Shown here: positions 1 to 47,149 of the stretch, one piece after another | Layout: every line of letters starts with the position of its first letter | Position numbering within the stretch: the first letter of the stretch is position 1 | Assembly: GCA_036172245.1 (NCBI GenBank) | Contig: JAYWIR010000068.1 | Span: 434,001 to 481,149 of the forward strand | DNA from: Raillietiella orientalis | Lineage: Eukaryota | DNA length: 47,149 nucleotides | Direction of reading: 5' to 3' | The notes under the pieces: model-generated | The model's input: only the letters and a program-made list of their open reading frames with translations | Database searches by the model: none | Told to the model about the DNA's origin: nothing | Made by a program: the position numbers and the translations under genes

Positions 1-642
1 GCCGGTCTGCGTGCCGTTGCTCGCCGGGTAGCCATGGTTGCATTTGTGACGTGCATGACCAAACGTGCTGCCATCGAAATGCATGTCTATCTTACGTCAA
101 CAAACGCCCAGGCGCAACTGATCATCCTTTCTAGGATGCCGGCGACTTCCTCCCGGTGCCGTCGTGGATGCGACCTCGAGATTCAGTGTTTTCCGATGGC
201 GCCGGCGACCGCCGCCGTCGGGAAGCGCCTCGTCCTGTGCAAGTTGCGATCCGGGTTGCCGGACCCGTCGCTCGTCCCGGCCTTCTGCTCGGTCAGGCCG
301 CGCGCAGGCGAGGCTGCGGGAGTGGCTACGCGTCTGGAAGGTCTCTTGCCCGGAGGAGGAAGAAGCCCAAGCTCCTTCCTGGGTCAGCTGGAGCGAACAG
401 CATTCTTCGTCTGCCCTTCGCCCTCCTCGGTCGAGAAGAGCCAACGCACAAATCCGGGATCCGAACGCCATCTAGAAGAGCTAGTCAAAACTACAGAGAC
501 GGAGGCTTCCTGCCAAATCTCCCTCTGCCACTCTGAGATGGAGCTGCAGGTGGAGGAGTTTCGTGGAGGTACGCAAAGAGCGCGCAGCGTGCAGAAAGCA
601 ACTGGAGGCTGCGTTCACAGCTACCGCTCCTCGGTAGCCACG

Positions 643-658
643 ACCTTGAATTGGGGGT
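643..658 (+). repeat. Left target-site duplication (16 nt)
   Basis: ACCTTGAATTGGGGGT, identical to 5165-5180; about 2 nt at each end are ambiguous microhomology with the element. Confidence 0.9.
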
Positions 659-1501
659 TACCGGCAACAACCGGTATTCTGCACCGGGTGCAAGCAGTTC
701 GGCCACAGGGCCGGCGCTTGCCCAACGTGTCGTTGTTTCCGCTGCGGCAAAGTAGGACATCAAGTCCGAAACTGCCCGCATCCGGAGGTGTGCTCCTTCT
801 GCAAGAAACACGGACATGCGAAATGGAGCTGTCCGGAGTTTGAAAACTGCAGAAGGATTCGAGGTCTCTCTCCCGTGAGAGAGAGAAACATCAAGGAGGC
901 CGAACAGCCTCAGAAGGCAGGAAGGCAGAAAAAAGTGAAAGAAGCCGTCCCGGTGTCGGCGGACGGCTTCATAGAAGTGGGAAAGAAGGGAAAGAGGAGG
1001 ATGCTCGTCAAGGAGCAAGGAACTCCTCAAATCCTGGAAGCAGCAGAGCAGGAAGGCGAGAAGATGGAGGTAGCGCAGGAAGGTGCGAAGGAAGAGAGAC
1101 AGGAAGCCACTAAAGTGTCGCAGGAAGCTCTGCAGACCACGGAGGAGTTGGCAACACTGGCGGAGGAGATCATGGAGGTGCAGAGCGGTCCTCAGCAAGA
1201 GAAAATCTTGCAGAAGATCTGCACTGCACAAGAGAACATCAACCAGGTGGTGGAGGTCGCTGAACGCGAGAAGTTAGAGGAACAGCTTCTCGACGTGAAG
1301 GCGAACTTCTGCGCCAAGGTCGAGATAGAGGCGCTATCTCGAAAATTGATCGCGCAGGCGGAACACTCTACGGAGGAGGCGGAAATTACCGACCTCACAG
1401 GTACGGAGAGTGACGCCGGCAGCGAGAAGCCCGCTGCTTCTTCGACGTCTGGAAGAGCACGCTCTCGCAGACAGAAGAAGCTCAGGAAGGCCAAGAAATA
1501 G
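659..1501 (+). pseudogene. Tx1 ORF1 (gag-like, zinc knuckles), 5'-truncated
   Basis: Open from 659: CTGCKQFGHRAGAC, CFRCGKVGHQVRNC, CSFCKKHGHAKWSC; acidic coiled tail; basic C-terminus; TAG at 1499-1501. Confidence 0.9.
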
Positions 1502-1514
1502 GTCTTCCCCTTTT

Positions 1515-4500
1515 ATGACCTCTTCCCTATCGACCGCCAGGAGGCTGAACATCGGCTCCTGGAACGTAAACGGTGTGGTCGACCAGGGAAAAAGAAGAAG
1601 GATTGTGCGGACCATCGCACAACAAGACATCGTGTGCCTGCAGGAGACCCACAGGATGGGTCTGGAGATAAGCCAGCGAATGGAACGGCGATTCAACGGA
1701 CAGATGTTCGTCAACGAAGGAGAACGGAACACGAAGGGTGTGGCGGTGCTAATAAAGAACCACTTAGCCCCCACTATTCTGAAAGTGTTCTGTCCCCAAC
1801 CCGGACGAATCATCGGCGTGCGACTGGCCTGGTCCGCAACTGTTCACCTTATCCTGGTGAACGTGTACGGGCCGCACAGGCTAAAACATCGTTGTGCGGA
1901 GGCGCTGCATGCAACACTCCGGCAAAAGGTCGCCCCTAAGGACGTCGTGATTGTTGCTGGCGATCTCAACATCTCTGATGAGATTATTCATTCGGAAGAC
2001 GCCAGAGGAAGGACGGCGTATCGACGGCTATCCGAGGAGTTCGGACTGGTCTGGCGAACAGCAAGCCACAAGCCAATCGATCACGTCCTGCACAGCACCG
2101 AACTTGGGAACGGCATCCAGGGGTTTCGCGACACTATGACTACGGTGTCCGATCACCCCCTGGTGCGGTTTTCCTTAAGAACGGAGAATCCTCGGCGAAG
2201 GCAAGGCACCAGGGCGGCGCTCATCAGCATGCCCGCCTGGTTCGAAACCCATCCCGGACATCAGGCTGTCCTGGAGGCGATTCTGAGGGCAACAACTATC
2301 CGAAGAGTCGCCGACTGGGACAGCCTGAAACACAGGATACACCTGTTTGCGAACATGCAGTTCGGGGATAGGCGCTTGAGGCAAGAGGCGTACCGGGAGC
2401 TGAACATCCAAGATCGCTCCCTCTCAAAGTACTTCGATCAGTACGAGAGTCGGTACGTCCTCAATAACATAAAGGGGAAGTCGGCGTGCTGGAGAAGAGA
2501 AATCTGGCAACAGATATCTTCTGCATCCAGTACGACGGCCAAAAGCGACAGTCGTCTGAGGACATCGTGGATGCCTTTCACAGGCATTACACGAAACACT
2601 TCAGGCGACAACAGCTGTGTCGCGCTAGTCAACAGGCCTTCTTGAGCTATCTCGAGAAGAGGACCGACGACCTCCAGCGGAACAGACTGGAGGAGGAGTT
2701 CTCCGAAGAAGAGGTGAAGACTGCGTTTGTGCAACTTCGCAAGGACGTGGCAGCGGGCCCTGACAGTGTACCCATCACGCACTATCAGCGGTACCTGCAC
2801 GCCTACCTGCGCTTGTTCCACCAGTTGACCCTCTGCATCCGGGAAGAAGGCAGACTACCTCAGTCCTTCTACGAGAGTCGGATGAGATTGCTGCCGAAAG
2901 GAGGCGACTCTACCCAGATCGCCCAATGGAGGCCAATCTCGATCCTAAACTCCGATGCCAAGTGGTTGGCGAAGATCTGGTCCAACCGCTTAGGCAAGGT
3001 CATGTCGAGGCTGATCTCTCCGGTCCAGACATGTGCAGTCCCAGGACGACACATGTCGGACAATGTCAAGTGTGCCCAGGCCACCGTCGGACTCAGCCGA
3101 TACGTCGGCGAGAACCTGGTGCTGGTGTTCACTGACATGGAGAAGGCCTTCGACTCCATCGACCATGGGATGCTGCTGAAGGTTCTGGAGAAGCTAGGGC
3201 TTCCGGAACACTTCAGCAACTTCGTTAGGGCGGTACTCCAGAACCAGTACTGCCGGATCAAGATCAACGGCCAGGAGACGGCAGCAATCAGGATGGAACG
3301 AGGAGTCCGACAGGGCGACTCGCTAAGTCCGATGCTGTTCGTCATCTACATGGAGGCGTTGTCGTCCTTTATCGAGAAGAGCGGACGACTAAGCGGGATT
3401 ACCATCGATAGCCAGCGTCTTACCCATCTGGCATACGCCGATGATCTACTCTTCTTCCTCAAGGGAGAGAAAAATCAGCGTGCGTTTCTGGATGTGGTGG
3501 ACCTGATGGAACAGGGCTTGGGCTTAAAAATCAATTCCCAGAAGAGCCAGCTTTTGCCCGTCGGAATACTGGATCTCTCCACTCTAACGGGTAGTGGATT
3601 CCGTACGGTGGACACGGCCAAGGACCTGGGAGTCTACATCGGCGACGGCTCTGCGTCGAAGCTGCTGTGGAAGGAAATCCTGGGGAAAACGGCCAAGGAA
3701 GCAGCCAAGTACACCCGAACGGACCTTGGGATGAAGCGAAAGGCCAACATATGGAACGGAGTACTCCTTCCGAAAGTGCTCTTCGGGGCGGCCTTCGCCA
3801 GGATGAACAAGGACACTACTAGGGAGTTCGACAAGCTGCAAAGAAAAACACTCTGGGGCCACTATCGCCCAAGAGTAAGACTGAAACCCCTGTGTCGTCC
3901 CAGGGTAGAAGGCGGTTCCGGGATGAAGTCGCTTGCACATTCCATGGAAATCATGGATACGCGACACATCCTGGACATGGCCACTTACTGGGATGACTGG
4001 CCGTATGCGGCACACAGGGCCTACGCGTTGTTGCTTAACAACTCGAAAGGCCTGATGACTGCGCTGCTAGGCAAAGTAGGGGAATGGATAACAATCGACC
4101 CGACCTGGAGGAGGAAGCAACGGCTGGTGCGGAAGCACCAAATCAAGATCGTGCCGCGAAGCAGGGAACTCTGGCAGGACGAGTCCATCCTGGTGATCCC
4201 TTGGTTGCTTCCTGTCCCGCCGGACACGAGAAGCTGGATCTACCAGGGGTCCAGAGTTACCCTACTGCAAATCCAGGAGTGGAGGCGAGGAGGCTACCTA
4301 CATCAAACTCGTATACTTCGGTATACAGAGATGATGTTAGGAAGGTTTACCCACATGGCTTGCAAGGTGTGGATCAACCACAACGACTTCGCATGGTCGA
4401 GGGTAACAGAACAAACCTCCGAAGGCTTATCCAAGAAAACGACCGTGACACCAGTGCCCTCCAGGAAGCCACCGAACGCTACGGGAGTGAACGGTTCAAC

Positions 4501-5031
4501 CTGTTAGCGATCCGCAGGACGCTCTGGAGGAGTGACCTTCCGCCGGGCACCCAGGATGACCTCCTGATGTTTTATCACGGAGGAATCCAGAGTGGGTCCC
4601 GATTGCAGCACTTCACAGGAAGACGGGAAGACCGAGACTGCGCAGCATGTGGAGACGACGACACGAGACTTCACGTCTTGACGTGTCCCACACTGCTGCA
4701 TGACTGGTTGATCCTGAAAAGGATCATAGGACTTACCAACAAGTCCGTTATGGAGATCCTCGCCGGGATGTTTCATGGGGATGGTAATGTTCCCTGTTAC
4801 AATCCCATGGTGAGGACGACCATAGCCCTCTTCATCACCGCCATACTTGTGCGGTGGTGGAAAATGAGGAAAGCCAGGAGAGCCGCACCACCGATGGAGA
4901 TCCTACAAGGGCTCTGGAAGAGGGAAATCGGCATCAGGAACTGCGGGAAGATCCACGCCTGGACGTACCGATTCATCCTGAAGAGGATCCAGGACGACGC
5001 CCGGGACCATCCAGCTGGAATTCCCCCCTGA
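1515..5031 (+). pseudogene. Tx1 ORF2 (APE endonuclease + reverse transcriptase + C-terminal Cys/His finger), frameshifted
   Basis: SWNVNG, LQETH, NVYGP, GDLN, IDH, SDH (APE); WRPISILNSDAK, DMEKAFD, GVRQGDSLSP, AYADD (RT); CAAC...HVLTC. One A is missing at about 2471 relative to the sister copy; a second frame change occurs near 4410. Confidence 0.93.
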
Positions 5032-5164
5032 ACAGCAGAACTCTAGTGCAACCCAAGGACCCCCAAGTGCAAAATGTTTGTATTGAGTGAATGAGAGTGC
5101 GAATGTAAATTTTGTATTTTTATAGAAAAATAAACTTACCCCACCCCTTGTGGGACTTGGGGAA

Positions 5165-5180
5165 ACCTTGAATTGGGGGT
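5165..5180 (+). repeat. Right target-site duplication (16 nt)
   Basis: Identical to 643-658, directly after the element 3' end ...GGGGAA. Confidence 0.9.
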
Positions 5181-7264
5181 GCGGGCAGGCATGGTGGCTT
5201 GGGTCCAGAGTCCAGTCTTGCTTGATCCTCGGCCCTCCTTTGCTGCCACCCCTTTCTTCGTCAGCTTGAAGGCGATAGCAGGAGCGGCCATCACTAGGGA
5301 AGATCGGCGTGCGGTCCCCGCCGTCCAGCGGAGCAAGCGGGTTCGGAGCAACGCGCGCCCCCTTTGCAAGGAGGACGCTCCTTCGGGACGGCCGCCACCC
5401 CTACTGCCCCATCGCAGCTGAGGCGGCGGACCATCCGGCTCGAAGACCTGCCGCATCACGGAAACTCACCGGAACGTCGGCGTGGCAGCGAGAGTTCCAC
5501 CTCTGCCGCCTGTTCCGAGATGGCAGCACCGAGAGGAGGGCTCCGTCGAACGGAAGCAAAATGGACGCTCCGGATGTGCTTCGTGGTGGTTGGCGGTGGT
5601 GGAAGCGTCAAGTCTGTGGCAGCGTGGAGGTGGCTTTGGAGTGCTCGTCTTAGCATCTGGCCGGCTCAGGTTGCTTTGCAGTAAGTTTGCATGCCTCTGT
5701 TGTACGAATGCGCAACTGCTTGCGCTTCGTTGCTTTCTCGCCTCAAAAAGGGGACATGGAATGTTCGTAGCTGGGAAATGGCCTGAAAGCCCCGTAACGC
5801 GATTGTCCTCAATCCGAACTCGTTAATGCCCCATCTTCATGCATTTGGGGAAAAGATATGTTCAACAGATATATGTTGTTTTGCCTTCTGATTCCGACTG
5901 GTCCGTAAATCCATGTGAACGTGGCCTCTTCCCCACTAGTGGAAATTCGTTTTCCCAACCTGGCATTAAGGATCATTGCAAAAGGTGCACATAACGTTGA
6001 ATAAGAGGAAGTAGGATCAGCATGAAAACGAAAGTTAGAATAGCTGCATTCGAATGCAGGGATTCCACGTTGACGTGTAGTGTGGGTAAGTGCTCATTGT
6101 GCACTCCTTGACAAGGAGTTGTGTTTTCCTGATGTGTTCCCCTCAAGACTTCAATAGGGTTTTACCTTTAGATGTGGCTTGAGCACCCAATGCTGTGTAA
6201 AGTGTTGTTCAATAGGTGTGGCTTTGCCAGCAAACAGCAAGTCATTTTGAGATTTTATCATGTAGCATAACCTGAAGTCTTCTTGAGACATGGGATTTGT
6301 AGAACTATCTTCTCAGAAGTTTGCACGTGCTATCCTCATGTTGCTCTTGAGCAAATGGTGTCTTCTAAAGTTTTTGAAAGAGTGCTAAGTATTCAGTTAG
6401 CACGAGAGTAGCTGCACATCTGTAGTTCATTTCACCAACACTTTGATTTCAGAAATACCATGTGATGAATCAAATGCTTCCTTTTGTTTCCACTCATTGG
6501 TATCATTGACACTTGGGTGGTTCTTACCGAGATCTCTGTGCAAATATGTGGGTGCAGCATTGCAAGAGTGCAGATAAGATTGAACACCATACCTGTTGTT
6601 GCTTTTCCATTTGATTGCGTTGTAATGAACTTGTTTGTCCAACATCGTGAAGTGCTCCATAAATGCTGAAAAATGTGGAGTGGATCCTTTATCGTTTTCC
6701 TTAGCACCAGGGGTTTCAAATGCTTTGTAAATGTAAAATTGTACTCACTTGCATGCTGCATTTCCATTTATGTGTATGAACCTTCGCAGTATGTGATTCT
6801 TACATGAAGGTTTTCATGTTTCACTATTATCGGAAATCCTTTTGCAACGGTAGTAGCCACATACTGAGCAAGTATAGCAAAAGTAATGGAAATATCCGGC
6901 CATGTATACAAAATGGACATCATTAATATTTGTTGAGTTTAATTAATTTCCAACTCTGGGATTTGTTCTCATTCTTACTTAGCAAATATCAGTTGCAGCG
7001 TAGTTGGTGTTGCTTACAGGAGCTGTTGGTCTAGAGGGGAAGCTCAAAAGGAAATTATTGCTCCGTGACCCTGTGGTATGTGTATTTTAAAATAATGAAG
7101 TTGGGAAGCATTTGGCAGGAAATGTTGCTCTTCTGATTGAAAGAGTTTTTAAATGCTCTTATTTGTTTGGATATAAAAACACCATTCTTTAAATAGGAGT
7201 TAGTTTCAATCTTTGGTTATGTAGGAGCATTTTGCAAATGGTCATCCATTCATTCGACCTAGCT

Positions 7265-8860
7265 GGAAACCTAAACTATATGGCTCTAAGCTTTTTATTT
7301 AATCCCGTGTGAACGTATGTTATCTGCTGTTTGAAATGAACGAAAACAATGGTTGTGGATTACTATCTTCATGTACTGCTTCGGCTGTGTACGACTTGGG
7401 TGAATATTTTTGCACTGATGCGGAAACTTGCGGAATTTTTTACATTATTATGTTGAAGTGGCCTGTGTTTCAAGTGGCCTGTGTGCGTGTTTTCCAGGTG
7501 GTTGGTAGACGCTTGCTACGCACGTGGACTTTCATTTTCCTGTAGTATTCCGATTCCCTCGAGTCAGGTTAATGGTCATCTGTCGGGTTCTGGAGAATCA
7601 GCCCTATTCTTCAGCTCAAAGCCAGTTTTTCTCGATTATGATGAAGGCTGGCGCATGTGGGAAAAGGTCTCCACGTTCCCTCATCTGCATTCTGGTTTGA
7701 TCATGCCCTGGGTTACGTGGTGCATGTGGTTGTTCCTCGGCAGCCCCTAATGTATCGTGAGTGCTATATGTTGCACTTTCATGGGCATAGCTGCTGCATC
7801 CAGGGAGCCTGTAGGAATTGCTAATTGTTGCACATGGAAAGTTCTCGTCTATCTGTGCATCTCTATTGCTGTTCTCTGCACACCTCTTCCTACTTGTGCA
7901 GGCTTGCACTTTTCCTGGGTGATTTCCGTTTCCTCTCTCAGCTAGATTCGTGACCATCTTGTGGGTTCTCGGGAATGGGTTCTGTTCTTCAGCTCATAGA
8001 GTCTCTTTTCCATTCCGGTTTTTCCCACGTGACGCGAGTCCTGGGAAGTCTTTACGCCTGTTCGATGGTGGGTTCTTATTTTGGCCAGTATCTTGTGATG
8101 TGATCCTCTTCGTTGGTGTTTCGATGCAGAACTTTATTGAAGCTAATTTGCACGCTCCATAGTTTGCTGGTTTGCAGCACAGTTGGGTATTTTTGCAAAC
8201 TCCTTGAATGGATGTGGCAGTCATGTTCTTCGGCTTGGGAATTCTTACGGACTGCTGAGTTGATGCTGCCGCATATCGACTGCATCGTCCGGCGTGCGGG
8301 TTCGAACCAGTTTCCATCCCAGCCCACCGCTGCCATGAATAACCTTTTGATGATTATCTGGTTACGAAGGACTTCTGGGCGTAGGATTTCCAATTTCTCT
8401 TGGTTCCTGGATAGTTAGATGTCCGTAATCCTAATTTTTGATCTGCGACTGTCCCCTAGTGCGGTGCGCAGCATCGAGTATAGGCGTTTCCTCGCCCTGG
8501 TGGGGATGGCGAACGTATGCCGAACGGGGGCCCTCCGTCAAAAGAAATTTATCATCCTCGAAGGAGGCAAATGTCTAAGCGAATGATTCCAGGAGAGTTG
8601 ATGATTTCAGCTTGTCGAATTCGTCTATCAGAGAACGTTAGGTGTCGTGAGCCGGTGGCGATTTCAATCGCAATTTTGCGTATGGCCGATGCGAGCGTGG
8701 TAGTTTGCCGTCTAGTCATCTCAGTGGGCTCCACAAATTTGGTTGCAGGATACCAGTCTCCGTCGGGGATCATTGTGCCGCCTATATTTCTGGTGTGCAC
8801 CATAGAATCACGTTGAGTAAGGGGAAATAGGATCAGCATTAAAACGAAAACTGAAATTTC
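7265..8860 (-). mobile_element. Old, degenerate Tx1 ORF2 3' half plus 3' end
   Basis: Minus-strand translations LEILRPEVLRNQIIIKRLFMAAVGWDGNWFEPARR and IH*GLPRNNHMHHVTQGMIKPECR*GNVETFSH match LRILELKSIELQVQFRMLRLCAKLWCTPWCLPARL and LHWGLPCNARRHHCTRGRVDPTCIRCGE of younger copies in this window. AATAAA on minus at about 7294-7299. Confidence 0.7.
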
Positions 8861-9099
8861 AAGACCTCCACTTGTCTGTACTCGTAGGAGTTAAAGTGAG
8901 AGGCTTTATGGTTTCTGTCGGATGAGGAAACATGTGAAACCATGATTCTTCTAATTTGATGAGAGGAGGAGCAATAGGTGACAGTCAGTCTTAGTCCTAT
9001 ATTGGCCTAGTATACGCGATCGGGAGTTGTTCTACAATAAGCCTACATCTTTCAGACTGCACGATGCTTTCTCAAAATAGAACACAGCACCAAATCTCA

Positions 9100-9830
9100 T
9101 TACCACTGTTAGTTAGTTTTGGATGTTCGGTGTTGTACCCATGTTGATAGATGGTTGTAGCATCTTTCAACCTCAGAGCAGCTTTTGTATTGGATGTATT
9201 GATCATTATAGTTTTCATGCTGTTTACTGATTCAACTAGGAAGGCGAGCCCTTTATATAGTACTATATGAGATTGAGGATCACAACATCCTTCTGCAGTC
9301 CGTTCATCCCAGTTAGTGTAACCGTATTCACCATCAAATCCATAGTTGTCCTGCAGAGCTAATTGATATGCAGATGATGTGATTCTTTTCCCAGTCTTCG
9401 TCTATAAGGGCTAACTCATTTCTAATCTTAATTTGCTCACAATAACGCTTGAATAATGAATGTTCTCGTAAATGTATTCAGATCCTTGACAACTACCTTT
9501 GTCGCCTGTTATTTGCCAAGCTAATAAATGGTTGAAAACTTATGAGCTGTTGGGCGTAATCCCAGCTCTTAGTTGGCCTTTAGACGTTGTAAATTCTCCA
9601 TATTGATGAAGTTGATTGCGTGTTTCTCCGGACATATGAGTTCTATCGTTTACAGCAAACTGTTGTGCAACAATACTAACGTGAGAGCGCATGCCACAGT
9701 GGTAAACGATCATAGACTCCTCTAGCATGCAGGAGTATAAGTGTATATATCCAGTCCCTCTGCGTTGGAGAACCTGTACATTTAAAATATTGGTGACAAA
9801 CTCCTGCTCTTAGATACAAGTTTCAACCTG
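9100..9830 (-). pseudogene. rep: Heavily decayed CRESS Rep (unit 0)
   Basis: GTGYIHLYSCM (motif II-like), EHSLFKRYCEQIK, NGLQKDVVILNL (Walker B-like), VESVNSMKTIMI; lies immediately left of an ori-like remnant. Confidence 0.4.
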
Positions 9831-9861
9831 TGAAATTGATATTACAGTGATATTTGCGCGC

Positions 9862-9896
9862 GAGAAATTGCAACCATAGCCAATAATACTCGGGTA
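9862..9896 (+). other. Decayed CRESS origin remnant (unit 0)
   Basis: GAGAAATTGCAACC...CAATAATAC (9881-9889) aligns to CAGAAATTGCAATC...TAGTATTAC of ori1; 2 mismatches to CAGTATTAC; right arm of the stem lost. Confidence 0.4.
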
Positions 9897-10589
9897 AACA
9901 ACCGGACTGGGAAAACACCTAAACATGTTAACATAACTTGACGCAAACATGATGCAGCAATCTTATGTATCTACCTGATTGTACTGTTACGCAAGTGATG
10001 GATTGTGAGCCTATGTGCTCCGTGTGTTTTGGAATTCACTGTCACAACCCTCCATAGTTTACTGTTTGAGTGTCAACCAATACACAGTGTAATGCATTTT
10101 GCTCACTGCGATTTTATCTCCATTGTAGTCCGCATTTACTGATGATTTTGTCTGCTCAGTCCGTGGAACAAAATCAATCATCTAAACTATCATGAATAGT
10201 TGAAAAAGTGACAAGGAAGTACATCTTTAAAATGATAATGACCAACATAATCCTGCAGTGCCTTTCAAGATTGCATGTCCAGTCTATAGCCAAGCACATG
10301 TAACATTTTTCATTCGATTTTTTGGCGTATAAGCACTTCATGTTTCTGCCATAGTATAGGGTATTTATGAAATGAATGTTTGAAAATGTTAAAAATTACA
10401 GCTCTTAATGATTCAAATGATAATTTCAGCACTGAAGGGTGAAGTGTAGTTATTGTTTCAAAGGAAGCTCATGAAGAAGAAGCATTTAAATTATGCAATC
10501 AGTAACTGAAATTTCTGAATAAATATAAAATTGAGAATGTATTAGAAAGTCTAATTAAAGTGGTCAGGAGGTCAAGAGGGTTTTCGGGG

Positions 10590-11507
10590 ATGCCTGTTGT
10601 AACGCGTTATCGTTGTCGTGCTTATCAGCGAAGAATGCGGATGTTGTTTTATTTGGGGAGGCGACGTGCGGTCTCATATCGTCTCAGGGGAAATGTTCGG
10701 AATTATAATTATCGTCAAAAAGGCGTAATTCTATAAAGAGGAATACTTGGGCTGATGCTTTAATTGTTTTAAGTTCGAGAGTGGCTTTTGGTTGTCGTGA
10801 TTTCATTAAGCGTGCTGTTATTCCTCATACAATATATATGGATGATTTGCATCGTAATGAGGGAAATCAAATATCGTGTTTTGTGACCTGGAATTATTTT
10901 CTGAATGATGATAATAGAGAAATATTGAATTTGTGTGGTCTAAAGGATATGACTAATTGTTTTGAGTTCGTGTTGGTGTTAGATGGACTTTTGAACCTTT
11001 ATCTGGAACAATTACTGATGAGAATGAAGCACAGCTTGGCACATTTACTGTAGAAGGGAATTATGGTTATGTTAATTATGTTGTGGCTAATCCCAAAGAA
11101 CACGGTTGTAATACATTTGGAGAATTAACTTATTCAAATGTGCTTCATAATTTGACTTGGCATCAAACGAAGATATCATCTTTCTATTATAAATTCAAAG
11201 ACAGATGTTTGATGTTATGTAAAGGCTTATATACAGGAGTCGCCTATGACAGGCACAGGTGACTGTGTACTGTATACGAGGCCTCGTTGCCCGTGGTTGA
11301 GCACAGAAAAGGATACTCAGATGACTACAAAGATACTTGTTGGCAGTCCTGTTATTGCTAAACATGTTACTTTTAAGGTTCCTGCTGATTGGCCTTATGA
11401 GAAGATAATAGTGCCTGGTCATCAGAAGCTTGTGAAGAATTTTCCTGTTTCGAATCTACAAAAAATATTATTTTCAATTTAAAGGAGCTAGAGACAAGTT
11501 ATATTAA
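10590..11507 (+). pseudogene. cap: CRESS capsid protein, divergent and disrupted (cap0)
   Basis: Arg-rich N-terminus MPVVTRYRCRAYQRRMR; RCPWLST matches RCPWIDS and KYYFQFKG matches TYYIQFKH of cap1; several stops and frameshifts; convergent with a Rep C-terminus. Confidence 0.7.
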
Positions 11508-11509
11508 AT

Positions 11510-11995
11510 AAATTCTTTTATTTCGTTATTGTGGGTTACAATGAATTCTGTTTCTTGTTTTGAGTTGTCGTCAATGAAGTGGACAATTCATCTATCACTA
11601 CTCATGTTTTCGTACTTTGGGTCCATATTAGCCATGATGATCATGAGGACGCTTAAAAAATTTTGTGTACATTTAGTACAGCAGATGATACCATTTTTGG
11701 GCGATTCGATGAGTCCATAATTTATATGTCCCTCGACGTCCATTGTGAGGTCCATAATGATTTTCTCGCCGTTGTATATGTATGCAGCATCGCTGTTCTT
11801 GCAGTTATTTAAGTAAATGGCATCATATTGCATGTATGTATGTTTTGTCGTGGTTGTTTTTCCTGAATTGCCTTGGTAGTCGGCATAACAATGGAGGTCG
11901 CGTTCGTTTGGTTCATTTTGTATTATTCGTAGAAGGTTTAATTGCCATTTTTTTAATATTTTTCCATGCATGTCCCTTTGAATGCCGCCAAGGGC
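11510..11995 (-). pseudogene. rep: CRESS Rep, SF3 helicase half
   Basis: LKKWQ, GNSGKTT (Walker A), KIIMDLT (Walker B), NYGLIESPKNG, IIMAN (motif C), MSSDR (Arg finger). Confidence 0.88.
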
Positions 11996-11999
11996 ATGA

Positions 12000-12650
12000 C
12001 TGAATGTCGCGTTCTACCAGCTTGCCAGTTTGGTCAGTGATATCTCCCAAGACCTCTAAGGTACATCGCGATGCGCTCTGGGAGTGGCCGCTGCGTTGAA
12101 AAGAACTCCACGAGCTGTCTTTCGGCTTCGCTATATGCCGTGATGCGCGTGAACTGCGGCGACACGCGCCCAATGTTGACACATGACGTAATCCTGAAAC
12201 ATTGAGTAGCTGATTTGTCCCTTAAATTGGGGGTCTGCAACTGCCAGTTCTGCGTAGACAGCCTCGATCAAAGAGGCAATCCCATTGCAGTAGTTCTGAA
12301 TTCTAGAACTCCGCCATCCTGACTGTAACCTTGGTCTCCGTCAACTTGGAACTCATTCAGCCAAAGCGGATCGTTCCTCGTCTCAGAGGGGATGGTTGAC
12401 AAGTTCTTGGGGGTCGGAGTTGGCCTGTCTGGCTCGGGGAGAAAACTGTTGTGAAACATCAGAGCCACTTCGGCTCGGCCTGGGACGGAACCTCCTTCGA
12501 GGACCGGATCCTGAGGCTGGAGCTGATGCTGAGACTGGAGACGGAACGGCATCATCAGCTGGAAAGTTGCGAATATCTTTTAGGAAAGACCATTTTGCTT
12601 ATCTAAGCATCAACCATAAAGTTTTACAGCACAAGGTGTAAAAAGGGTAT
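12000..12650 (-). mobile_element. Probable L1/Tx1 ORF2 post-RT fragment separating two Rep halves
   Basis: GC-richer than its flanks; PFYTLCCKTLW and DPLWLNEF...GL resemble post-RT motifs of L1/Tx1 ORF2; no TSD seen. Confidence 0.45.
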
Positions 12651-12976
12651 GTAGCTGGTTCGTTAGTTTCTTGGATAGCTCCATATGTCCATGCGTGTTT
12701 GTCTTCTTTTGTGCAGTACCTTAAGTTGCTCCGTGGTGAACCGCGTGCTTTCTCGAGGTGGCACTTCTGGAAAGGTTTGCGCTTCAAGCCAGGCAAAGTG
12801 CGTGGTTCCTTTAGTTGCATGTATCCTTGGAGGTGTGGTGTGCCTGTGCTTGAGGTTTCTTTGCCGATGCATGCGAAGAAGCGGTTGCATCTGCAACATT
12901 CTTTGATATCCTTTAGGTCCTCTTCTGTAAAGTTGCAAAGGGTGATGCACCAGTTAAAAAATAATGCGTAAGGCAT
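12650..12976 (-). pseudogene. rep: CRESS Rep, HUH endonuclease half (rep1)
   Basis: MPYALFFNWCITLCN (motif I), TPHLQGY (motif II), YCTKE (motif III). Confidence 0.93.
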
Positions 12977-13063
12977 TGTGCGTGGTGTTGGTAATTCACT
13001 GTAAGTAAGACTTGGCTTTCGTTGTGTGTTAAAGGTATATATACTGCGTAACTGCGCAGAAAT

Positions 13064-13096
13064 TGCAATCTGGTAAATAGTATTACCCAGATTGCA
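13064..13096 (+). other. CRESS rolling-circle origin stem-loop ori1
   Basis: Stem TGCAATCTGG/CCAGATTGCA with TAGTATTAC at 13078-13086. Confidence 0.95.
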
Positions 13097-13156
13097 TTTC
13101 GCTGACAACGAAAATCCTTGGGAAATTCCTATATGCTGCAATTGATATTTTTAGTA

Positions 13157-13286
13157 GCTGGTTTATGTCCGCAATCGTGGAAGACTTTGGAATGCGGAAC
13201 AGGATGCTGTTGTCCACGTGGGAAGTGCGTGGCGTAACCCGACCTCGTGGAAGGCTGATAAAGTCGGGTGGGCGTGTCCCACCAGC
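13157..13286 (+). promoter_or_regulatory. Conserved multi-hairpin intergenic element, unit 1
   Basis: Closing stem GCTGGT/ACCAGC enclosing TCCGCA/TGCGGA, CCACG/CGTGG and ACCCGAC/GTCGGGT hairpins; repeated in units 2 and 3. Confidence 0.7.
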
Positions 13287-13344
13287 CAGACTGAAAAAGG
13301 GAGGGGGGATGACTTAGGTCGCCAGTACGCTGTCAAGCAGCGGA

Positions 13345-14252
13345 ATGGGATCACCTCGCGCAGCTCGCTCTCGGAAGAGGAAGGGAACAGGATCGTTTTT
13401 CTTGGCGAAGCGTCGTCGTCTGTCTCGTCGAAGAGGGGGATATAGTACGTTCCAGCGTCGTCGGCGTTGGAATGTGCGTCGTAGGCGTGTGAAGCTGTAT
13501 CGTTCACCTCGATATAAGTTGTCTCGTACGACGCGTGTGGTATCTCGGGATTTGATGTCGGGAGCTGTTCATTATAGTTCATTGGGACCGCTGACGGTGA
13601 CCACGTGAATTGTTCTTGGATGTTTACATATGACCAAACTGTCATGTCTGTTGTAGATCGTTTGCGAATAAAAAATTTGGATGTTTTCGCGAAGTTCTAT
13701 CGATATGTTAGGGTGAAGGGATGTGCAATGAAGATCGAGCCTATGTCCCTAGGTTTAACGATAGGAAATATGGGTGAAGAGTTTGGTATGAAGGTTTCGT
13801 ATAGGAATATGCTTCTGTATCAAGCTGCAAACCAAGGCGAATATTTTGGAAATAGTAAAGTAGAGGATATGATATCTGGCCATGGAGAAACTTCTGGTTG
13901 TTTCGCTCGATACTTTGGTGTTCGGGGTATCCGTGTGTATTCGCGAGTGTATTTGAGGAAGTCGGTTCCAAACTACGGAGGGCAATTGTTGCGTTATGTA
14001 CGTTGTCCTTGGATTGACAGTTCGGAAGGAAGAGATTTGGATGCTGAAACGAAAAGTTATGTGCATATGAACCGCGTACATGTGATGAAGCATATGTGCG
14101 GTGTGGACATCCCAGATGAGTCGAAGGAGGCTTGCCAGTCGGGTGTTTGTCCGAAGAACAGGCGTCTGAAAAATGGTTATCCAAAATATAGAATAACTAG
14201 AACGTACTATATCCAATTCAAGCATTTAAAAGATACTGGCTTGTATCAATAA
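13345..14252 (+). pseudogene. cap: CRESS capsid protein (cap1), one frameshift near 13585
   Basis: Arg-rich N-terminus; FYRYVRVKGCAMKIEP typical of circo-like jelly-roll capsids; YYIQFK C-terminus; AATAAA overlaps the stop (14248-14253). Confidence 0.9.
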
Positions 14253-15357
14253 AGAGACAAGTATATTGTTGATGTTGTATTTCATCAAAAAAGGGAGAGG
14301 GGGGTGACAAAGAACTCAATGTGGAATCAGGCGAGTCTCGGGTTTGCACTGCGCTAGGGCTTGAAGTGCAAGCCCAAGGGAGAATGGTTCCTGAATCATC
14401 CATCATCCAGGGAACTAGAGCTGTGTTGTCCGACTTGGAAATATCTCGAACTATCCATCTGTCACTGCTCATCTTATCGTAATTAGGTTCCCAATTGGAG
14501 AATACGAGAATATGGGGTGGCTGGAAATATTTAATGGGTCTTTGATTCTTCGAGTCGAAGATTATTCCGTTTTTAAGTGTCTCGATGGATCCGTATTGTA
14601 CCAACTCTTGGTTGTCTCTTGTGAGGTCAACCACAATGATGCGCTCACCGTTGTATATGTGAGCAGGGTCTGCCTTTTTGCAAGAGTGCATATAAAGGGC
14701 TCCTCTTTTTAGGTAGAGGAATTTCGCCATCGTGGTTTTCCCAATGCCTCCTATGGGATCAATGTATTTTGCGTTGATCTGGTTGGTGACGTATAATGTT
14801 GAGTATGTCCATTTGCCATGATTTCAATTGTAGGTTAGCAAGGGGGTTGGGATGTGCTCTGCTTGTTAGGCGGAAGCTTTCTTTTACGAAGTTAATGTTT
14901 TTTGAATAAAATTTGGTGTGATTCTTGAGGATGAAGTGTTCGTCTGCTCCGTCCTCGATGAGTTGAAGTATCTATGGATATAGGGTTATTTGTGAATTGT
15001 AAAAATGATTTGTGGTTTACCAGGTCTTGGTAGTCGGTTGGTTCGTTGGCGTCGTGGATTCTGCCGGATGTCCAGGCACGTTTGTCTTCTTTTGTGCAGT
15101 ACCGTAAGTTGCTCTGTGGACTGCCTTTTGCTTTTTCTAAATGGCTTTTTTGAAATGGTTTGCGTTTTAATCCTGGCATGGTGCGTGGTTCTTTGAGTTG
15201 AAAGTAGCCCTGGAGATGTGGTGTCCCTGTTTTAGCGTTGTCCTTGCCGATGCAGGCGAAGAGACAGTTGCAGGGCACCAGTCTTTTATTTCTTTGAGAT
15301 CTTCTTAGGTGAAGTTCATAAGGTGAAGCACCAGTTGAAGAATAACGCGTATGGCAT
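14218..15357 (-). pseudogene. rep: CRESS Rep, full length but disrupted (rep2), with putative intron 14972-15020
   Basis: WCFTL, PHLQGY, YCTKE, GGIGKTT, IIVVDLTR, YGSIETLKNG, ILVFSN, SSDRW; stop or frameshifts near 15316, 15280 and 14760. Confidence 0.93.
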
Positions 15358-15432
15358 GGTGAAATTCCCGGTAAGTGAGACTTGGTTTTGGTCGTCCGTG
15401 CGGTGGTATTTATACTGCGTAACTGAGCAGAA

Positions 15433-15467
15433 ATGCAATCTGGTCAAGAGTATTACCCAGATTGCAT
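15433..15467 (+). other. CRESS origin stem-loop ori2
   Basis: Stem ATGCAATCTGG/CCAGATTGCAT with GAGTATTAC at 15448-15456. Confidence 0.93.
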
Positions 15468-15524
15468 GTAGCTGACACGGCAAAACCTTGGAAAATTCCG
15501 TATGTAAAAGTAGATAGTGTGGTT

Positions 15525-15652
15525 GCTGGTCTTTGTCCGCAATCGTGGAAGGCTGAGGAATGCGGAACAAGCTGTGCTTGTCCACGTGATGCTCGTGGGA
15601 AAGATCCGACGTCGTGGAAGGCTGATAAGGTCGGATGGGCGTGCCCACCAGC
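15525..15652 (+). promoter_or_regulatory. Conserved multi-hairpin intergenic element, unit 2
   Basis: GCTGGT/ACCAGC; TCCGCA/TGCGGA; ACAAGC/GCTTGT; CCACG/CGTGG; ATCCGAC/GTCGGAT. Confidence 0.7.
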
Positions 15653-15710
15653 TACTCTTAAAAAGGGAGGGGGGTTAGGTTAGGTCGCCAGTACGCTGTC
15701 AATCAGCGGA

Positions 15711-16460
15711 ATGGCGTCACCTCGCGCTGTTCGTTCTCGAAAACGAAAGCGTGTAGTATCTTCTGCATTCGGAAAGCGACGTCGTTTAGTCCGTGGTCGT
15801 GCTGGTTATAGCACGTCGGCGTCGTTGGAATGTACGTCGTCGTAGATTTCGTCGTTTGCGTGTGTCTTGTGCTAGGTTGTGGAAGACAACGCGTGTTGTA
15901 GTTAGAGATTTTTTGCAAGGGGCTTCTCATTATTCATCGTTACGAACTGCGGACGGAGACGCAGTGAATTGTTCTTGGATGTATACGTATTTGGAGGACG
16001 CTTCAGTTGTGAAAGATTTATTGAAGCTTTGTAATTTAGAAGAGTATGGTCGTTATTATAGATATATGCGTGTCAAAGGTGTATCGGTAAAGATAGAGCC
16101 TATGTCGCTTGGATTGACTATAGGTAACATGGCGGAAGAATTTGGTATGAAGATGTCTTATCGGAATATGCTGTTGTATCAAACTCCAAACCAAGGGGAA
16201 ACTTTCGGTGCATTGTTTGGTATGCCTTATAGTCGTGTGGAGGATGTAATAGGAGGTCATCGGGAAACGTCTGGTTGTTTTGATCGGTATTTTGGTGTTG
16301 GTGGTAGAAGATTTTATTCGAAGGCTTTTATTGCGGAAACTGAATATTTGGAAGGTGGTCGTTTGACTAAGTATAAGCGTTTCCCATGGACTGATGTTTG
16401 GCAGGGTAGTTCTTTGGATTCAGAGACTTCCATTCGTGCTTGGTTTCATAATTTTCAAAC
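15711..16460 (+). pseudogene. cap: CRESS capsid protein (cap2), frameshifted and 3'-truncated
   Basis: MASPRAVRSRKRK..., YYRYMRVKGVSVKIEPMSLGLTIGNM, RFPWTD; ends at Tx1 APE sequence. Confidence 0.9.
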
Positions 16461-16464
16461 ACCA

Positions 16465-16745
16465 CCTGAACGCGTGGGTGAAGAAATGCACCTAGAAGAT
16501 CGAGAGGATCGGAGGGGGACGGTTGTATTGGCAATGCGGAGTTCGCATCACCTGTGGCATCGCGTTTTTTGTGAAGCTAGCAGTCGACGGCGTCGTCAAG
16601 GGCGTACGCTTCGACAAGAACAATTGGGTTGGCCAGCTGATCTTTAGGTGGTTCTATTCGATCGACCTGATCGTCACAAACGTGTATGCACCGGGCGGCA
16701 AGAATGGGTACCATGAGCGTTCGCGACCTCAGGTTGGTGGGGGAG
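16465..16745 (+). mobile_element. Tx1 family B APE fragment
   Basis: TCGIAFFVK...VRFD...SIDLIVTNVYAP, matching 41441-41944 and 45964-46356. Confidence 0.8.
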
Positions 16746-16749
16746 TCCA

Positions 16750-17105
16750 CGTTTTTTGACGGTTTTACTCGCCGCGGTCAGGCTATTATAGCCCTCGAAA
16801 ATCGTGGGTGTTGGCCACAACCCGTGCACAATTCCGAACTTTCAAGTTCATCACTCATCGCAGATCGCGCCATGCCGTTCGTATTGCCGGTTATGTGGAC
16901 CACTACCTACCGGTCCATCGACACCGGATATATCTTGCAGCCGTCCACAATCATCGGGGTGTTGATCAGGCGTTCTTCAAAGGCTATGTCCGTACAGACC
17001 ACGACGCGCTGACCGCGCTGAGGGCAGAGATCTCTAACGTTTATTTCCTGAAGGGCCTGAGCAAATGCGCATGCCGTACGGCCATCGAACAGGGGCCCAC
17101 CTTAT
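16750..17105 (-). mobile_element. Tx1 family B ORF1 fragment
   Basis: Homologous to the minus-strand ORF1 at 25570-26064 (ARAF...VHITGN...ELEKFGIVH). Confidence 0.65.
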
Positions 17106-17124
17106 GTACAAGCCGCACCGCCGA

Positions 17125-17315
17125 TTTCCCAGGAATAATACCTGGGCTCTTCTGTCGCCGTCGGATCCGCGTGGCCTCTTGGAACGTCAATGGGGACAGC
17201 TACTGACAGGATAAAGCCGACACCCTGCGAGTTCGACCTGGCCCTGCTGCATGAGATCCACGTGATAACCGCGGCAGACGTCCAGGAGATCCAGACGTTC
17301 TCGGGGTGTCGGCTG
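17125..17315 (+). mobile_element. Tx1 family B ORF2 N-terminal fragment
   Basis: FPGIIPGLFCRRRIRVASWNVNG...FDLALLHEIHV. Confidence 0.8.
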
Positions 17316-17801
17316 TTTTTCACCCGGGTGCGCCGGGATGTTTATTAATAAACTATCCAGGAACAGAGTTCCGTGTGTAATGACAAAGAAAAAACGAAGC
17401 GAGGGATCCTCGACACAGGTCGGTATACCGAAAGTCCGCAACAGGATGCAGGGGACCACAAATACAGAAATAAAAAATAAAAATAAAAATATGAGGAGGG
17501 TAAGAGACAGGGGTCTTTGGTGCGGCCGTTCCTTTTCTTCAGAAGCGGCTATGGATGCTGGCAATCTCGCTCCTAACGCGCTCTGGTAGGTGGGTCCACT
17601 CGGAAGCCGAAGACATGTTTACGCTGGCTATTGACGAAGGATGGCCACCATCTCAAACTCTCGATGGGCCTTGTCGATGGCGCGGGTGCAACAGACCGTT
17701 GCGATTACAGCTCCTAAAAACATTCCGCCTGGCATGAAGAAGCGGCGCATCAAGTCTCTTGCGGTGTCCCCCTAGTGCTTGGGAGCTGAGACCGCTGGCG
17801 C

Positions 17802-17826
17802 CGTGGTATACGTTTTTATTCTCGAG
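17802..17826 (+). repeat. 25-nt direct repeat of cap3 sequence at the left viral junction
   Basis: CGTGGTATACGTTTTTATTCTCGAG, identical to 19522-19546. Confidence 0.92.
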
Positions 17827-18564
17827 ATCTACTACAATGATGCGTTCTCCGTTGTAAATGTGTGCGGCGTCTGCTTTCTTGCATGAATGCATGTATATAG
17901 CCTTTTTTTTGAGATATAAAAACTTGGCGAAGGTGGTTTTGCCGTTTCCTCCGACTGGATCATAATACCAGTAGATTTTGCGGTTGTCTGGTTCAGATCG
18001 TATTAGTTTAAGTATGTCCATTTGCCAGCTGCGCAATTGTAAGTTTGCCATCGGGTTTGGGTGGTTTCTGCTTCGTGTTAACCTGAAGCATTCTTTAACG
18101 AAGTTGGTGTTTTTGCTGTAAAATTTAGTATGGCTTTGTAGGATATCTAGTTCTGATGCTCCGTTTTGGATTAGTTGTAGTATCTTGGGTAGAATAAAGT
18201 CATTAAGTAATTTAATTTTGCTTACCATGTCTTGGTAGTCGTTTGTTTCTTTTTGTTCTTGTATCATGCCAAATGTCCACGCTTGGTGGTCGTCTTTGGT
18301 GCAGTACCGTAAGTTGCTACGTGGACTGCCTTTTGCCTTTTCCAAGTGTGCCTTTTGGAAAGGTGTTCTTTTTAAACTGGGTAGTGTTCTGGGATCCTTG
18401 AGTTGTATGTAGCCTTGGAGATGCAGCGTCCCTGTGCTTGCGTTTTCTTTCCCGATGACTGCGAAGGTGCAATTTCTCCTGCACCAGTCCTTTATTTCTT
18501 GAAGTTCTTCATCCAAGTAATTGCATAGTGTGAAGCACCAGTATAGGAAGTGGCCGTACGGCAT
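17824..18564 (-). pseudogene. rep: CRESS Rep (rep3), open but truncated after Walker B; putative intron 18184-18225
   Basis: WCFTLCN, LHLQGY, YCTKD, LRSWQ, WYYDPVGGNGKTT, IIVVDL. Confidence 0.95.
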
Positions 18565-18644
18565 TGTTGTGTAGTGAAATTCTGTCGAGGTGAGACTGGT
18601 TTATGCCTCATGTTGTGATGGTTTATATACTGGCAAACTGCGTA

Positions 18645-18684
18645 GTATTTGCAATCCGGTCAGTATTACCCAGGTTGCAAATGC
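18645..18684 (+). other. CRESS origin stem-loop ori3
   Basis: Imperfect stem GTATTTGCAATCCGG/CCAGGTTGCAAATGC with CAGTATTAC at 18661-18669. TATA-like boxes on minus just left of all three oris (about 13036, 15407, 18622). Confidence 0.92.
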
Positions 18685-18740
18685 CTTATTCGGCAAAACG
18701 TTGGAAATTGTGCGTATGTTGCAAGTTTTTTATAAGTGGT

Positions 18741-18876
18741 GTCTGGTTTGTGTCCGCAATCGTGGAAGACTTAGGAATGCGGAACAAGATGTTCTTGTCC
18801 ACGTGTGCATGTCGTGGCATGATCCGACCTCGTGGAAGGCTCAGTTAGTCGGATGGTGCGCACGCACCTACCAGAC
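18741..18876 (+). promoter_or_regulatory. Conserved multi-hairpin intergenic element, unit 3
   Basis: GTCTGGT/ACCAGAC; TCCGCA/TGCGGA; ACAAGA/TCTTGT; CCACG/CGTGG; ATCCGAC/GTCGGAT. Confidence 0.7.
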
Positions 18877-18931
18877 TCGGAGTATACGGAGGAGGGGGCT
18901 CTATGACGTCAGTTGCAGTTGAGTCATCGGC

Positions 18932-19546
18932 ATGGCAGCACGTCGTGCGCGTGGTTCTCGTAAGGCATATCGTGTAAAGTCTAGTACTGTACCTATTAAG
19001 CGTCGTCGAATTGCTCGTACAGGTTATTCGACTTTTAAGAAGAGGCGTCCTGTATATAATCGCAGAAGGCGTAGTAGGTTGGTAGTCCTCGTTGGCGTGT
19101 TGTTAAGGCTACGCGTGTGGTTTTGAGGGATGTTGTGTTGAATGCTGAGCATTATTCGTCGTTGCGTGTAGCAGACGGGGATCATGTGAATTGTTCTTGG
19201 ATGTTTACGTTTTTTGAAAATGCTAGCAGCCTGAAAGAGATGTTGAAGGAATTGAATTTAGAAGAATTTGGTCGTTATTATCGTTATGTCCGTGTGAAAG
19301 GTGTAGCTTTCAAAATAGAGCCATTGTCTTTGGGTTTGACTATAGGAAATATGTCTGAGGAGTTTGGAATGAAGGTGTCATATAGGAATATGTTGTTGTA
19401 TCAGACATTTAATCAGAGTGAATGGTTTCGAAGTCTTGTTGTTCAACCGTATAATGCTGTTGAGAATGTTATAAATGGTCATAATGAAACGAGTGGATGT
19501 TTCACTCGGTATTTTGGTGTACGTGGTATACGTTTTTATTCTCGAG
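18932..19546 (+). pseudogene. cap: CRESS capsid protein (cap3), frameshifted and 3'-truncated
   Basis: MAARRARGSRK..., YYRYVRVKGVAFKIEPLSLGLTIGNM, ends at GIRFYSR. Confidence 0.9.
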
Positions 19547-22500
19547 CTCCAGTCCTTGGAGTCACAGTCCTTGGAGGACACCGCAGTCAAGGAGCAGGTG
19601 CGGGAGCGTTTTAACTTTCCCGCACCGCTTACAGTTCGGGGAGACAAATCCCCCGGAAACACGGTTCGTCCACAGGTTGGAGTGAAAATCCCAATGCACC
19701 AGCAGGATGACGTCCTGTTTCCAAGTTAAAGGGAACACAGAAGTGTTCAAACCAGAGGGAGGGATCACGTTCTTCGGGGGCACACTCAAATGTTCACTCC
19801 ACCGAAGGACTCCTTTCGGGATGATGCGAGGCGTGGCGGCGTCTGTCTGCTCGCAATTCCTCCAGCCGCCTATGGGTCGTTTTGTTCCTGCAATGGTGCA
19901 GGCGACCTCCCATCTCGCCGGCAGGCAGCTGTCCTCTCTTGCCCTGAGTGCTGGAAGCGCGTCGGCGAGGGGCGTGACGGCCAGGCGAGCCCACTTCTGG
20001 CTGTTCCAGACCTCATGTGCTGTGCAGTACGGGGAGAGGTTGGCGCAGCGCAGTTCCAAGAGCGAAACATCCTGCTACTTAGCCCACGCATGCAAACGTT
20101 CAGGCCGCCAGGCTTCAAAGTTGGTTGCGCGGCTAGAAATCCAGTCGTGGGTTGCCAGGAACCGCTAGAGAGGTTTCAAAGGGAAACCACAGCTTTTCGT
20201 GACGCGCTCCGTATGAGGCAGAAGCGACAGAACTCCATCGCTGCCACTAAAGCGCCGCAGGAGCAGGCGCTCGGGAGCACACCACGGAGTGGCGCTCAGG
20301 AACGTTCGAAGATGCATCTGCAGATCGATTCTCTCTAGCGTCCCATTCCGAAGGGAAGCCACCAAGTCTTTGAGGCGGATCCTGGACCCCGCAGGTCCCC
20401 ACAGAGCGTTCCTCAACAGGCTTTGCGCCTGGATTTTGATTCAGGCAGTCAAATGCCTTGCAGATATTGACCGCGAACGCCACGGCACCCGGCGCTTCCT
20501 CAGGTCGAATGCAGCAACGCCTAGCCGCGGGAGCCACAGATGCGCTTACCTGGCTGTCGTGCGCCGCGCACCTCTGCAGCTGGAGCAACGAGCTCGCGAA
20601 GAACATGTTCCTCTCCATGGCCGTCCGGGAACAGAGTAGGTCTGCTCCGGACTTACCACGGATCCTGCGATCCTGCCTAGTCGCCCGATCCAGAGCTTGG
20701 AGAACAACTTGACGTCCGAATTTACCAAGGTGATCGGACGCCAGTTGTTTCATTGGTGCATGTCTCGGCCTTTGCGGAGGCGACGCATCCTTGCTGAACG
20801 GAACGAGTCCGGGAGATTGTCCGTCTCTCGCATAAGCGCAGAAAACCTCAGCACCAGGGGGATGAGTTCCGCAGCGAAGCACTGGTAGAACTCCGCAGGC
20901 AGACCATCCTCACCTGGAGCCTTACGCTTCTTGAGGCACGCTCTGGCGGAAGACACTTCTTCCGCCGTAAAGGGCAAGTCTAGAGTGGCGCGTTGCACCT
21001 CGTCCACCGCAGGGGCATCCGCCCGCAGAAGCAGCTCCGAGAGACTGCGTTCCGTCGGCTCCCTAGCATACAACATGGAGTAGTAGCGCTTTAGGAGGCG
21101 GCGAACTTCGCCCGCGCCCGAGCACTCCAGGCCCTGGTCGTCGAGCAGACGAGCTGCTCCTGACTGCCAGACCTGGCTCTCGGCCTTGGCCTTGTACTCC
21201 GCAAGGTACCGGACGTCCGGGCATCGGGAGAATTGGCGGGCTTACAGAAACGCTCTGCTGTTGGCAACGCCTTCACGGAAGCCATAGGGAAGCACGCACA
21301 AAGGGAACCGGCTGCAGAACTCGGGGACGGATCTTTTCAGAACGTCCTTGTCCACGAGCTCCCAAACGAGCAAGCTCCGGAGATGCAGGCGGAGCTGTTC
21401 CGCAGCCACCGGGTTTCAGAGCCAGTGGGCCGGCATCCGCCAGACGTGCGTTGGAGGGCCTTTGCCAGGCGGGGGTAGCTCAAACTCCAGGCTGTGGTAG
21501 GCAGACAGCTCGGACGGCATGGGACCTCTTCGACCCACCCGACAATGCAGGTGATCGTCGAGGAACAAATGGTCCGGCAAAGCACGCATCGCTGGATCGT
21601 CGGCCAGCAAATTCGAGGCGTGCACGGACTCGCACACCTCGTTCACCAACCGCTTCTCCCGGCGACGGTGTGTCTCTTCCGATAGCGCGTGGACGCGTAA
21701 GTCTTAACGAGGTGAGCCACGTCGTGGTTGCAGTTGCTGAGCCAGCGGTCGCGCAGTCTCTGGAAATACTCGAGTTTCTCGGTGTTTCGCGCGAAATCAC
21801 ACGGCGTGTACATGTTCGTGACGACAAGTTCGATCGATTCGGACCAGTTGAGCCCACACGACCTTCCTCGTCGAAACAAACGTTCCGCACCGCCTCCGCC
21901 ACTCTGCCTCGGACGAGAAACGCGACTCCGCACGTGTGTGCGCAGTCCTGGCGCCAGTGTAGCGTCCCCCCCGCGCGCTCTTCCAGATCCGATGCCTGGC
22001 GTTCGGAGATGCTACCTATCTCCTTCAGCAGCAGCAGATCGAACGCGCGCAAAGCGTTGGTTACCTTCCGCCTTTTGTCAGCGTAGCGCAGCCCGTTGAT
22101 ATTCCAACAGGCCATGCTGACGCGACGAACGAAAGCGGGTCCATGCATTATTGCTTCGGACATGTCGGTGAGCTCCTCGCCCCGTCTCCTCGAGAAATCA
22201 ACTGGCAGCACAGCGGATTGGGAAGCGGAATCGCTCCCTTTCACCGCCACATCGCACCCAGCTGAGTCCTGGGAGCCTAGATTCATCGCCTCGGGCTGGT
22301 ACCGCTTCCGGCAACAGGCTTGTGCTTGCGCAGTTTAGGGTGTCGCGCTTCCGGGTTACCTCGGGGTGCGCGCACGATATGTTTTCAAATCGGACTCCAC
22401 CTCGGAGTTCGTATGTTGAGAACGAGACTGGTGTTTAGCGTGTCTCTTTGTTTTGGCAGGTGGAGGCTTGCCCCGCCCGCGCGGGAGTCGCCGCAGTCGC

Positions 22501-22989
22501 TAACGCAGCTTCTGGAGATTTGGCTTCTGCAGCCGCTCTCTCGCGCGAAGCGACAGAGAGAGAAGACGCAGCCTTAGTTCGTACCTGGATACGCACCTTC
22601 GGCGTGTTGCGTTTCTGTCTCCCACCTACTTCTAGGATGGGGAATATTGAAGGGTAACCTTCCCCTTTGTGGGCGTCCTGGCGATGCGTGTCCAGCCCGC
22701 GTCGGGTACACCCTCTTGGGAGGTCGACGCCTCCCTCAATTGTTTGGCCGGAGATGCCGGCTCGGATTTCGCGCTCGCAACGGGAGACGGCTCCGTACCC
22801 GTTACGCGCTGCACCTGCTCCGCCAGTGCAGGCGAAACGGCGGTCATTGCCGCCGTCGCGCAATGCTTTATTGCAGCCTTCGCTGCCCGTTCCTTCGCTG
22901 TGGACGGCGTGCTCGCCGGGGCCTTAGGTGAAACGGCCGTTGAGAGTCTGTTCCGGGCCTGCCAGCGCGCGGTTTCCCGGGTGTTTCTC

Positions 22990-23127
22990 GTGGAGGCTAC
23001 TTTATCTTAAGTATTGAGAAGTCTGAATTTGGAAGAATTCGCGAAGTATTATGGATATGTGCGAATGAAGGGTTGTGCGACGAAGATAGAGCCGATGTCG
23101 TCAGGATTGACAATAGGTAACGTGGGA
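22990..23127 (+). pseudogene. cap: CRESS capsid fragment (cap4)
   Basis: LRSLNLEEFAKYYGYVRMKGCATKIEPMSSGLTIGNVG. Confidence 0.88.
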
Positions 23128-23128
23128 G

Positions 23129-24660
23129 TTGCCACCCAGGTACGCCCGAGGCGTTTATTAATAAAAAACTCTACAATCGCGGTACCAGGCCCCGCTGACG
23201 GCCTTATGCACGGGACCTACCGGGACGCCGGGACGCAGCCCGGCGTGGCACTCCCCGGCAGCGAAAGGGGATGGGGAAAAACAAAAGTAAAAATAAAAAC
23301 GCAAACAAACAAAAGAGGTTGGAGGGCAGGGAAGGGATCACTGTTCGCTGAGAGGAGGGCCCATCCGTTGAAGGAAGCCCTCGAGGTCCATCCGTATGTT
23401 CCCCAGTTGGGGCCATCCAGCAGCTCTCCGCAAGAAGCGTTGGGCATATGGGATGACATCCCTCGCGTGTTGACCCACTCCTTGTTGGTGTCGCTCCATG
23501 CCGCCACGATGCCTCGGACGCAGCACAAGGCTGCAAGGGCTGCGGCTGGCTGCAGGGCGTCCTTCACGAAGAGGGGCCGAAGAACGTCTCTGGGGGTGCT
23601 GCCCGTAGGGAGCCCTAGGGTCGCCCCGAACCGTTCCCAGAGGGGTCGGATGGCAGCACAATCCACAATAAGGTGGGGAAGCGACTCCCGCTCCCCGCAC
23701 CTGGCACACGCAGGATCCACAGCTCCCCTCGTCCAGTGGAAGCGGCGCGCGTTGCAGGGTAGACCCCAGTGCAACAAAAGCAACGCCGACTCTTGCCACT
23801 TAAGGGGCAGGATCCTGGATTCCTTTAATACCGGGGGCCACTTCAGCACATCCGTAGGGATGGCGAGCAGCTCGCCCCATCTTCTTAGTCCTCGCGGCTG
23901 GACGCTCGGGATCGTGGCGTCCGCCAGTTGACCCATGGTCGAGCCACTCATTCTCTTCTCCCGTCCCTGGATACAGCAGGAGACTCGCCACCTTGGCGTC
24001 CGACTGCTGTGAAGCGCCCTCCTCAGAAAAGGCAGCGCCGTAGCCAGGCAGGTTGTCTCTGCCCACGTGCTTCTAGCTGGATTCTCCAGGAGATTCCTCA
24101 GAGTGCAGTGGGCGTGGAGGCCGCATCGGAGAGGATTCCGCATTACGTGGCTTCTGTGGTTCACCACAGTCCACGTTCCGATGCTCTCCTCCAGCCAGGC
24201 GGAGGAGTTGGCGGGGCAGAAAACCATCCAGCTGTTCTCCATGGCCAACGATGCCATGCGCCCGAGCTGTAGGCCGCATCTTCTGATCTTCCGGCCGGGG
24301 CACAGAAGAAAAGACGCGAGTCCTTCGCATCGGGACACACGCCTGGCGAGCAGGTGGGCCGGAATGCACCAAGGGGTGCTTCATAACTTCGCTGCGATGG
24401 CGAGGGTTCACCATCGCAGCTGAATCTCTACTCGCTCCATCGTCAAGAGGCCGAGACAGCCATCCCGACGTGGAGCACACAAGTCCTTCAACGGGACTCG
24501 GAGCCTCCCGTTGCCCCAAAGGGCTACGCGAAGAAGGTCCTTTGTCCTCTTTTTACATTCTTTGGGAGCGGGGCAAACAAAAAGCAAGGGGCAAAGGATG
24601 AAGGCCGCAAAAGCGTTGCAAACCGCGGCTCTTTCCGGCAAGTGAAACTTACCTTCCAGA
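23129..24660 (-). mobile_element. Tx1 family B ORF2 3' part plus 3' end
   Basis: LLLHWGLPCNARRFHW...CARCGERESLPHLIVDC; AATAAA and hairpin at 23133-23159. Confidence 0.88.
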
Positions 24661-24669
24661 AAGCTGGCT

Positions 24670-24940
24670 GTTGATGATTTATTGCGAAAGTAAGAGTTGG
24701 ATGATTTCGCGAAGTACTATAGATACGTGTGTGTAAAAGGATGTGCGACGAAGTTAGAGCCAATGTCTTTAGGCTTGATGATAGGAAATATGGGTGTAGA
24801 GTTTGGCATGAAGGTGTCGTATAGGGATATGGTGCTGTAACAGGCTGCGCACCAGGGAGACTACTTTGGAAGTTTGGAAGGTCATCCATACAGCTAAGTA
24901 GAGGATACTCTAGCTAGCCATGCTGAAAGTTGATGTTTTT
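24670..24940 (+). pseudogene. cap: CRESS capsid fragment (cap5) with stops
   Basis: DDFAKYYRYVCVKGCATKLEPMSLGLMIGNMGVEFGMKVSYRDMVL*QAAHQGDYFG. Confidence 0.88.
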
Positions 24941-25280
24941 GGAGTAGAACGTAGTATGATTGTGTAGGATGGAGAGTTCATCGGCGCCATCTTTGATAAT
25001 TTGGAGTATTTAGTGGGAGAAAGTTTTTGATCTTGTTGTAAATGAATTTTGCCTTACTTGGTGTTGGTATGAAGCTGGTTCGTTGTTTTCTTGTATGGCT
25101 CCGTATGTCCATGCATTCTTGTCCTTGGTGCAGTACCGTAGGTTGCTACATGGTGACCCTCTGGCTTTTTCAAGGTGGCATTACTGGAACAGCTTGCGCT
25201 TCTAGCCGGGTAAGGCGCGTGGTTCTTTAAGTTGTAGATAGCCTTGCAAGTGAGGCGTTCCGGTGCCGCTTATGCTCCTT
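24932..25280 (-). pseudogene. rep: CRESS Rep fragment (rep5)
   Basis: GTPHLQGYLQLKEPR, HLEKARGSPCSNLRYCTKD, ILQIIKDGADELSILHNHTTFYSKN. Confidence 0.88.
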
Positions 25281-25289
25281 TTTAGGGTT

Positions 25290-26110
25290 ACCGTCCGGGT
25301 TTTTCTGTTTTTTTTCCGCGGTTGGAGCCTTTTTTACTTTTCTGGCCGCTATAAGTTGCCAGCCCTCTTCCTCTCCCAGCACTGTGGAAGGTTGATCCTC
25401 GGACTTTTCTTTGGGAGATTGAGGCGCTGGCAGCTTCTGTCGGCCAGTGTCCGTATTAGGTATCGCGACCTTCGAAGTGCGTTTCCCCTGCGCTTGATTC
25501 GCAGCAGAGGGAACCGGGGTGGGGCGTTTCGGACACGCGCCGAACGTGGTCCCGTTCCCCGCACAGGTGTCACCGTATATTGGGACACTTCTTGCGTAGG
25601 TGTCCTACGGAATCACAGTAACCGCAATATCGGGGCTTTCCCACATACCAAAGGTCCACGTTCTCTTGTGCAACCTCCAGTTTGTGGGGAAGCCCACAAT
25701 TTTCTCTTACGGTCAAACGCACTGCAGCCTTTTCCCCGAAAAGGCTGTTATAGCCATTAAAAATCGTTGGTTTGGGCCACTGCGCGTGCACCTCGCCGAA
25801 CTTTTTAAGTTCGTTCCCAACCGCTGACCGTGGCATGCGGTTTGTGATGCCGGTCAAGTGGACCCCCACGGAGCGCTCTATTGATACCGGCAGGATCTTG
25901 CGGCCGTCAACGTTAAGCGGGGCATGGATAAGGCGTTGAGCCAAAGTGATGTCTTTGCTCATCACCTCGACCCGCTGCCCGCAGCTGAGGACGGAGAGGC
26001 CCTCAAGATCCTTCTCCAGGATGTTTGCATCTTGCACCGCCTTACTAAATGCGCGTGCCGTCAAACAACTTTCCTACCTGATATACAAGCAATGGCTTGT
26101 ACCCGGCGGC
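25290..26110 (-). mobile_element. Tx1 family B ORF1 fragment
   Basis: ARAFSKA...VDLWYVGKPRYCGYCDSVGHLRKKCP; homologous to 44338-45171. Confidence 0.85.
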
Positions 26111-26329
26111 CCTGTACGCTGCTTGCTCTGCCATGGTTTCCGCGCTAGGCGCGCCCACCATGGCGCTCCAACTCCTCGCCTTGGACGGCGCAGGCGATTC
26201 TGGGACGGATTCCCCTTATTTTGTACGCTGTGGGGGGGACAAGCCTCCCCCACACCTACCACCATAGTGGTGTCCTTAGGCAACGTTGCCATCGGATACC
26301 AACGATGTGCACAATACACCACACAAGAA

Positions 26330-26560
26330 ACGCTTTCCAACGACTCTTTCGGAATCGCCGGAAAAACACGTCCGCTCTCCGTGGGCTTTGGAGACGGTGT
26401 AGCCAACAGCGAAGATTTTCTGCAGGCCCGCTCCTTTTCCAGGCGAGCAGACGTTGGTCGATTATCCGAGTATACGGCCAAGGCCGAACGCCATGTCTGG
26501 TAGTCTGGAACGAGAGTTCTGCTTGATGACCAGGACCGGGAGTGCTCAGCTCCAGCCGAC
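26330..26560 (+). mobile_element. Tx1 family B ORF2 linker fragment
   Basis: GFGDGVANSEDFLQARSFSRRADV...; matches 42115-42786 and 33402-33869. Confidence 0.8.
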
Positions 26561-26561
26561 G

Positions 26562-26790
26562 TTTTTCACCCGGATATGCTAGGGCATTTATAAATCTAAT
26601 CTTTACAGAATTAGTTAATAAAGTCTTTGAAGAGTTTGTTGTGGGAAAACACTTGGGTTTCCCACGCTATCTGACGTGTCGGGAGCCGGTTCCTAGACCG
26701 GCAAGGTCCTCTGCCGAGGCGCAGGGGAAGAGGAAACTGAAAAAAAAACAAAAAGAAATAATAGGGAGGGAAACAGTTATATAGGTCATT
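26562..26790 (-). mobile_element. Short Tx1 3'-end fragment
   Basis: Degenerate terminal hairpin (...CCGGGTGAAAAA on minus) and a T-rich 3' UTR like the neighbouring elements. Confidence 0.55.
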
Positions 26791-26835
26791 GAATGCGTCC
26801 CATGACAGCAGTGAATGCGGACGCAATGTTGCATG

Positions 26836-28930
26836 TTGCTACCCGGTCACGCCAGGGCGTTTATTAGAAATTCTCTATAATTTGTGGTACGAGGCCCCAC
26901 TACGGCCAACTCAACTGGACCTGCCGGGTCGCCGGTACGCAGACCGGCGCGACTCTCCTCGGCAGCGGAAGGGGGTGGGGAGAAAAACAAAGAGAAAAAT
27001 AAAACAAAAAACAAAAAGATTTTGGAGGGTTGGGGAAGGATCACTGACCACTGGAAGGAGGGTCCATCTTTTGCAGGATGCCCTCGAGGTCCGTCCGTAT
27101 GGTTCCCAGGTGGGACCATCTGGTCGCAATCCGCAGGTAGCGGACTGCAGGTACGACGGCATCCCTGTCGTGGCTCGGTCTTCTGACGTCGCTCCAGCAC
27201 GTCAGAGTCCCGCGTACGCAGCAAAGTGCAGCCATGGCAGCGGCTGGACACAGGGCATCCTGCACGAACAGAAGCCGAAAAACGTCTCTGGGCTGGCTAC
27301 CCTCCTGGATCCGTAGGGAGGCACGAAGACGTTCCCACAGGAGTCGGAGGGCAGCACAATCAACAAGGAGGTGGGGAGGGTTTTCCGTTCCCCACACCTG
27401 ATGCAGGTAGGATCTACTCGACCCCTGGTACAGTGGTGGCGGCGTGCGTTGCAGGGTAGACCCCAATGCAACAACAGAAGCGCCGACTCCTGCCACTTCA
27501 TGGGGAGGATCCTAGAACCAATTAATACCGGGGACCACTTCAGTTCATCCGCCTGGATGCCGAGTAGCTCTCCCCATCTCTGAAGTCCTCTCGGCTGGAC
27601 ACTAGTTGTAGTGGCGTCCGCCAGTTCCCCCGTGGACCAGGCGCTCATCAACTTCTTGCCTGCGATGCGGCAGGAGACTTGCCACCTAGGCTTCCGGCTG
27701 CTGGAGATCGCATTCCTCAGGAAGGGCATCGCCGTAGCTAGGGGCGCGGTCTCGGCCCACGTGCTTCTCGCGGGACACTGGAGTATCTTCTGCAGACTGC
27801 AGCGGAAGTAGGCGCCGCATCGTAGGCAGTTCCACATCTCTCCGTTCTTCTCGTTTATCTTCGCTCACGTGCCAGCTGTCTCCTCCAGCCATGCGGAGGA
27901 GTTGGCGGGGCTGCATACCATCCACCCGTTTTCCTTAGCCAGAGTTACCATGCGTACCAGGAGAAGACTGCATCTCTTGATCTTCGAGCCACGGCATGGA
28001 AGATGAGACGCTAGACCCTCCGTCCCAGATACACGGCTGGCAAGGAGTCGGGCCGGAATGCACCAAGGGGTGCTCCATAACTTCGCTGCGATGGCGAGGG
28101 TTCACCATCGCAGCTGAATCTCTACTCGCTCCATCGTCAAGAGGCCGAGACAGCCATCCCGACGTGGAGCACACAAGTCCTTCAACGGGACTCGGAGCCT
28201 CCCTCTTACACAAAGGGCAATTCTCAGGAAGTCCTTCGTCCGTTTCTTCAACTCTCTGGGGGCGGGGCAAACAAAAAGCAGGGGGCGGAGGATAGGAGCC
28301 GCGAACGCGTTCTACACCGCGGCCCGTTCCGGAAGGAGAAACTTGTCTTCCAAGAACGGGCCGATCGCCGTTTCCACTTTTTGGAGGCAGCCAGACCACG
28401 CTTCCGCAGGGGAGTAGTCCCCCAACGGCACACCAAGGTACTTCAAGCACCTCGCCGTGGGGATCCCCAAACGGACCCAGTCCTGCTGCCCTGCCCACGT
28501 CGCACCTATTGGCACAACCGACGACTTCGCCCTGTTAACCTGCAGTCCGGTTCCGCGGTTAAGCAGGTCGAAGAAATCCCCGACCTCCTTCGCCGGGGTG
28601 GACATTGGCAACAAGAGCAGAAGATCGTCGGCGTACGCTGCTACGGCGGGCGTGCCGGTGCACGAGCTCGGCAAGGGGGCCAAAGTCACCCTGTACGCTC
28701 TCAGCACCAACTCAAAGTAGGTGCTAAAGAGCAGGCGACTCAGGTTATCGCTTTGCCGTATGCCCCGCAGTACCGGCACGCCGTACGGCATTTGACCTCT
28801 GAAAGAGATATTAATTAGCGCGCCGCGCCAGCAAGAGCGCAGTTCGGTCAGTAGGGAGAAAGGGAAGCCCATGCGTCCCAGGAGCTACAGCAGGAGATCG
28901 TGGTCCACGCAGTCGAACGCCTTATGCGCT
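26836..28930 (-). mobile_element. Tx1 family B ORF2 (RT core to C-terminus) plus 3' end
   Basis: KAFD, GIRQSDNLS, AYADD, KYLGV, LHWGLPCNARRHHC; terminal hairpin at 26841-26865. Confidence 0.9.
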
Positions 28931-30842
28931 CGAGGGCGGACGTGTTTTCTCGGTGCTCGTCGTGCCAGGAAGTCTCCCCTAGTGCTAGTGTCGTGTGGTT
29001 AGGTGGTTGATCAGGCAGCGATGCCTGACGCGACCACCAGGGATGGCCAGGGGGCAGCGGAAACGCCGCCCCCATTGGGGATGGAGAGCCAGGGGGCGGC
29101 GTCAACGTCGCCCCCAGGGGCGATGGAGGTGGGAGCATGCGCCCCCACAGAATCGGTCCGCGCTGCGCGCGGGCGTGGAGCACCGTTGTGTAGGCGCCAT
29201 CGCCTGCAGCCGCGGCCGAATTGTCGGTCTATGTGGAGGAGGGGTATAATCCCTCATTGTTCTACAAGGTAGGCAATCTCTATTCTTTAGAAAGCGCGCG
29301 CGCCTTTTCGAAGGGGATGCGCTCTCTAGATGTCAAAGAGGTGGAGCTCAGCGATAGGACCATCCGCAGCGGGGGTTAGTACGTTGAGGTCATCTGCAAA
29401 CAAGCAGAGCTGGCCGAACGACTGCTTAAAACCGCCGTTGTGATGGGGACGCGCATGCTGCTCCTATTACGGCGGACCGCAGTATGGTGGTCCACGTGTT
29501 AGGTGTTAACGCGCGGATGCGTAAGGAACAGGTTCGCGCCGCGTTGGAAGAATACGGAACGGTCCACGCGCAGTGGTCAAAAGTTAGTCGTTTCGAGGAC
29601 TACACGGGGCTGCAACACGGCCTCACGGCTGCGCGCGTTACTGTTCGGGAGGGCTGCACTCTTCCCCAACTGGTGGTCGAAGGCGAAAATGTCGACCTCT
29701 GGTATGTGAGGAAGCCGAAATACTGTGGCTTCTGCAATACGTCGGGCCACATCAAAAAGAGGTGTCCCAACGTGCGGTGCCAAGTATGCGGCACAATGGG
29801 TCACACGAGGGAGGTGTGCCTAAAAGCAGCAGTGCGGGTGGTTTCCAAGAGAAACCTTAAAAAACGTGCCCGGCTGCTGCAGAAAAAGCTGGCGGCGAAA
29901 GCTGCCGCGAAGGCTGTGCCACCCGCGCCCAAGGCCCAGGCCGCACCCGAGAGCCCGGCGAACAACGCCGAACAAGTCGAAGGAACTATCCAGGAGCCTG
30001 GGTGGCAGGTTGCAACGGCCAGAAAATCAAAGAAGGAAAGGAGGATGGAGAAAAAGCTCGCGTACCGCCAGAAAAAACAGCAGGCAAGCGAGCAGATAAA
30101 AGAATGCTGCGTTGTCGTGGAGCTTATTCCCGACCGCTGCCAGAAAGAAGTCGCCGCTACCGACGACCTCCCCTTTGCTGACTCTGTCAACAGCGAGGGG
30201 AGCGAGCCGGCGGCGGCGTCCGTCATAGACACCACCATCGATGACGTAGCCTTCGCGCGAGCCGCGGAGGAGCTGGCAGCCTCGTTGTAGCCAGAACCCT
30301 CGAAGGCTGGCAAAAACGCCGTAAGGCCTCCGGTCTCTTCTCAGGAGTCCCCAACTTCCGACACCGAGGTGGAGGCCGGAAACCCAGCCTCCGTTTCTAC
30401 GGCAACGCGCAAGAAGGCTGGACGTAAGTCCACAAAGCCAAGGAAGCTCGTCTCCCCCGTCGAATGGGAAGAGATGGCTTCCGCAAGCGAGGGTGCCATG
30501 AGCGTGGGAAACTCTCGGGACCCGTCGCCCGAGAGACTCCCACGCACGGACACGGAGGGGATGGAGGGGGTGGAGGCCCAAGAAATGCCTCAGGTGCCTG
30601 AGAAGGTCGAAACCCCCATGAACATTCCGCCCGCCTATTGCGAGGCGGGCTCCCCCACACCTTAATCTTCCCAGCAGTCATGCCGGGAATCTCCTCCCGC
30701 CGTCGTCTGCGCATCGCCGTTTGGAACGTTAACCTCATGAGAGACGCCGGCAGGAGACGAGACATGGCCGCCCTTCTGGAGTCCTACGACCTGGCGCTGC
30801 TGCAGAAGATCCACGTTATATCTGCAGCACAAGCGCAGGAGA
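28931..30842 (+). mobile_element. Tx1 family B 5' end, ORF1 (ATG 29021, disrupted) and start of ORF2 (ATG 30680)
   Basis: 5' motif CGAGGGCGGACG; CGFCNTSGHIKKRC and CQVCGTMGHTREVC knuckles; MPGISSRRRLRIAVWNVN. Confidence 0.9.
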
Positions 30843-33800
30843 TTTCTCACCCGGTCACGCCGGGCTTTTTATTTCATATAAATACAATAGAAATGAATAT
30901 ATAAAATAAACCAGTTAAGGAACATGCCCCCAACCGACGACGGCACAAGTATCAAGAGAATATTGCTGGGTAGCAGTCCAGAATAACACAGAACGGTTTG
31001 CGGGAACTGGAAAAACAAACAAACAAAAACAAAAGAAAAAGAAATCAGGGGGGACGCCGGGACAGGGGCTTTGGGATCGCTCTGGTTCTCTCCGGTATAA
31101 TAGTAATGGCACCGGTATTTTAGCAGACCGAGCGGGGAAGGGGGTATGGGTGGGCTTCAGGACGTAGTGGTCACCGGATTAAGCCGTTCATAAAAGTGTG
31201 TAAACCGGCGGTGGATGCCGGAGAAGTCCTCTTTGACCTCGTTACGAAGATGAGACCACCTAGCAGCGTTTTTCATGGATTCTGCTGAAAACTGGTGAGC
31301 CTCCCTTCGCTGCGCTGACAACTCCAGGGCGTAGCGGGCCTTCACGATGGCGCGTATGCCACACATGGTTTCGACAATCGCGTCCACCGAAAATCCATTC
31401 CTCCTGAAGAAACGCCGCAGCACATCAATGGCAGTGCCTTTCTGTGGCAGGATGGCTGAAATCAGCCTTCGCCACAGTTCATCATCAGGTGCGATAAAGA
31501 CTCGATCTCACCGCATTTCAAAGAGTTTGGCGGAGCGGCTGCCCCGGAAACTATGCTTCGCTGCCTATTACATTGCAAGCCCCAGTGTAAAAAGAGCAGC
31601 ACATCTTGTTTCCACATTGAGGGGAACACGGAGCTATCCAAGCAAACGGGGGGACCACCATCTCTTCGGAGGGCACACTTAAATGTTGACTCTATCGAAG
31701 CAGGCCCTTCGCCCGATTACGAGGAGTGGCAGTTTCCACCAGCTCCTTTGTCTTCCAGCAGCCGAGGAGCTTACTGCCTCCCGCTATTGAGCAGAACTCC
31801 CATTTCACCGGTAGGCAACTGTCGTTGCTTGCCCTGAAGGCAGACAGCGCTGCGGCGAGTGGTGTGGCGGCCAGACGTTCCGACATCTTGTCCTGCATGA
31901 CTTCGTCCATTGGATGACTGAGGAGAAGTCGCAGGCGTCGAAGATCTTCCGGGCGCGTTCCTTCGGAAGCTGCCCACGATGAAAAAGATTCCTGCCGCCA
32001 TGCATTAATGTTCATAAGGCGGCAGGAGATCCAGCTTTGGGCTTCCAGCAGTGAGGACAGCTGCCTCAGCGGGAAGCCAAACCCTATTCTGGTGTGCCGA
32101 TAGTGGGGCACCAACGAAAGCAGTCGCTCGCTTCCCGTGCAGCGCCTTAGTACAAGTCGTGCGGGTAAGCACCACGGCGTACACCACAGCTTGGCACAGA
32201 GCCGCAGCATTCGAAACTGCACCTGCAGCTCGATGCTTTTTAATTCTAGGATGCGCAAGCCTGCATCCTGACGCGGCGACACCAAGTATTTAATTCTTAC
32301 GCGTGATCTTGCAGCGTACCTCAACGCTTTGCGTATTAGGCGCTGTGCCTAGACTATGACTTCCTGGAGGGGCGGGCAAACAAAAAACGAGGGGCGAAGG
32401 AGTGGGGCAAAGGTGTTTCAGATGCTGGCTTGTTCTGGCAAGACGAACTCGCCTCCTGAGAACGGGCCAAGTGCACGCTTTGCCTTCCGAAGGCAGTGCG
32501 ACTACGCTTCTGAGATGCAGAAGTCGCCCAACGGCACGCCAAGCTACCTTAGGTACCTGCCCGTGGGGATCCTTAGGCGGATCCAGTCGGAATGCCCTTC
32601 CCACGTCGCTCCAACCGGAACAACCATGCTCTTGCTCCTTTTGACGCTCACGTCCGCACCGCGACGGATCAACTCAAAGAAATCTTCAAGCGACGCCGCC
32701 GGGGTGGACATGGGCAACAGGAGAAGCAGGTCGTCGGCATAGGCTGCCACGGCCGGCGTACCTGGACACGAGTTCGGCAGGTTGGCTAGCGTCAGCCTGT
32801 AAGCCTCCAGCACCATTTCAAGATAGATGCTAAAGAGCAGCGGGCTTAAGCTATCGCCCTGCCTATTTCCTCCCTAACCGGCACGCCGTACACGTAACAG
32901 CCCCTGAAAACAATGGATGTAATCGCGTGGCGCCAGCAGGAGCGCAAGTACGCCAACAGGGATGCCGGGAGGCCCAGACGTTCCAAGAGCTCAAGGAGAA
33001 GCTTTTGGTTCACGCAATCGAAAGCTTTGAGCAAATCGACTGCAACCGCGAAGGCTCCCGGTGTCTCCCTTTGCGATCCGCGCCTCCGTCGGTGAGAGAT
33101 CGATGGCGTCGCTTCCGCACGACGATCCGTGGTACCGCAATGCTGCAATTGCAGCCATGTGCGGATGAATAAGAGGTTCGCGTGCATGGACCGCCCAGGA
33201 ACAACGTACGCCTGCTCCGGACTTACCAAGGATTCCGCGATCCTACCCATCCGCGCCACCCAAAATTTGGAGAACAACTTGACGTCGAATTCACTAACTT
33301 AATCGAACGCCAATTGTTCAGTTGGCGCAAATGTCCGCCTTTCGGCAAGAGACGCACCTTCGGTGAGCGAAACGAGGCGGGGACATCGCCCGCGTCTGGC
33401 ATCAGCGACGAGAGTTGAAGCACCAGGTGGATGAGCTCCGCGGAAAGCACTGTAAGAATTCTGCGGGGAGTCCATCCTTGCCTGGTGCTTTTCGTCTCTT
33501 GAGCCGCGAGATGGCCGAAGAAATTTCCTTTGCCGTGAATGGCTCCTCGAGATACGCGCGTTCCTCCTCGTCTACGACAGGTGCATCAATCGGCAGAAGC
33601 AGCTCGGAGGGACTGCGTTTCGTTGGTGCCTCTTCATACAGAGAATAGTAAGAGCGCCTGACTATCCGTGGCACGTCGGCTGGAGCCGAGCATTCCCGGT
33701 CCTGGTCGTCGAGCAGAACTGTCGCCCCTGACTGCCAGACCTGGAGCTCGGTCTTGGCCTTGTACTCGGATAATCGACCAAAGTTTGCGCGCCTGGAAAA

Positions 33801-33926
33801 GGAGCGGGCCTGCAGAAAATCTCTGCTGTTGGCTACGCCCTCTCCGAAGCCGCGCGGAAGCTGGTGCAAGGGAAAGCGGCAGAAGAACTCGCGGACCGAT
33901 CTTTTCAGATCGTCCCAGTCCTCGAG
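30843..33926 (-). mobile_element. Tx1 family B ORF2 (end of APE to C-terminus) plus 3' end, multiply frameshifted
   Basis: KAPGKDGLPAEF, DLLKAFD, AYADD; terminal GCCCGG-CGTGA-CCGGGT hairpin at 30849-30865. Confidence 0.9.
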
Positions 33927-35050
33927 CGAGGGCGGACGGGTTTTTGTTTCGCTCTTGAGCGTTTGTGGTTTTATTGTTTTTCTTTTTTTTGTTGGTGTGC
34001 CAGTGGATTCGGTGGTGGCTAGGCAGCAATGCCTGGGACCACCACCAATGTTAAGGAGGGGGCGACGTCTATGTCGCCTCCTGAATCAATGGATGTGGGG
34101 GCAACCGCCACCACAGAAGCGACTCCCTCGCTGGGGAGAAGCTGGAGTTCCGTGGCTGCGGCGCCAACGCAGACGGCTGCGGCTGAGTTAAAAGCCAACC
34201 TGGAGGAGGGGTACAATCCCCCTCTACTCTACAAGGTAGGCAACCTTTACTCCTTTGAGAGTGCACGCGCTTTCTCGAAAGCGATGCACTCCCTCAAAGT
34301 ACCACAGGAGGCGCTCTTGGCGATGAACATAAGGAGTGGTGGACAGTACGTTGAGGTAATTTGCAAAGAAGCAAGTCTTGCCCAGCGTCTGCTCCATACA
34401 CCTGTTCCTTTAGGGAATCGCAGGCTCCTCCCGATCACGGAGGATAGATCTATCGTTATCCACCTCCTAGGTATCACCTTCCGGATGGCCGAAGAAGCTA
34501 TCCGAAGGGAACTAGTTAAATTTGAAACTGTCCACGCGTTGTGGAAACGGCCGAATCCGTTTTGAAAGGACGATCTCCTGAAATGCAGTATGGCTTCCGC
34601 GCGCATCACGGTCCGCGAGGGTTGCTCCCTACCTAACAAGCTGGAGGTCAACGGCGAACCCGTTGACATCTGGTATGTCGGTAAGCATCATTTCTGCGGG
34701 GCATTGCAGCAATTCAGGTGACCTAAAAAAAAGGTGCCCCTAGTTGCAGTGGAAGCAATGCAAGGAACGCAGACACACTCTTCCAGTGTGCCCGAAACGG
34801 GAAAATCGCGCCCGCGGGCAAAGAACACCGCGACGTGTCAAGCTACCGCGGCCAAGTTGCCCCAGGCGCCGAGTGCCGCAAAGAAACAGCCGGCAAACCC
34901 GCAGTCCTCGCGCGTTTACGCAGCGCCTACTGCGGCCAAGGAAGGAACTGCTAGGGCGAGCACAACCGCTACAGCAGTGCCCCCAACGGTCGCAAAGGCA
35001 ACGCGCGAACCCTCCGATCTGGAAGAGGCAGCGCCTCTCGCGATCGCTAA
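33927..35050 (+). mobile_element. Tx1 family B 5' end plus partial ORF1 (ATG 34029)
   Basis: Near-identical to 44241-45100 over about 850 nt; same 5' motif; stop at 34565. Confidence 0.9.
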
Positions 35051-35185
35051 GTTTCCCCAAGTCCCACAAGGGGTGGGGTAAGTTTATTTTTCTATAAAAA
35101 TACAAAATTTACATTCACACTCTCATTCACTCAATACAAACATTTTGCACTTGGGGGTCCTTGGGTTGCACTAGAGTTCTGCTTT

Positions 35186-38100
35186 TCAGGGGGGAATTCC
35201 AGCTGGATGGTCCCGGGCGTCGTCCTGGATCCTCTTCAGGATGAATCGGTACGTCCAGGCGTGGATCTTCCCGCAGTTCCTGATGCCGATTTCCCTCTTC
35301 AAGAGCCCTTGTAGGATCTCCATCGGTGGTGCGGCTCTCCTGGCTTTCCTCATTTTCCACCACCGCACAAGTATGGTGGTGATGAAGAGGGCTATGGTCG
35401 TCCTCACCATGGGATTGTAGCAGGGAACATTACCATCCCCATGAAACATCCCGGCGAGGATATCCATAACGGACTTGTTGGTAAGTCCTATGATCCTTTT
35501 CAGGATCAGCCAGTCATGCAGCAGTGTGGGACACGTCAAGACGTGAAGTCTCGTGTCGTCGTCTCCACATGCTGCGCAGTCTCGGTCTTCCCGTCTTCCT
35601 GTGAAGTGCTGCAATCGGGACCCACTCTGGATTCCTCCGTGATAAAACATCAGGAGGTCATCCTGGGTGCCCGGCGGAAGGTCACTCCTCCCGAGCGTCG
35701 TGCCGATCGCTAACAGGTTGAACCGTTCACTCCCGTAGCGTTCGGTGGCTTCCTGGAGGGCACTGGTGTCACGGTCGTTTTCTTGGATAAGCCTTCGGAG
35801 GTTTGTTCTGTTACCCTCGACCATGCGAAGTCGTTGTGGTTGAACCACACTTCGCGGGTCCTGTGGGTAAACCTTCCAAACATCATCTCTGTATACCGAA
35901 GTATACGAGTTTGATGTAGGTAGCCTCCTCGCCTCCACTCCTGGATTTGCAGTAGGGTAACTCTGGACCGCTGGTAGATCCAGGTTCTCGTGTCCGGCGG
36001 GACAGGAAGCAACCAAGGGATCACCAGGATGGACTCGTCCTGCCAGAGTTCCCTGCTTCGCGGCACGATCTTGATTTGGTGCTTCCGCACCAGCCGTTGC
36101 TTCCTCCTCCAGGTCGGGTCGATTGTTATCCATTCCCCTACTTTGCCTAGCAGCGCAGTCATCAGACCTTTCGAGTTGTTAAGCAACAAGGCGTAGGCCC
36201 TGTGCGCCGCATACGGCCAGTCATCCCAGTAAGTGGCCATGTCCAGGATGTGTCGCGTATCCATGATTTCCATGGAATGTGCAAGCGACTTCATCCCGGA
36301 ACCGCCTTCTTCCCTGGGACGACACAGGGGTTTCAGTCTTACTCTTGGGCGATAGTGGCCCCAGAGTGTTTTTCTTTGCAGCTTGTCGAACTTCCTAGTA
36401 GTGTCCTTGTTCATCCTGGCGAAGGCCGCCCCGAAGAGCACTTTCGGAAGGAGTACTCCGTTCCATATGTTGGCCTTTCGCTTCATCCCAAGGTCCGTTC
36501 GGGTGTACTTGGCTGCTTCCTTGGCCGTTTTCCCCAGGATTTCCTTCCACAGCAGCTTCGACGCAGTGCCGTCGCCGATGTAGACTCCCAGGTACTTGGT
36601 CGTGTCCACCGTACGGAATCCACTACCCGTTAGAGTGGAGAGATCCAGTATTCCGACGGGCAAAAGCTGGCTCTTCTGGGAAGTGATTTTTAAGCCCAAG
36701 CCCTGTTCCATCAGGTCCACATCCAGAAACGCACGCTGATTTTTCTCTCCCTTGATGAAGAAGAGTAGATCATCGGCGTATGCCAGATGGGTAAGACGCT
36801 GGCTATCGATGGTAATCCCGCTTAGTCGTCCGCTCTTCTCGATAAAGGACGACAACGCCTCCATATAGATGACGAACAGCATCGGACTTGGCGAGTCGCC
36901 CTGTCGGACTCCTCGTTCCATCCTGATTGCTGCCGTCTCCTGGCCGTTGATCTTGATCCGGCAGTACTGGTTCTGGAGTACCGCCCTCACGAAGTTGCTG
37001 AAGTGTTTCGGAAGCCCTAGCTTCTCCAGAACCTTCAGCAGCATCCCATGGTCGATGGAGTCGAAGGCCTTCTCCATGTCAGTGAACACCAGCACCAGGT
37101 TCTCGCCGACGTATCGACAGAGTCCAACAGTGGCCTGGGCACACTTGACATTGTCCGACATGTGTCGTCCTGGGACTGCACATGTCTGGACCGGAGAGAT
37201 CAGCCTCGACATGACCTTGCCTAAGCGGTTGGACCAGATCTTCGCCAACCACTTGGCATCGGAGTTTAGGATCGAGATTGGCCTCCATTGGGAGATCTGG
37301 GTAGAGTCGCCTCCTTTCGGCAGCAATCTCATCCGACTCTCGTAGAAGGGCTGAGGTAGTCTGCCTTCTTCCCGGATGCAGAGGGTCAACTGGTGGAACA
37401 AGCGCAGGTAGGCGTGCAGGTACCGCTGATAGTGCGTGATGGGTACACTGTAAGGGCCCGCTGCCACGTCCTTGCGAAGTTGCCCAAACGCAGTCTTCAC
37501 CTCTTCTTCGGAGAACTCCTCCTCCAGTCTGTTCCGCTGGAGGTCGTCGGTCCTCTTCTCGAGATAGCTCCAGAAGGCCTGTTGACTAGAGCGACACAGC
37601 TGTTGTCGCCTGAAGTGTTTCGTGTAATGCCTGTGAAAGGCATCCACGATGTCCTCAGACGACTGTCGCTTTTGGCCGTCGTACTGGATGCAGAAGATAT
37701 CTGTTGCCAGATTTCTCTTCTCCAGCACGCCGACTTCCCCTTTTATGTTATTGAGGACGTACCTACTCTCGTACTGATCGAAGTACTTTGAGAGGGAGCG
37801 ATCTTGGATGTTCAGCTCCCGGTACGCCTCTTGCCTCAAGCGCCTATCCCCGAACTGCATGTTCGCAAACAGGTGTATCCTGTGTTTCAGGCTGTCCCAG
37901 TCGGCGACTCTTCGGATAGTTGTTGCCCTCAGAATCGCCTCCAGGTCAGCCTGATGTCCAGGATGGGATCCGAACCAGGCGGGCATGCTGATGAGCGCCT
38001 CCCTGGTGCCTTGCCTCCGACGAGGATTCTCCGTTCTTAGGGAAAACCGCACCAGGGGGTGATCGGACACCGTGGTCATAATGTCTCGGAAATTCTGGAT

Positions 38101-38700
38101 GCGATTCCCAAGTTTGCTGCTGTGCAGAACGTGATCAATCGGCTTGGGGCTTGCTGTTTGCCAGACCAGTCCGAACTCGTCGGATAGCCGTCGATACGCC
38201 GTCCTTCCTCTGGCGTCTTCTGAATGAATGATCTCATCCAAGATGTTGAGATCGCCAGCAACAATCACGACGTGCTTGGGGGTTACCTTTTGCCGGAGTG
38301 CTGCATGCAGCGCCTCCGCACAAGGATGTTTTAGCTTGTGCGGCCCGTACACGTTCACCAGGATAAGGTGAACAGTTGGGGACCAGGACAGTCGCACGCC
38401 GATGGTTTCTCCGGGTTGGGGGCAGAACACTTCCAGAATAGTGGGGGCTAAGTGGTTCTTTATTAGCACCGCCACAACCTTCGTGTTCCGTTCTCCTTTG
38501 CTGACGAACATCTGCCCGTTGAATCGCCGTTCCATTCGCTGGCTGATCTCGAGACCCATCCTGTGGGTCTCCTGCAGGCACACGATGTCTTGTTGTGCGA
38601 TGGTCCGCACAATCCTTCACCTTTTTCCCTGGTCGACCACAGCGTTTACGTTCCAGGAGGCGATGTTCAGACTCCTGGCGGTCGATAATGAAGAGGTCAT
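35186..38700 (-). pseudogene. Tx1 family A ORF2 (APE-RT-Cys/His)
   Basis: ATG 38700, in-frame TGA at 38619-38617, then a 966-aa open frame with all APE and RT motifs; the C-terminal finger is in the -1 frame, as in the first copy. Confidence 0.93.
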
Positions 38701-38713
38701 AAAAGGGGAAGAC

Positions 38714-40615
38714 CTATTTCTTGGCCTTCCTGAGCTTCTTCTGTCTGGAAGAGCGTGCTCTTCCAGACGTCGAAGAAGCAGCGGGCTTCTCGCTGCCGGC
38801 GTCACTCTCCGTACCTGTGAGGTCGGTAATTTCCGCCTCCTCCGTAGAGTGTTCTGCCTGCGCGATCAATTTTCGAGATAGCGCCTCTATCTCGACCTTG
38901 GCGCAGAAGTTCGCCTTCACGTCGAGAAGCTGTTCCTCTAACTTCTCGCGTTCAGCGACCTCCACCACCTGGTTGATGTTCTCTTGTGCAGTGCAGATCT
39001 TCTGCAAGATTTTCTCTTGCTGAGGACCGCTCTGCACCTCCATGATCTCCTCCGCCAGTGTTGCCAACTCCTCCGTGGTCTGCAGAGCTTCCTGCGACAC
39101 TTTAGTGGCTTCCTGTCTCTCTTCCTTCGCTCCTTCCTGCGCTACCTCCATTTTCTCGCCTTCCTGCTCTGCTGCTTTCAGGATTTGAGGAGCTTCTTGC
39201 TCCTTGAAGGGCATCCTCCTCTTTCCTTTCTTCTCTACCTGTATGAAGCCGTTTTTCGATACCATGACGGCTTCTTTCACCTTCTTCGGCCTTCCTGCCT
39301 TCTGAAGCTGTTCCGCCTCCTTGATGTTTCTCTCTCTCACGGGAGAGAGACCTCGAATCCTTCTGCAGTTTTCAAACTCCGGACAGCTCCATTTTGCATG
39401 TCCGTGTTTCTTGCAGAAGGAGGACACCTCCGGCTGCCCGCAGTTTCGGACTTGATGTCCTACTTTGCCGCAGCGAAAGCAGCGGCAAGTTGGGCAAGCG
39501 CCGGCCCTGTGCCCTAACTGCTTGCACCCGGTGCAGAATACCGGTTGTTGCCGGTAACGCACATTCACTTTCTGGGATTGTTCGTCAATAACGGCCAATC
39601 CAGTGATCACCGCTCCTTCTCTCAACACCATCTTGGCAATCATGTCGCAAGAAAATATGTTTCCAGAGAAGTTCTGGAAATCAAGGTCCAGAACTTCCCC
39701 AAACTGCTACATTTAATTCCACACCGCTAGTTGCGGTGTGAGGATAGAGATGCCGTTTAAGAAGACGGTTGTGTATGGCATCTCGCCAATACCACAAACC
39801 ATCCGTGCTTGCTTATTGATCCCCTTCTGGATCAATCGCTCTCTAATGTTTTCACAGTCTGTAAAGACTGTGAACCGCTTGTTCGATGGAATGATCGCCT
39901 GAATGCGATCAAAGTCTATGTTTGTCTTGTCGAGGGACAAATAGACCTCCCTGATGTTATGAAATTTTATTAGCCCGGTCTTGAAGATAATGGGCTTCAC
40001 GTTGGGGCCTATTTCGACTATTGGTCGGTCCACTTTTAGAACTTTTCCGCTAAGCGGCTTACCAAATTTCCTAGGTGGGTGGACACTCGCCTGTCCATCC
40101 GCCACCGACGCATAAGAAAAGGGCTGCGACGCCGCAGCCGAACAAGATGGCATCTCGCCCTGCACCGCGTGGACGCCCGCGGGTCCTGCCTGGGACGTAG
40201 GCGCCGCCAGCTCAACCCTCGACGTCGCCACCGTTGCCGCCGCGTGCGGCACCCTCGGCATCGCCGCTGCAGGCGCGACTTTCCCCTCCGCGGGCACGAT
40301 TCTCGGCGTCGCCGCCGCGGGCACGACCTCCGCCGTCGCCGCCGCGGGCACGACCCTTGGCATCACCGCTGCCGGCGCAGCAAAGGCCGCCGCGGGCGCG
40401 ATCCTCGGCATGCCTGCCACCGCCTCGCCGTTGCCGCCCTTTACCTCCATGGCTTCCATTGGGGACGACGGTCTCTCCACTCCTCCTTTAGGTGCCTGCA
40501 TCCTAACAGCTGGTCTTGCTGCATGGGACGACTGCAGGTCTTCCGCAGCGATCTCCTCGGTGTTTTTTTTGTAGTTTCGTCTGGAAACTTCCCCTCTCCG
40601 CGCACACACGAGCAC
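38714..40615 (-). pseudogene. Tx1 family A ORF1, one frameshift near 39715
   Basis: Ala-rich N-terminus, SYASV motif, RRM-like middle region, CCHC knuckles; start codon uncertain. Confidence 0.85.
40215..40415. repeat. Degenerate about 27-nt GC-rich coding minisatellite in ORF1
   Basis: Recurring CGTCGCCGCCGCGGGCACGA units encoding PRVVPAAAT-like repeats. Confidence 0.7.
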
Positions 40616-40909
40616 AATTTACTGATTAAGTTTTCGAGCGCACAATACTTTGAGCCGCGAAGCAAGTTCACCGACTCTGCAAGAGATTAGCAATCTCCCG
40701 ACTGCCGCGGAGGCCGCGCTTTTGCCGCCTTTTAAGGGTGCAGCGTAAGCTGCGCCCCACGCGGTTGGGGAGGAACGTTTGGAGGCGTCCCTCACGAAAG
40801 TCGAGGAGCGCTCCGAACGAACGGACGGTGGGTGGACGGTTGCGATGAAGGGGAGAAAAATAAAATCTCCCAAAAATTCTCCGCAACCTAGTTCCAAGAG
40901 CCTCTCCTA

Positions 40910-43900
40910 GGCAAAGAACAGTCGCGCGATGCAGAAGACTCGCGCGAAGGTTCCCTCTGCCGCGGCAAAGGGTACCGCCGCGGTCGCCAATTGCGCGAAA
41001 GTTGGGATCGCCAGAGACGATGTTCCGGTGATCGCGAAAAAGGAATTGTCCGCGGTCCCATTCGCGAGCACCTCCAAACCGACAGAGCAGGTGTGTCGCG
41101 AAGCGCCTGCGCTTCAATCAGACTCCCAAAGGGAGTCTGAGATCACGAACGCACGTCGGATCACACGCGCGGAAGCCGTAGCGCGACGGGCTAAGGCCCT
41201 GAGGCTCGCAGCGCAGGCCGCGAAGGAGCGAGAGCTCATCCCGGTGCGTCAAACGACGTTACGCGGAAATGAGCACTCGATTTCGTGCAGCACCAAGGAG
41301 AACGGTGGCGACCGTGATCTTCAGTCAGCAGTGCTGCTCACCGTCCGCTCGCCGGGTAAAGCGGGCAAAATTCCGCCAAGTTTCCAGCATCACTGCGGGG
41401 AATCGCGTCTTCTCGTCGTCTGTGCGTTACTTCTTGGAACGTGAACGGACTGCAGAATGACAAGAAGAGGCGCTTAGTAGCGAGCGCCTTGCGCCCCTTT
41501 GACCTCGTGCTCCTGCAGAAGATTCACGTAATCTCTGACGAGCAGGCAGCCGAAATGGAGGAGCGCGCAGGCGGAACGCTACTTTGGCGGTGCGGCGAGC
41601 CACACACGTGCGGCGTCGCGTTCCTCGTAAGAGGAAAAATGGCGGAGGCGGTACGTAGTGTTCGTTTTGACGACGCCGGACGCGTGGGCCAACTTGTTGT
41701 CAAGTGGTCCGAGTCCATCGATCTTGTCGTAACGAACATCTACGCTCCGAGTGGCTCTCGCTTGTTCGAAGAAAGAATTGCGCTCTTCGAGGAAGTGAAA
41801 TGCCACTGGCTCAACAACTCCGGCTCCCAAGTGGCGCGTCTCGTCGCAGGGGACATCAACGTCCACCTGCTTTCTGAAGATTGGAGCTGCTCGAGGAGCG
41901 CACGTCGGCAATCGAGTGCGCGTCAGTACGCGCTTCCAACTTGATGGTCGGCGTACCTAAGATGAGAAGGTCGCCAAATCACATCTTTCTCGATGAAAAC
42001 CTGCACCCTCGTGTGGGAAGAAGAAAAAGATTGTCGTCCGCTCTCTCTGACGATCACAGGTCGGAGTTCGAGCTCCTTCCGTCAGGCAAGTGATCTCCGT
42101 TAAAGAACTGGAGGATGCCAGCAGATTGGCTTAGCCACCCGGTGGTGGCGGATCATCTCCGTCAGCACCTCCGGACCTTCGTTATCCGCGAACTTGCGGA
42201 CTGGAATCATTTAAAGAGTTCAGTCCGCGAGTTCTGTGAACGCTTTCCTTTGCACCGGCTTCCGCGAGCCTTAGGAGAAGGGGTCGCCAACAGCAGGACT
42301 TTCCTGCAGGTGTGCACCTTTTCGAGACGCGCGGATGTCAGTTGGCTTGCGGAATACAGGGCAAGAGCCGAGCGCCAGGTCTGGCAGTCAGGAGCATTTT
42401 CCCAGCTCGATGAAAAAGGCCTGGAATGCTGGGCACCAGCCGGTATTCGCCGTATAATAAGAAGTTATTACTTCTCGCTATATGCGGAAGAACCAACGAA
42501 AATTATCTATTCGGAGATACTGCTTTCCCAGGTTGCTGCCGTAGTTAGCGAAGAGGAACGCTCACGGCTCGACGAGTCCTTCACGGAGGCGGAAATTTCC
42601 TCCGCAATAGCGAAGCTAAAGAGAAGAAAAGCGCCAGGCGAGGATGGGCTGCCTGCGGAGTTTTATCAGTGCTTCGCGGTGGAGCTCGTCCCCCTGGTGC
42701 ATCGCCTCTCGTCGCTGATGAGGGTTTCGGGGGATGTCCCCAACTCCTTCCGCTCAGCGAGGGTGCGTTTCCTTCCGAAAGTTTGAGACGCACGCCATTT
42801 AAACAACTGGCGTCCGGTCACTTTGGTGAACTCGGACGTCAAGTTGTTTTCCAAGATGTGGATTGCGCGCCTAGGGAGAATCGCGCCGTCCTTGGTGAGC
42901 CCGGAGCAGACTTACGCTGTTCCCGGGAGATCCATGGACGCGAACCTCCTGGTTGCACGCACCCGGATGGAGCTGCAGGAGCGCGTAGAGCAACAAGGTC
43001 GATTCGTGACAAATGCCACTGCTAAATGCACACGGTATCGACAGAAGCGGGAAGAGGGTACGCCGGGTGCCTTGGCGGTTGCAGTCGACCTCCACAAGGC
43101 GTTCGATTGCGAGAACCAAGCACTCCTATTGGAGCTCTTGGAACACCTGGGTCTCCCGGCTCAACTCAAGTACTTGCGCGCATGCTGACGCCACGCGCTA
43201 ACTTGCATTTGTTTTAGCGGCTGCCACGTATACGGTATTCCCATGCGCAGAAGCATCAGGCAGGGTGACAGTTTAAGCCCGTTGCTCTTCAGCATCTTCT
43301 TTGAGTTGGTGCTGATAGCGTACAGGCTGACGCTGGAATACCTGCCTAGCTCTTGCCCGGGAACGCCTGCCGTGGTTGCCTATGCAGATGACCTACTTCT
43401 TCTGCTCACCATGTCCACCCCGGCGTCCAGTGTCGAAGAATTCTTCGACCTGATTCGTCGGGGAGCGGGCGTGAGCGTGAACAGAGAGAAGAGCGTGGTC
43501 GTTCCTGTGGGTGCGTCGTGGGAAGGGCAGTCTGACTGGATCCGCCTAGGAATCCCCACGTCGGGGTACTTCAAGTACCTGAAGGTTCCGTTGGGCGACC
43601 TCGGCGCTGCCGAGGCGTGGTCGGACTGCCTTCATAAGGCCGAGTTGGCCGCCAGCCCGTTCATTAACGGCAAGTTCACCTTGCCGGAACGGGCGGCTAT
43701 TTGGAACACCTTCGTGGCCCCCCTCCTCCGACCCCTCCTTTTTGCCTTGCACCCCCCCTATGCGGTTAAAGAGCGGGCAAAACGCCTGCTAAGGAACGCT
43801 CTCTGTGGTCCGGCGCGATCCAGGATCTTCCTGAAAGAACTCACTGCTCCACGTCGGGATGCTGGGCGTGGCATCCTGACGATGGAGAGAATCGGACTGC

Positions 43901-43965
43901 AAGTGCAGTTCCGGATGCTTGCACTTTGTGCCGAGCTATGGACTTTCCCTCTGTGTGCTCCTGCG
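40910..43965 (+). mobile_element. Tx1 family B ORF1 tail plus ORF2 APE-RT, disrupted, no 3' end
   Basis: SWNVNG, NIYAP, GDIN, KAPGEDGLPAEFY, DLHKAFD, IRQGDSLSP, AYADD. Confidence 0.9.
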
Positions 43966-44233
43966 CGGGTGGGAAATCGAGGGGCAGTGCCATCCGAACT
44001 TTCTGACCATCCCCGGCTCGCGCTAGAAATACACCCGCGCGGTAGAGGTGCACCCTCCACAGCGTGGCGTTTGCCAGGGGACTGGTTGCGCCTCGCAGGA
44101 GCAGCGCAACATCTTCGCTCGTTCCTGCAAGGCTTCCATCTGCAGTCGCTCGCGGACTGGGACGACTTGAAGAGCTCAGTCCGCGAGTTCGGCGACCAGT
44201 TTCCCCTGAACCGTCTCCCTCCAGGTTTCGGCG
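43966..44233 (+). mobile_element. Tx1 family B fragment of the APE C-terminus, fused in frame to the preceding ORF2
   Basis: RVGNRGAVPSELSDH...LADWDDLKSSVREF follows the post-RT WTFPLCAPAR. Confidence 0.8.
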
Positions 44234-47010
44234 CGAGAGGGGACGGGTTTTTGTTTTGCTCTTGAGCGTTTGTAAATTTATTTTTTTTTTCTTTTTTTTG
44301 TTGGTGTGCCAGTGGATTCGGTGGTGGCTAGGCAGCAATGCCTGGGACCACCACCAATGTTAAGGAGGAGGCGACGTCTATGTCGCCTCCTGAATCAATG
44401 GATGTGGGGGCAACCGCCCCCACAGAAGCGACTCCCTCGCTAGGGAGAAGCTGGAGTTCCGTGGCTGCGGCGCCAACGCAAGCGGCTGCGGCTGAGTTAA
44501 AAGCCTACCTGGAGGAGGGGTACAATCCCCCTCTACTCTACAAGGTAGGCAACCTTTACTCCTTTGAGAGTGCTCGCGCTTTCTCGAAAGCGATGCACTC
44601 CCTCAAAGTACCACAGAAGGAGCTCTTGGCGATGACCATCAGGAGTGGTGGACAGTACGTTGAGGTGATTTGCAAAGAAGCAAGTCTTGCCCAGCGTCTT
44701 CTCCGTACACCTGTTCCTTTAGGGAATCGCCGGCTCCTCCCCATCACGGAGGATAGATCTATCGTGATCCACCTTCTCGGAATCACCTTCCGGATGGCCG
44801 AAGAGGCTGTCCGAAAGGAACTAATTAAATTTGGGACTGTCCACGCGTTGTGGATAAGGCCGACTCCGTTTTGGGACTACGATCTCCTGAATTGCGGTGT
44901 GGCTTCCGCGCGCATCACGGTCCGCGAGGGTTGCTCTCTACCTAACAAGCTGGAGGTCAACGGCGAACCCGTTGACATCTGGTATGTCGGTAGGCCGCAT
45001 TTCTGCGGGCATTACAGTACTTCAGGTCACCTAAAAAAAATGTGCCCTCACTTGCAGTGCAAGCAATGCAAGCAACCCAAGCACACTCTTCCAGTGTGCC
45101 CGCAAAATGAAGTCCGCGTCGCGTCCGCACGGAATGCGAAGAAGCGCGCGGCGAGAAAAAGAAGAGTTTAGGCAGCCCGAGAGAGAGCCGCCGCTCGTAA
45201 AACAACTGTCGTGCCCCAGGTGAAGGTCAGCTCCGAGATCTTGGAAAACTCGGACAAGGTCGAGGAGAACGGCCAGGAACCTGGATGGCAGGCAGTAAAA
45301 TCCAAGAGGCAGAAAAGCCTCAAGGAAGCAAAAAAAACTGTCGCGAAACGCAGCGAGAATTTGCCGCGTCGCGAAAATATCAAACGCTGCTCTGTCGTCA
45401 TCAAGCGCATTCCTGCGGTCGAAAAGAGTGGCAAAATTGCACTCGTCGCTGCCGACTTTCAGCCCTCCGGCAAATTAATGCCGGAGGCTATCGACCCGGC
45501 GGTGGCGTCCGTCGTCGAACGCATGCTCGACGACGTCGCCTTTGAGCGAGCGGCGGAGGAGCTCGCTACGTCCTTGCAGCGTCCCCTTAAATCCGCGAAA
45601 AAGGCCTTAAGGCGTCCGACCTCGATCAAGAAGTCTCAGATTCCGAACTCTGACGCAGAGGCGGAAAACACAGCCTGCGGCATAGCGGCCTCCCGCCCGA
45701 AGGCCAATCGCACGAAGAAGGCTACCCGCAAAATCATCCCGTCCGTGGAAAAGGGAGAGATAATTGAGGGAAGCGAGCGTGCCAATAAAGTAGGGAACTG
45801 GGGACTGTCCTCGAGAGGTCACCTCACGCTGCGACCCCGGAGGGAGGGAAAGGGTAGAGTCTGTGCCCCAGGTGCTTCAAGTGCCTGAGATGGCCGCGGT
45901 CCCCTTACTCGTCCCTCCCATCTGTCCGTTGACAGGTGCTGCAACGTCACGTTTCCAGCCTTAATGCCAGGAATCGTCTCTTGCCGCCGTCTGCGAATTG
46001 CTTGTTGGAACGTCAACGGGCTAAGCGACGACGGCAAGAGACGAGACGTGGCCTCCACCTTGGCATCGTTCGACCTGGTGCTGCTGCAAGAGATCCACGT
46101 TATCTCCGCAGACCAGGCAACGGAGATCGAGCGTATCTCGGGTGGACGGCTGCTGTGGCGTTGCTCCACCGTTAAATCTTGCGGTGTCGCGTTCCTGCTT
46201 CGTCCAGCTGTCGAGGCTGCGGCAAAGAACGTACGGTTCGATAGTGCCGGTCGCGTCGGGCAGTTGACCATTAGGTGGTCGGACTCCATCGATCTGATCA
46301 TTACCAACGTGTACGCCCCAAGCGGCAGCGACGCAATAGGGGCAAAGGCAAGTTGAGATTGCTTCCTTACCCTGAGGCGCGAATATCTGGACGAAGCGGG
46401 AGTGCGCAAAGCGCACCTAATCGCAGGTGACTTTAACCTGCGCCTGCTGTCAGGAGCGTCCGACACACTTCGGGACCGCATGAACGAGCTGTGCGCAGAG
46501 ATGCACACGCGCAACTTGTTTGTGGGAGATCCAGAAAGGAACGACAGCACAGATCACGTGTTTATTGACCAGCACTTATGCTCACGCGTGGGCAGGCGCG
46601 GCAAGTTACCGTCGGAACTGTCGGACCATGACCGGATCGTACTCGAGGTGCGCCCACGCGATAGGGGTCATCCGTCATCTGCGTGGCGCTTACCGAGGGA
46701 CTGGCTGAAACTTCCGGAAGCCGCGGAGCATCTCCGCGGATTCATACGAGGTTTCAGCTTGCAGACGCTTCAGGACTGGGACCGCTTCAAGCGCTCGGTC
46801 CGGAATTTTTACGACGAGTTCCCTATGAATCTCCTGCCTGCCGGGTTTGGTGAAAGCGTGCGTAACGAGAGATGGTATTTACTATCTCGATGTTACGCGC
46901 GAACACCAGACGTACGCAGGCTAGCCGAATACCTTGCGGGAACCAAGAAACAGGCTTGGCAGCCGGGTCGGCCAGCTTACTGGACGACCAGGACACGGAG
47001 CACTCGGCCC
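44234..47010 (+). mobile_element. Tx1 family B 5' end, ORF1 (44338 to about 45888) and ORF2 APE (45964 to about 47010)
   Basis: 5' motif CGAGAGGGGACG; knuckles; ACWNVNG, LQEIH, NVYAP, GDFN, TDH, SDH; truncated by the next 3' end. Confidence 0.9.
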
Positions 47011-47149
47011 CCGCCCAGGTGAAAGGCTTATTAAAAAAATTCTACTCCTCCCTGTACGCGCGCGCTCCACCGGAACGGGATGTCTCGCGACTTCTTCTTC
47101 CGGAAAGCGCTCCGGCGATCAGGGAGATATCAGATAGAAAGACCCTCGA
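47011..47149 (-). mobile_element. 3' end of a further Tx1 element running out of the window
   Basis: CCCAGGT...TTATTAAAAAAATTCT resembles the termini at 23131 and 26841. Confidence 0.55.

What the first reader, a model, noticed from the sequence alone, without database searches (positions are those of the whole stretch)
9100..25280. Co-oriented archive of several different endogenous CRESS DNA viruses at one locus
Seen: six cap and five to six rep segments, three intact oris (TAGTATTAC, GAGTATTAC, CAGTATTAC) and one decayed ori. Every segment has cap on + and rep on -, even short pieces isolated between retrotransposon fragments. The copies are not decayed duplicates: over IEPMSLGLTIGNM, cap1 (from 13734) and cap2 (from 16093) differ at 8 of 13 codons, all synonymously. 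Inference: the sequences diverged as replicating viruses under purifying selection and were captured repeatedly at this site. Repeated same-orientation capture suggests a hotspot or a selected antiviral memory locus, analogous to EVE-rich piRNA clusters.
Basis: partly seen in the sequence, partly recalled or inferred. Interest (0 to 1): 0.88.

Follow-up and report, generated by a model that had tools for sequence, protein, structure and literature searches.

The report
Tandem array of diverged endogenous CRESS viruses
A repeat-rich stretch of an animal-like genome holds a head-to-tail row of several clearly different, partly decayed genomes of one unsampled group of small circular DNA viruses, taken up at different times, which makes it a rare layered fossil record of a virus lineage rather than a proven immune locus.

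Summary
The core observation holds. Between about 10.5 and 25.3 kb lie five verified capsid segments on the + strand, five Rep segments on the - strand, and three origin stem-loops carrying T/G/C-AGTATTAC at 13078, 15448 and 18661. Copies are only 66-72% identical in DNA. Differences sit mainly at third codon positions (dN/dS 0.06-0.31, synonymous sites near saturation). They therefore diverged as replicating viruses, not as decaying duplicates.

Decay differs sharply between copies: 7 stops in 212 codons at 24.7-25.3 kb against 0 in 1,055 codons elsewhere. Uptake therefore happened at least twice.

Three details failed. The "decayed ori" was not confirmed. The 9.07-9.96 kb piece is a negative-strand-RNA-virus-type glycoprotein fragment, not Rep. 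The sixth cap is unverified.

Co-orientation follows from seamless head-to-tail colinearity over more than three units, later broken by LINE insertions. It does not need a hotspot or selection. My preferred mechanism, not proven, is that a resident copy guided the insertion of later related genomes. The piRNA reading could not be tested. All Reps form one clade at most about 41% identical to anything in 1.84 billion representative proteins.

The parts
9072..9962 (-). Neighbouring, unrelated viral fragment: the N-terminal ~45% of a Monjiviricetes-type fusion glycoprotein, in three frame pieces. It is not part of the CRESS array.
   Evidence: Pfam PF24664 scored E 4.2e-13, 7.2e-13 and 1.2e-3, covering profile positions 14-284 of 653.
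10590..11482 (+). Putative cap of unit 0 (unverified). It has an Arg-rich N-terminus and at least 3 frame changes, in an AT-rich stretch (GC 0.36).
   Evidence: ORF pieces; weak tblastn hit, E 0.24; no Pfam or Atlas hit; GC.
11537..12013 (-). rep0: the helicase part of a deeply divergent Rep, 39-47% aa identical to rep2 and rep3. It has 1 stop in 142 aligned codons and lacks its N-terminal domain.
   Evidence: tblastn; blastp against outside Reps gave 33-41%.
12014..12646 (.). Unassigned 633-bp spacer (GC 0.51) between unit 0 and rep1. It breaks the colinearity of the array.
   Evidence: No self-match; no Pfam hit; no PDB hit.
12647..12976 (-). rep1: the Rep endonuclease domain only (aa 1 to about 110). 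It has no stop or frameshift and is cut off at 12647.
   Evidence: PF02407 E 1.2e-14; tblastn.
13065..13095 (+). Origin 1: stem GCAATCTGG/CCAGATTGC with the loop carrying TAGTATTAC. Iteron-like ACTGCG occurs twice, at 13043-13056.
13345..14252 (+). capA: a full-length capsid-like gene with one frameshift near 13590 and no stop.
   Evidence: Circo_capsid hit below threshold, E 0.013.
14218..15354 (-). rep2: a full-length Rep with 3 frameshifts and 2 stops.
   Evidence: PF02407 E 6.5e-12; RNA_helicase below threshold, E 0.0036; tblastn frames -1/-3/-1/-2.
15435..15465 (+). Origin 2: the same stem as origin 1, with the loop carrying GAGTATTAC.
15711..16506 (+). capB: one frameshift near 15800-15845 and no stop. 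Its C-terminal ~40 aa are lost at the LINE junction.
   Evidence: Circo_capsid E 8.8e-5, 23.3 bits, below the 36.2-bit cut-off.
16507..17811 (-). Insert holding a LINE ORF1 fragment. It replaces the 3' ends of capB and rep3.
   Evidence: tblastn with LINE ORF1 hits 16713-17077 on the - strand.
17812..18564 (-). rep3: Rep aa 1-251 with no stop or frameshift. Its C-terminus is lost at the LINE junction.
   Evidence: PF02407 E 1.5e-15; motifs CFTLCNY, HLQGY, YCTKDD and GGNGKTT are visible; PDB Rep domains.
18651..18678 (+). Origin 3: stem GCAATCCGG/CCAGGTTGC (one mismatch, one wobble) with the loop carrying CAGTATTAC.
18932..19614 (+). capC: one frameshift near 19078-19126. It is cut at about aa 190 by a LINE.
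19615..22995 (-). Near full-length LINE (ORF1-like, APE, RT and C-terminal pieces) separating capC from capD.
22996..23163 (+). capD: a ~55-codon capsid fragment. It covers the same part of cap as capE, so it is a separate copy.
23164..24660 (-). LINE 3' part, with a 387-aa open piece.
24664..24939 (+). capE: a capsid middle fragment with 4 stops in 92 codons. It is nearest to capA.
24926..25285 (-). rep5: Rep aa ~54-167 with 3 stops in 120 codons. It is nearest to rep1 (78-84% aa). It abuts capE directly, so the 3' halves of both genes are deleted.

Best explanation
This is a germline-integrated, head-to-tail array of at least five (perhaps seven) different genomes of one otherwise unsampled clade of CRESS-DNA viruses. 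Each unit runs origin - cap - rep - origin, about 2.37 kb, with the nonanucleotide on the cap-coding strand.

Shown:
- The units differ as separate viruses would, through deep divergence under purifying selection.
- They carry their own private lesions.
- They have very different amounts of decay, so they entered at different times.
- LINEs later inserted and deleted parts.

Inferred: the array grew because a resident copy guided each newcomer. A circular double-stranded replicative form of a related infecting virus recombined with the resident copy, either through a conserved stretch (Campbell-type single crossover) or by Rep-catalysed strand transfer at the shared origin. Either route adds one unit in the same orientation with no foreign DNA between units. 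Co-orientation and clustering then follow from the mechanism and need no selection.

The locus is therefore best read as a layered fossil record. A role as a small-RNA source is possible but not shown.
For: (1) Identity of the parts:
- Pfam Viral_Rep on 3 Rep pieces.
- Cressdnaviricota Rep clusters in the Atlas.
- PDB circovirus-type Rep domains, E 1.7e-12 to 1.7e-6.
- Three folded origin stem-loops.

(2) Divergence as viruses:
- Of 20 copy pairs, 18 could be computed. pS is 0.49-0.90 and pN 0.13-0.37.
- dN/dS is 0.059-0.305 in the 15 pairs where dS is defined.
- An independent nucleotide alignment gives mismatches of 0.09-0.36 at codon positions 1 and 2 against 0.44-0.57 at position 3 in the Rep N-terminus and cap body. 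The less alignable cap N-terminus shows the contrast less cleanly.
- The intergenic region shows no codon periodicity and only 0.17-0.36 mismatches, so it is better conserved than silent sites.

(3) Different ages:
- capE plus rep5 have 7 stops in 212 codons. Stop-free segments total 1,055 codons.
- Fisher p = 1.6e-6 as entered, with 0/1198 for the stop-free class.
- Implied neutral change is about 0.21 (0.08-0.43) against less than 0.018.
- rep2 holds 5 of the 8 lesions in the central block (binomial p = 0.0065 before correction for six segments).
- The three cap frameshifts lie at different places.

(4) Seamless colinearity:
- 12656-13929 aligns with 15039-16306. 14623-16319 aligns with 17824-19541. 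12668-13947 aligns with 18256-19546.
- ori 1 to ori 2 is 2,370 nt. ori 2 to ori 3 is 3,213 nt, including a 1,305-nt LINE-bearing insert.

(5) Unit size and layout match free viruses. Two circular IMG/VR genomes of 2,335 and 2,279 nt carry the identical stem and TAGTATTAC on the cap strand, opposite rep.

(6) One clade. All 6 window Rep pieces fall on one side of a branch (SH-aLRT 96) against 46 nearest outside proteins and the 2 IMG/VR Reps.

(7) Chromosomal residence. LINE pieces inside the array have relatives elsewhere in the window.
Against: - The guiding step was not observed.
- The sliding-window comparison shows no change of relationship at the origin. Junctions 1 and 2 are the closest pair on both sides of it, at 0.72-0.84. 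The only switch lies inside cap, near 13540-13700. Rep nicking at the origin therefore has no direct support. The cap mosaic could equally be older recombination among free viruses.
- At 66-72% identity, homologous recombination is inefficient.
- Unit 0 is separated from the rest by a 633-bp unassigned spacer and is not colinear. At least one join was therefore not guided.
- Age heterogeneity within the central block (rep1 to capC) is weak after correction for multiple tests. That block could be a single event.
- No reads, no second genome and no genome-wide EVE density could be examined.
- The outgroup of the tree was chosen by similarity to rep3, which favours monophyly, above all for rep0.
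Confidence: 0.45

Rival explanations
1. Single uptake of a mixed multimer. In a cell co-infected by several related viruses, rolling-circle or recombination-dependent replication produced a head-to-tail hetero-multimer. It was joined into a chromosomal break in one event. Only the older right-hand fragment and unit 0 would be separate events.
For: Colinearity across more than three units is seamless, with no foreign DNA. Lesion loads in the central block are low and similar apart from rep2. Relationships along cap are mosaic.
Against: Every successive unit is a different virus at species-like distance (66-72% nt). Replication of a circle mostly yields multimers of the same genome, so a switch at every unit is unlikely (my inference from established rolling-circle replication). 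rep2 carries 5 of the 8 lesions in the block (p = 0.0065 uncorrected).
Confidence: 0.2
2. Repeated independent insertions accumulated in a permissive or selected region, either an integration hotspot or an EVE-collecting small-RNA (piRNA-type) cluster that keeps virus fragments in one orientation as antiviral memory.
For: The window is LINE-rich with no host gene found. An unrelated RNA-virus-type glycoprotein fragment lies next to the array. Uptake happened at different times. Between 16.7 and 28.9 kb, five LINE pieces are on the - strand against one small + piece, and the glycoprotein fragment is also on -.
Against: Independent insertions do not explain colinear unit-to-unit joins. The virus is ambisense, so one transcript direction is antisense to only one of its two genes. 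The orientation count of 6 against 1 is not significant (about 0.125 two-sided, my arithmetic). LINEs elsewhere in the window point both ways. No small-RNA or expression data could be obtained.
Confidence: 0.2
3. One virus integrated once as a multimer, or was tandemly duplicated afterwards, and the copies then drifted apart neutrally.
For: The tandem head-to-tail layout is what a homo-multimer gives. Tandem complete circovirus genomes are reported in carp and Sinocyclocheilus (PMC6372831, passages seen).
Against: Synonymous sites are near saturation while 1,055 codons carry no stop. dN/dS is 0.06-0.31. Third codon positions differ about twice as often as first and second, and the non-coding spacer is better conserved than silent sites. 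No lesion is shared between copies.
Confidence: 0.03
4. Assembly artefact or contamination: free viral DNA or reads from several viruses wrongly chained into a host contig.
For: No reads could be laid on the locus and no run was listed, so the assembly is unchecked.
Against: LINE fragments related to other LINEs of the same window interrupt the units. The copies carry frameshifts, stops and internal deletions typical of chromosomal decay. Diverged units cannot arise by collapsing or duplicating reads.
Confidence: 0.05

Closest known systems
Tandem full-length endogenous circoviral elements in cyprinid fish (Dennis et al. 2019, PMC6372831; passages read)
   Same: Complete circovirus-type genomes, with cap as well as rep, arranged in tandem in an animal germline.
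   Different: The passages I read do not describe deep divergence between the tandem units. Here units are 66-72% identical with saturated silent sites and unequal decay, so they are different viruses taken up at different times. The Rep clade here is also far from any sampled protein (at most about 41% identity over full length).
EVE-rich unidirectional piRNA clusters of Aedes mosquitoes (PMC7161354; only the search listing and start of the abstract were seen)
   Same: Fragments of unrelated viruses lie together with retrotransposons in one locus, with a possible strand bias.
   Different: Those EVEs are mostly fragments of RNA viruses, and small-RNA output is measured. Here there are near-complete ambisense DNA-virus units in colinear head-to-tail order, and there are no small-RNA data.
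Geminivirus-related DNA repeats in Nicotiana (Bejarano et al., as cited in PMC3198968; passage seen)
   Same: Multiple repeats of a Rep-bearing circular ssDNA virus in a host chromosome.
   Different: The host is a plant and the repeats belong to one family. Whether those repeats are diverged like these I did not check.
Free circular CRESS genomes L001 and L002 (IMG/VR contigs)
   Same: They share the identical 9-bp stem and TAGTATTAC. The nonanucleotide is on the cap strand opposite rep, the two genes are ambisense, and the size is 2.28-2.34 kb.
   Different: Rep is only about 33% identical in the N-terminal domain, cap is not detectably similar, and they fall outside the window clade in the tree.
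Circovirus-like EVEs of the isopod Armadillidium vulgare (Thézé et al. 2014, PMC4231630; passages seen)
   Same: Many (20) circovirus-like EVEs form one host-specific clade of an unclassified CRESS lineage, alongside Mononegavirales-type EVEs in the same genome.
   Different: The words tandem, cluster and hotspot do not occur in that text. Those elements are reported as Rep-derived fragments, not as an array with cap and origins.

Membership tests
Cressdnaviricota (Rep-encoding circular ssDNA viruses) | HUH endonuclease domain of the viral Rep type | tested here: met
   PF02407 scored E 1.5e-15, 1.2e-14 and 6.5e-12, all above the 26-bit cut-off. Motifs CFTLCNY, HLQGY and YCTKDD are readable. 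PDB Rep domains were hit.
Cressdnaviricota (Rep-encoding circular ssDNA viruses) | Superfamily 3 helicase domain fused to the endonuclease | tested here: inconclusive
   The Walker A-like GGNGKTT and the downstream region align to outside Reps over aa 8-248. Pfam RNA_helicase reached only 18.2 bits against a 21.5-bit cut-off.
Cressdnaviricota (Rep-encoding circular ssDNA viruses) | Origin: nonanucleotide NAGTATTAC in the loop of a stem-loop between the genes | tested here: met
   Three sites against 0.47 expected, with fold z-scores -6.2, -6.0 and -3.5.
Circoviridae | Capsid of the circovirus family (Pfam Circo_capsid) | tested here: inconclusive
   Hits were below threshold only: 23.3 and 16.2 bits against a 36.2-bit cut-off, in 2 of 3 long copies. 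The structure model was unusable (pLDDT 31). A PDB profile search found nothing.
Circoviridae | Genome of about 1.7-2.1 kb (size range recalled, not from a call) | tested here: not met
   The origin-to-origin unit is 2,370 nt.
Circoviridae | Rep placed inside the family in a tree with named reference viruses | not testable with these tools
The nearest unnamed proteins are 31-41% identical.
Cyclovirus-type genome layout | Nonanucleotide on the cap-coding strand with rep on the complementary strand (definition recalled from the ICTV description) | tested here: met
   AGTATTAC is on the + strand with cap; rep is on the - strand. The same layout is seen in L001 and L002. This shows layout only, not genus membership.
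Homo-multimer tandem EVE (one virus, one event) | Units identical at integration, differing only by neutral decay | tested here: not met
   dN/dS is 0.06-0.31 with saturated dS, and there is a codon-position contrast.
piRNA cluster holding EVEs | Production of 24-31 nt small RNAs from the locus | not testable with these tools
   No sequencing run was listed.
piRNA cluster holding EVEs | Transposon-rich, gene-poor region with a strand bias of its inserts | tested here: inconclusive
   Only LINE domains were found besides the viral genes. Within 9-29 kb, inserts run 6 on - against 1 small + piece, which is not significant, and orientations are mixed elsewhere.

The most novel reading that the evidence does not exclude
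A self-seeding endogenous virus locus. Once one genome of this virus clade sat in the germline, its conserved origin and flanking sequence acted as a landing pad. This pad captured later, related infecting genomes in register and in the same orientation. The host thus keeps an ordered, time-stamped series of the viruses that infected its lineage. That series may also be read out as small RNAs against current relatives.
Probability: 0.15. Interest if true: 0.85.

Novelty: new variant of a known kind. Interest (0 to 1): 0.62.

Why it matters
Endogenous circular ssDNA virus remains are usually lone Rep fragments. Liu et al. 2011 list 302 Rep-like sequences against 3 capsid-like ones (PMC3198968, table seen). 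Dennis et al. 2019 state that the vast majority derive from rep (abstract highlights).

Here one locus keeps capsid genes, Rep genes and origins of several species-level-different members of one unsampled virus clade, with different ages. This gives three things:
- near-complete gene sets of an unknown virus group tied to a host;
- internal time points for the long-term evolution of that group under purifying selection;
- a concrete test of whether an endogenous copy promotes the capture of later relatives.

If that test is positive, it would change how clustered viral fossils are read. Clustering is often taken as a sign of selection for immunity.

Tried and rejected
- Whole genome: none is held, so clustering genome-wide could not be tested.
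- Sequencing runs: none was listed, and no RNA holder was listed. No read support, expression or small-RNA check was possible, and read laying was not used.
- Earlier findings: nothing for this genome or for the Rep sequence.
- Close exogenous relatives of Rep:
  - word-based search found 4 hits, the best 49% identical over 33% of the query;
  - IMG/VR and metagenome scans with rep3 found none;
  - the ori pattern found nothing in metagenome contigs.
- Capsid:
  - homologue search found none;
  - the AlphaFold model from a 4-row alignment had pLDDT 31 and was not used for fold search;
  - the PDB profile search found none.
- Putative cap of unit 0: the Atlas gave no usable hit.
- Glycoprotein fragment: a search among longer proteins found none.
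- Spacer 12014-12646: no Pfam or PDB match.
- Decayed ori: the candidate at 10236-10285 was rejected as unproven.
- Unit boundaries at the Rep nick site: tested by sliding-window identity, with no discontinuity at the origin. I do not claim this.
- Rejected idea: the fragments capD and capE as two halves of one copy split by a LINE. They cover the same part of cap and are only 78% identical.
- Rejected idea: LINE reverse-transcriptase template switching onto viral mRNA as the source of capD. capD is antisense to the adjoining LINE.
- Tandem Repeats Finder: nothing relevant.
- Literature:
  - five searches found no report of a tandem array of deeply diverged CRESS genomes;
  - these cover only the held open-access library;
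  - I read passages only of PMC6372831, PMC6069186, PMC4231630 and PMC3198968, and no supplements.

Full report
**What is there**

The window is rich in non-LTR retrotransposons. Endonuclease (APE), reverse-transcriptase and CCHC ORF1 domains were found, and no host gene.

Between about 10.5 and 25.3 kb lie pieces of small circular Rep-encoding ssDNA (CRESS) virus genomes.

- **Rep pieces, all on the - strand:** 11537-12013 (rep0, helicase part), 12647-12976 (rep1, endonuclease domain), 14218-15354 (rep2), 17812-18564 (rep3) and 24926-25285 (rep5).
  - Three of the six Rep pieces scanned pass Pfam Viral_Rep, with E 1.5e-15, 1.2e-14 and 6.5e-12.
  - The others were placed by tblastn against those.
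  - rep3 shows the motifs CFTLCNY, HLQGY, YCTKDD and a GGNGKTT P-loop.
  - rep3 also matches solved circovirus-type Rep endonuclease domains and Cressdnaviricota Rep clusters.
- **Capsid-like pieces, all on the + strand:** 13345-14252 (capA), 15711-16506 (capB), 18932-19614 (capC), 22996-23163 (capD) and 24664-24939 (capE).
  - Their capsid identity rests on four things: an Arg-rich N-terminus, position, mutual similarity, and Circo_capsid hits below threshold.
  - A structure model was unusable (pLDDT 31).
  - Sequence searches found no outside relative.
- **Origins:** AGTATTAC occurs three times, against 0.47 expected.
  - Each occurrence is in the loop of a 9-bp stem placed between the starts of rep and cap.
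  - DNA folds give -10.1, -10.7 and -7.3 kcal/mol (z -6.2, -6.0 and -3.5).
  - The third stem has one mismatch and one wobble.

The core is right, including the exact codon claim. IEPMSLGLTIGNM starts at 13734 and at 16093, and 8 of 13 codons differ, all silently.

Three details did not hold.

- I could not confirm a decayed origin. The one candidate (10236-10285) shares only an 11-nt match with ori 2 and does not fold. Relaxed motif matches are at chance level.
- The sixth cap (10590-11482) is only putative.
- The left end of the stated range (9072-9962, - strand) is not CRESS. It is the N-terminal part of a Monjiviricetes-type fusion glycoprotein.

**Architecture**

The order is as follows:

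- putative cap0, then rep0;
- a 633-bp unassigned spacer;
- rep1, ori 1, capA;
- rep2, ori 2, capB;
- a 1,305-nt insert with a LINE ORF1 piece;
- rep3, ori 3, capC;
- a near full-length LINE;
- capD;
- a LINE 3' part;
- capE joined directly to rep5.

In each unit, rep and cap start on either side of the origin and end facing each other, as in a circular ambisense genome opened at the origin.

Origin 1 to origin 2 is 2,370 nt. Origin 2 to origin 3 is 3,213 nt including the insert.

Long alignments show that 12.6-19.6 kb is colinear with more than three head-to-tail units, with no foreign DNA apart from the LINE piece. These alignments are 12656-13929 with 15039-16306, 14623-16319 with 17824-19541, and 12668-13947 with 18256-19546.

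The nonanucleotide is on the cap-coding strand. I recall this as the cyclovirus-type layout. The same layout, the identical stem and a similar size (2,335 and 2,279 nt once the 121-nt terminal overlaps are removed) occur in two free circular genomes from IMG/VR.

**The copies are different viruses**

- DNA identity between units is 66-72%.
- Protein identity is 52-67% for cap and 54-79% for Rep among the main copies. rep0 is only 39-47% identical to the others.
- Of 20 copy pairs, 18 had enough aligned codons.
  - The proportion of silent differences is 0.49-0.90, and of replacement differences 0.13-0.37.
  - dN/dS is 0.059-0.305 in the 15 pairs where it is defined. The other three pairs are saturated.
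- Because protein-guided alignments favour low dN, I repeated the count on a plain nucleotide alignment of the three origin-spanning regions.
  - In the Rep N-terminus and the cap body, mismatch is 0.09-0.36 at codon positions 1 and 2 against 0.44-0.57 at position 3.
  - In the poorly alignable cap N-terminus the contrast is weaker; positions 1 and 2 reach 0.27-0.55.
  - The non-coding region between the genes has no periodicity and only 0.17-0.36 mismatch.
  - That region is therefore better conserved than silent sites.
- Neutral decay after integration cannot give this pattern. The divergence arose while these sequences replicated as viruses.
- At 66-72% identity each unit would count as a separate species under the 80% rule that I recall for Circoviridae.

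**Different ages**

Lesions are private to each copy.

- Each of the three long caps has one frameshift, at a different place in each.
- rep1 and rep3 have no lesions.
- rep2 has three frameshifts and two stops.
- capE plus rep5 have seven stops in 212 codons and have lost the 3' halves of both genes.
- rep0 has one stop in 142 codons.

From the fraction of substitutions that create stops in these sequences (0.053), three estimates follow:

- The 1,055 stop-free codons imply less than 1.8% neutral change since integration (95% bound).
- The capE-rep5 unit implies about 21% (8-43%).
- rep2 implies about 5% (0.6-18%).

The contrast between the old unit and the stop-free class gives Fisher p = 1.6e-6 (entered as 7/212 against 0/1198).

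The nearest relatives of the old unit are rep1 (78-84% aa) and capA. The same virus sub-lineage therefore appears twice, at very different ages.

Within the central block the only sign of unequal age is rep2, with 5 of 8 lesions (p = 0.0065 before correction for six segments).

**Relatives**

An exhaustive HMMER search of 1.84 billion representative proteins gave 8,821 hits at E <= 1e-3 but only 4 at E <= 1e-30. The best was 37% identical (E 3e-38), and none exceeded about 41% over the full length.

In a quick maximum-likelihood tree, all six window Rep pieces fall on one side of a branch (SH-aLRT 96). On the other side are 46 of the nearest outside proteins and the two IMG/VR Reps.

Two caveats apply. 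The outgroup was chosen by similarity to rep3, and the N- and C-terminal pieces overlap only through rep3. The placement of rep0 is therefore the least secure.

No close relative was found in IMG/VR or in metagenome contigs.

**How it most likely arose**

Random independent insertions would give random breakpoints, random orientation and host DNA between copies. The central block shows none of these.

A multimer of a single virus is excluded by the divergence.

Two routes that keep register remain.

- **(a) Serial capture guided by a resident copy.** A circular replicative form of a related virus recombines with the resident element, either through a conserved stretch or at the shared origin. 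This adds one co-oriented unit.
- **(b) One-off uptake of a mixed multimer** formed during co-infection.

I prefer (a) for three reasons:

- Every successive unit is a different virus.
- Uptake at more than one time is demonstrated for the locus.
- The same sub-lineage was captured twice.

The preference is moderate. The test I could run for the origin-nicking version was negative. Relationships do not change at the origin, and the only switch lies inside cap near 13.54-13.70 kb. That switch may be older recombination among free viruses.

Unit 0 is not colinear with the rest, so at least one join was of another kind.

**Co-orientation, hotspot and immune memory**

Once the array is seen as head-to-tail units later cut by LINEs, co-orientation of the fragments is expected. 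It counts as two to four independent observations at most.

Several features fit a region that tolerates or collects insertions:

- The window is transposon-rich.
- An unrelated viral glycoprotein fragment lies next to the array.
- The LINE pieces within 16.7-28.9 kb share the - strand.

However, the strand bias is not significant. The virus is ambisense, so one transcript is antisense to only one of its genes. No expression or small-RNA data could be reached. The piRNA-like reading therefore stays open, neither supported nor refuted.

**Comparison with what is known**

- Tandem complete circovirus genomes are reported in cyprinid fish (PMC6372831, passages read).
- Host-specific clades of many circovirus-like EVEs are reported in an isopod (PMC4231630, passages read).
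- Capsid-derived CRESS EVEs are rare: 3 against 302 Rep-like in PMC3198968 (table seen).
- Five literature searches turned up no description of a tandem array whose units are deeply diverged and of different ages.
  - The searches cover only the held library.
  - I read passages, not whole papers or supplements.

I therefore rate this a new variant of a known kind. Membership in Cressdnaviricota is met. Membership in Circoviridae is not established, for three reasons:

- The capsid match is below threshold.
- The unit is longer than the family range I recall.
- No named references were available.

**Limits**

- The host is unknown. Weak CpG depletion and the kinds of inserts suggest an invertebrate-like animal, by inference only.
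- No whole genome, no reads and no sister genome could be examined.
- Clustering genome-wide, assembly correctness, dating by orthology and small-RNA output therefore all remain to be tested.

Noticed in passing
window 9072-9962 (- strand): The N-terminal part of a Monjiviricetes-type viral fusion glycoprotein, in three frame pieces (Pfam PF24664, E 4e-13 and 7e-13). It lies directly left of the CRESS array. It comes either from a negative-strand RNA virus or from an env gene carried by a retroelement. No homologue was found by the one search tried.
   Followed up: partly
window 16700-28900: Five LINE pieces (ORF1, APE, RT and C-terminal parts) lie on the - strand, the same strand as rep and the glycoprotein fragment. 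One 138-bp piece lies on +. LINEs elsewhere in the window point both ways. The bias is not statistically significant, but it is what a one-strand small-RNA cluster would look like.
   Followed up: partly
window 647-5166 and 35051-39567: Two near full-length LINE copies in inverted orientation, 96.7% identical over 4.5 kb, each with long open APE and RT frames. They belong to a young, probably recently active family flanking the region.
   Followed up: no
L001 1357-1385 and L002 116-144 (IMG/VR contigs): Two free circular CRESS genomes carry exactly the same 9-bp origin stem and TAGTATTAC as units 1 and 2 of the window. Their Rep is only about 33% identical and their cap is not detectably similar. 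The origin hairpin is thus conserved far beyond protein similarity.
   Followed up: partly
window 13043-13056, 15414-15427, 18630-18643: An iteron-like pair of hexamers 8 nt apart lies just 5' of each origin stem: ACTGCG..ACTGCG, ACTGCG..ACTGAG and ACTGGC..ACTGCG. If these are Rep-binding sites, the Reps of the different units may recognise each other's origins.
   Followed up: no
window 12014-12646: A 633-bp spacer of higher GC (0.51) between unit 0 and rep1. It has ORF pieces of 70-110 aa on both strands, no repeat elsewhere in the window, and no Pfam or PDB match. Its origin is unknown.
   Followed up: partly
whole window: CpG observed/expected is 0.67-1.5 in viral units, LINEs and other DNA, so there is no strong CpG depletion. 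Together with the LINE types and the glycoprotein fragment, this suggests an invertebrate-like host rather than a heavily methylated vertebrate genome. This is inference only.
   Followed up: no

Follow-up and report, generated by a model that had tools for sequence, protein, structure and literature searches.

Elements derived from small circular Rep-encoding ssDNA (CRESS) viruses (Cressdnaviricota) have been found in eukaryotic chromosomes before, both as whole genomes and as tandem arrays, and their presence at the locus described here is ordinary. Kinsella et al. 2020 (PMC7493932) reported such elements in Entamoeba and Giardia, among them a 10-kb tandem element, and krikovirus elements comprising Rep and Cap have been reported in saurians and beetles (PMC10193959). 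Like the elements described below, these hold co-integrated Rep and capsid genes, sometimes in tandem, that have decayed by stops and frameshifts. However, as presented in the accessible text of both reports, each of them has a single-virus origin, whereas here different viruses stand in one register and two origins are intact. A similar head-to-tail layout has been described in plants by Filloux et al. 2015 (PMC5014472) for the 2.6-kb repeat of yam EGV1, with the stem-loop TAATATTAC, and for the Nicotiana GRD repeats, circular ssDNA virus repeats in which the origin stem-loop and rep genes, whole or in part, are preserved. According to the available sections of that work, they differ from the present locus in the plant host, in the virus family and in being near-copies of one element, in contrast to the mixture of two lineages (alpha and beta) found here.

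That identical or closely similar circular ssDNA viruses can invade an arthropod germline repeatedly was documented by Liu et al. 2011 (PMC3198968), with nearly sixty CRESS Rep copies in the salmon louse and Varroa. Those copies, in the accessible part of the report, are scattered and have unrelated flanks, whereas those described here are joined in register. Loci in Aedes aegypti (Whitfield et al., 10.1101/127498) also hold fragments of several virus families packed between retrotransposons, the viral ones sharing one orientation. In what is available of that account, however, they are mostly RNA-virus fragments with LTR elements, unlike the DNA-virus units with genes on both strands and the LINEs found here. 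Finally, in mixed infections by ssDNA viruses, multi-origin concatemers arise through strand switching or recombination-dependent replication, and each genome released from them has two breakpoints, located at the switch site and at the origin (Martin et al. 2011, PMC3187698, from the accessible text). These concatemers, and partial-dimer clones, share with the present locus a greater-than-unit length, two direct origins and one template switch, but as described there they are transient or laboratory-made, whereas here the structure is fixed in a chromosome, its genes are broken and release is hypothetical. A literature search of openly accessible journals, made with terms broader than the exact phrase, found no report of an in-register array of different CRESS viruses.

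The window, i.e., the whole stretch of DNA that was analysed, comprises 47,149 nt of Raillietiella orientalis (GCA_036172245.1, JAYWIR010000068.1, positions 434,001-481,149, forward strand). This locus is a multi-virus EVE cluster, in which CRESS pieces and a mononegavirus-like glycoprotein remnant lie amid LINE nests (Table 1). ORFs for LINE RT/endonuclease flank the viral pieces on either side, which places them in host chromosomal DNA. At least five separate CRESS entries are present in the window, all in one common orientation (six of six pieces when alpha and beta are counted apart), and the unit copies are 66-72% identical to each other. The packing of several virus families, the transposable elements and the one-way viral pieces (orientation being counted for these alone) are the features of a piRNA-cluster-type trap.

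Table 1. Viral features and neighbouring elements of the locus (coordinates in the window).
Feature	Coordinates	Strand	Description
Monjiviricetes-type glycoprotein remnant	9075-9809		PF24664, E 4e-13 and 7e-13
gamma unit	10560..12013	.	far more divergent; capsid-like gene facing Rep helicase half
gamma capsid-like gene	10560-11482	+	3 frame changes; homology weak (hhalign E 0.039 and 0.1), two pieces aligning to consecutive columns
gamma Rep helicase half	11501-12013	-	40-47% aa identity to rep2/rep3
spacer	12014..12625	.	GC-richer, 52% GC; between gamma Rep half and rep1N
rep1N	12626..12976	-	HUH endonuclease domain of Rep (residues 1 to about 117) in open frame; lineage alpha; PF02407 E 5e-15; homology ends near 12636
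intergenic region 1	12977..13344	.	between rep and cap starts; contains ori1
ori1	13064..13096	+	10-bp perfect stem, 13-nt loop, nonamer TAGTATTAC (13078-13086) at loop end
ori1 stem arms	13064-13073; 13087-13096	+	TGCAATCTGG; CCAGATTGCA
cap1	13345-14252	+	complete capsid gene, lineage alpha (residues 23-109 tested), Arg-rich N-terminus
3'-3' region	14218..14457	.	cap1 stop, 16-nt motif, G-rich motif, hairpin, open rep2 tail of 79 codons
rep2	14218-15357	-	sole Rep gene of full length in window; assigned to lineage beta from residue 31 to about 155
intergenic region 2	15358..15710	.	contains ori2 and twin hairpin elements as in intergenic region 1
ori2	15433..15467	+	10-nt arms of ori1 and one more pair; loop end GAGTATTAC (15448-15456)
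cap2	15711 to about 16510	+	capsid gene, lineage beta; single frameshift (near 15815-15832); cut short at about residue 250, where LINE endonuclease sequence begins (near 16502)
unit 3	17802..19549	.	truncated rep3 (245 aa, open), ori3, cap3 to residue 158
ori3	18650-18679	+	nonamer CAGTATTAC
lone capsid fragment	22996..23163	+	about 50 residues
fragment 4	24640..25290	.	capsid part (+, residues 23-109) directly next to Rep part (-, residues 155 down to 42); lineage alpha; each part with 3 stops

The core of the locus lies at 12636-16510, where rep1N, ori1, cap1, rep2, ori2 and cap2 follow one another head-to-tail, without a break or shift of register from ori1 across the 3'-3' region to ori2. 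The sequence AGTATTAC is found three times in the window (13079, 15449 and 18662), always on the + strand; in shuffled windows its mean count is 0.52, and none of 100 shuffles reached three copies. Three stem-loops with NAGTATTAC lie between the 5' ends of rep and cap genes, the arrangement of a CRESS origin. As single-stranded DNA, ori1 folds with -13.1 kcal/mol (z -4.1) and ori2 with -11.6 kcal/mol (z -3.6). Both run in the same direction, with the stem and the nick-site sequence intact. The sequence-only reading had placed their nonamers 2370 nt apart and described their stems as alike, and both statements hold: the spacing is 15449-13079 = 2370 nt and the 10-nt arms are identical, ori2 having the additional pair.

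Between the two origins lie cap1 and rep2, both broken, as had been noted earlier. A single frameshift (within 13578-13608) interrupts cap1, while rep2, which matches PF02407 with an E value of 6.5e-12, is split into five frame pieces (four frameshifts) and contains two in-frame stops. The proposed overlap of their 3' ends was also found, and amounts to 35 nt, from the point reached by the rep2 ORF (14218) to the end of the cap1 ORF (14252). A 16-nt motif, AGAGACAAGTATATTG, follows directly after the cap1 stop (14253-14268) and is present also after the cap stop of the gamma unit. Moreover, the rep2 frame stays open for 79 codons beyond SSDRW, crossing the cap1 stop, as happens in only 87 of 5000 shuffles. 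The open tail and the motif make the 3'-3' join look viral rather than filler, and similarity comparison within the window revealed no recognisable filler or host DNA at the alpha/beta join. Introns and programmed frameshifting were rejected as explanations for the single frameshift in each capsid gene, as the three shifts differ in place and direction.

The affiliation of these viruses was sought through both genes. Against PF02407 (cut-off 26 bits), rep3, rep1N and rep2 score 57.8, 56.0 and 46.0 bits, respectively, which identifies HUH endonuclease domains, and among PDB sequences the nuclease domains of circovirus and nanovirus Reps are matched with E values of 2e-12 to 2e-6. The match to the Pfam helicase family is sub-threshold (18.2 versus 21.5 bits). 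The Rep translations contain the strings CFTLCNY, HLQGY, YCTK, GGNGKTT and IIVVDL, with ILVFSN in rep2, which we take to be rolling-circle motifs I-III and the Walker motifs of a superfamily-3 helicase. The capsid translations have Arg-rich N-termini, and their match to PF02443 (23.3 bits, E 8.8e-5) stays below the cut-off of 36.2 for the circovirus-type capsid. Atlas look-alikes of the capsid score 0.93-0.94, with Circo_capsid on 14-31% of members; a word-based search yielded no homologue among 299 candidates, a capsid profile had no match among PDB sequences at E up to 10, and the fold model (mean pLDDT 31.5) is too poor for use. Circoviridae genomes measure about 1.7-2.1 kb, and the unit length of 2370 nt is outside the size of Circovirus and Cyclovirus.

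Relatives of the Rep are distant. An exhaustive search of 1.84 billion representatives gave best identities of 37-47%, and a word search returned four matches at 26-49% identity, the highest of which (49% aa) covers a third of Rep only. Nothing close emerged from the viral-contig scans (0 of 15 stretches in one, three loci at 40-42% in another), and a metagenome scan gave 19 loci at 26-43%; thus, the Rep, capsid, viral-contig and metagenome searches yielded no exogenous relative closer than 49% aa identity from which the native cap/rep combinations and the native 3' region could be read. A viral contig (L001) that matched an 18-nt origin pattern was discarded as a chance match, having neither Rep nor capsid similarity. 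The closest named Rep belongs to the unclassified Dragonfly larvae associated circular virus-10, which also has a PF02407-type Rep and a genome size of about 2.2-2.3 kb and is associated with an aquatic arthropod. However, the Rep identity is only 34%, and no capsid similarity to this virus was detected.

The copies at the locus differ from one another as distinct viruses do. The earlier description of the flanking rep1 and cap2 as diverged homologues was borne out, with 71.5% nucleotide identity over 1301 nt between units 1 and 2 (rep1N-ori1-cap1 and rep2-ori2-cap2). All 13 usable copy pairs (rep2N-rep4 being left out) are synonymous-biased, with 95% upper bounds of pN/pS of at most 0.56; identity is 0.37-0.66 at third positions, which are saturated, versus 0.57-0.90 at first and second positions. 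For rep1N and rep2, identity is 75% in nucleotides and 77% in amino acids, with a pN/pS of 0.13-0.35, and open frames of 117-285 codons have been retained at 25-35% nucleotide divergence. The sequence-only reading had held that differences without synonymous bias would speak for an ancient simple concatemer. The predominance of synonymous differences indicates instead that the copies were distinct viruses, so the flanks do not represent decay of the same virus. An ancient single-virus concatemer or a tandem duplication made by the host, with repeats diverging in the chromosome, would explain the head-to-tail register and has precedents as a single-genome array in the 10-kb Giardia (PMC7493932) and 2.6-kb yam EGV1 (PMC5014472) elements, as far as the accessible texts describe them. 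Nevertheless, saturated synonymous sites beside conserved proteins and long frames still open at such divergence already refute it, and practically no weight is left to it.

Quartet tests were used to assign the genes to lineages, with unit 3 and fragment 4 as references. Both rep1N and cap1 group with fragment 4 (alpha), and both rep2 and cap2 with unit 3 (beta). In the rep quartet (258 columns), 18 informative sites support (1,4|2,3) versus 7 and 7 for the other arrangements, and in the cap quartet (276 columns), 28 versus 7 and 2, the signal being distributed across sub-windows. The AU test rejected both alternative topologies (p=0.0076 for rep, 0.0003 for cap). This argument relies on short stretches and presumes that unit 3 and fragment 4 are each a single genotype; if recombination was rampant among these viruses, the fact that both gene trees agree counts for only about 3:1. 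Which of units 1-3 resemble each other most depends on the position: over the intergenic region and the start of the capsid gene it is units 1 and 2 (0.81-0.89), and over capsid columns 950-1100 it is units 2 and 3. These viruses therefore have mosaic histories, which weakens the parsimony argument.

On these assignments, lineage is constant across each origin, with alpha on both sides of ori1 and beta on both sides of ori2, and the switch falls between 13947 and 14895, in the 3' halves of cap1 or rep2. The 2370-nt interval would then be a composite of cap(alpha) and rep(beta), so that, judged from the sequence, the ori-to-ori stretch most likely joins one virus's coat gene to another's replication gene. 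As a whole, 12636-16510 reads like a CRESS partial dimer built of two related viruses, with rep1N-ori1-cap1 from alpha and rep2-ori2-cap2 from beta.

The explanation that we favour, though with somewhat less than even confidence, is that a concatemer formed in a mixed infection left a piece of 3.9 kb, equal to 1.64 unit lengths, in the germline at 12636-16510. The alpha and beta viruses would have replicated together in one nucleus of the germline lineage, and a linear product longer than the unit would have formed with one alpha-to-beta template switch, which took place either during recombination-dependent or rolling-circle replication or when the host's homologous repair joined viral DNAs. 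This molecule may have entered the chromosome by end joining at arbitrary points (near Rep residue 117 at its left end and near capsid residue 250 at its right end), or its ends may reflect later trimming by LINE activity; decay would have followed insertion. A single integration event is envisaged, and two adjacent events would look alike. Greater-than-unit-length molecules did integrate at this locus, as shown by unit 3, which carries a 25-28-nt capsid piece at each end, the copies being 1720 nt apart, and is flanked by two halves of one LINE, i.e., a single and clearly independent insert within that LINE. The junction of unit 3 with the LINE is placeable no better than about 20-30 nt, the paralogous LINE being too diverged.

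A different history was proposed in the sequence-only reading, in which a complete 2370-nt virus (cap1 and rep2) entered the origin of a resident relative (rep1 and cap2) by Rep nick-joining or recombination. It would account for the full gene set, for a size near that of the contigs of distant relatives (2.0-2.3 kb), for the intact origins with identical stems, and for the 3' overlap with the rep2 tail open over the cap1 stop; in addition, origins are known recombination hot spots in ssDNA viruses (PMC3187698, in its accessible part). This history requires unrelated origins for rep1N and cap1, and likewise for rep2 and cap2, yet each pair groups with one and the same reference, and rescuing it demands that unit 3 and fragment 4 both be reciprocal recombinants. 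The breakpoints expected at the origins are likewise missing, as the switch lies about 0.55-1.8 kb from the nonamer, whichever is taken, a result that the sequence-only reading had itself named as refuting its proposal, and the identity of units 1 and 2 is alike on both sides of the nick (0.82 left, 0.79 right). Furthermore, none of the virus-host and virus-virus ends seen in the window is at a nonamer, so Rep nick-joining leaves no footprint here. The proposal is thus contradicted by the constant lineage across each origin and by the AU test, provided that the reference pieces are single genotypes, and we regard it as improbable.

The locus could also have accumulated viral DNA over time, in the manner of a piRNA-cluster-like trap, with alpha and beta entering at different times and becoming joined either by break repair of a resident copy through short homology with an incoming relative or by chance register. 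The repeated co-oriented CRESS entries, the glycoprotein remnant, the LINEs on both sides and the independent insertion of unit 3 all agree with sequential capture, as do the Aedes loci, which in the accessible account (10.1101/127498) gather several virus families one-way among TEs. Lesion loads are also unequal, with 1 per about 1.25 kb in alpha and 7 per about 1.9 kb in beta, a difference that is not significant (Poisson estimate, p about 0.1). Against this, the probability of a chance co-oriented join in register is estimated at roughly 0.05 (tolerance about 110 nt), an identity of about 70% is low for homologous repair, and the join is free of recognisable filler or host DNA; sequential capture is considered rather unlikely. 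An assembly artefact, by which related viral copies from separate places were stitched together in the contig, might be suspected in so repeat-rich a region, yet copies that are 66-72% identical are too unlike to mislead an assembler and the LINE junctions are collinear with other LINE copies, which leaves this very improbable.

No working cognate Rep is encoded in the window, given the lesions of rep2 and the truncation of rep1N and rep3. Partial-dimer infectious clones were reportedly described by Stenger in 1991. The claim that two direct, intact origins bracketing a full gene set have the geometry of replicational release stands (PMC3187698, from its available text). A compatible Rep acting on both origins would release a circle that is precisely the alpha/beta recombinant expected from the replication model. 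A stronger version of the favoured concatemer explanation, in which the array is a fossil replication intermediate, i.e., a two-virus concatemer captured by the germline before release, is in our opinion doubtful. If true, it would provide direct physical evidence of co-infection and inter-species template switching for an animal CRESS virus, and a related exogenous virus could in principle, since both origins are intact, lift out the cap(alpha) and rep(beta) unit, in which case chromosomal viral fossils could return sequence to circulating viruses.

What is unusual at this locus is the combination of distinct viruses head-to-tail in one register, two perfect origins and a second greater-than-unit-length defective genome nearby. 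Together, these features suggest that the DNA entering the germline consists of rolling-circle or recombination-dependent concatemers, a form that is assumed for these viruses and seldom seen. They also imply that a chromosomal "ori-to-ori complete genome" need not be one virus, which matters for the inference of extinct genomes from fossils.

Several minor features of the array complete the description. To the left, the spacer at 12014-12625 shows no similarity to the rest of the window (blastn, tblastx) and no Pfam match at E up to 0.1, and its interpretation as a degenerate middle part of Rep was dropped for lack of significance, since shuffled sequences scored as high in 47, 168 and 415 of 1000 cases. 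This left neighbour, 612 nt followed by a much more divergent Rep half, is ill-suited to a clean concatemer. The open rep2 tail beyond the cap1 stop also speaks against the favoured explanation, as it agrees with the sequence-only reading, in which cap1 and rep2 are native neighbours. Intergenic region 1 contains two small conserved hairpins (13168-13198 and 13239-13267) whose loops show TCGTGGAAGRCT, and a further hairpin is found in the 3'-3' region (14340-14378). The G-rich motif of the latter region (14288-14308) resembles 13294-13313 with an E value of 0.17 within the window, which makes it a lead only.

The window is eukaryotic DNA rich in LINEs, with a stretch of lower GC content (~7600-25300) that is crowded with virus-derived pieces (see table). 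All six pieces of CRESS viruses share one orientation (6/6). At each of three stem-loop origins (ori1, ori2 and ori3, which define units 1, 2 and 3) a Rep gene starts to the left on the minus strand, and a gene with an Arg-rich N-terminus lies to the right on the plus strand. The Rep genes score 56.0 (rep1N, the N-terminal piece left of ori1), 46.0 (rep2) and 57.8 bits (rep3) against PF02407, whose cut-off is 26 bits, and their PDB matches are circovirus and nanovirus Rep nuclease domains. The Arg-rich gene weakly resembles the circovirus capsid (PF02443, 23.3 bits, below the 36.2 cut-off), and its language-model look-alikes are Cressdnaviricota clusters (0.93-0.94). Among named Reps, that of Dragonfly larvae associated circular virus-10 comes closest (34% identity), and the collections searched contained no exogenous relative above 49% protein identity, a value covering only a third of Rep, with other searches giving at most 47%. 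The element is not assignable to Circoviridae, because of its 2370-nt unit, a capsid model below threshold and a Rep distant from anything named.

Virus-derived pieces, origin elements and LINE sequences, in window positions
Feature	Position	Strand	Remarks
LINE ORFs	1350-4504; 35713-38616; 41360-44262		reverse transcriptase + endonuclease
Capsid-like gene, gamma unit	10560-11482		very divergent; weak profile matches at E 0.039 and 0.1, falling on successive columns
Rep helicase half, gamma unit	11501-12013		faces the gamma capsid-like gene; 40-47% protein identity to rep2/rep3
Spacer	12014-12625		612 nt, 52% GC; left neighbour the 37%-GC Rep half, right neighbour rep1N, its reading frame shared with both; resembles nothing it was tested against
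Array	12636-16510		rep1N, ori1, cap1, rep2, ori2, cap2
rep1N		-	left of ori1; Rep residues 1 to ~117
AGTATTAC at ori1, ori2, ori3	13079; 15449; 18662	+	
Twin hairpins	13168-13198 + 13239-13267; 15537-15577 + 15606-15646; 18754-18784 + 18824-18864		
cap1	13345-14252	+	
rep2	14218-15357	-	
cap2		+	right of ori2; ends at ~residue 250, LINE endonuclease sequence starting near 16502
LINE halves around unit 3	17117-17766; 19578-20299		
Unit 3	17802-19549		rep3-ori3-cap3
Lone capsid piece	22996-23163		co-oriented with other pieces of the same virus group
Fragment 4	24640-25290		capsid residues 23-109 adjoin Rep residues 155 down to 42

AGTATTAC occurs three times, against a mean of 0.52 in shuffles (0/100 reach three), and at all three places it ends the loop of a stem-loop. 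Folded as single-stranded DNA, these reach -13.1, -11.6 and -9.3 kcal/mol for ori1, ori2 and ori3 (z -4.1, -3.6 and -2.7). As the sequence-only reading had described, the nonamers of ori1 and ori2 lie 2370 nt apart, their stems agree, and cap1 and rep2 lie between them with overlapping 3' ends. The stem arms are identical over 10 nt, and the overlap of the two ORFs measures 35 nt. Every intergenic region also holds twin small hairpins ~70 nt apart with TCGTGGAAGRCT in the loop; motif and hairpin stems are unchanged across all three units, and the hairpins could serve as promoter elements for the capsid gene or as repeats bound by Rep. A candidate G-rich motif, AAAAAGGGAG(A)GGGGG, stands ~35 nt before cap1 begins (13294-13313) and ~35 nt beyond its stop (14288-14308), the pair matching at 19/21 positions (E 0.17 within the window); it is present upstream of cap2 in unit 2 and absent from unit 3.

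Nucleotide identity among the three units is 66-72%. In all 13 usable codon-aligned pairs, a further out-of-frame pair having been set aside, identity is 37-66% at third positions and 57-90% at first and second positions; pS is 0.49-0.91, mostly saturated, and the bootstrap upper bounds of pN/pS are at most 0.56. Open frames of 117 to 285 codons persist, and disabling lesions are few. This synonymous-biased divergence, together with the long open frames, indicates that the copies drew apart while still replicating as viruses, with their proteins under constraint; they are distinct viruses of a single group. The proposal that the flanks of the 2370-nt unit belong to a different virus is thereby borne out. 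The alternative that had been set against it, an ancient simple concatemer decayed in place, is excluded by the synonymous bias of the 13/13 usable pairs and the open frames.

The sequence-only reading had also proposed that a complete virus (cap1 and rep2) may have inserted at the origin of a resident relative (rep1 and cap2). Since this is not testable by comparing unit 1 with unit 2 alone, unit 3 and fragment 4, a joined capsid and Rep piece, were used as outside references over the stretches common to all four copies (258 Rep and 276 capsid columns). In both genes, parsimony-informative sites group unit 1 with fragment 4 and unit 2 with unit 3 (18 vs 7 and 7 in Rep, 28 vs 7 and 2 in the capsid). 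The signal is distributed across sub-windows, and likelihood rejects both alternative quartets (AU p=0.0076 for Rep and 0.0003 for the capsid). Accordingly, the genes flanking ori1 belong to one lineage (alpha, with fragment 4) and those flanking ori2 to another (beta, with unit 3), an argument subject to the caveat that two gene trees varying freely would agree one third of the time by chance. The change from alpha to beta is bounded by 13947, where the tested part of the capsid gene stops, and ~14895 (Rep residue ~155), which is 0.55-1.8 kb away from the nonamers, and units 1 and 2 are equally similar on both sides of the nick site (left 0.82, right 0.79). Another virus does flank the unit and the origins are intact, but insertion of a single virus at an origin is not supported. 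How similar the three units are to one another changes across the intergenic region and the beginning of the capsid gene, so these viruses have recombinant histories.

Downstream of SSDRW, conserved close to the Rep C-terminus, rep2 has 79 further codons without a stop, running across the cap1 stop. This 237-nt tail is stop-free in only 87/5000 shuffles, and its two remaining frames contain five and seven stops. A 16-nt motif, AGAGACAAGT(T)ATATT, which is probably a conserved 3' signal, directly follows the cap1 stop (14253-14268) and is found again past the stop of the capsid-like gene in the far more divergent gamma unit (11489-11505). Given the open tail and the shared motif, and with no host or LINE sequence detectable at the cap1/rep2 junction, the 3'-3' join looks like native viral sequence. 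The switch was probably homologous, inside cap1 (residues 110-213) or rep2 (beyond residue 155), an interval lying beyond the capsid and Rep stretches that fragment 4, the alpha reference, covers.

The array spans 1.64 unit lengths, in register, with a single alpha-to-beta switch off the origins. Our favoured explanation, held tentatively at slightly under an even chance, is that part of a concatemer of two viruses became integrated in the germline. According to excerpts of Martin et al. (2011, PMC3187698), rolling-circle and recombination-dependent replication of ssDNA viruses yields linear multi-copy, multi-origin molecules, which become heterologous when the strand switches in a mixed infection; genomes released from them have two breakpoints, the first where the strand switched and the second at the origin. 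The array has the form of the concatemer described there. Both viruses would have occupied the same nucleus, alpha and beta would have been joined in one molecule, and this would have entered in one insertion event. No end of any piece falls at a nonamer, so the insertion appears to have gone by end joining of linear DNA rather than by Rep-mediated joining. Host homologous repair can likewise assemble foreign DNA into head-to-tail concatemers before integration, as stated in part of PMC7145541.

The main rival, sequential capture at a locus collecting viral DNA, with the later piece falling in register via short homology or chance, is less likely, although it accords with the cluster of several viruses among retrotransposons, which recalls the unidirectional EVE/TE loci of Aedes described in an excerpt of the preprint 10.1101/127498. 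Joining at the origins of one virus with cap1 and rep2 to another with rep1 and cap2 is more doubtful still, as both unit 3 and fragment 4 would have to be reciprocal recombinants.

Unit 3 is one molecule, inserted singly within a LINE whose halves are collinear with another LINE copy, that at 30659-32189. Both ends of unit 3 carry the same 25-28-nt stretch of capsid sequence, 1720 nt apart (17802-17829, adjoining the truncated rep3, and 19522-19549; 27/28 identical, of its own capsid type), and a deletion joins capsid residue 158 to Rep residue ~258. Because of this terminal repeat, unit 3 is a copy, slightly exceeding one unit length, of a defective circle of 1.72 kb, and it shows independently that greater-than-unit-length DNA entered the locus. 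Fragment 4, in which mid-capsid is joined straight to mid-Rep as in defective genomes, has three stops in each part and therefore looks older.

Two direct, intact origins have the geometry of partial-dimer clones, and the window encodes no working Rep. Any release product would be a composite of an alpha capsid and a beta Rep gene, both broken: cap1 has one frameshift, and rep2 four frame changes and two in-frame stops. Six of the nine disabling lesions counted across the three units thus fall in rep2, the sole full-length Rep gene, and the truncated Reps (117 and 245 codons) have none (post hoc binomial estimate, p ~0.01-0.03). Chance may account for this excess, or a functional Rep flanked by two origins may have been selected against.

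Endogenous CRESS elements, including tandem arrays, are already known. Excerpts of the respective reports describe whole genomes and a 10-kb tandem element in Entamoeba and Giardia (PMC7493932), paired Rep/capsid elements in saurians and beetles (PMC10193959), geminiviral tandem arrays with the stem-loop kept in yam and tobacco (PMC5014472), and dozens of independent Rep integrations in salmon louse and Varroa (PMC3198968). The present array is the same kind of element; its distinguishing marks are that it joins distinct viruses in one register and keeps two perfect origins.

Beside the array, two ORFs at 9075-9809 (minus strand), perhaps extending to ~7600, match the Monjiviricetes viral fusion glycoprotein PF24664 at E 4e-13 and 7e-13, over positions 188-284 and 56-136 of the 653 in the profile; they are what is left of a negative-strand RNA virus.

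What the first reader, a model, noticed from the sequence alone, without database searches (positions are those of the whole stretch)
13157..18876. Covarying multibranch structure with twin 19-nt TCGTGGAAG loops in every viral intergenic region
Seen at 13157-13286, 15525-15652 and 18741-18876, between ori and cap. A closing stem encloses up to four hairpins. Hairpins 1 and 4 have loops of exactly 19 nt in all three units, and all six loops contain TCGTGGAAG(A/G)CT. Compensatory changes: GCTGGT/ACCAGC vs TCTGGT/ACCAGA; ACCCGAC/GTCGGGT vs ATCCGAC/GTCGGAT; ACAAGC/GCTTGT vs ACAAGA/TCTTGT. I know no described CRESS element of this form. Inferred candidates: complementary-strand origin or primase site on the ssDNA, packaging signal, or structured cap 5' leader.
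Basis: partly seen in the sequence, partly recalled or inferred. Interest (0 to 1): 0.72.

Follow-up and report, generated by a model that had tools for sequence, protein, structure and literature searches.

The report
Conserved twin-hairpin block beside viral origin
Three diverged, broken copies of a small circular DNA virus lie head to tail in a eukaryotic chromosome, and all keep the same 130-base non-coding block with two look-alike hairpins between the replication origin and the coat-protein gene; it is a real viral signal whose job is still open.

Summary
The sequence observation holds. All three blocks exist at the stated coordinates. Each has two hairpins with 19-nt loops, and all six loops carry TCGTGGAAGRCT (6 matches against 0.51 expected).

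The setting is a head-to-tail array of three circovirus-like endogenous units: Rep on the minus strand, an origin hairpin with AGTATTACC on the plus strand, and Cap on the plus strand. The units diverged as viruses. Cap dN/dS is 0.13-0.23 with saturated synonymous sites. Hairpin 1 of the block is nevertheless the most conserved 40 nt of the whole unit.

Support for base pairing is moderate:
- RNAalifold finds the same fold independently.
- Variable columns fall in loops and linkers.
- The twin hairpins keep 36 of 36 pairs despite two swapped base pairs.
- Formal covariation over three sequences is not significant (2 of 35 pairs; 51 of 500 shuffles).

No outside homologue, Rfam family or tRNA was found.

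Function is unresolved. I favour a signal on the single-stranded virion DNA, probably for second-strand initiation (about 0.33). A cap promoter/enhancer is close behind (about 0.28). A scanned cap leader is disfavoured.

The parts
13157..13286 (+). Block, unit 1: closing stem 13157-13162/13281-13286; H1 13168-13198; H2 13199-13213; H3 13214-13232 (CACGTG at 13218-13223); H4 13237-13269; H5 13270-13280
15525..15652 (+). Block, unit 2: H1 15536-15566, H4 15604-15636
18741..18876 (+). Block, unit 3: H1 18753-18783, H4 18822-18854. The closing stem (7 bp) and H5 are shifted by about 4 nt relative to units 1 and 2.
13175..13186 (+). TCGTGGAAGACT in the H1 loop of unit 1. The other five copies are at 13245-13256, 15543-15554, 15612-15623, 18760-18771 and 18830-18841.
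13061..13099 (+). Origin hairpin of unit 1, with TAGTATTAC in the loop on the + strand. Units 2 and 3: 15433-15467 and 18647-18682. The block starts 57, 57 and 58 nt after the hairpin ends.
13036..13056 (.). TATATATA (13036-13043), then two ACTGCG repeats (13043-13048 and 13051-13056) next to the origin stem on the rep side. These are candidate rep TATA box and Rep iterons (inference).
   Evidence: read from the sequence; the function is inferred
13292..13347 (+). Between block and cap: A-rich TGAAAAAG plus a G-run (13292-13309), CAGT at 13323-13326, cap ATG at 13345. This is a candidate cap core promoter with a short leader (inference). The cap ATGs of units 2 and 3 are at 15711 and 18932. 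The block ends 58, 58 and 55 nt before the ATG.
   Evidence: promoter reading inferred
13345..14252 (+). Cap of unit 1, with one frame break in the arginine-rich N-terminal part. Cap of unit 2 runs 15711-~16500 and cap of unit 3 runs 18932-~19560; both are cut off by inserted host repeats.
17830..18564 (-). Rep of unit 3 (PF02407, E 1.5e-15), with a 42-nt GT..AG intron at 18225-18184. Rep of unit 2 lies at 14218-15350 (intron 15020-14972). The N-terminal part of Rep of unit 1 lies at 12602-12976.

Best explanation
The block is a conserved cis-acting signal of an unsampled circovirus-like (cyclovirus-arranged) virus lineage. It is preserved here in three endogenous genome copies.

Its core is an old internal duplication: two paralogous hairpins, each with a 6-7 bp stem and a 19-nt loop. 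Each displays the same 12-nt word, TCGTGGAAGRCT. The two are held side by side by abutting helper hairpins and a closing stem.

I think it most likely acts on the single-stranded virion-sense DNA. That is the window's + strand, which carries the nick-site nonanucleotide. The folded block would then be the entry point for a sequence-specific host factor that starts complementary-strand synthesis. This would be a counterpart of the single-strand origins of rolling-circle plasmids and phages, and of the nanovirid CR-M.

Shown here: the conservation, the hairpin potential, and the pattern of variation.
Inferred: the strand on which it acts, the factor, and the function.

My odds: the element is functional, 0.9. 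Pairing of the twin hairpins is selected, about 0.7. It acts on ssDNA, about 0.45-0.5. It is a second-strand origin specifically, about 0.33.
For: The units diverged as replicating viruses, so what they share is constrained.
- Cap dN/dS is 0.13-0.23 with dS 1.5-3.0.
- Rep N-terminal dN/dS is 0.16-0.29.
- The origin hairpin and nonanucleotide are kept in all three units.

Conservation of the block.
- Pairwise identity is 78-81%, against 57-69% in the spacer next to it.
- The H1 window has the highest three-way identity of the whole unit: 0.85, against 0.72 for the origin and 0.80 for the best coding window.

The pattern fits a fold.
- Paired columns are invariant in 57 of 70 cases, unpaired in 32 of 60.
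- 29 of those 32 lie in the 38 columns of the two 19-nt loops.
- The H3 loop (2 of 9 invariant; its length also differs) and the H3-H4 linker (0 of 4) are free.

Pairing.
- H1 and H4 aligned as paralogues pair in 36 of 36 cells, and 3 of 6 pairs are changed on both sides. 0 of 500 shuffles reach this, and slid controls pair in 12-44% of cells.
- There are two more two-sided changes between units, in H2 and H4.
- Unit 3 rebuilds the closing stem from different bases: 7 bp, chance 0.016. Units 1 and 2: 0.053 and 0.077.
- RNAalifold gives the same multibranch fold without being told.

Stability and strand.
- As ssDNA, isolated H1 and H4 fold at -4.3 to -5.6 kcal/mol, about half the origin hairpin's -6.7 to -10.1.
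- The nonanucleotide is on the + strand. By established rolling-circle logic the + strand is then the packaged strand.

Precedent (passages read).
- The lagging-strand origin of porcine circoviruses 'has not yet been identified'. Plasmid single-strand origins are imperfect stem-loops. Mastreviruses and a nanovirus carry primers at a non-coding region (PMC2690592).
- The nanovirid CR-M beside the CR-SL serves complementary-strand synthesis (PMC10880892).
Against: - There is no direct evidence for any function. Only three copies exist, all in one window.
- Formal covariation is not significant: 2 of 35 pairs, 51 of 500 shuffles.
- The stems of H1 and H3 never vary, so they say nothing about pairing. 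They could equally be protein-binding sequence.
- The fold is not strand-specific. Minus-strand folds are as good or better: RNA z -3.2 to -4.1, DNA -1.8 to -3.5.
- On plus-strand DNA, unit 1 gives low pair probabilities for the closing stem (0.24) and H4 (0.26). H3 and H5 of unit 3 score 0.13-0.16.
- In a scan along the units the block (z -2.4, -2.9, -2.6) is less extreme than the origin region and some coding windows, which go down to -5.1.
- The position, about 40-190 nt upstream of the cap start, is exactly where promoter elements are expected. Known second-strand signals of nanovirids and mastreviruses are primer-binding stretches, not loop-presenting hairpins.
- No outside relative could be found to test the fold.
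Confidence: 0.33

Rival explanations
1. Upstream promoter/enhancer block of the cap (late) gene, and possibly also of the divergent rep gene. It would act in the double-stranded replicative form. The twin 12-nt words, the CACGTG box and the GGAA cores would be host transcription-factor sites. The hairpin potential would be secondary or auxiliary.
For: - Position: the block ends 58, 58 and 55 nt before the cap ATG. It is followed by an A-rich/G-rich stretch and a CAGT about 20 nt before the ATG, which could be a core promoter (read; inference).
- ATG is not avoided inside the block (3, 3 and 5 against about 2 expected). This fits DNA upstream of the transcription start.
- The most conserved letters are the 'loops', that is, sequence words in direct orientation.
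- The spacing is fixed on both sides although the spacer sequence drifts: 57, 57 and 58 nt from the origin.
- Published precedent: the PCV-1 cap promoter holds a direct repeat 19 nt apart that can form a hairpin. The authors call it a CLE, and it raised reporter expression (PMC3041773, passages). The spacer in their oligonucleotide table contains TGTGGGAAGAG, close to TCGTGGAAGAC here. That likeness is a lead only.
- CACGTG and a GGGAAATTCC at 13120-13129 look like E-box and kappaB-type sites (motif names recalled, not tested).
Against: - Transcription-factor sites do not explain why both arms of H2 and H4 changed together. Nor do they explain why H1 and H4 differ by two swapped base pairs yet stay complementary, or why unit 3 rebuilt the closing stem and H5 from other bases.
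- 28 of 31 invariant positions in H1 is more than typical short degenerate sites need.
- The geminivirus CLE word GTGGTCCC is absent from all three intergenic regions, even with one mismatch allowed.
Confidence: 0.28
2. Encapsidation signal: the two identical loops on the virion ssDNA are bound by capsid protein subunits and nucleate packaging.
For: - The structural evidence is the same as for the best explanation.
- Two identical loop words on neighbouring hairpins suit a multimeric binder.
- The element lies on the strand that carries the nick site.
Against: - I know of no sequence-specific packaging hairpin in circovirus-like viruses (from my own knowledge; the five searches were not aimed at this).
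- The structure is not strand-specific.
Confidence: 0.15
3. RNA element: a structured part of the cap mRNA leader, or of an intron or precursor on either strand. The twin loops would bind a host RNA-binding protein, for example for export or translation control.
For: - The block lies 55-58 nt upstream of the cap ATG.
- RNA folds reproduce the hairpins. Minus-strand RNA folds are the most significant (z -3.2 to -4.1) with helix probabilities of 0.89-0.99 in units 1 and 2.
- The virus uses host splicing: there are rep introns.
- Two splice-like signals flank the region: GTAAGT-type words on the + strand upstream of the origin, and a pyrimidine tract plus AG on the - strand just outside the block (read). 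These are leads only.
Against: - The 3, 3 and 5 upstream ATGs in the block, with upstream reading frames of unlike length, argue against a scanned leader.
- Plus-strand RNA z-scores are -0.85 and -1.54 in units 1 and 2. In unit 1 the closing stem, H3 and H4 have probability 0.03 or less.
Confidence: 0.08
4. Accessory Rep-binding repeats (iterons): the CGTGG core occurs three times in direct orientation and once inverted (CCACG in H3).
For: A direct-plus-inverted arrangement of a short core is typical of Rep-binding sites in geminiviruses (recalled). Here the core sits in the H1 loop, both H3 arms and the H4 loop in all three units.
Against: - The repeats lie 76 and 146 nt from the origin stem, whereas iterons normally abut it.
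- A better candidate, ACTGCG twice, sits directly beside the stem on the rep side.
- This reading does not explain the stems.
Confidence: 0.06
5. No function of its own: the similarity is a leftover of recent common ancestry or of gene conversion between the tandem copies, and the hairpins are chance.
For: Tandem copies can homogenise one another. The formal covariation test is not significant.
Against: - Flanking sequence is far more diverged (synonymous sites saturated, spacer 57-69% identical), so any conversion would have to be limited to the block.
- Within the block the differences are patterned by the fold.
- Twin hairpins with a shared loop word occur nowhere else in 47 kb.
Confidence: 0.05

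Closest known systems
Hairpin-capable repeat ('CLE') in the capsid promoter of porcine circovirus 1 (Tanzer et al. 2011, PMC3041773; passages read)
   Same: - A circovirus element upstream of cap.
- Complementary arms about 19 nt apart that can form a hairpin.
- A purine-rich GTGG(G)AAGAG-like word between the arms.
- Measured enhancer activity in the published case.
   Different: - The PCV-1 element is single. It lies inside the rep coding region, and its arms are direct repeats of AGTGGGCCCG.
- Here there are two paralogous hairpins with unlike stems, set in a closed multibranch block within a true intergenic region.
- Homology is not shown; the word likeness may be chance.
Geminivirus conserved late element (GTGGTCCC)
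   Same: A short repeated word in the intergenic region between the origin and the coat-protein gene, tied to late-gene expression (as described in PMC3041773).
   Different: The word itself is absent from all three intergenic regions, even with one mismatch allowed. The CLE is not defined by a hairpin.
Complementary-strand signals of ssDNA replicons: nanovirid CR-M, the mastrevirus small intergenic region, and single-strand origins of rolling-circle plasmids and phages (PMC10880892 and PMC2690592, passages read)
   Same: A conserved non-coding block near or apart from the nick-site hairpin. It is needed because the incoming genome is single-stranded. Plasmid single-strand origins are folded imperfect stem-loops.
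   Different: - CR-M and the mastrevirus region work through a bound primer, not loop-presenting hairpins.
- No sequence likeness was tested, because no such sequences were at hand.
- The function here is only inferred.
Origin stem-loop with nonanucleotide of Cressdnaviricota
   Same: A hairpin on the same strand that shows a conserved loop word to a protein. It is present 57-58 nt upstream of the block in each unit.
   Different: The loop word is different and has no likeness to TAGTATTAC. The loops are 19 nt long, and the element is duplicated and embedded in a multibranch fold.
Genome-wide conserved secondary structures in eukaryotic ssDNA viruses (Muhire et al. 2014; seen only as a citation and title in PMC6993869; the paper itself is not held)
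   Same: The general idea that ssDNA virus genomes hold selected base-paired elements beyond the origin hairpin.
   Different: I could not read the paper, so I cannot say whether an element of this form is listed there.

Membership tests
Circovirus-like CRESS-DNA virus genome (context of the element) | HUH Rep of the Viral_Rep family | tested here: met
   PF02407: E 1.5e-15 (unit 3) and 1.2e-14 (unit 1), both above the curated cut-off.
Circovirus-like CRESS-DNA virus genome (context of the element) | Origin hairpin with a TAGTATTAC-type nonanucleotide in the loop | tested here: met
   AGTATTACC occurs 3 times, each in the loop of a 9-13 bp inverted repeat.
Circovirus-like CRESS-DNA virus genome (context of the element) | Capsid protein of the circovirus family | tested here: inconclusive
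   Circo_capsid scores E 8.8e-5 and 23.3 bits, below the cut-off of 36.2. The match covers only the arginine-rich N-terminus. No homologue was found in 1.84 billion representatives, by word search or in viral contigs.
Cyclovirus-type genome arrangement (ICTV description, recalled) | Nonanucleotide on the cap-coding strand; rep on the other strand, often with an intron | tested here: met
   The motif is on the + strand with cap, and rep is on the - strand. GT..AG introns of 49 and 42 nt lie at the same place in two rep copies. Unit length is about 2370 nt, longer than I recall for cycloviruses. Membership of the genus is not claimed.
Any Rfam family / tRNA-like element | Match to a curated covariance model, or a cloverleaf found by ARAGORN | tested here: not met
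   No Rfam match at E<=1 over 12500-19600 on either strand. No tRNA or tmRNA in 12900-19000.
Geminivirus/circovirus conserved late element | Core word GTGGTCCC upstream of the coat-protein gene | tested here: not met
   None of the 51 window matches (one mismatch allowed) lies in 13000-13345, 15370-15710 or 18590-18930.
Geminivirus/circovirus conserved late element | Enhancer activity on late-gene transcription | not testable with these tools
   Needs reporter assays.
Single-strand (complementary-strand) origin | Works only in one orientation on ssDNA; nascent complementary strands or primers map to it | not testable with these tools
   Needs biochemical mapping. Folding is equally possible on both strands.
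Single-strand (complementary-strand) origin | Non-coding, folded, conserved block on the packaged strand | tested here: met
   No frame is conserved across the block. The repeated word is read in two frames, and a 2-nt length difference falls in the H3 loop. For fold and conservation.
Rep iterons | Short repeats directly beside the origin stem | tested here: not met
   The TCGTGGAAGRCT words start 76 and 146 nt after the stem ends. ACTGCG repeats occupy the usual place.

The most novel reading that the evidence does not exclude
This is the first recognisable single-strand origin of a circovirus-like virus of eukaryotes. It would be a folded module on the virion DNA whose two identical 19-nt loops recruit a host factor that primes the complementary strand. 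It would then be a eukaryotic counterpart of the single-strand origins of rolling-circle plasmids, from which these viruses are thought to descend. It has been preserved as a 'fossil' in three endogenous copies of an otherwise unsampled virus lineage.
Probability: 0.3. Interest if true: 0.75.

Novelty: new variant of a known kind. Interest (0 to 1): 0.5.

Why it matters
How circovirus-like viruses turn their incoming single strand into a duplex is still unmapped. The review read here says the lagging-strand origin of porcine circoviruses "has not yet been identified" (PMC2690592). A compact 130-nt candidate with two defined loops would make that question testable with oligonucleotides and single-stranded test circles, without a live virus.

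If it is instead a late-promoter module, it extends the one published circovirus case (PCV-1) to a distant lineage, and it shows that hairpin-capable repeats upstream of cap are a recurring design.

Either way, the case shows that arrays of endogenous copies which diverged as viruses before insertion can be used for comparative analysis of non-coding signals of virus lineages that have never been sampled.

Tried and rejected
Searches for outside copies of the block. All came to nothing.
- Two TCGTGGAAG words 50-75 nt apart in viral contigs gave 116 loci. None shares more than 15 further bases with the units or encodes a Rep.
- Covariance model R1, built from the three blocks, finds only those three in the window (best other hit 6.2 bits, E 0.28). 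It finds nothing in the 79 loci of distant Rep relatives.

Searches for relatives of the virus.
- Rep as a single sequence in viral contigs: none.
- Rep by word search: 4 proteins at 26-49% identity.
- Rep alignment in viral contigs: 560 of 626 candidate stretches are relatives, but the best 79 kept are only 25-45% identical.
- Cap: 0 of 58 candidates, 0 of 1.84 billion representatives, 0 of 113 pattern stretches.
- No whole genome is held for this window.
- Earlier notes of this scan hold nothing on this genome or sequence.

Readings rejected.
- Protein-coding: rejected. Frames are not conserved, there is no shared start codon, and the repeated word falls in two frames.
- tRNA-like or a known RNA family: rejected.
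- Geminivirus CLE: rejected as membership.
- A hairpin in the cap-rep 3' region (14340-14376) as an alternative second-strand signal: not significant (z -1.2), and it is present in only one intact junction.

Other notes.
- The Rep rows involving unit 1 used a wrong frame. They are replaced.
- PMC12211011 (abstract only) concerns the origin stem-loop of a nanovirus and does not bear on this element.

Full report
WHAT IS THERE

The window is eukaryotic DNA. No prokaryotic genome is held for it. It is rich in reverse-transcriptase repeats: RVT_1, E 5.9e-33 at 2486-4507; the nearest atlas clusters are eukaryotic.

Between about 12600 and 19600 lie three head-to-tail units of a circovirus-like genome. 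Each unit has:
- Rep on the minus strand (PF02407, E 1.5e-15 and 1.2e-14);
- an origin hairpin with AGTATTACC in its loop on the plus strand, at 13079, 15449 and 18662;
- an intergenic region;
- Cap on the plus strand, recognised only weakly through its arginine-rich N-terminus (Circo_capsid E 8.8e-5, below the cut-off).

One full unit measures 2370 nt.

The copies are broken.
- Each cap has one frame break, at a different place in its N-terminal part.
- Host repeats cut off cap 2, rep 3 and cap 3.
- Two rep copies keep a short GT..AG intron at the same position.
- Further cap and rep fragments lie at 23011-25333 without an intergenic region.

THE OBSERVATION

- TCGTGGAAGRCT occurs six times in 47 kb, only in the six predicted loops and always without mismatch. 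0.51 were expected, and 0 of 100 shuffles reached 6.
- Hairpins 1 and 4 have perfect stems of at least 6 bp and 19-nt loops in 6 of 6 cases.
- A mechanical scan looked for neighbouring hairpins sharing a loop word of at least 8 nt. It finds only these three places on either strand of the window.
- In 79 genomes of distant Rep relatives, only 5 loci show any such pair that is not an assembly-overlap artefact, and those share just 8-9 nt.
- Minimum-energy folds as DNA or RNA reproduce the multibranch picture. So does RNAalifold, which was not given the structure. The picture is a closing stem; H1, H2 and H3 abutting without linkers; then H4, a small H5 and the closing arm, again abutting.

THE COPIES ARE INFORMATIVE

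The units are only 65-75% identical overall.
- Cap dN/dS is 0.13-0.23 with dS 1.5-3.0, which is saturated.
- Rep N-terminal dN/dS is 0.16-0.29 (which replaces the mis-framed unit 1 rows).
- The origin hairpin and nick-site word are kept.

A host-domesticated gene would have no reason to keep those last two features. So the units diverged as replicating viruses and were inserted, or recombined into the array, afterwards. What they share therefore reflects viral constraint.

Against that background:
- The block is 78-81% identical pairwise, while the spacer beside it is 57-69% identical.
- The 40-nt window over H1 has the highest three-way identity of the whole unit: 0.85. The origin reaches 0.72 and the best coding window 0.80.
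- The distances origin-to-block (57, 57, 58 nt) and block-to-cap ATG (58, 58, 55 nt) are fixed although the sequence there drifts.

IS PAIRING SELECTED?

For pairing:
- Paired columns are invariant in 57 of 70 cases, unpaired columns in 32 of 60.
- Unpaired conservation is concentrated in the two 19-nt loops (29 of 38).
- The H3 loop (2 of 9, and of different length in unit 2) and the H3-H4 linker (0 of 4) are free.
- H1 and H4 are paralogues: 71-86% identical as direct repeats. Aligned together, 36 of 36 cells pair and 3 of 6 pairs differ on both sides (CA/TG against AC/GT, plus T-A against C-G). 0 of 500 shuffles reach this, and slid controls pair in 12-44% of cells. These are about three events, not seven.
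- Between units there are two more two-sided changes, in H2 and H4.
- Unit 3 rebuilds both the closing stem (7 bp, chance 0.016) and H5 from bases about 4 nt out of register with units 1 and 2.

Against pairing:
- On the three-sequence alignment 25 of 35 pairs never vary. The two double changes are matched by 51 of 500 shuffles.
- Unit 1 has a G.G mismatch in H2.
- Folding z-scores are moderate: plus DNA -1.7, -2.8, -3.5; plus RNA -0.85, -1.5, -3.5.
- In a scan along the units the block (-2.4, -2.9, -2.6) is less extreme than the origin region and some coding stretches.
- Pair probabilities are high in unit 2 but patchy in units 1 and 3.

For comparison, the certainly functional origin stem shows no compensatory change at all among these three units, and it carries a mismatch and a wobble in unit 3. 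Three sequences simply have little power.

I put the odds that the twin hairpins are selected as hairpins at about 0.7, and for the full closed multibranch at about 0.45.

WHAT IT IS NOT

- It is not coding. No frame is shared, there is no common start, the repeated word is read in two frames, and an indel sits in the H3 loop.
- It is not a known RNA family or a tRNA-like element.
- It is not the geminivirus CLE.
- It is probably not the Rep iterons, for which ACTGCG repeats beside the origin stem are better placed.
- It is probably not a scanned cap leader. There are 3, 3 and 5 upstream ATGs where about 2 are expected.

WHAT IT MOST LIKELY DOES

The nick-site word lies on the plus strand. By the established rolling-circle scheme, the plus strand is then the packaged one and the only long-lived single strand. 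H1 and H4 are stable there on their own: -4.3 to -5.6 kcal/mol as DNA.

Two look-alike hairpins that hold the same 12-nt word in a loop of fixed size look like a landing site for a sequence-specific protein. They have different stems but preserved complementarity.

Incoming circovirus-like genomes must be made double-stranded by the host.
- For porcine circoviruses the site where this starts is unknown.
- Rolling-circle plasmids use folded single-strand origins.
- Nanovirids use the CR-M block next to the origin hairpin.
(PMC2690592 and PMC10880892, passages read.)

I therefore favour a second-strand initiation signal, at about 0.33.

The near-equal rival is a cap promoter/enhancer module, at about 0.28. 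The position is right, the conserved words are in direct orientation, and recognisable box-like words surround it. PCV-1 has a published hairpin-capable repeat 19 nt apart in its cap promoter, with enhancer activity (PMC3041773). What this rival does not explain is the complementarity.

Further readings:
- packaging signal, 0.15;
- RNA element, 0.08;
- accessory Rep sites, 0.06;
- no function, 0.05.

The first two readings are not exclusive. A folded single strand that mimics a promoter is how several bacterial single-strand origins work (recalled).

NOVELTY AND VERDICT

No outside homologue of the block or of the Cap exists in the collections I could search. Five literature searches returned nothing that describes such an element. 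Muhire et al. 2014 could not be read.

The kind of thing is known: a conserved hairpin-bearing cis signal in the intergenic region of an ssDNA virus. The twin-loop multibranch form is not. I rate it a new variant of a known kind. It is real and unexplained, but it rests on three copies and has no functional evidence. Interest: 0.5.

Noticed in passing
window 12600-19600 (units at 12600-14252, 14218-16500, 17830-19560): The three head-to-tail units are as diverged as separate virus species: 65-75% nt identity, synonymous sites saturated, cap dN/dS 0.13-0.23. A concatemer of one genome would start out identical. The array therefore suggests repeated insertion or recombination of different viruses at one locus, or a mixed concatemer.
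   Followed up: partly
window 13578-14249, 15790-16500, 19078-19560: The capsid protein has no detectable relative: 0 hits with a three-sequence profile among 1.84 billion representative proteins, 0 by word search and 0 in viral contigs. Its core (KIEPMSLGLTIGNM.EEFGMK.SYRNMLLYQ) is strongly conserved among the copies all the same. This is an unsampled capsid lineage.
   Followed up: yes
window 15020-14972 and 18225-18184 (minus strand): Short GT..AG introns of 49 and 42 nt lie at the same position of rep, between the nuclease and helicase parts, in two units. The 42-nt one is in frame, which is why rep of unit 3 reads through as one long ORF.
   Followed up: partly
window 13043-13056; also 15413-15430 and 18630-18646 (approximate): ACTGCG-type hexamer repeats sit between a TATA-like word and the origin stem on the rep side. 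They are likely Rep-binding iterons.
   Followed up: no
window 13292-13309 and 14288-14306: The same A-run plus G-run (AAAAAGGGAGGGGGG-like) occurs just upstream of cap and again just downstream of the cap stop in unit 1. On the minus strand it reads as a pyrimidine tract, followed by AG at the upstream site. Its meaning is unknown.
   Followed up: no
window 12998-13005, 15369-15376, 18588-18595 (+ strand): A GTAAGT / GTAAGT / GTGAGA word, resembling a 5' splice donor, is conserved on the cap-sense strand upstream of the origin. It lies opposite the rep 5' untranslated region.
   Followed up: no
window 9800-12013: An AT-rich stretch holds an origin-like GAAATTGCAAC... word at about 9867, an arginine-rich open frame at 10590-10736 and a Rep helicase fragment at 11588-12013. 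It is possibly an older, more decayed unit. The block model finds nothing significant there (best hit 5.5 bits at 10137-10188, E 0.71).
   Followed up: partly
window 18208-18340 (+ strand): This is the strongest DNA folding z-score of the scan (-5.1). It falls over the rep intron region of unit 3, not over the block.
   Followed up: no
window 2486-4507 (+) and 35710-38610 (-): Two long reverse-transcriptase ORFs lie in opposite orientation on either side of the viral array. Related repeat fragments interrupt the viral units at about 12013-12640, 16500-17830 and beyond 19560.
   Followed up: no
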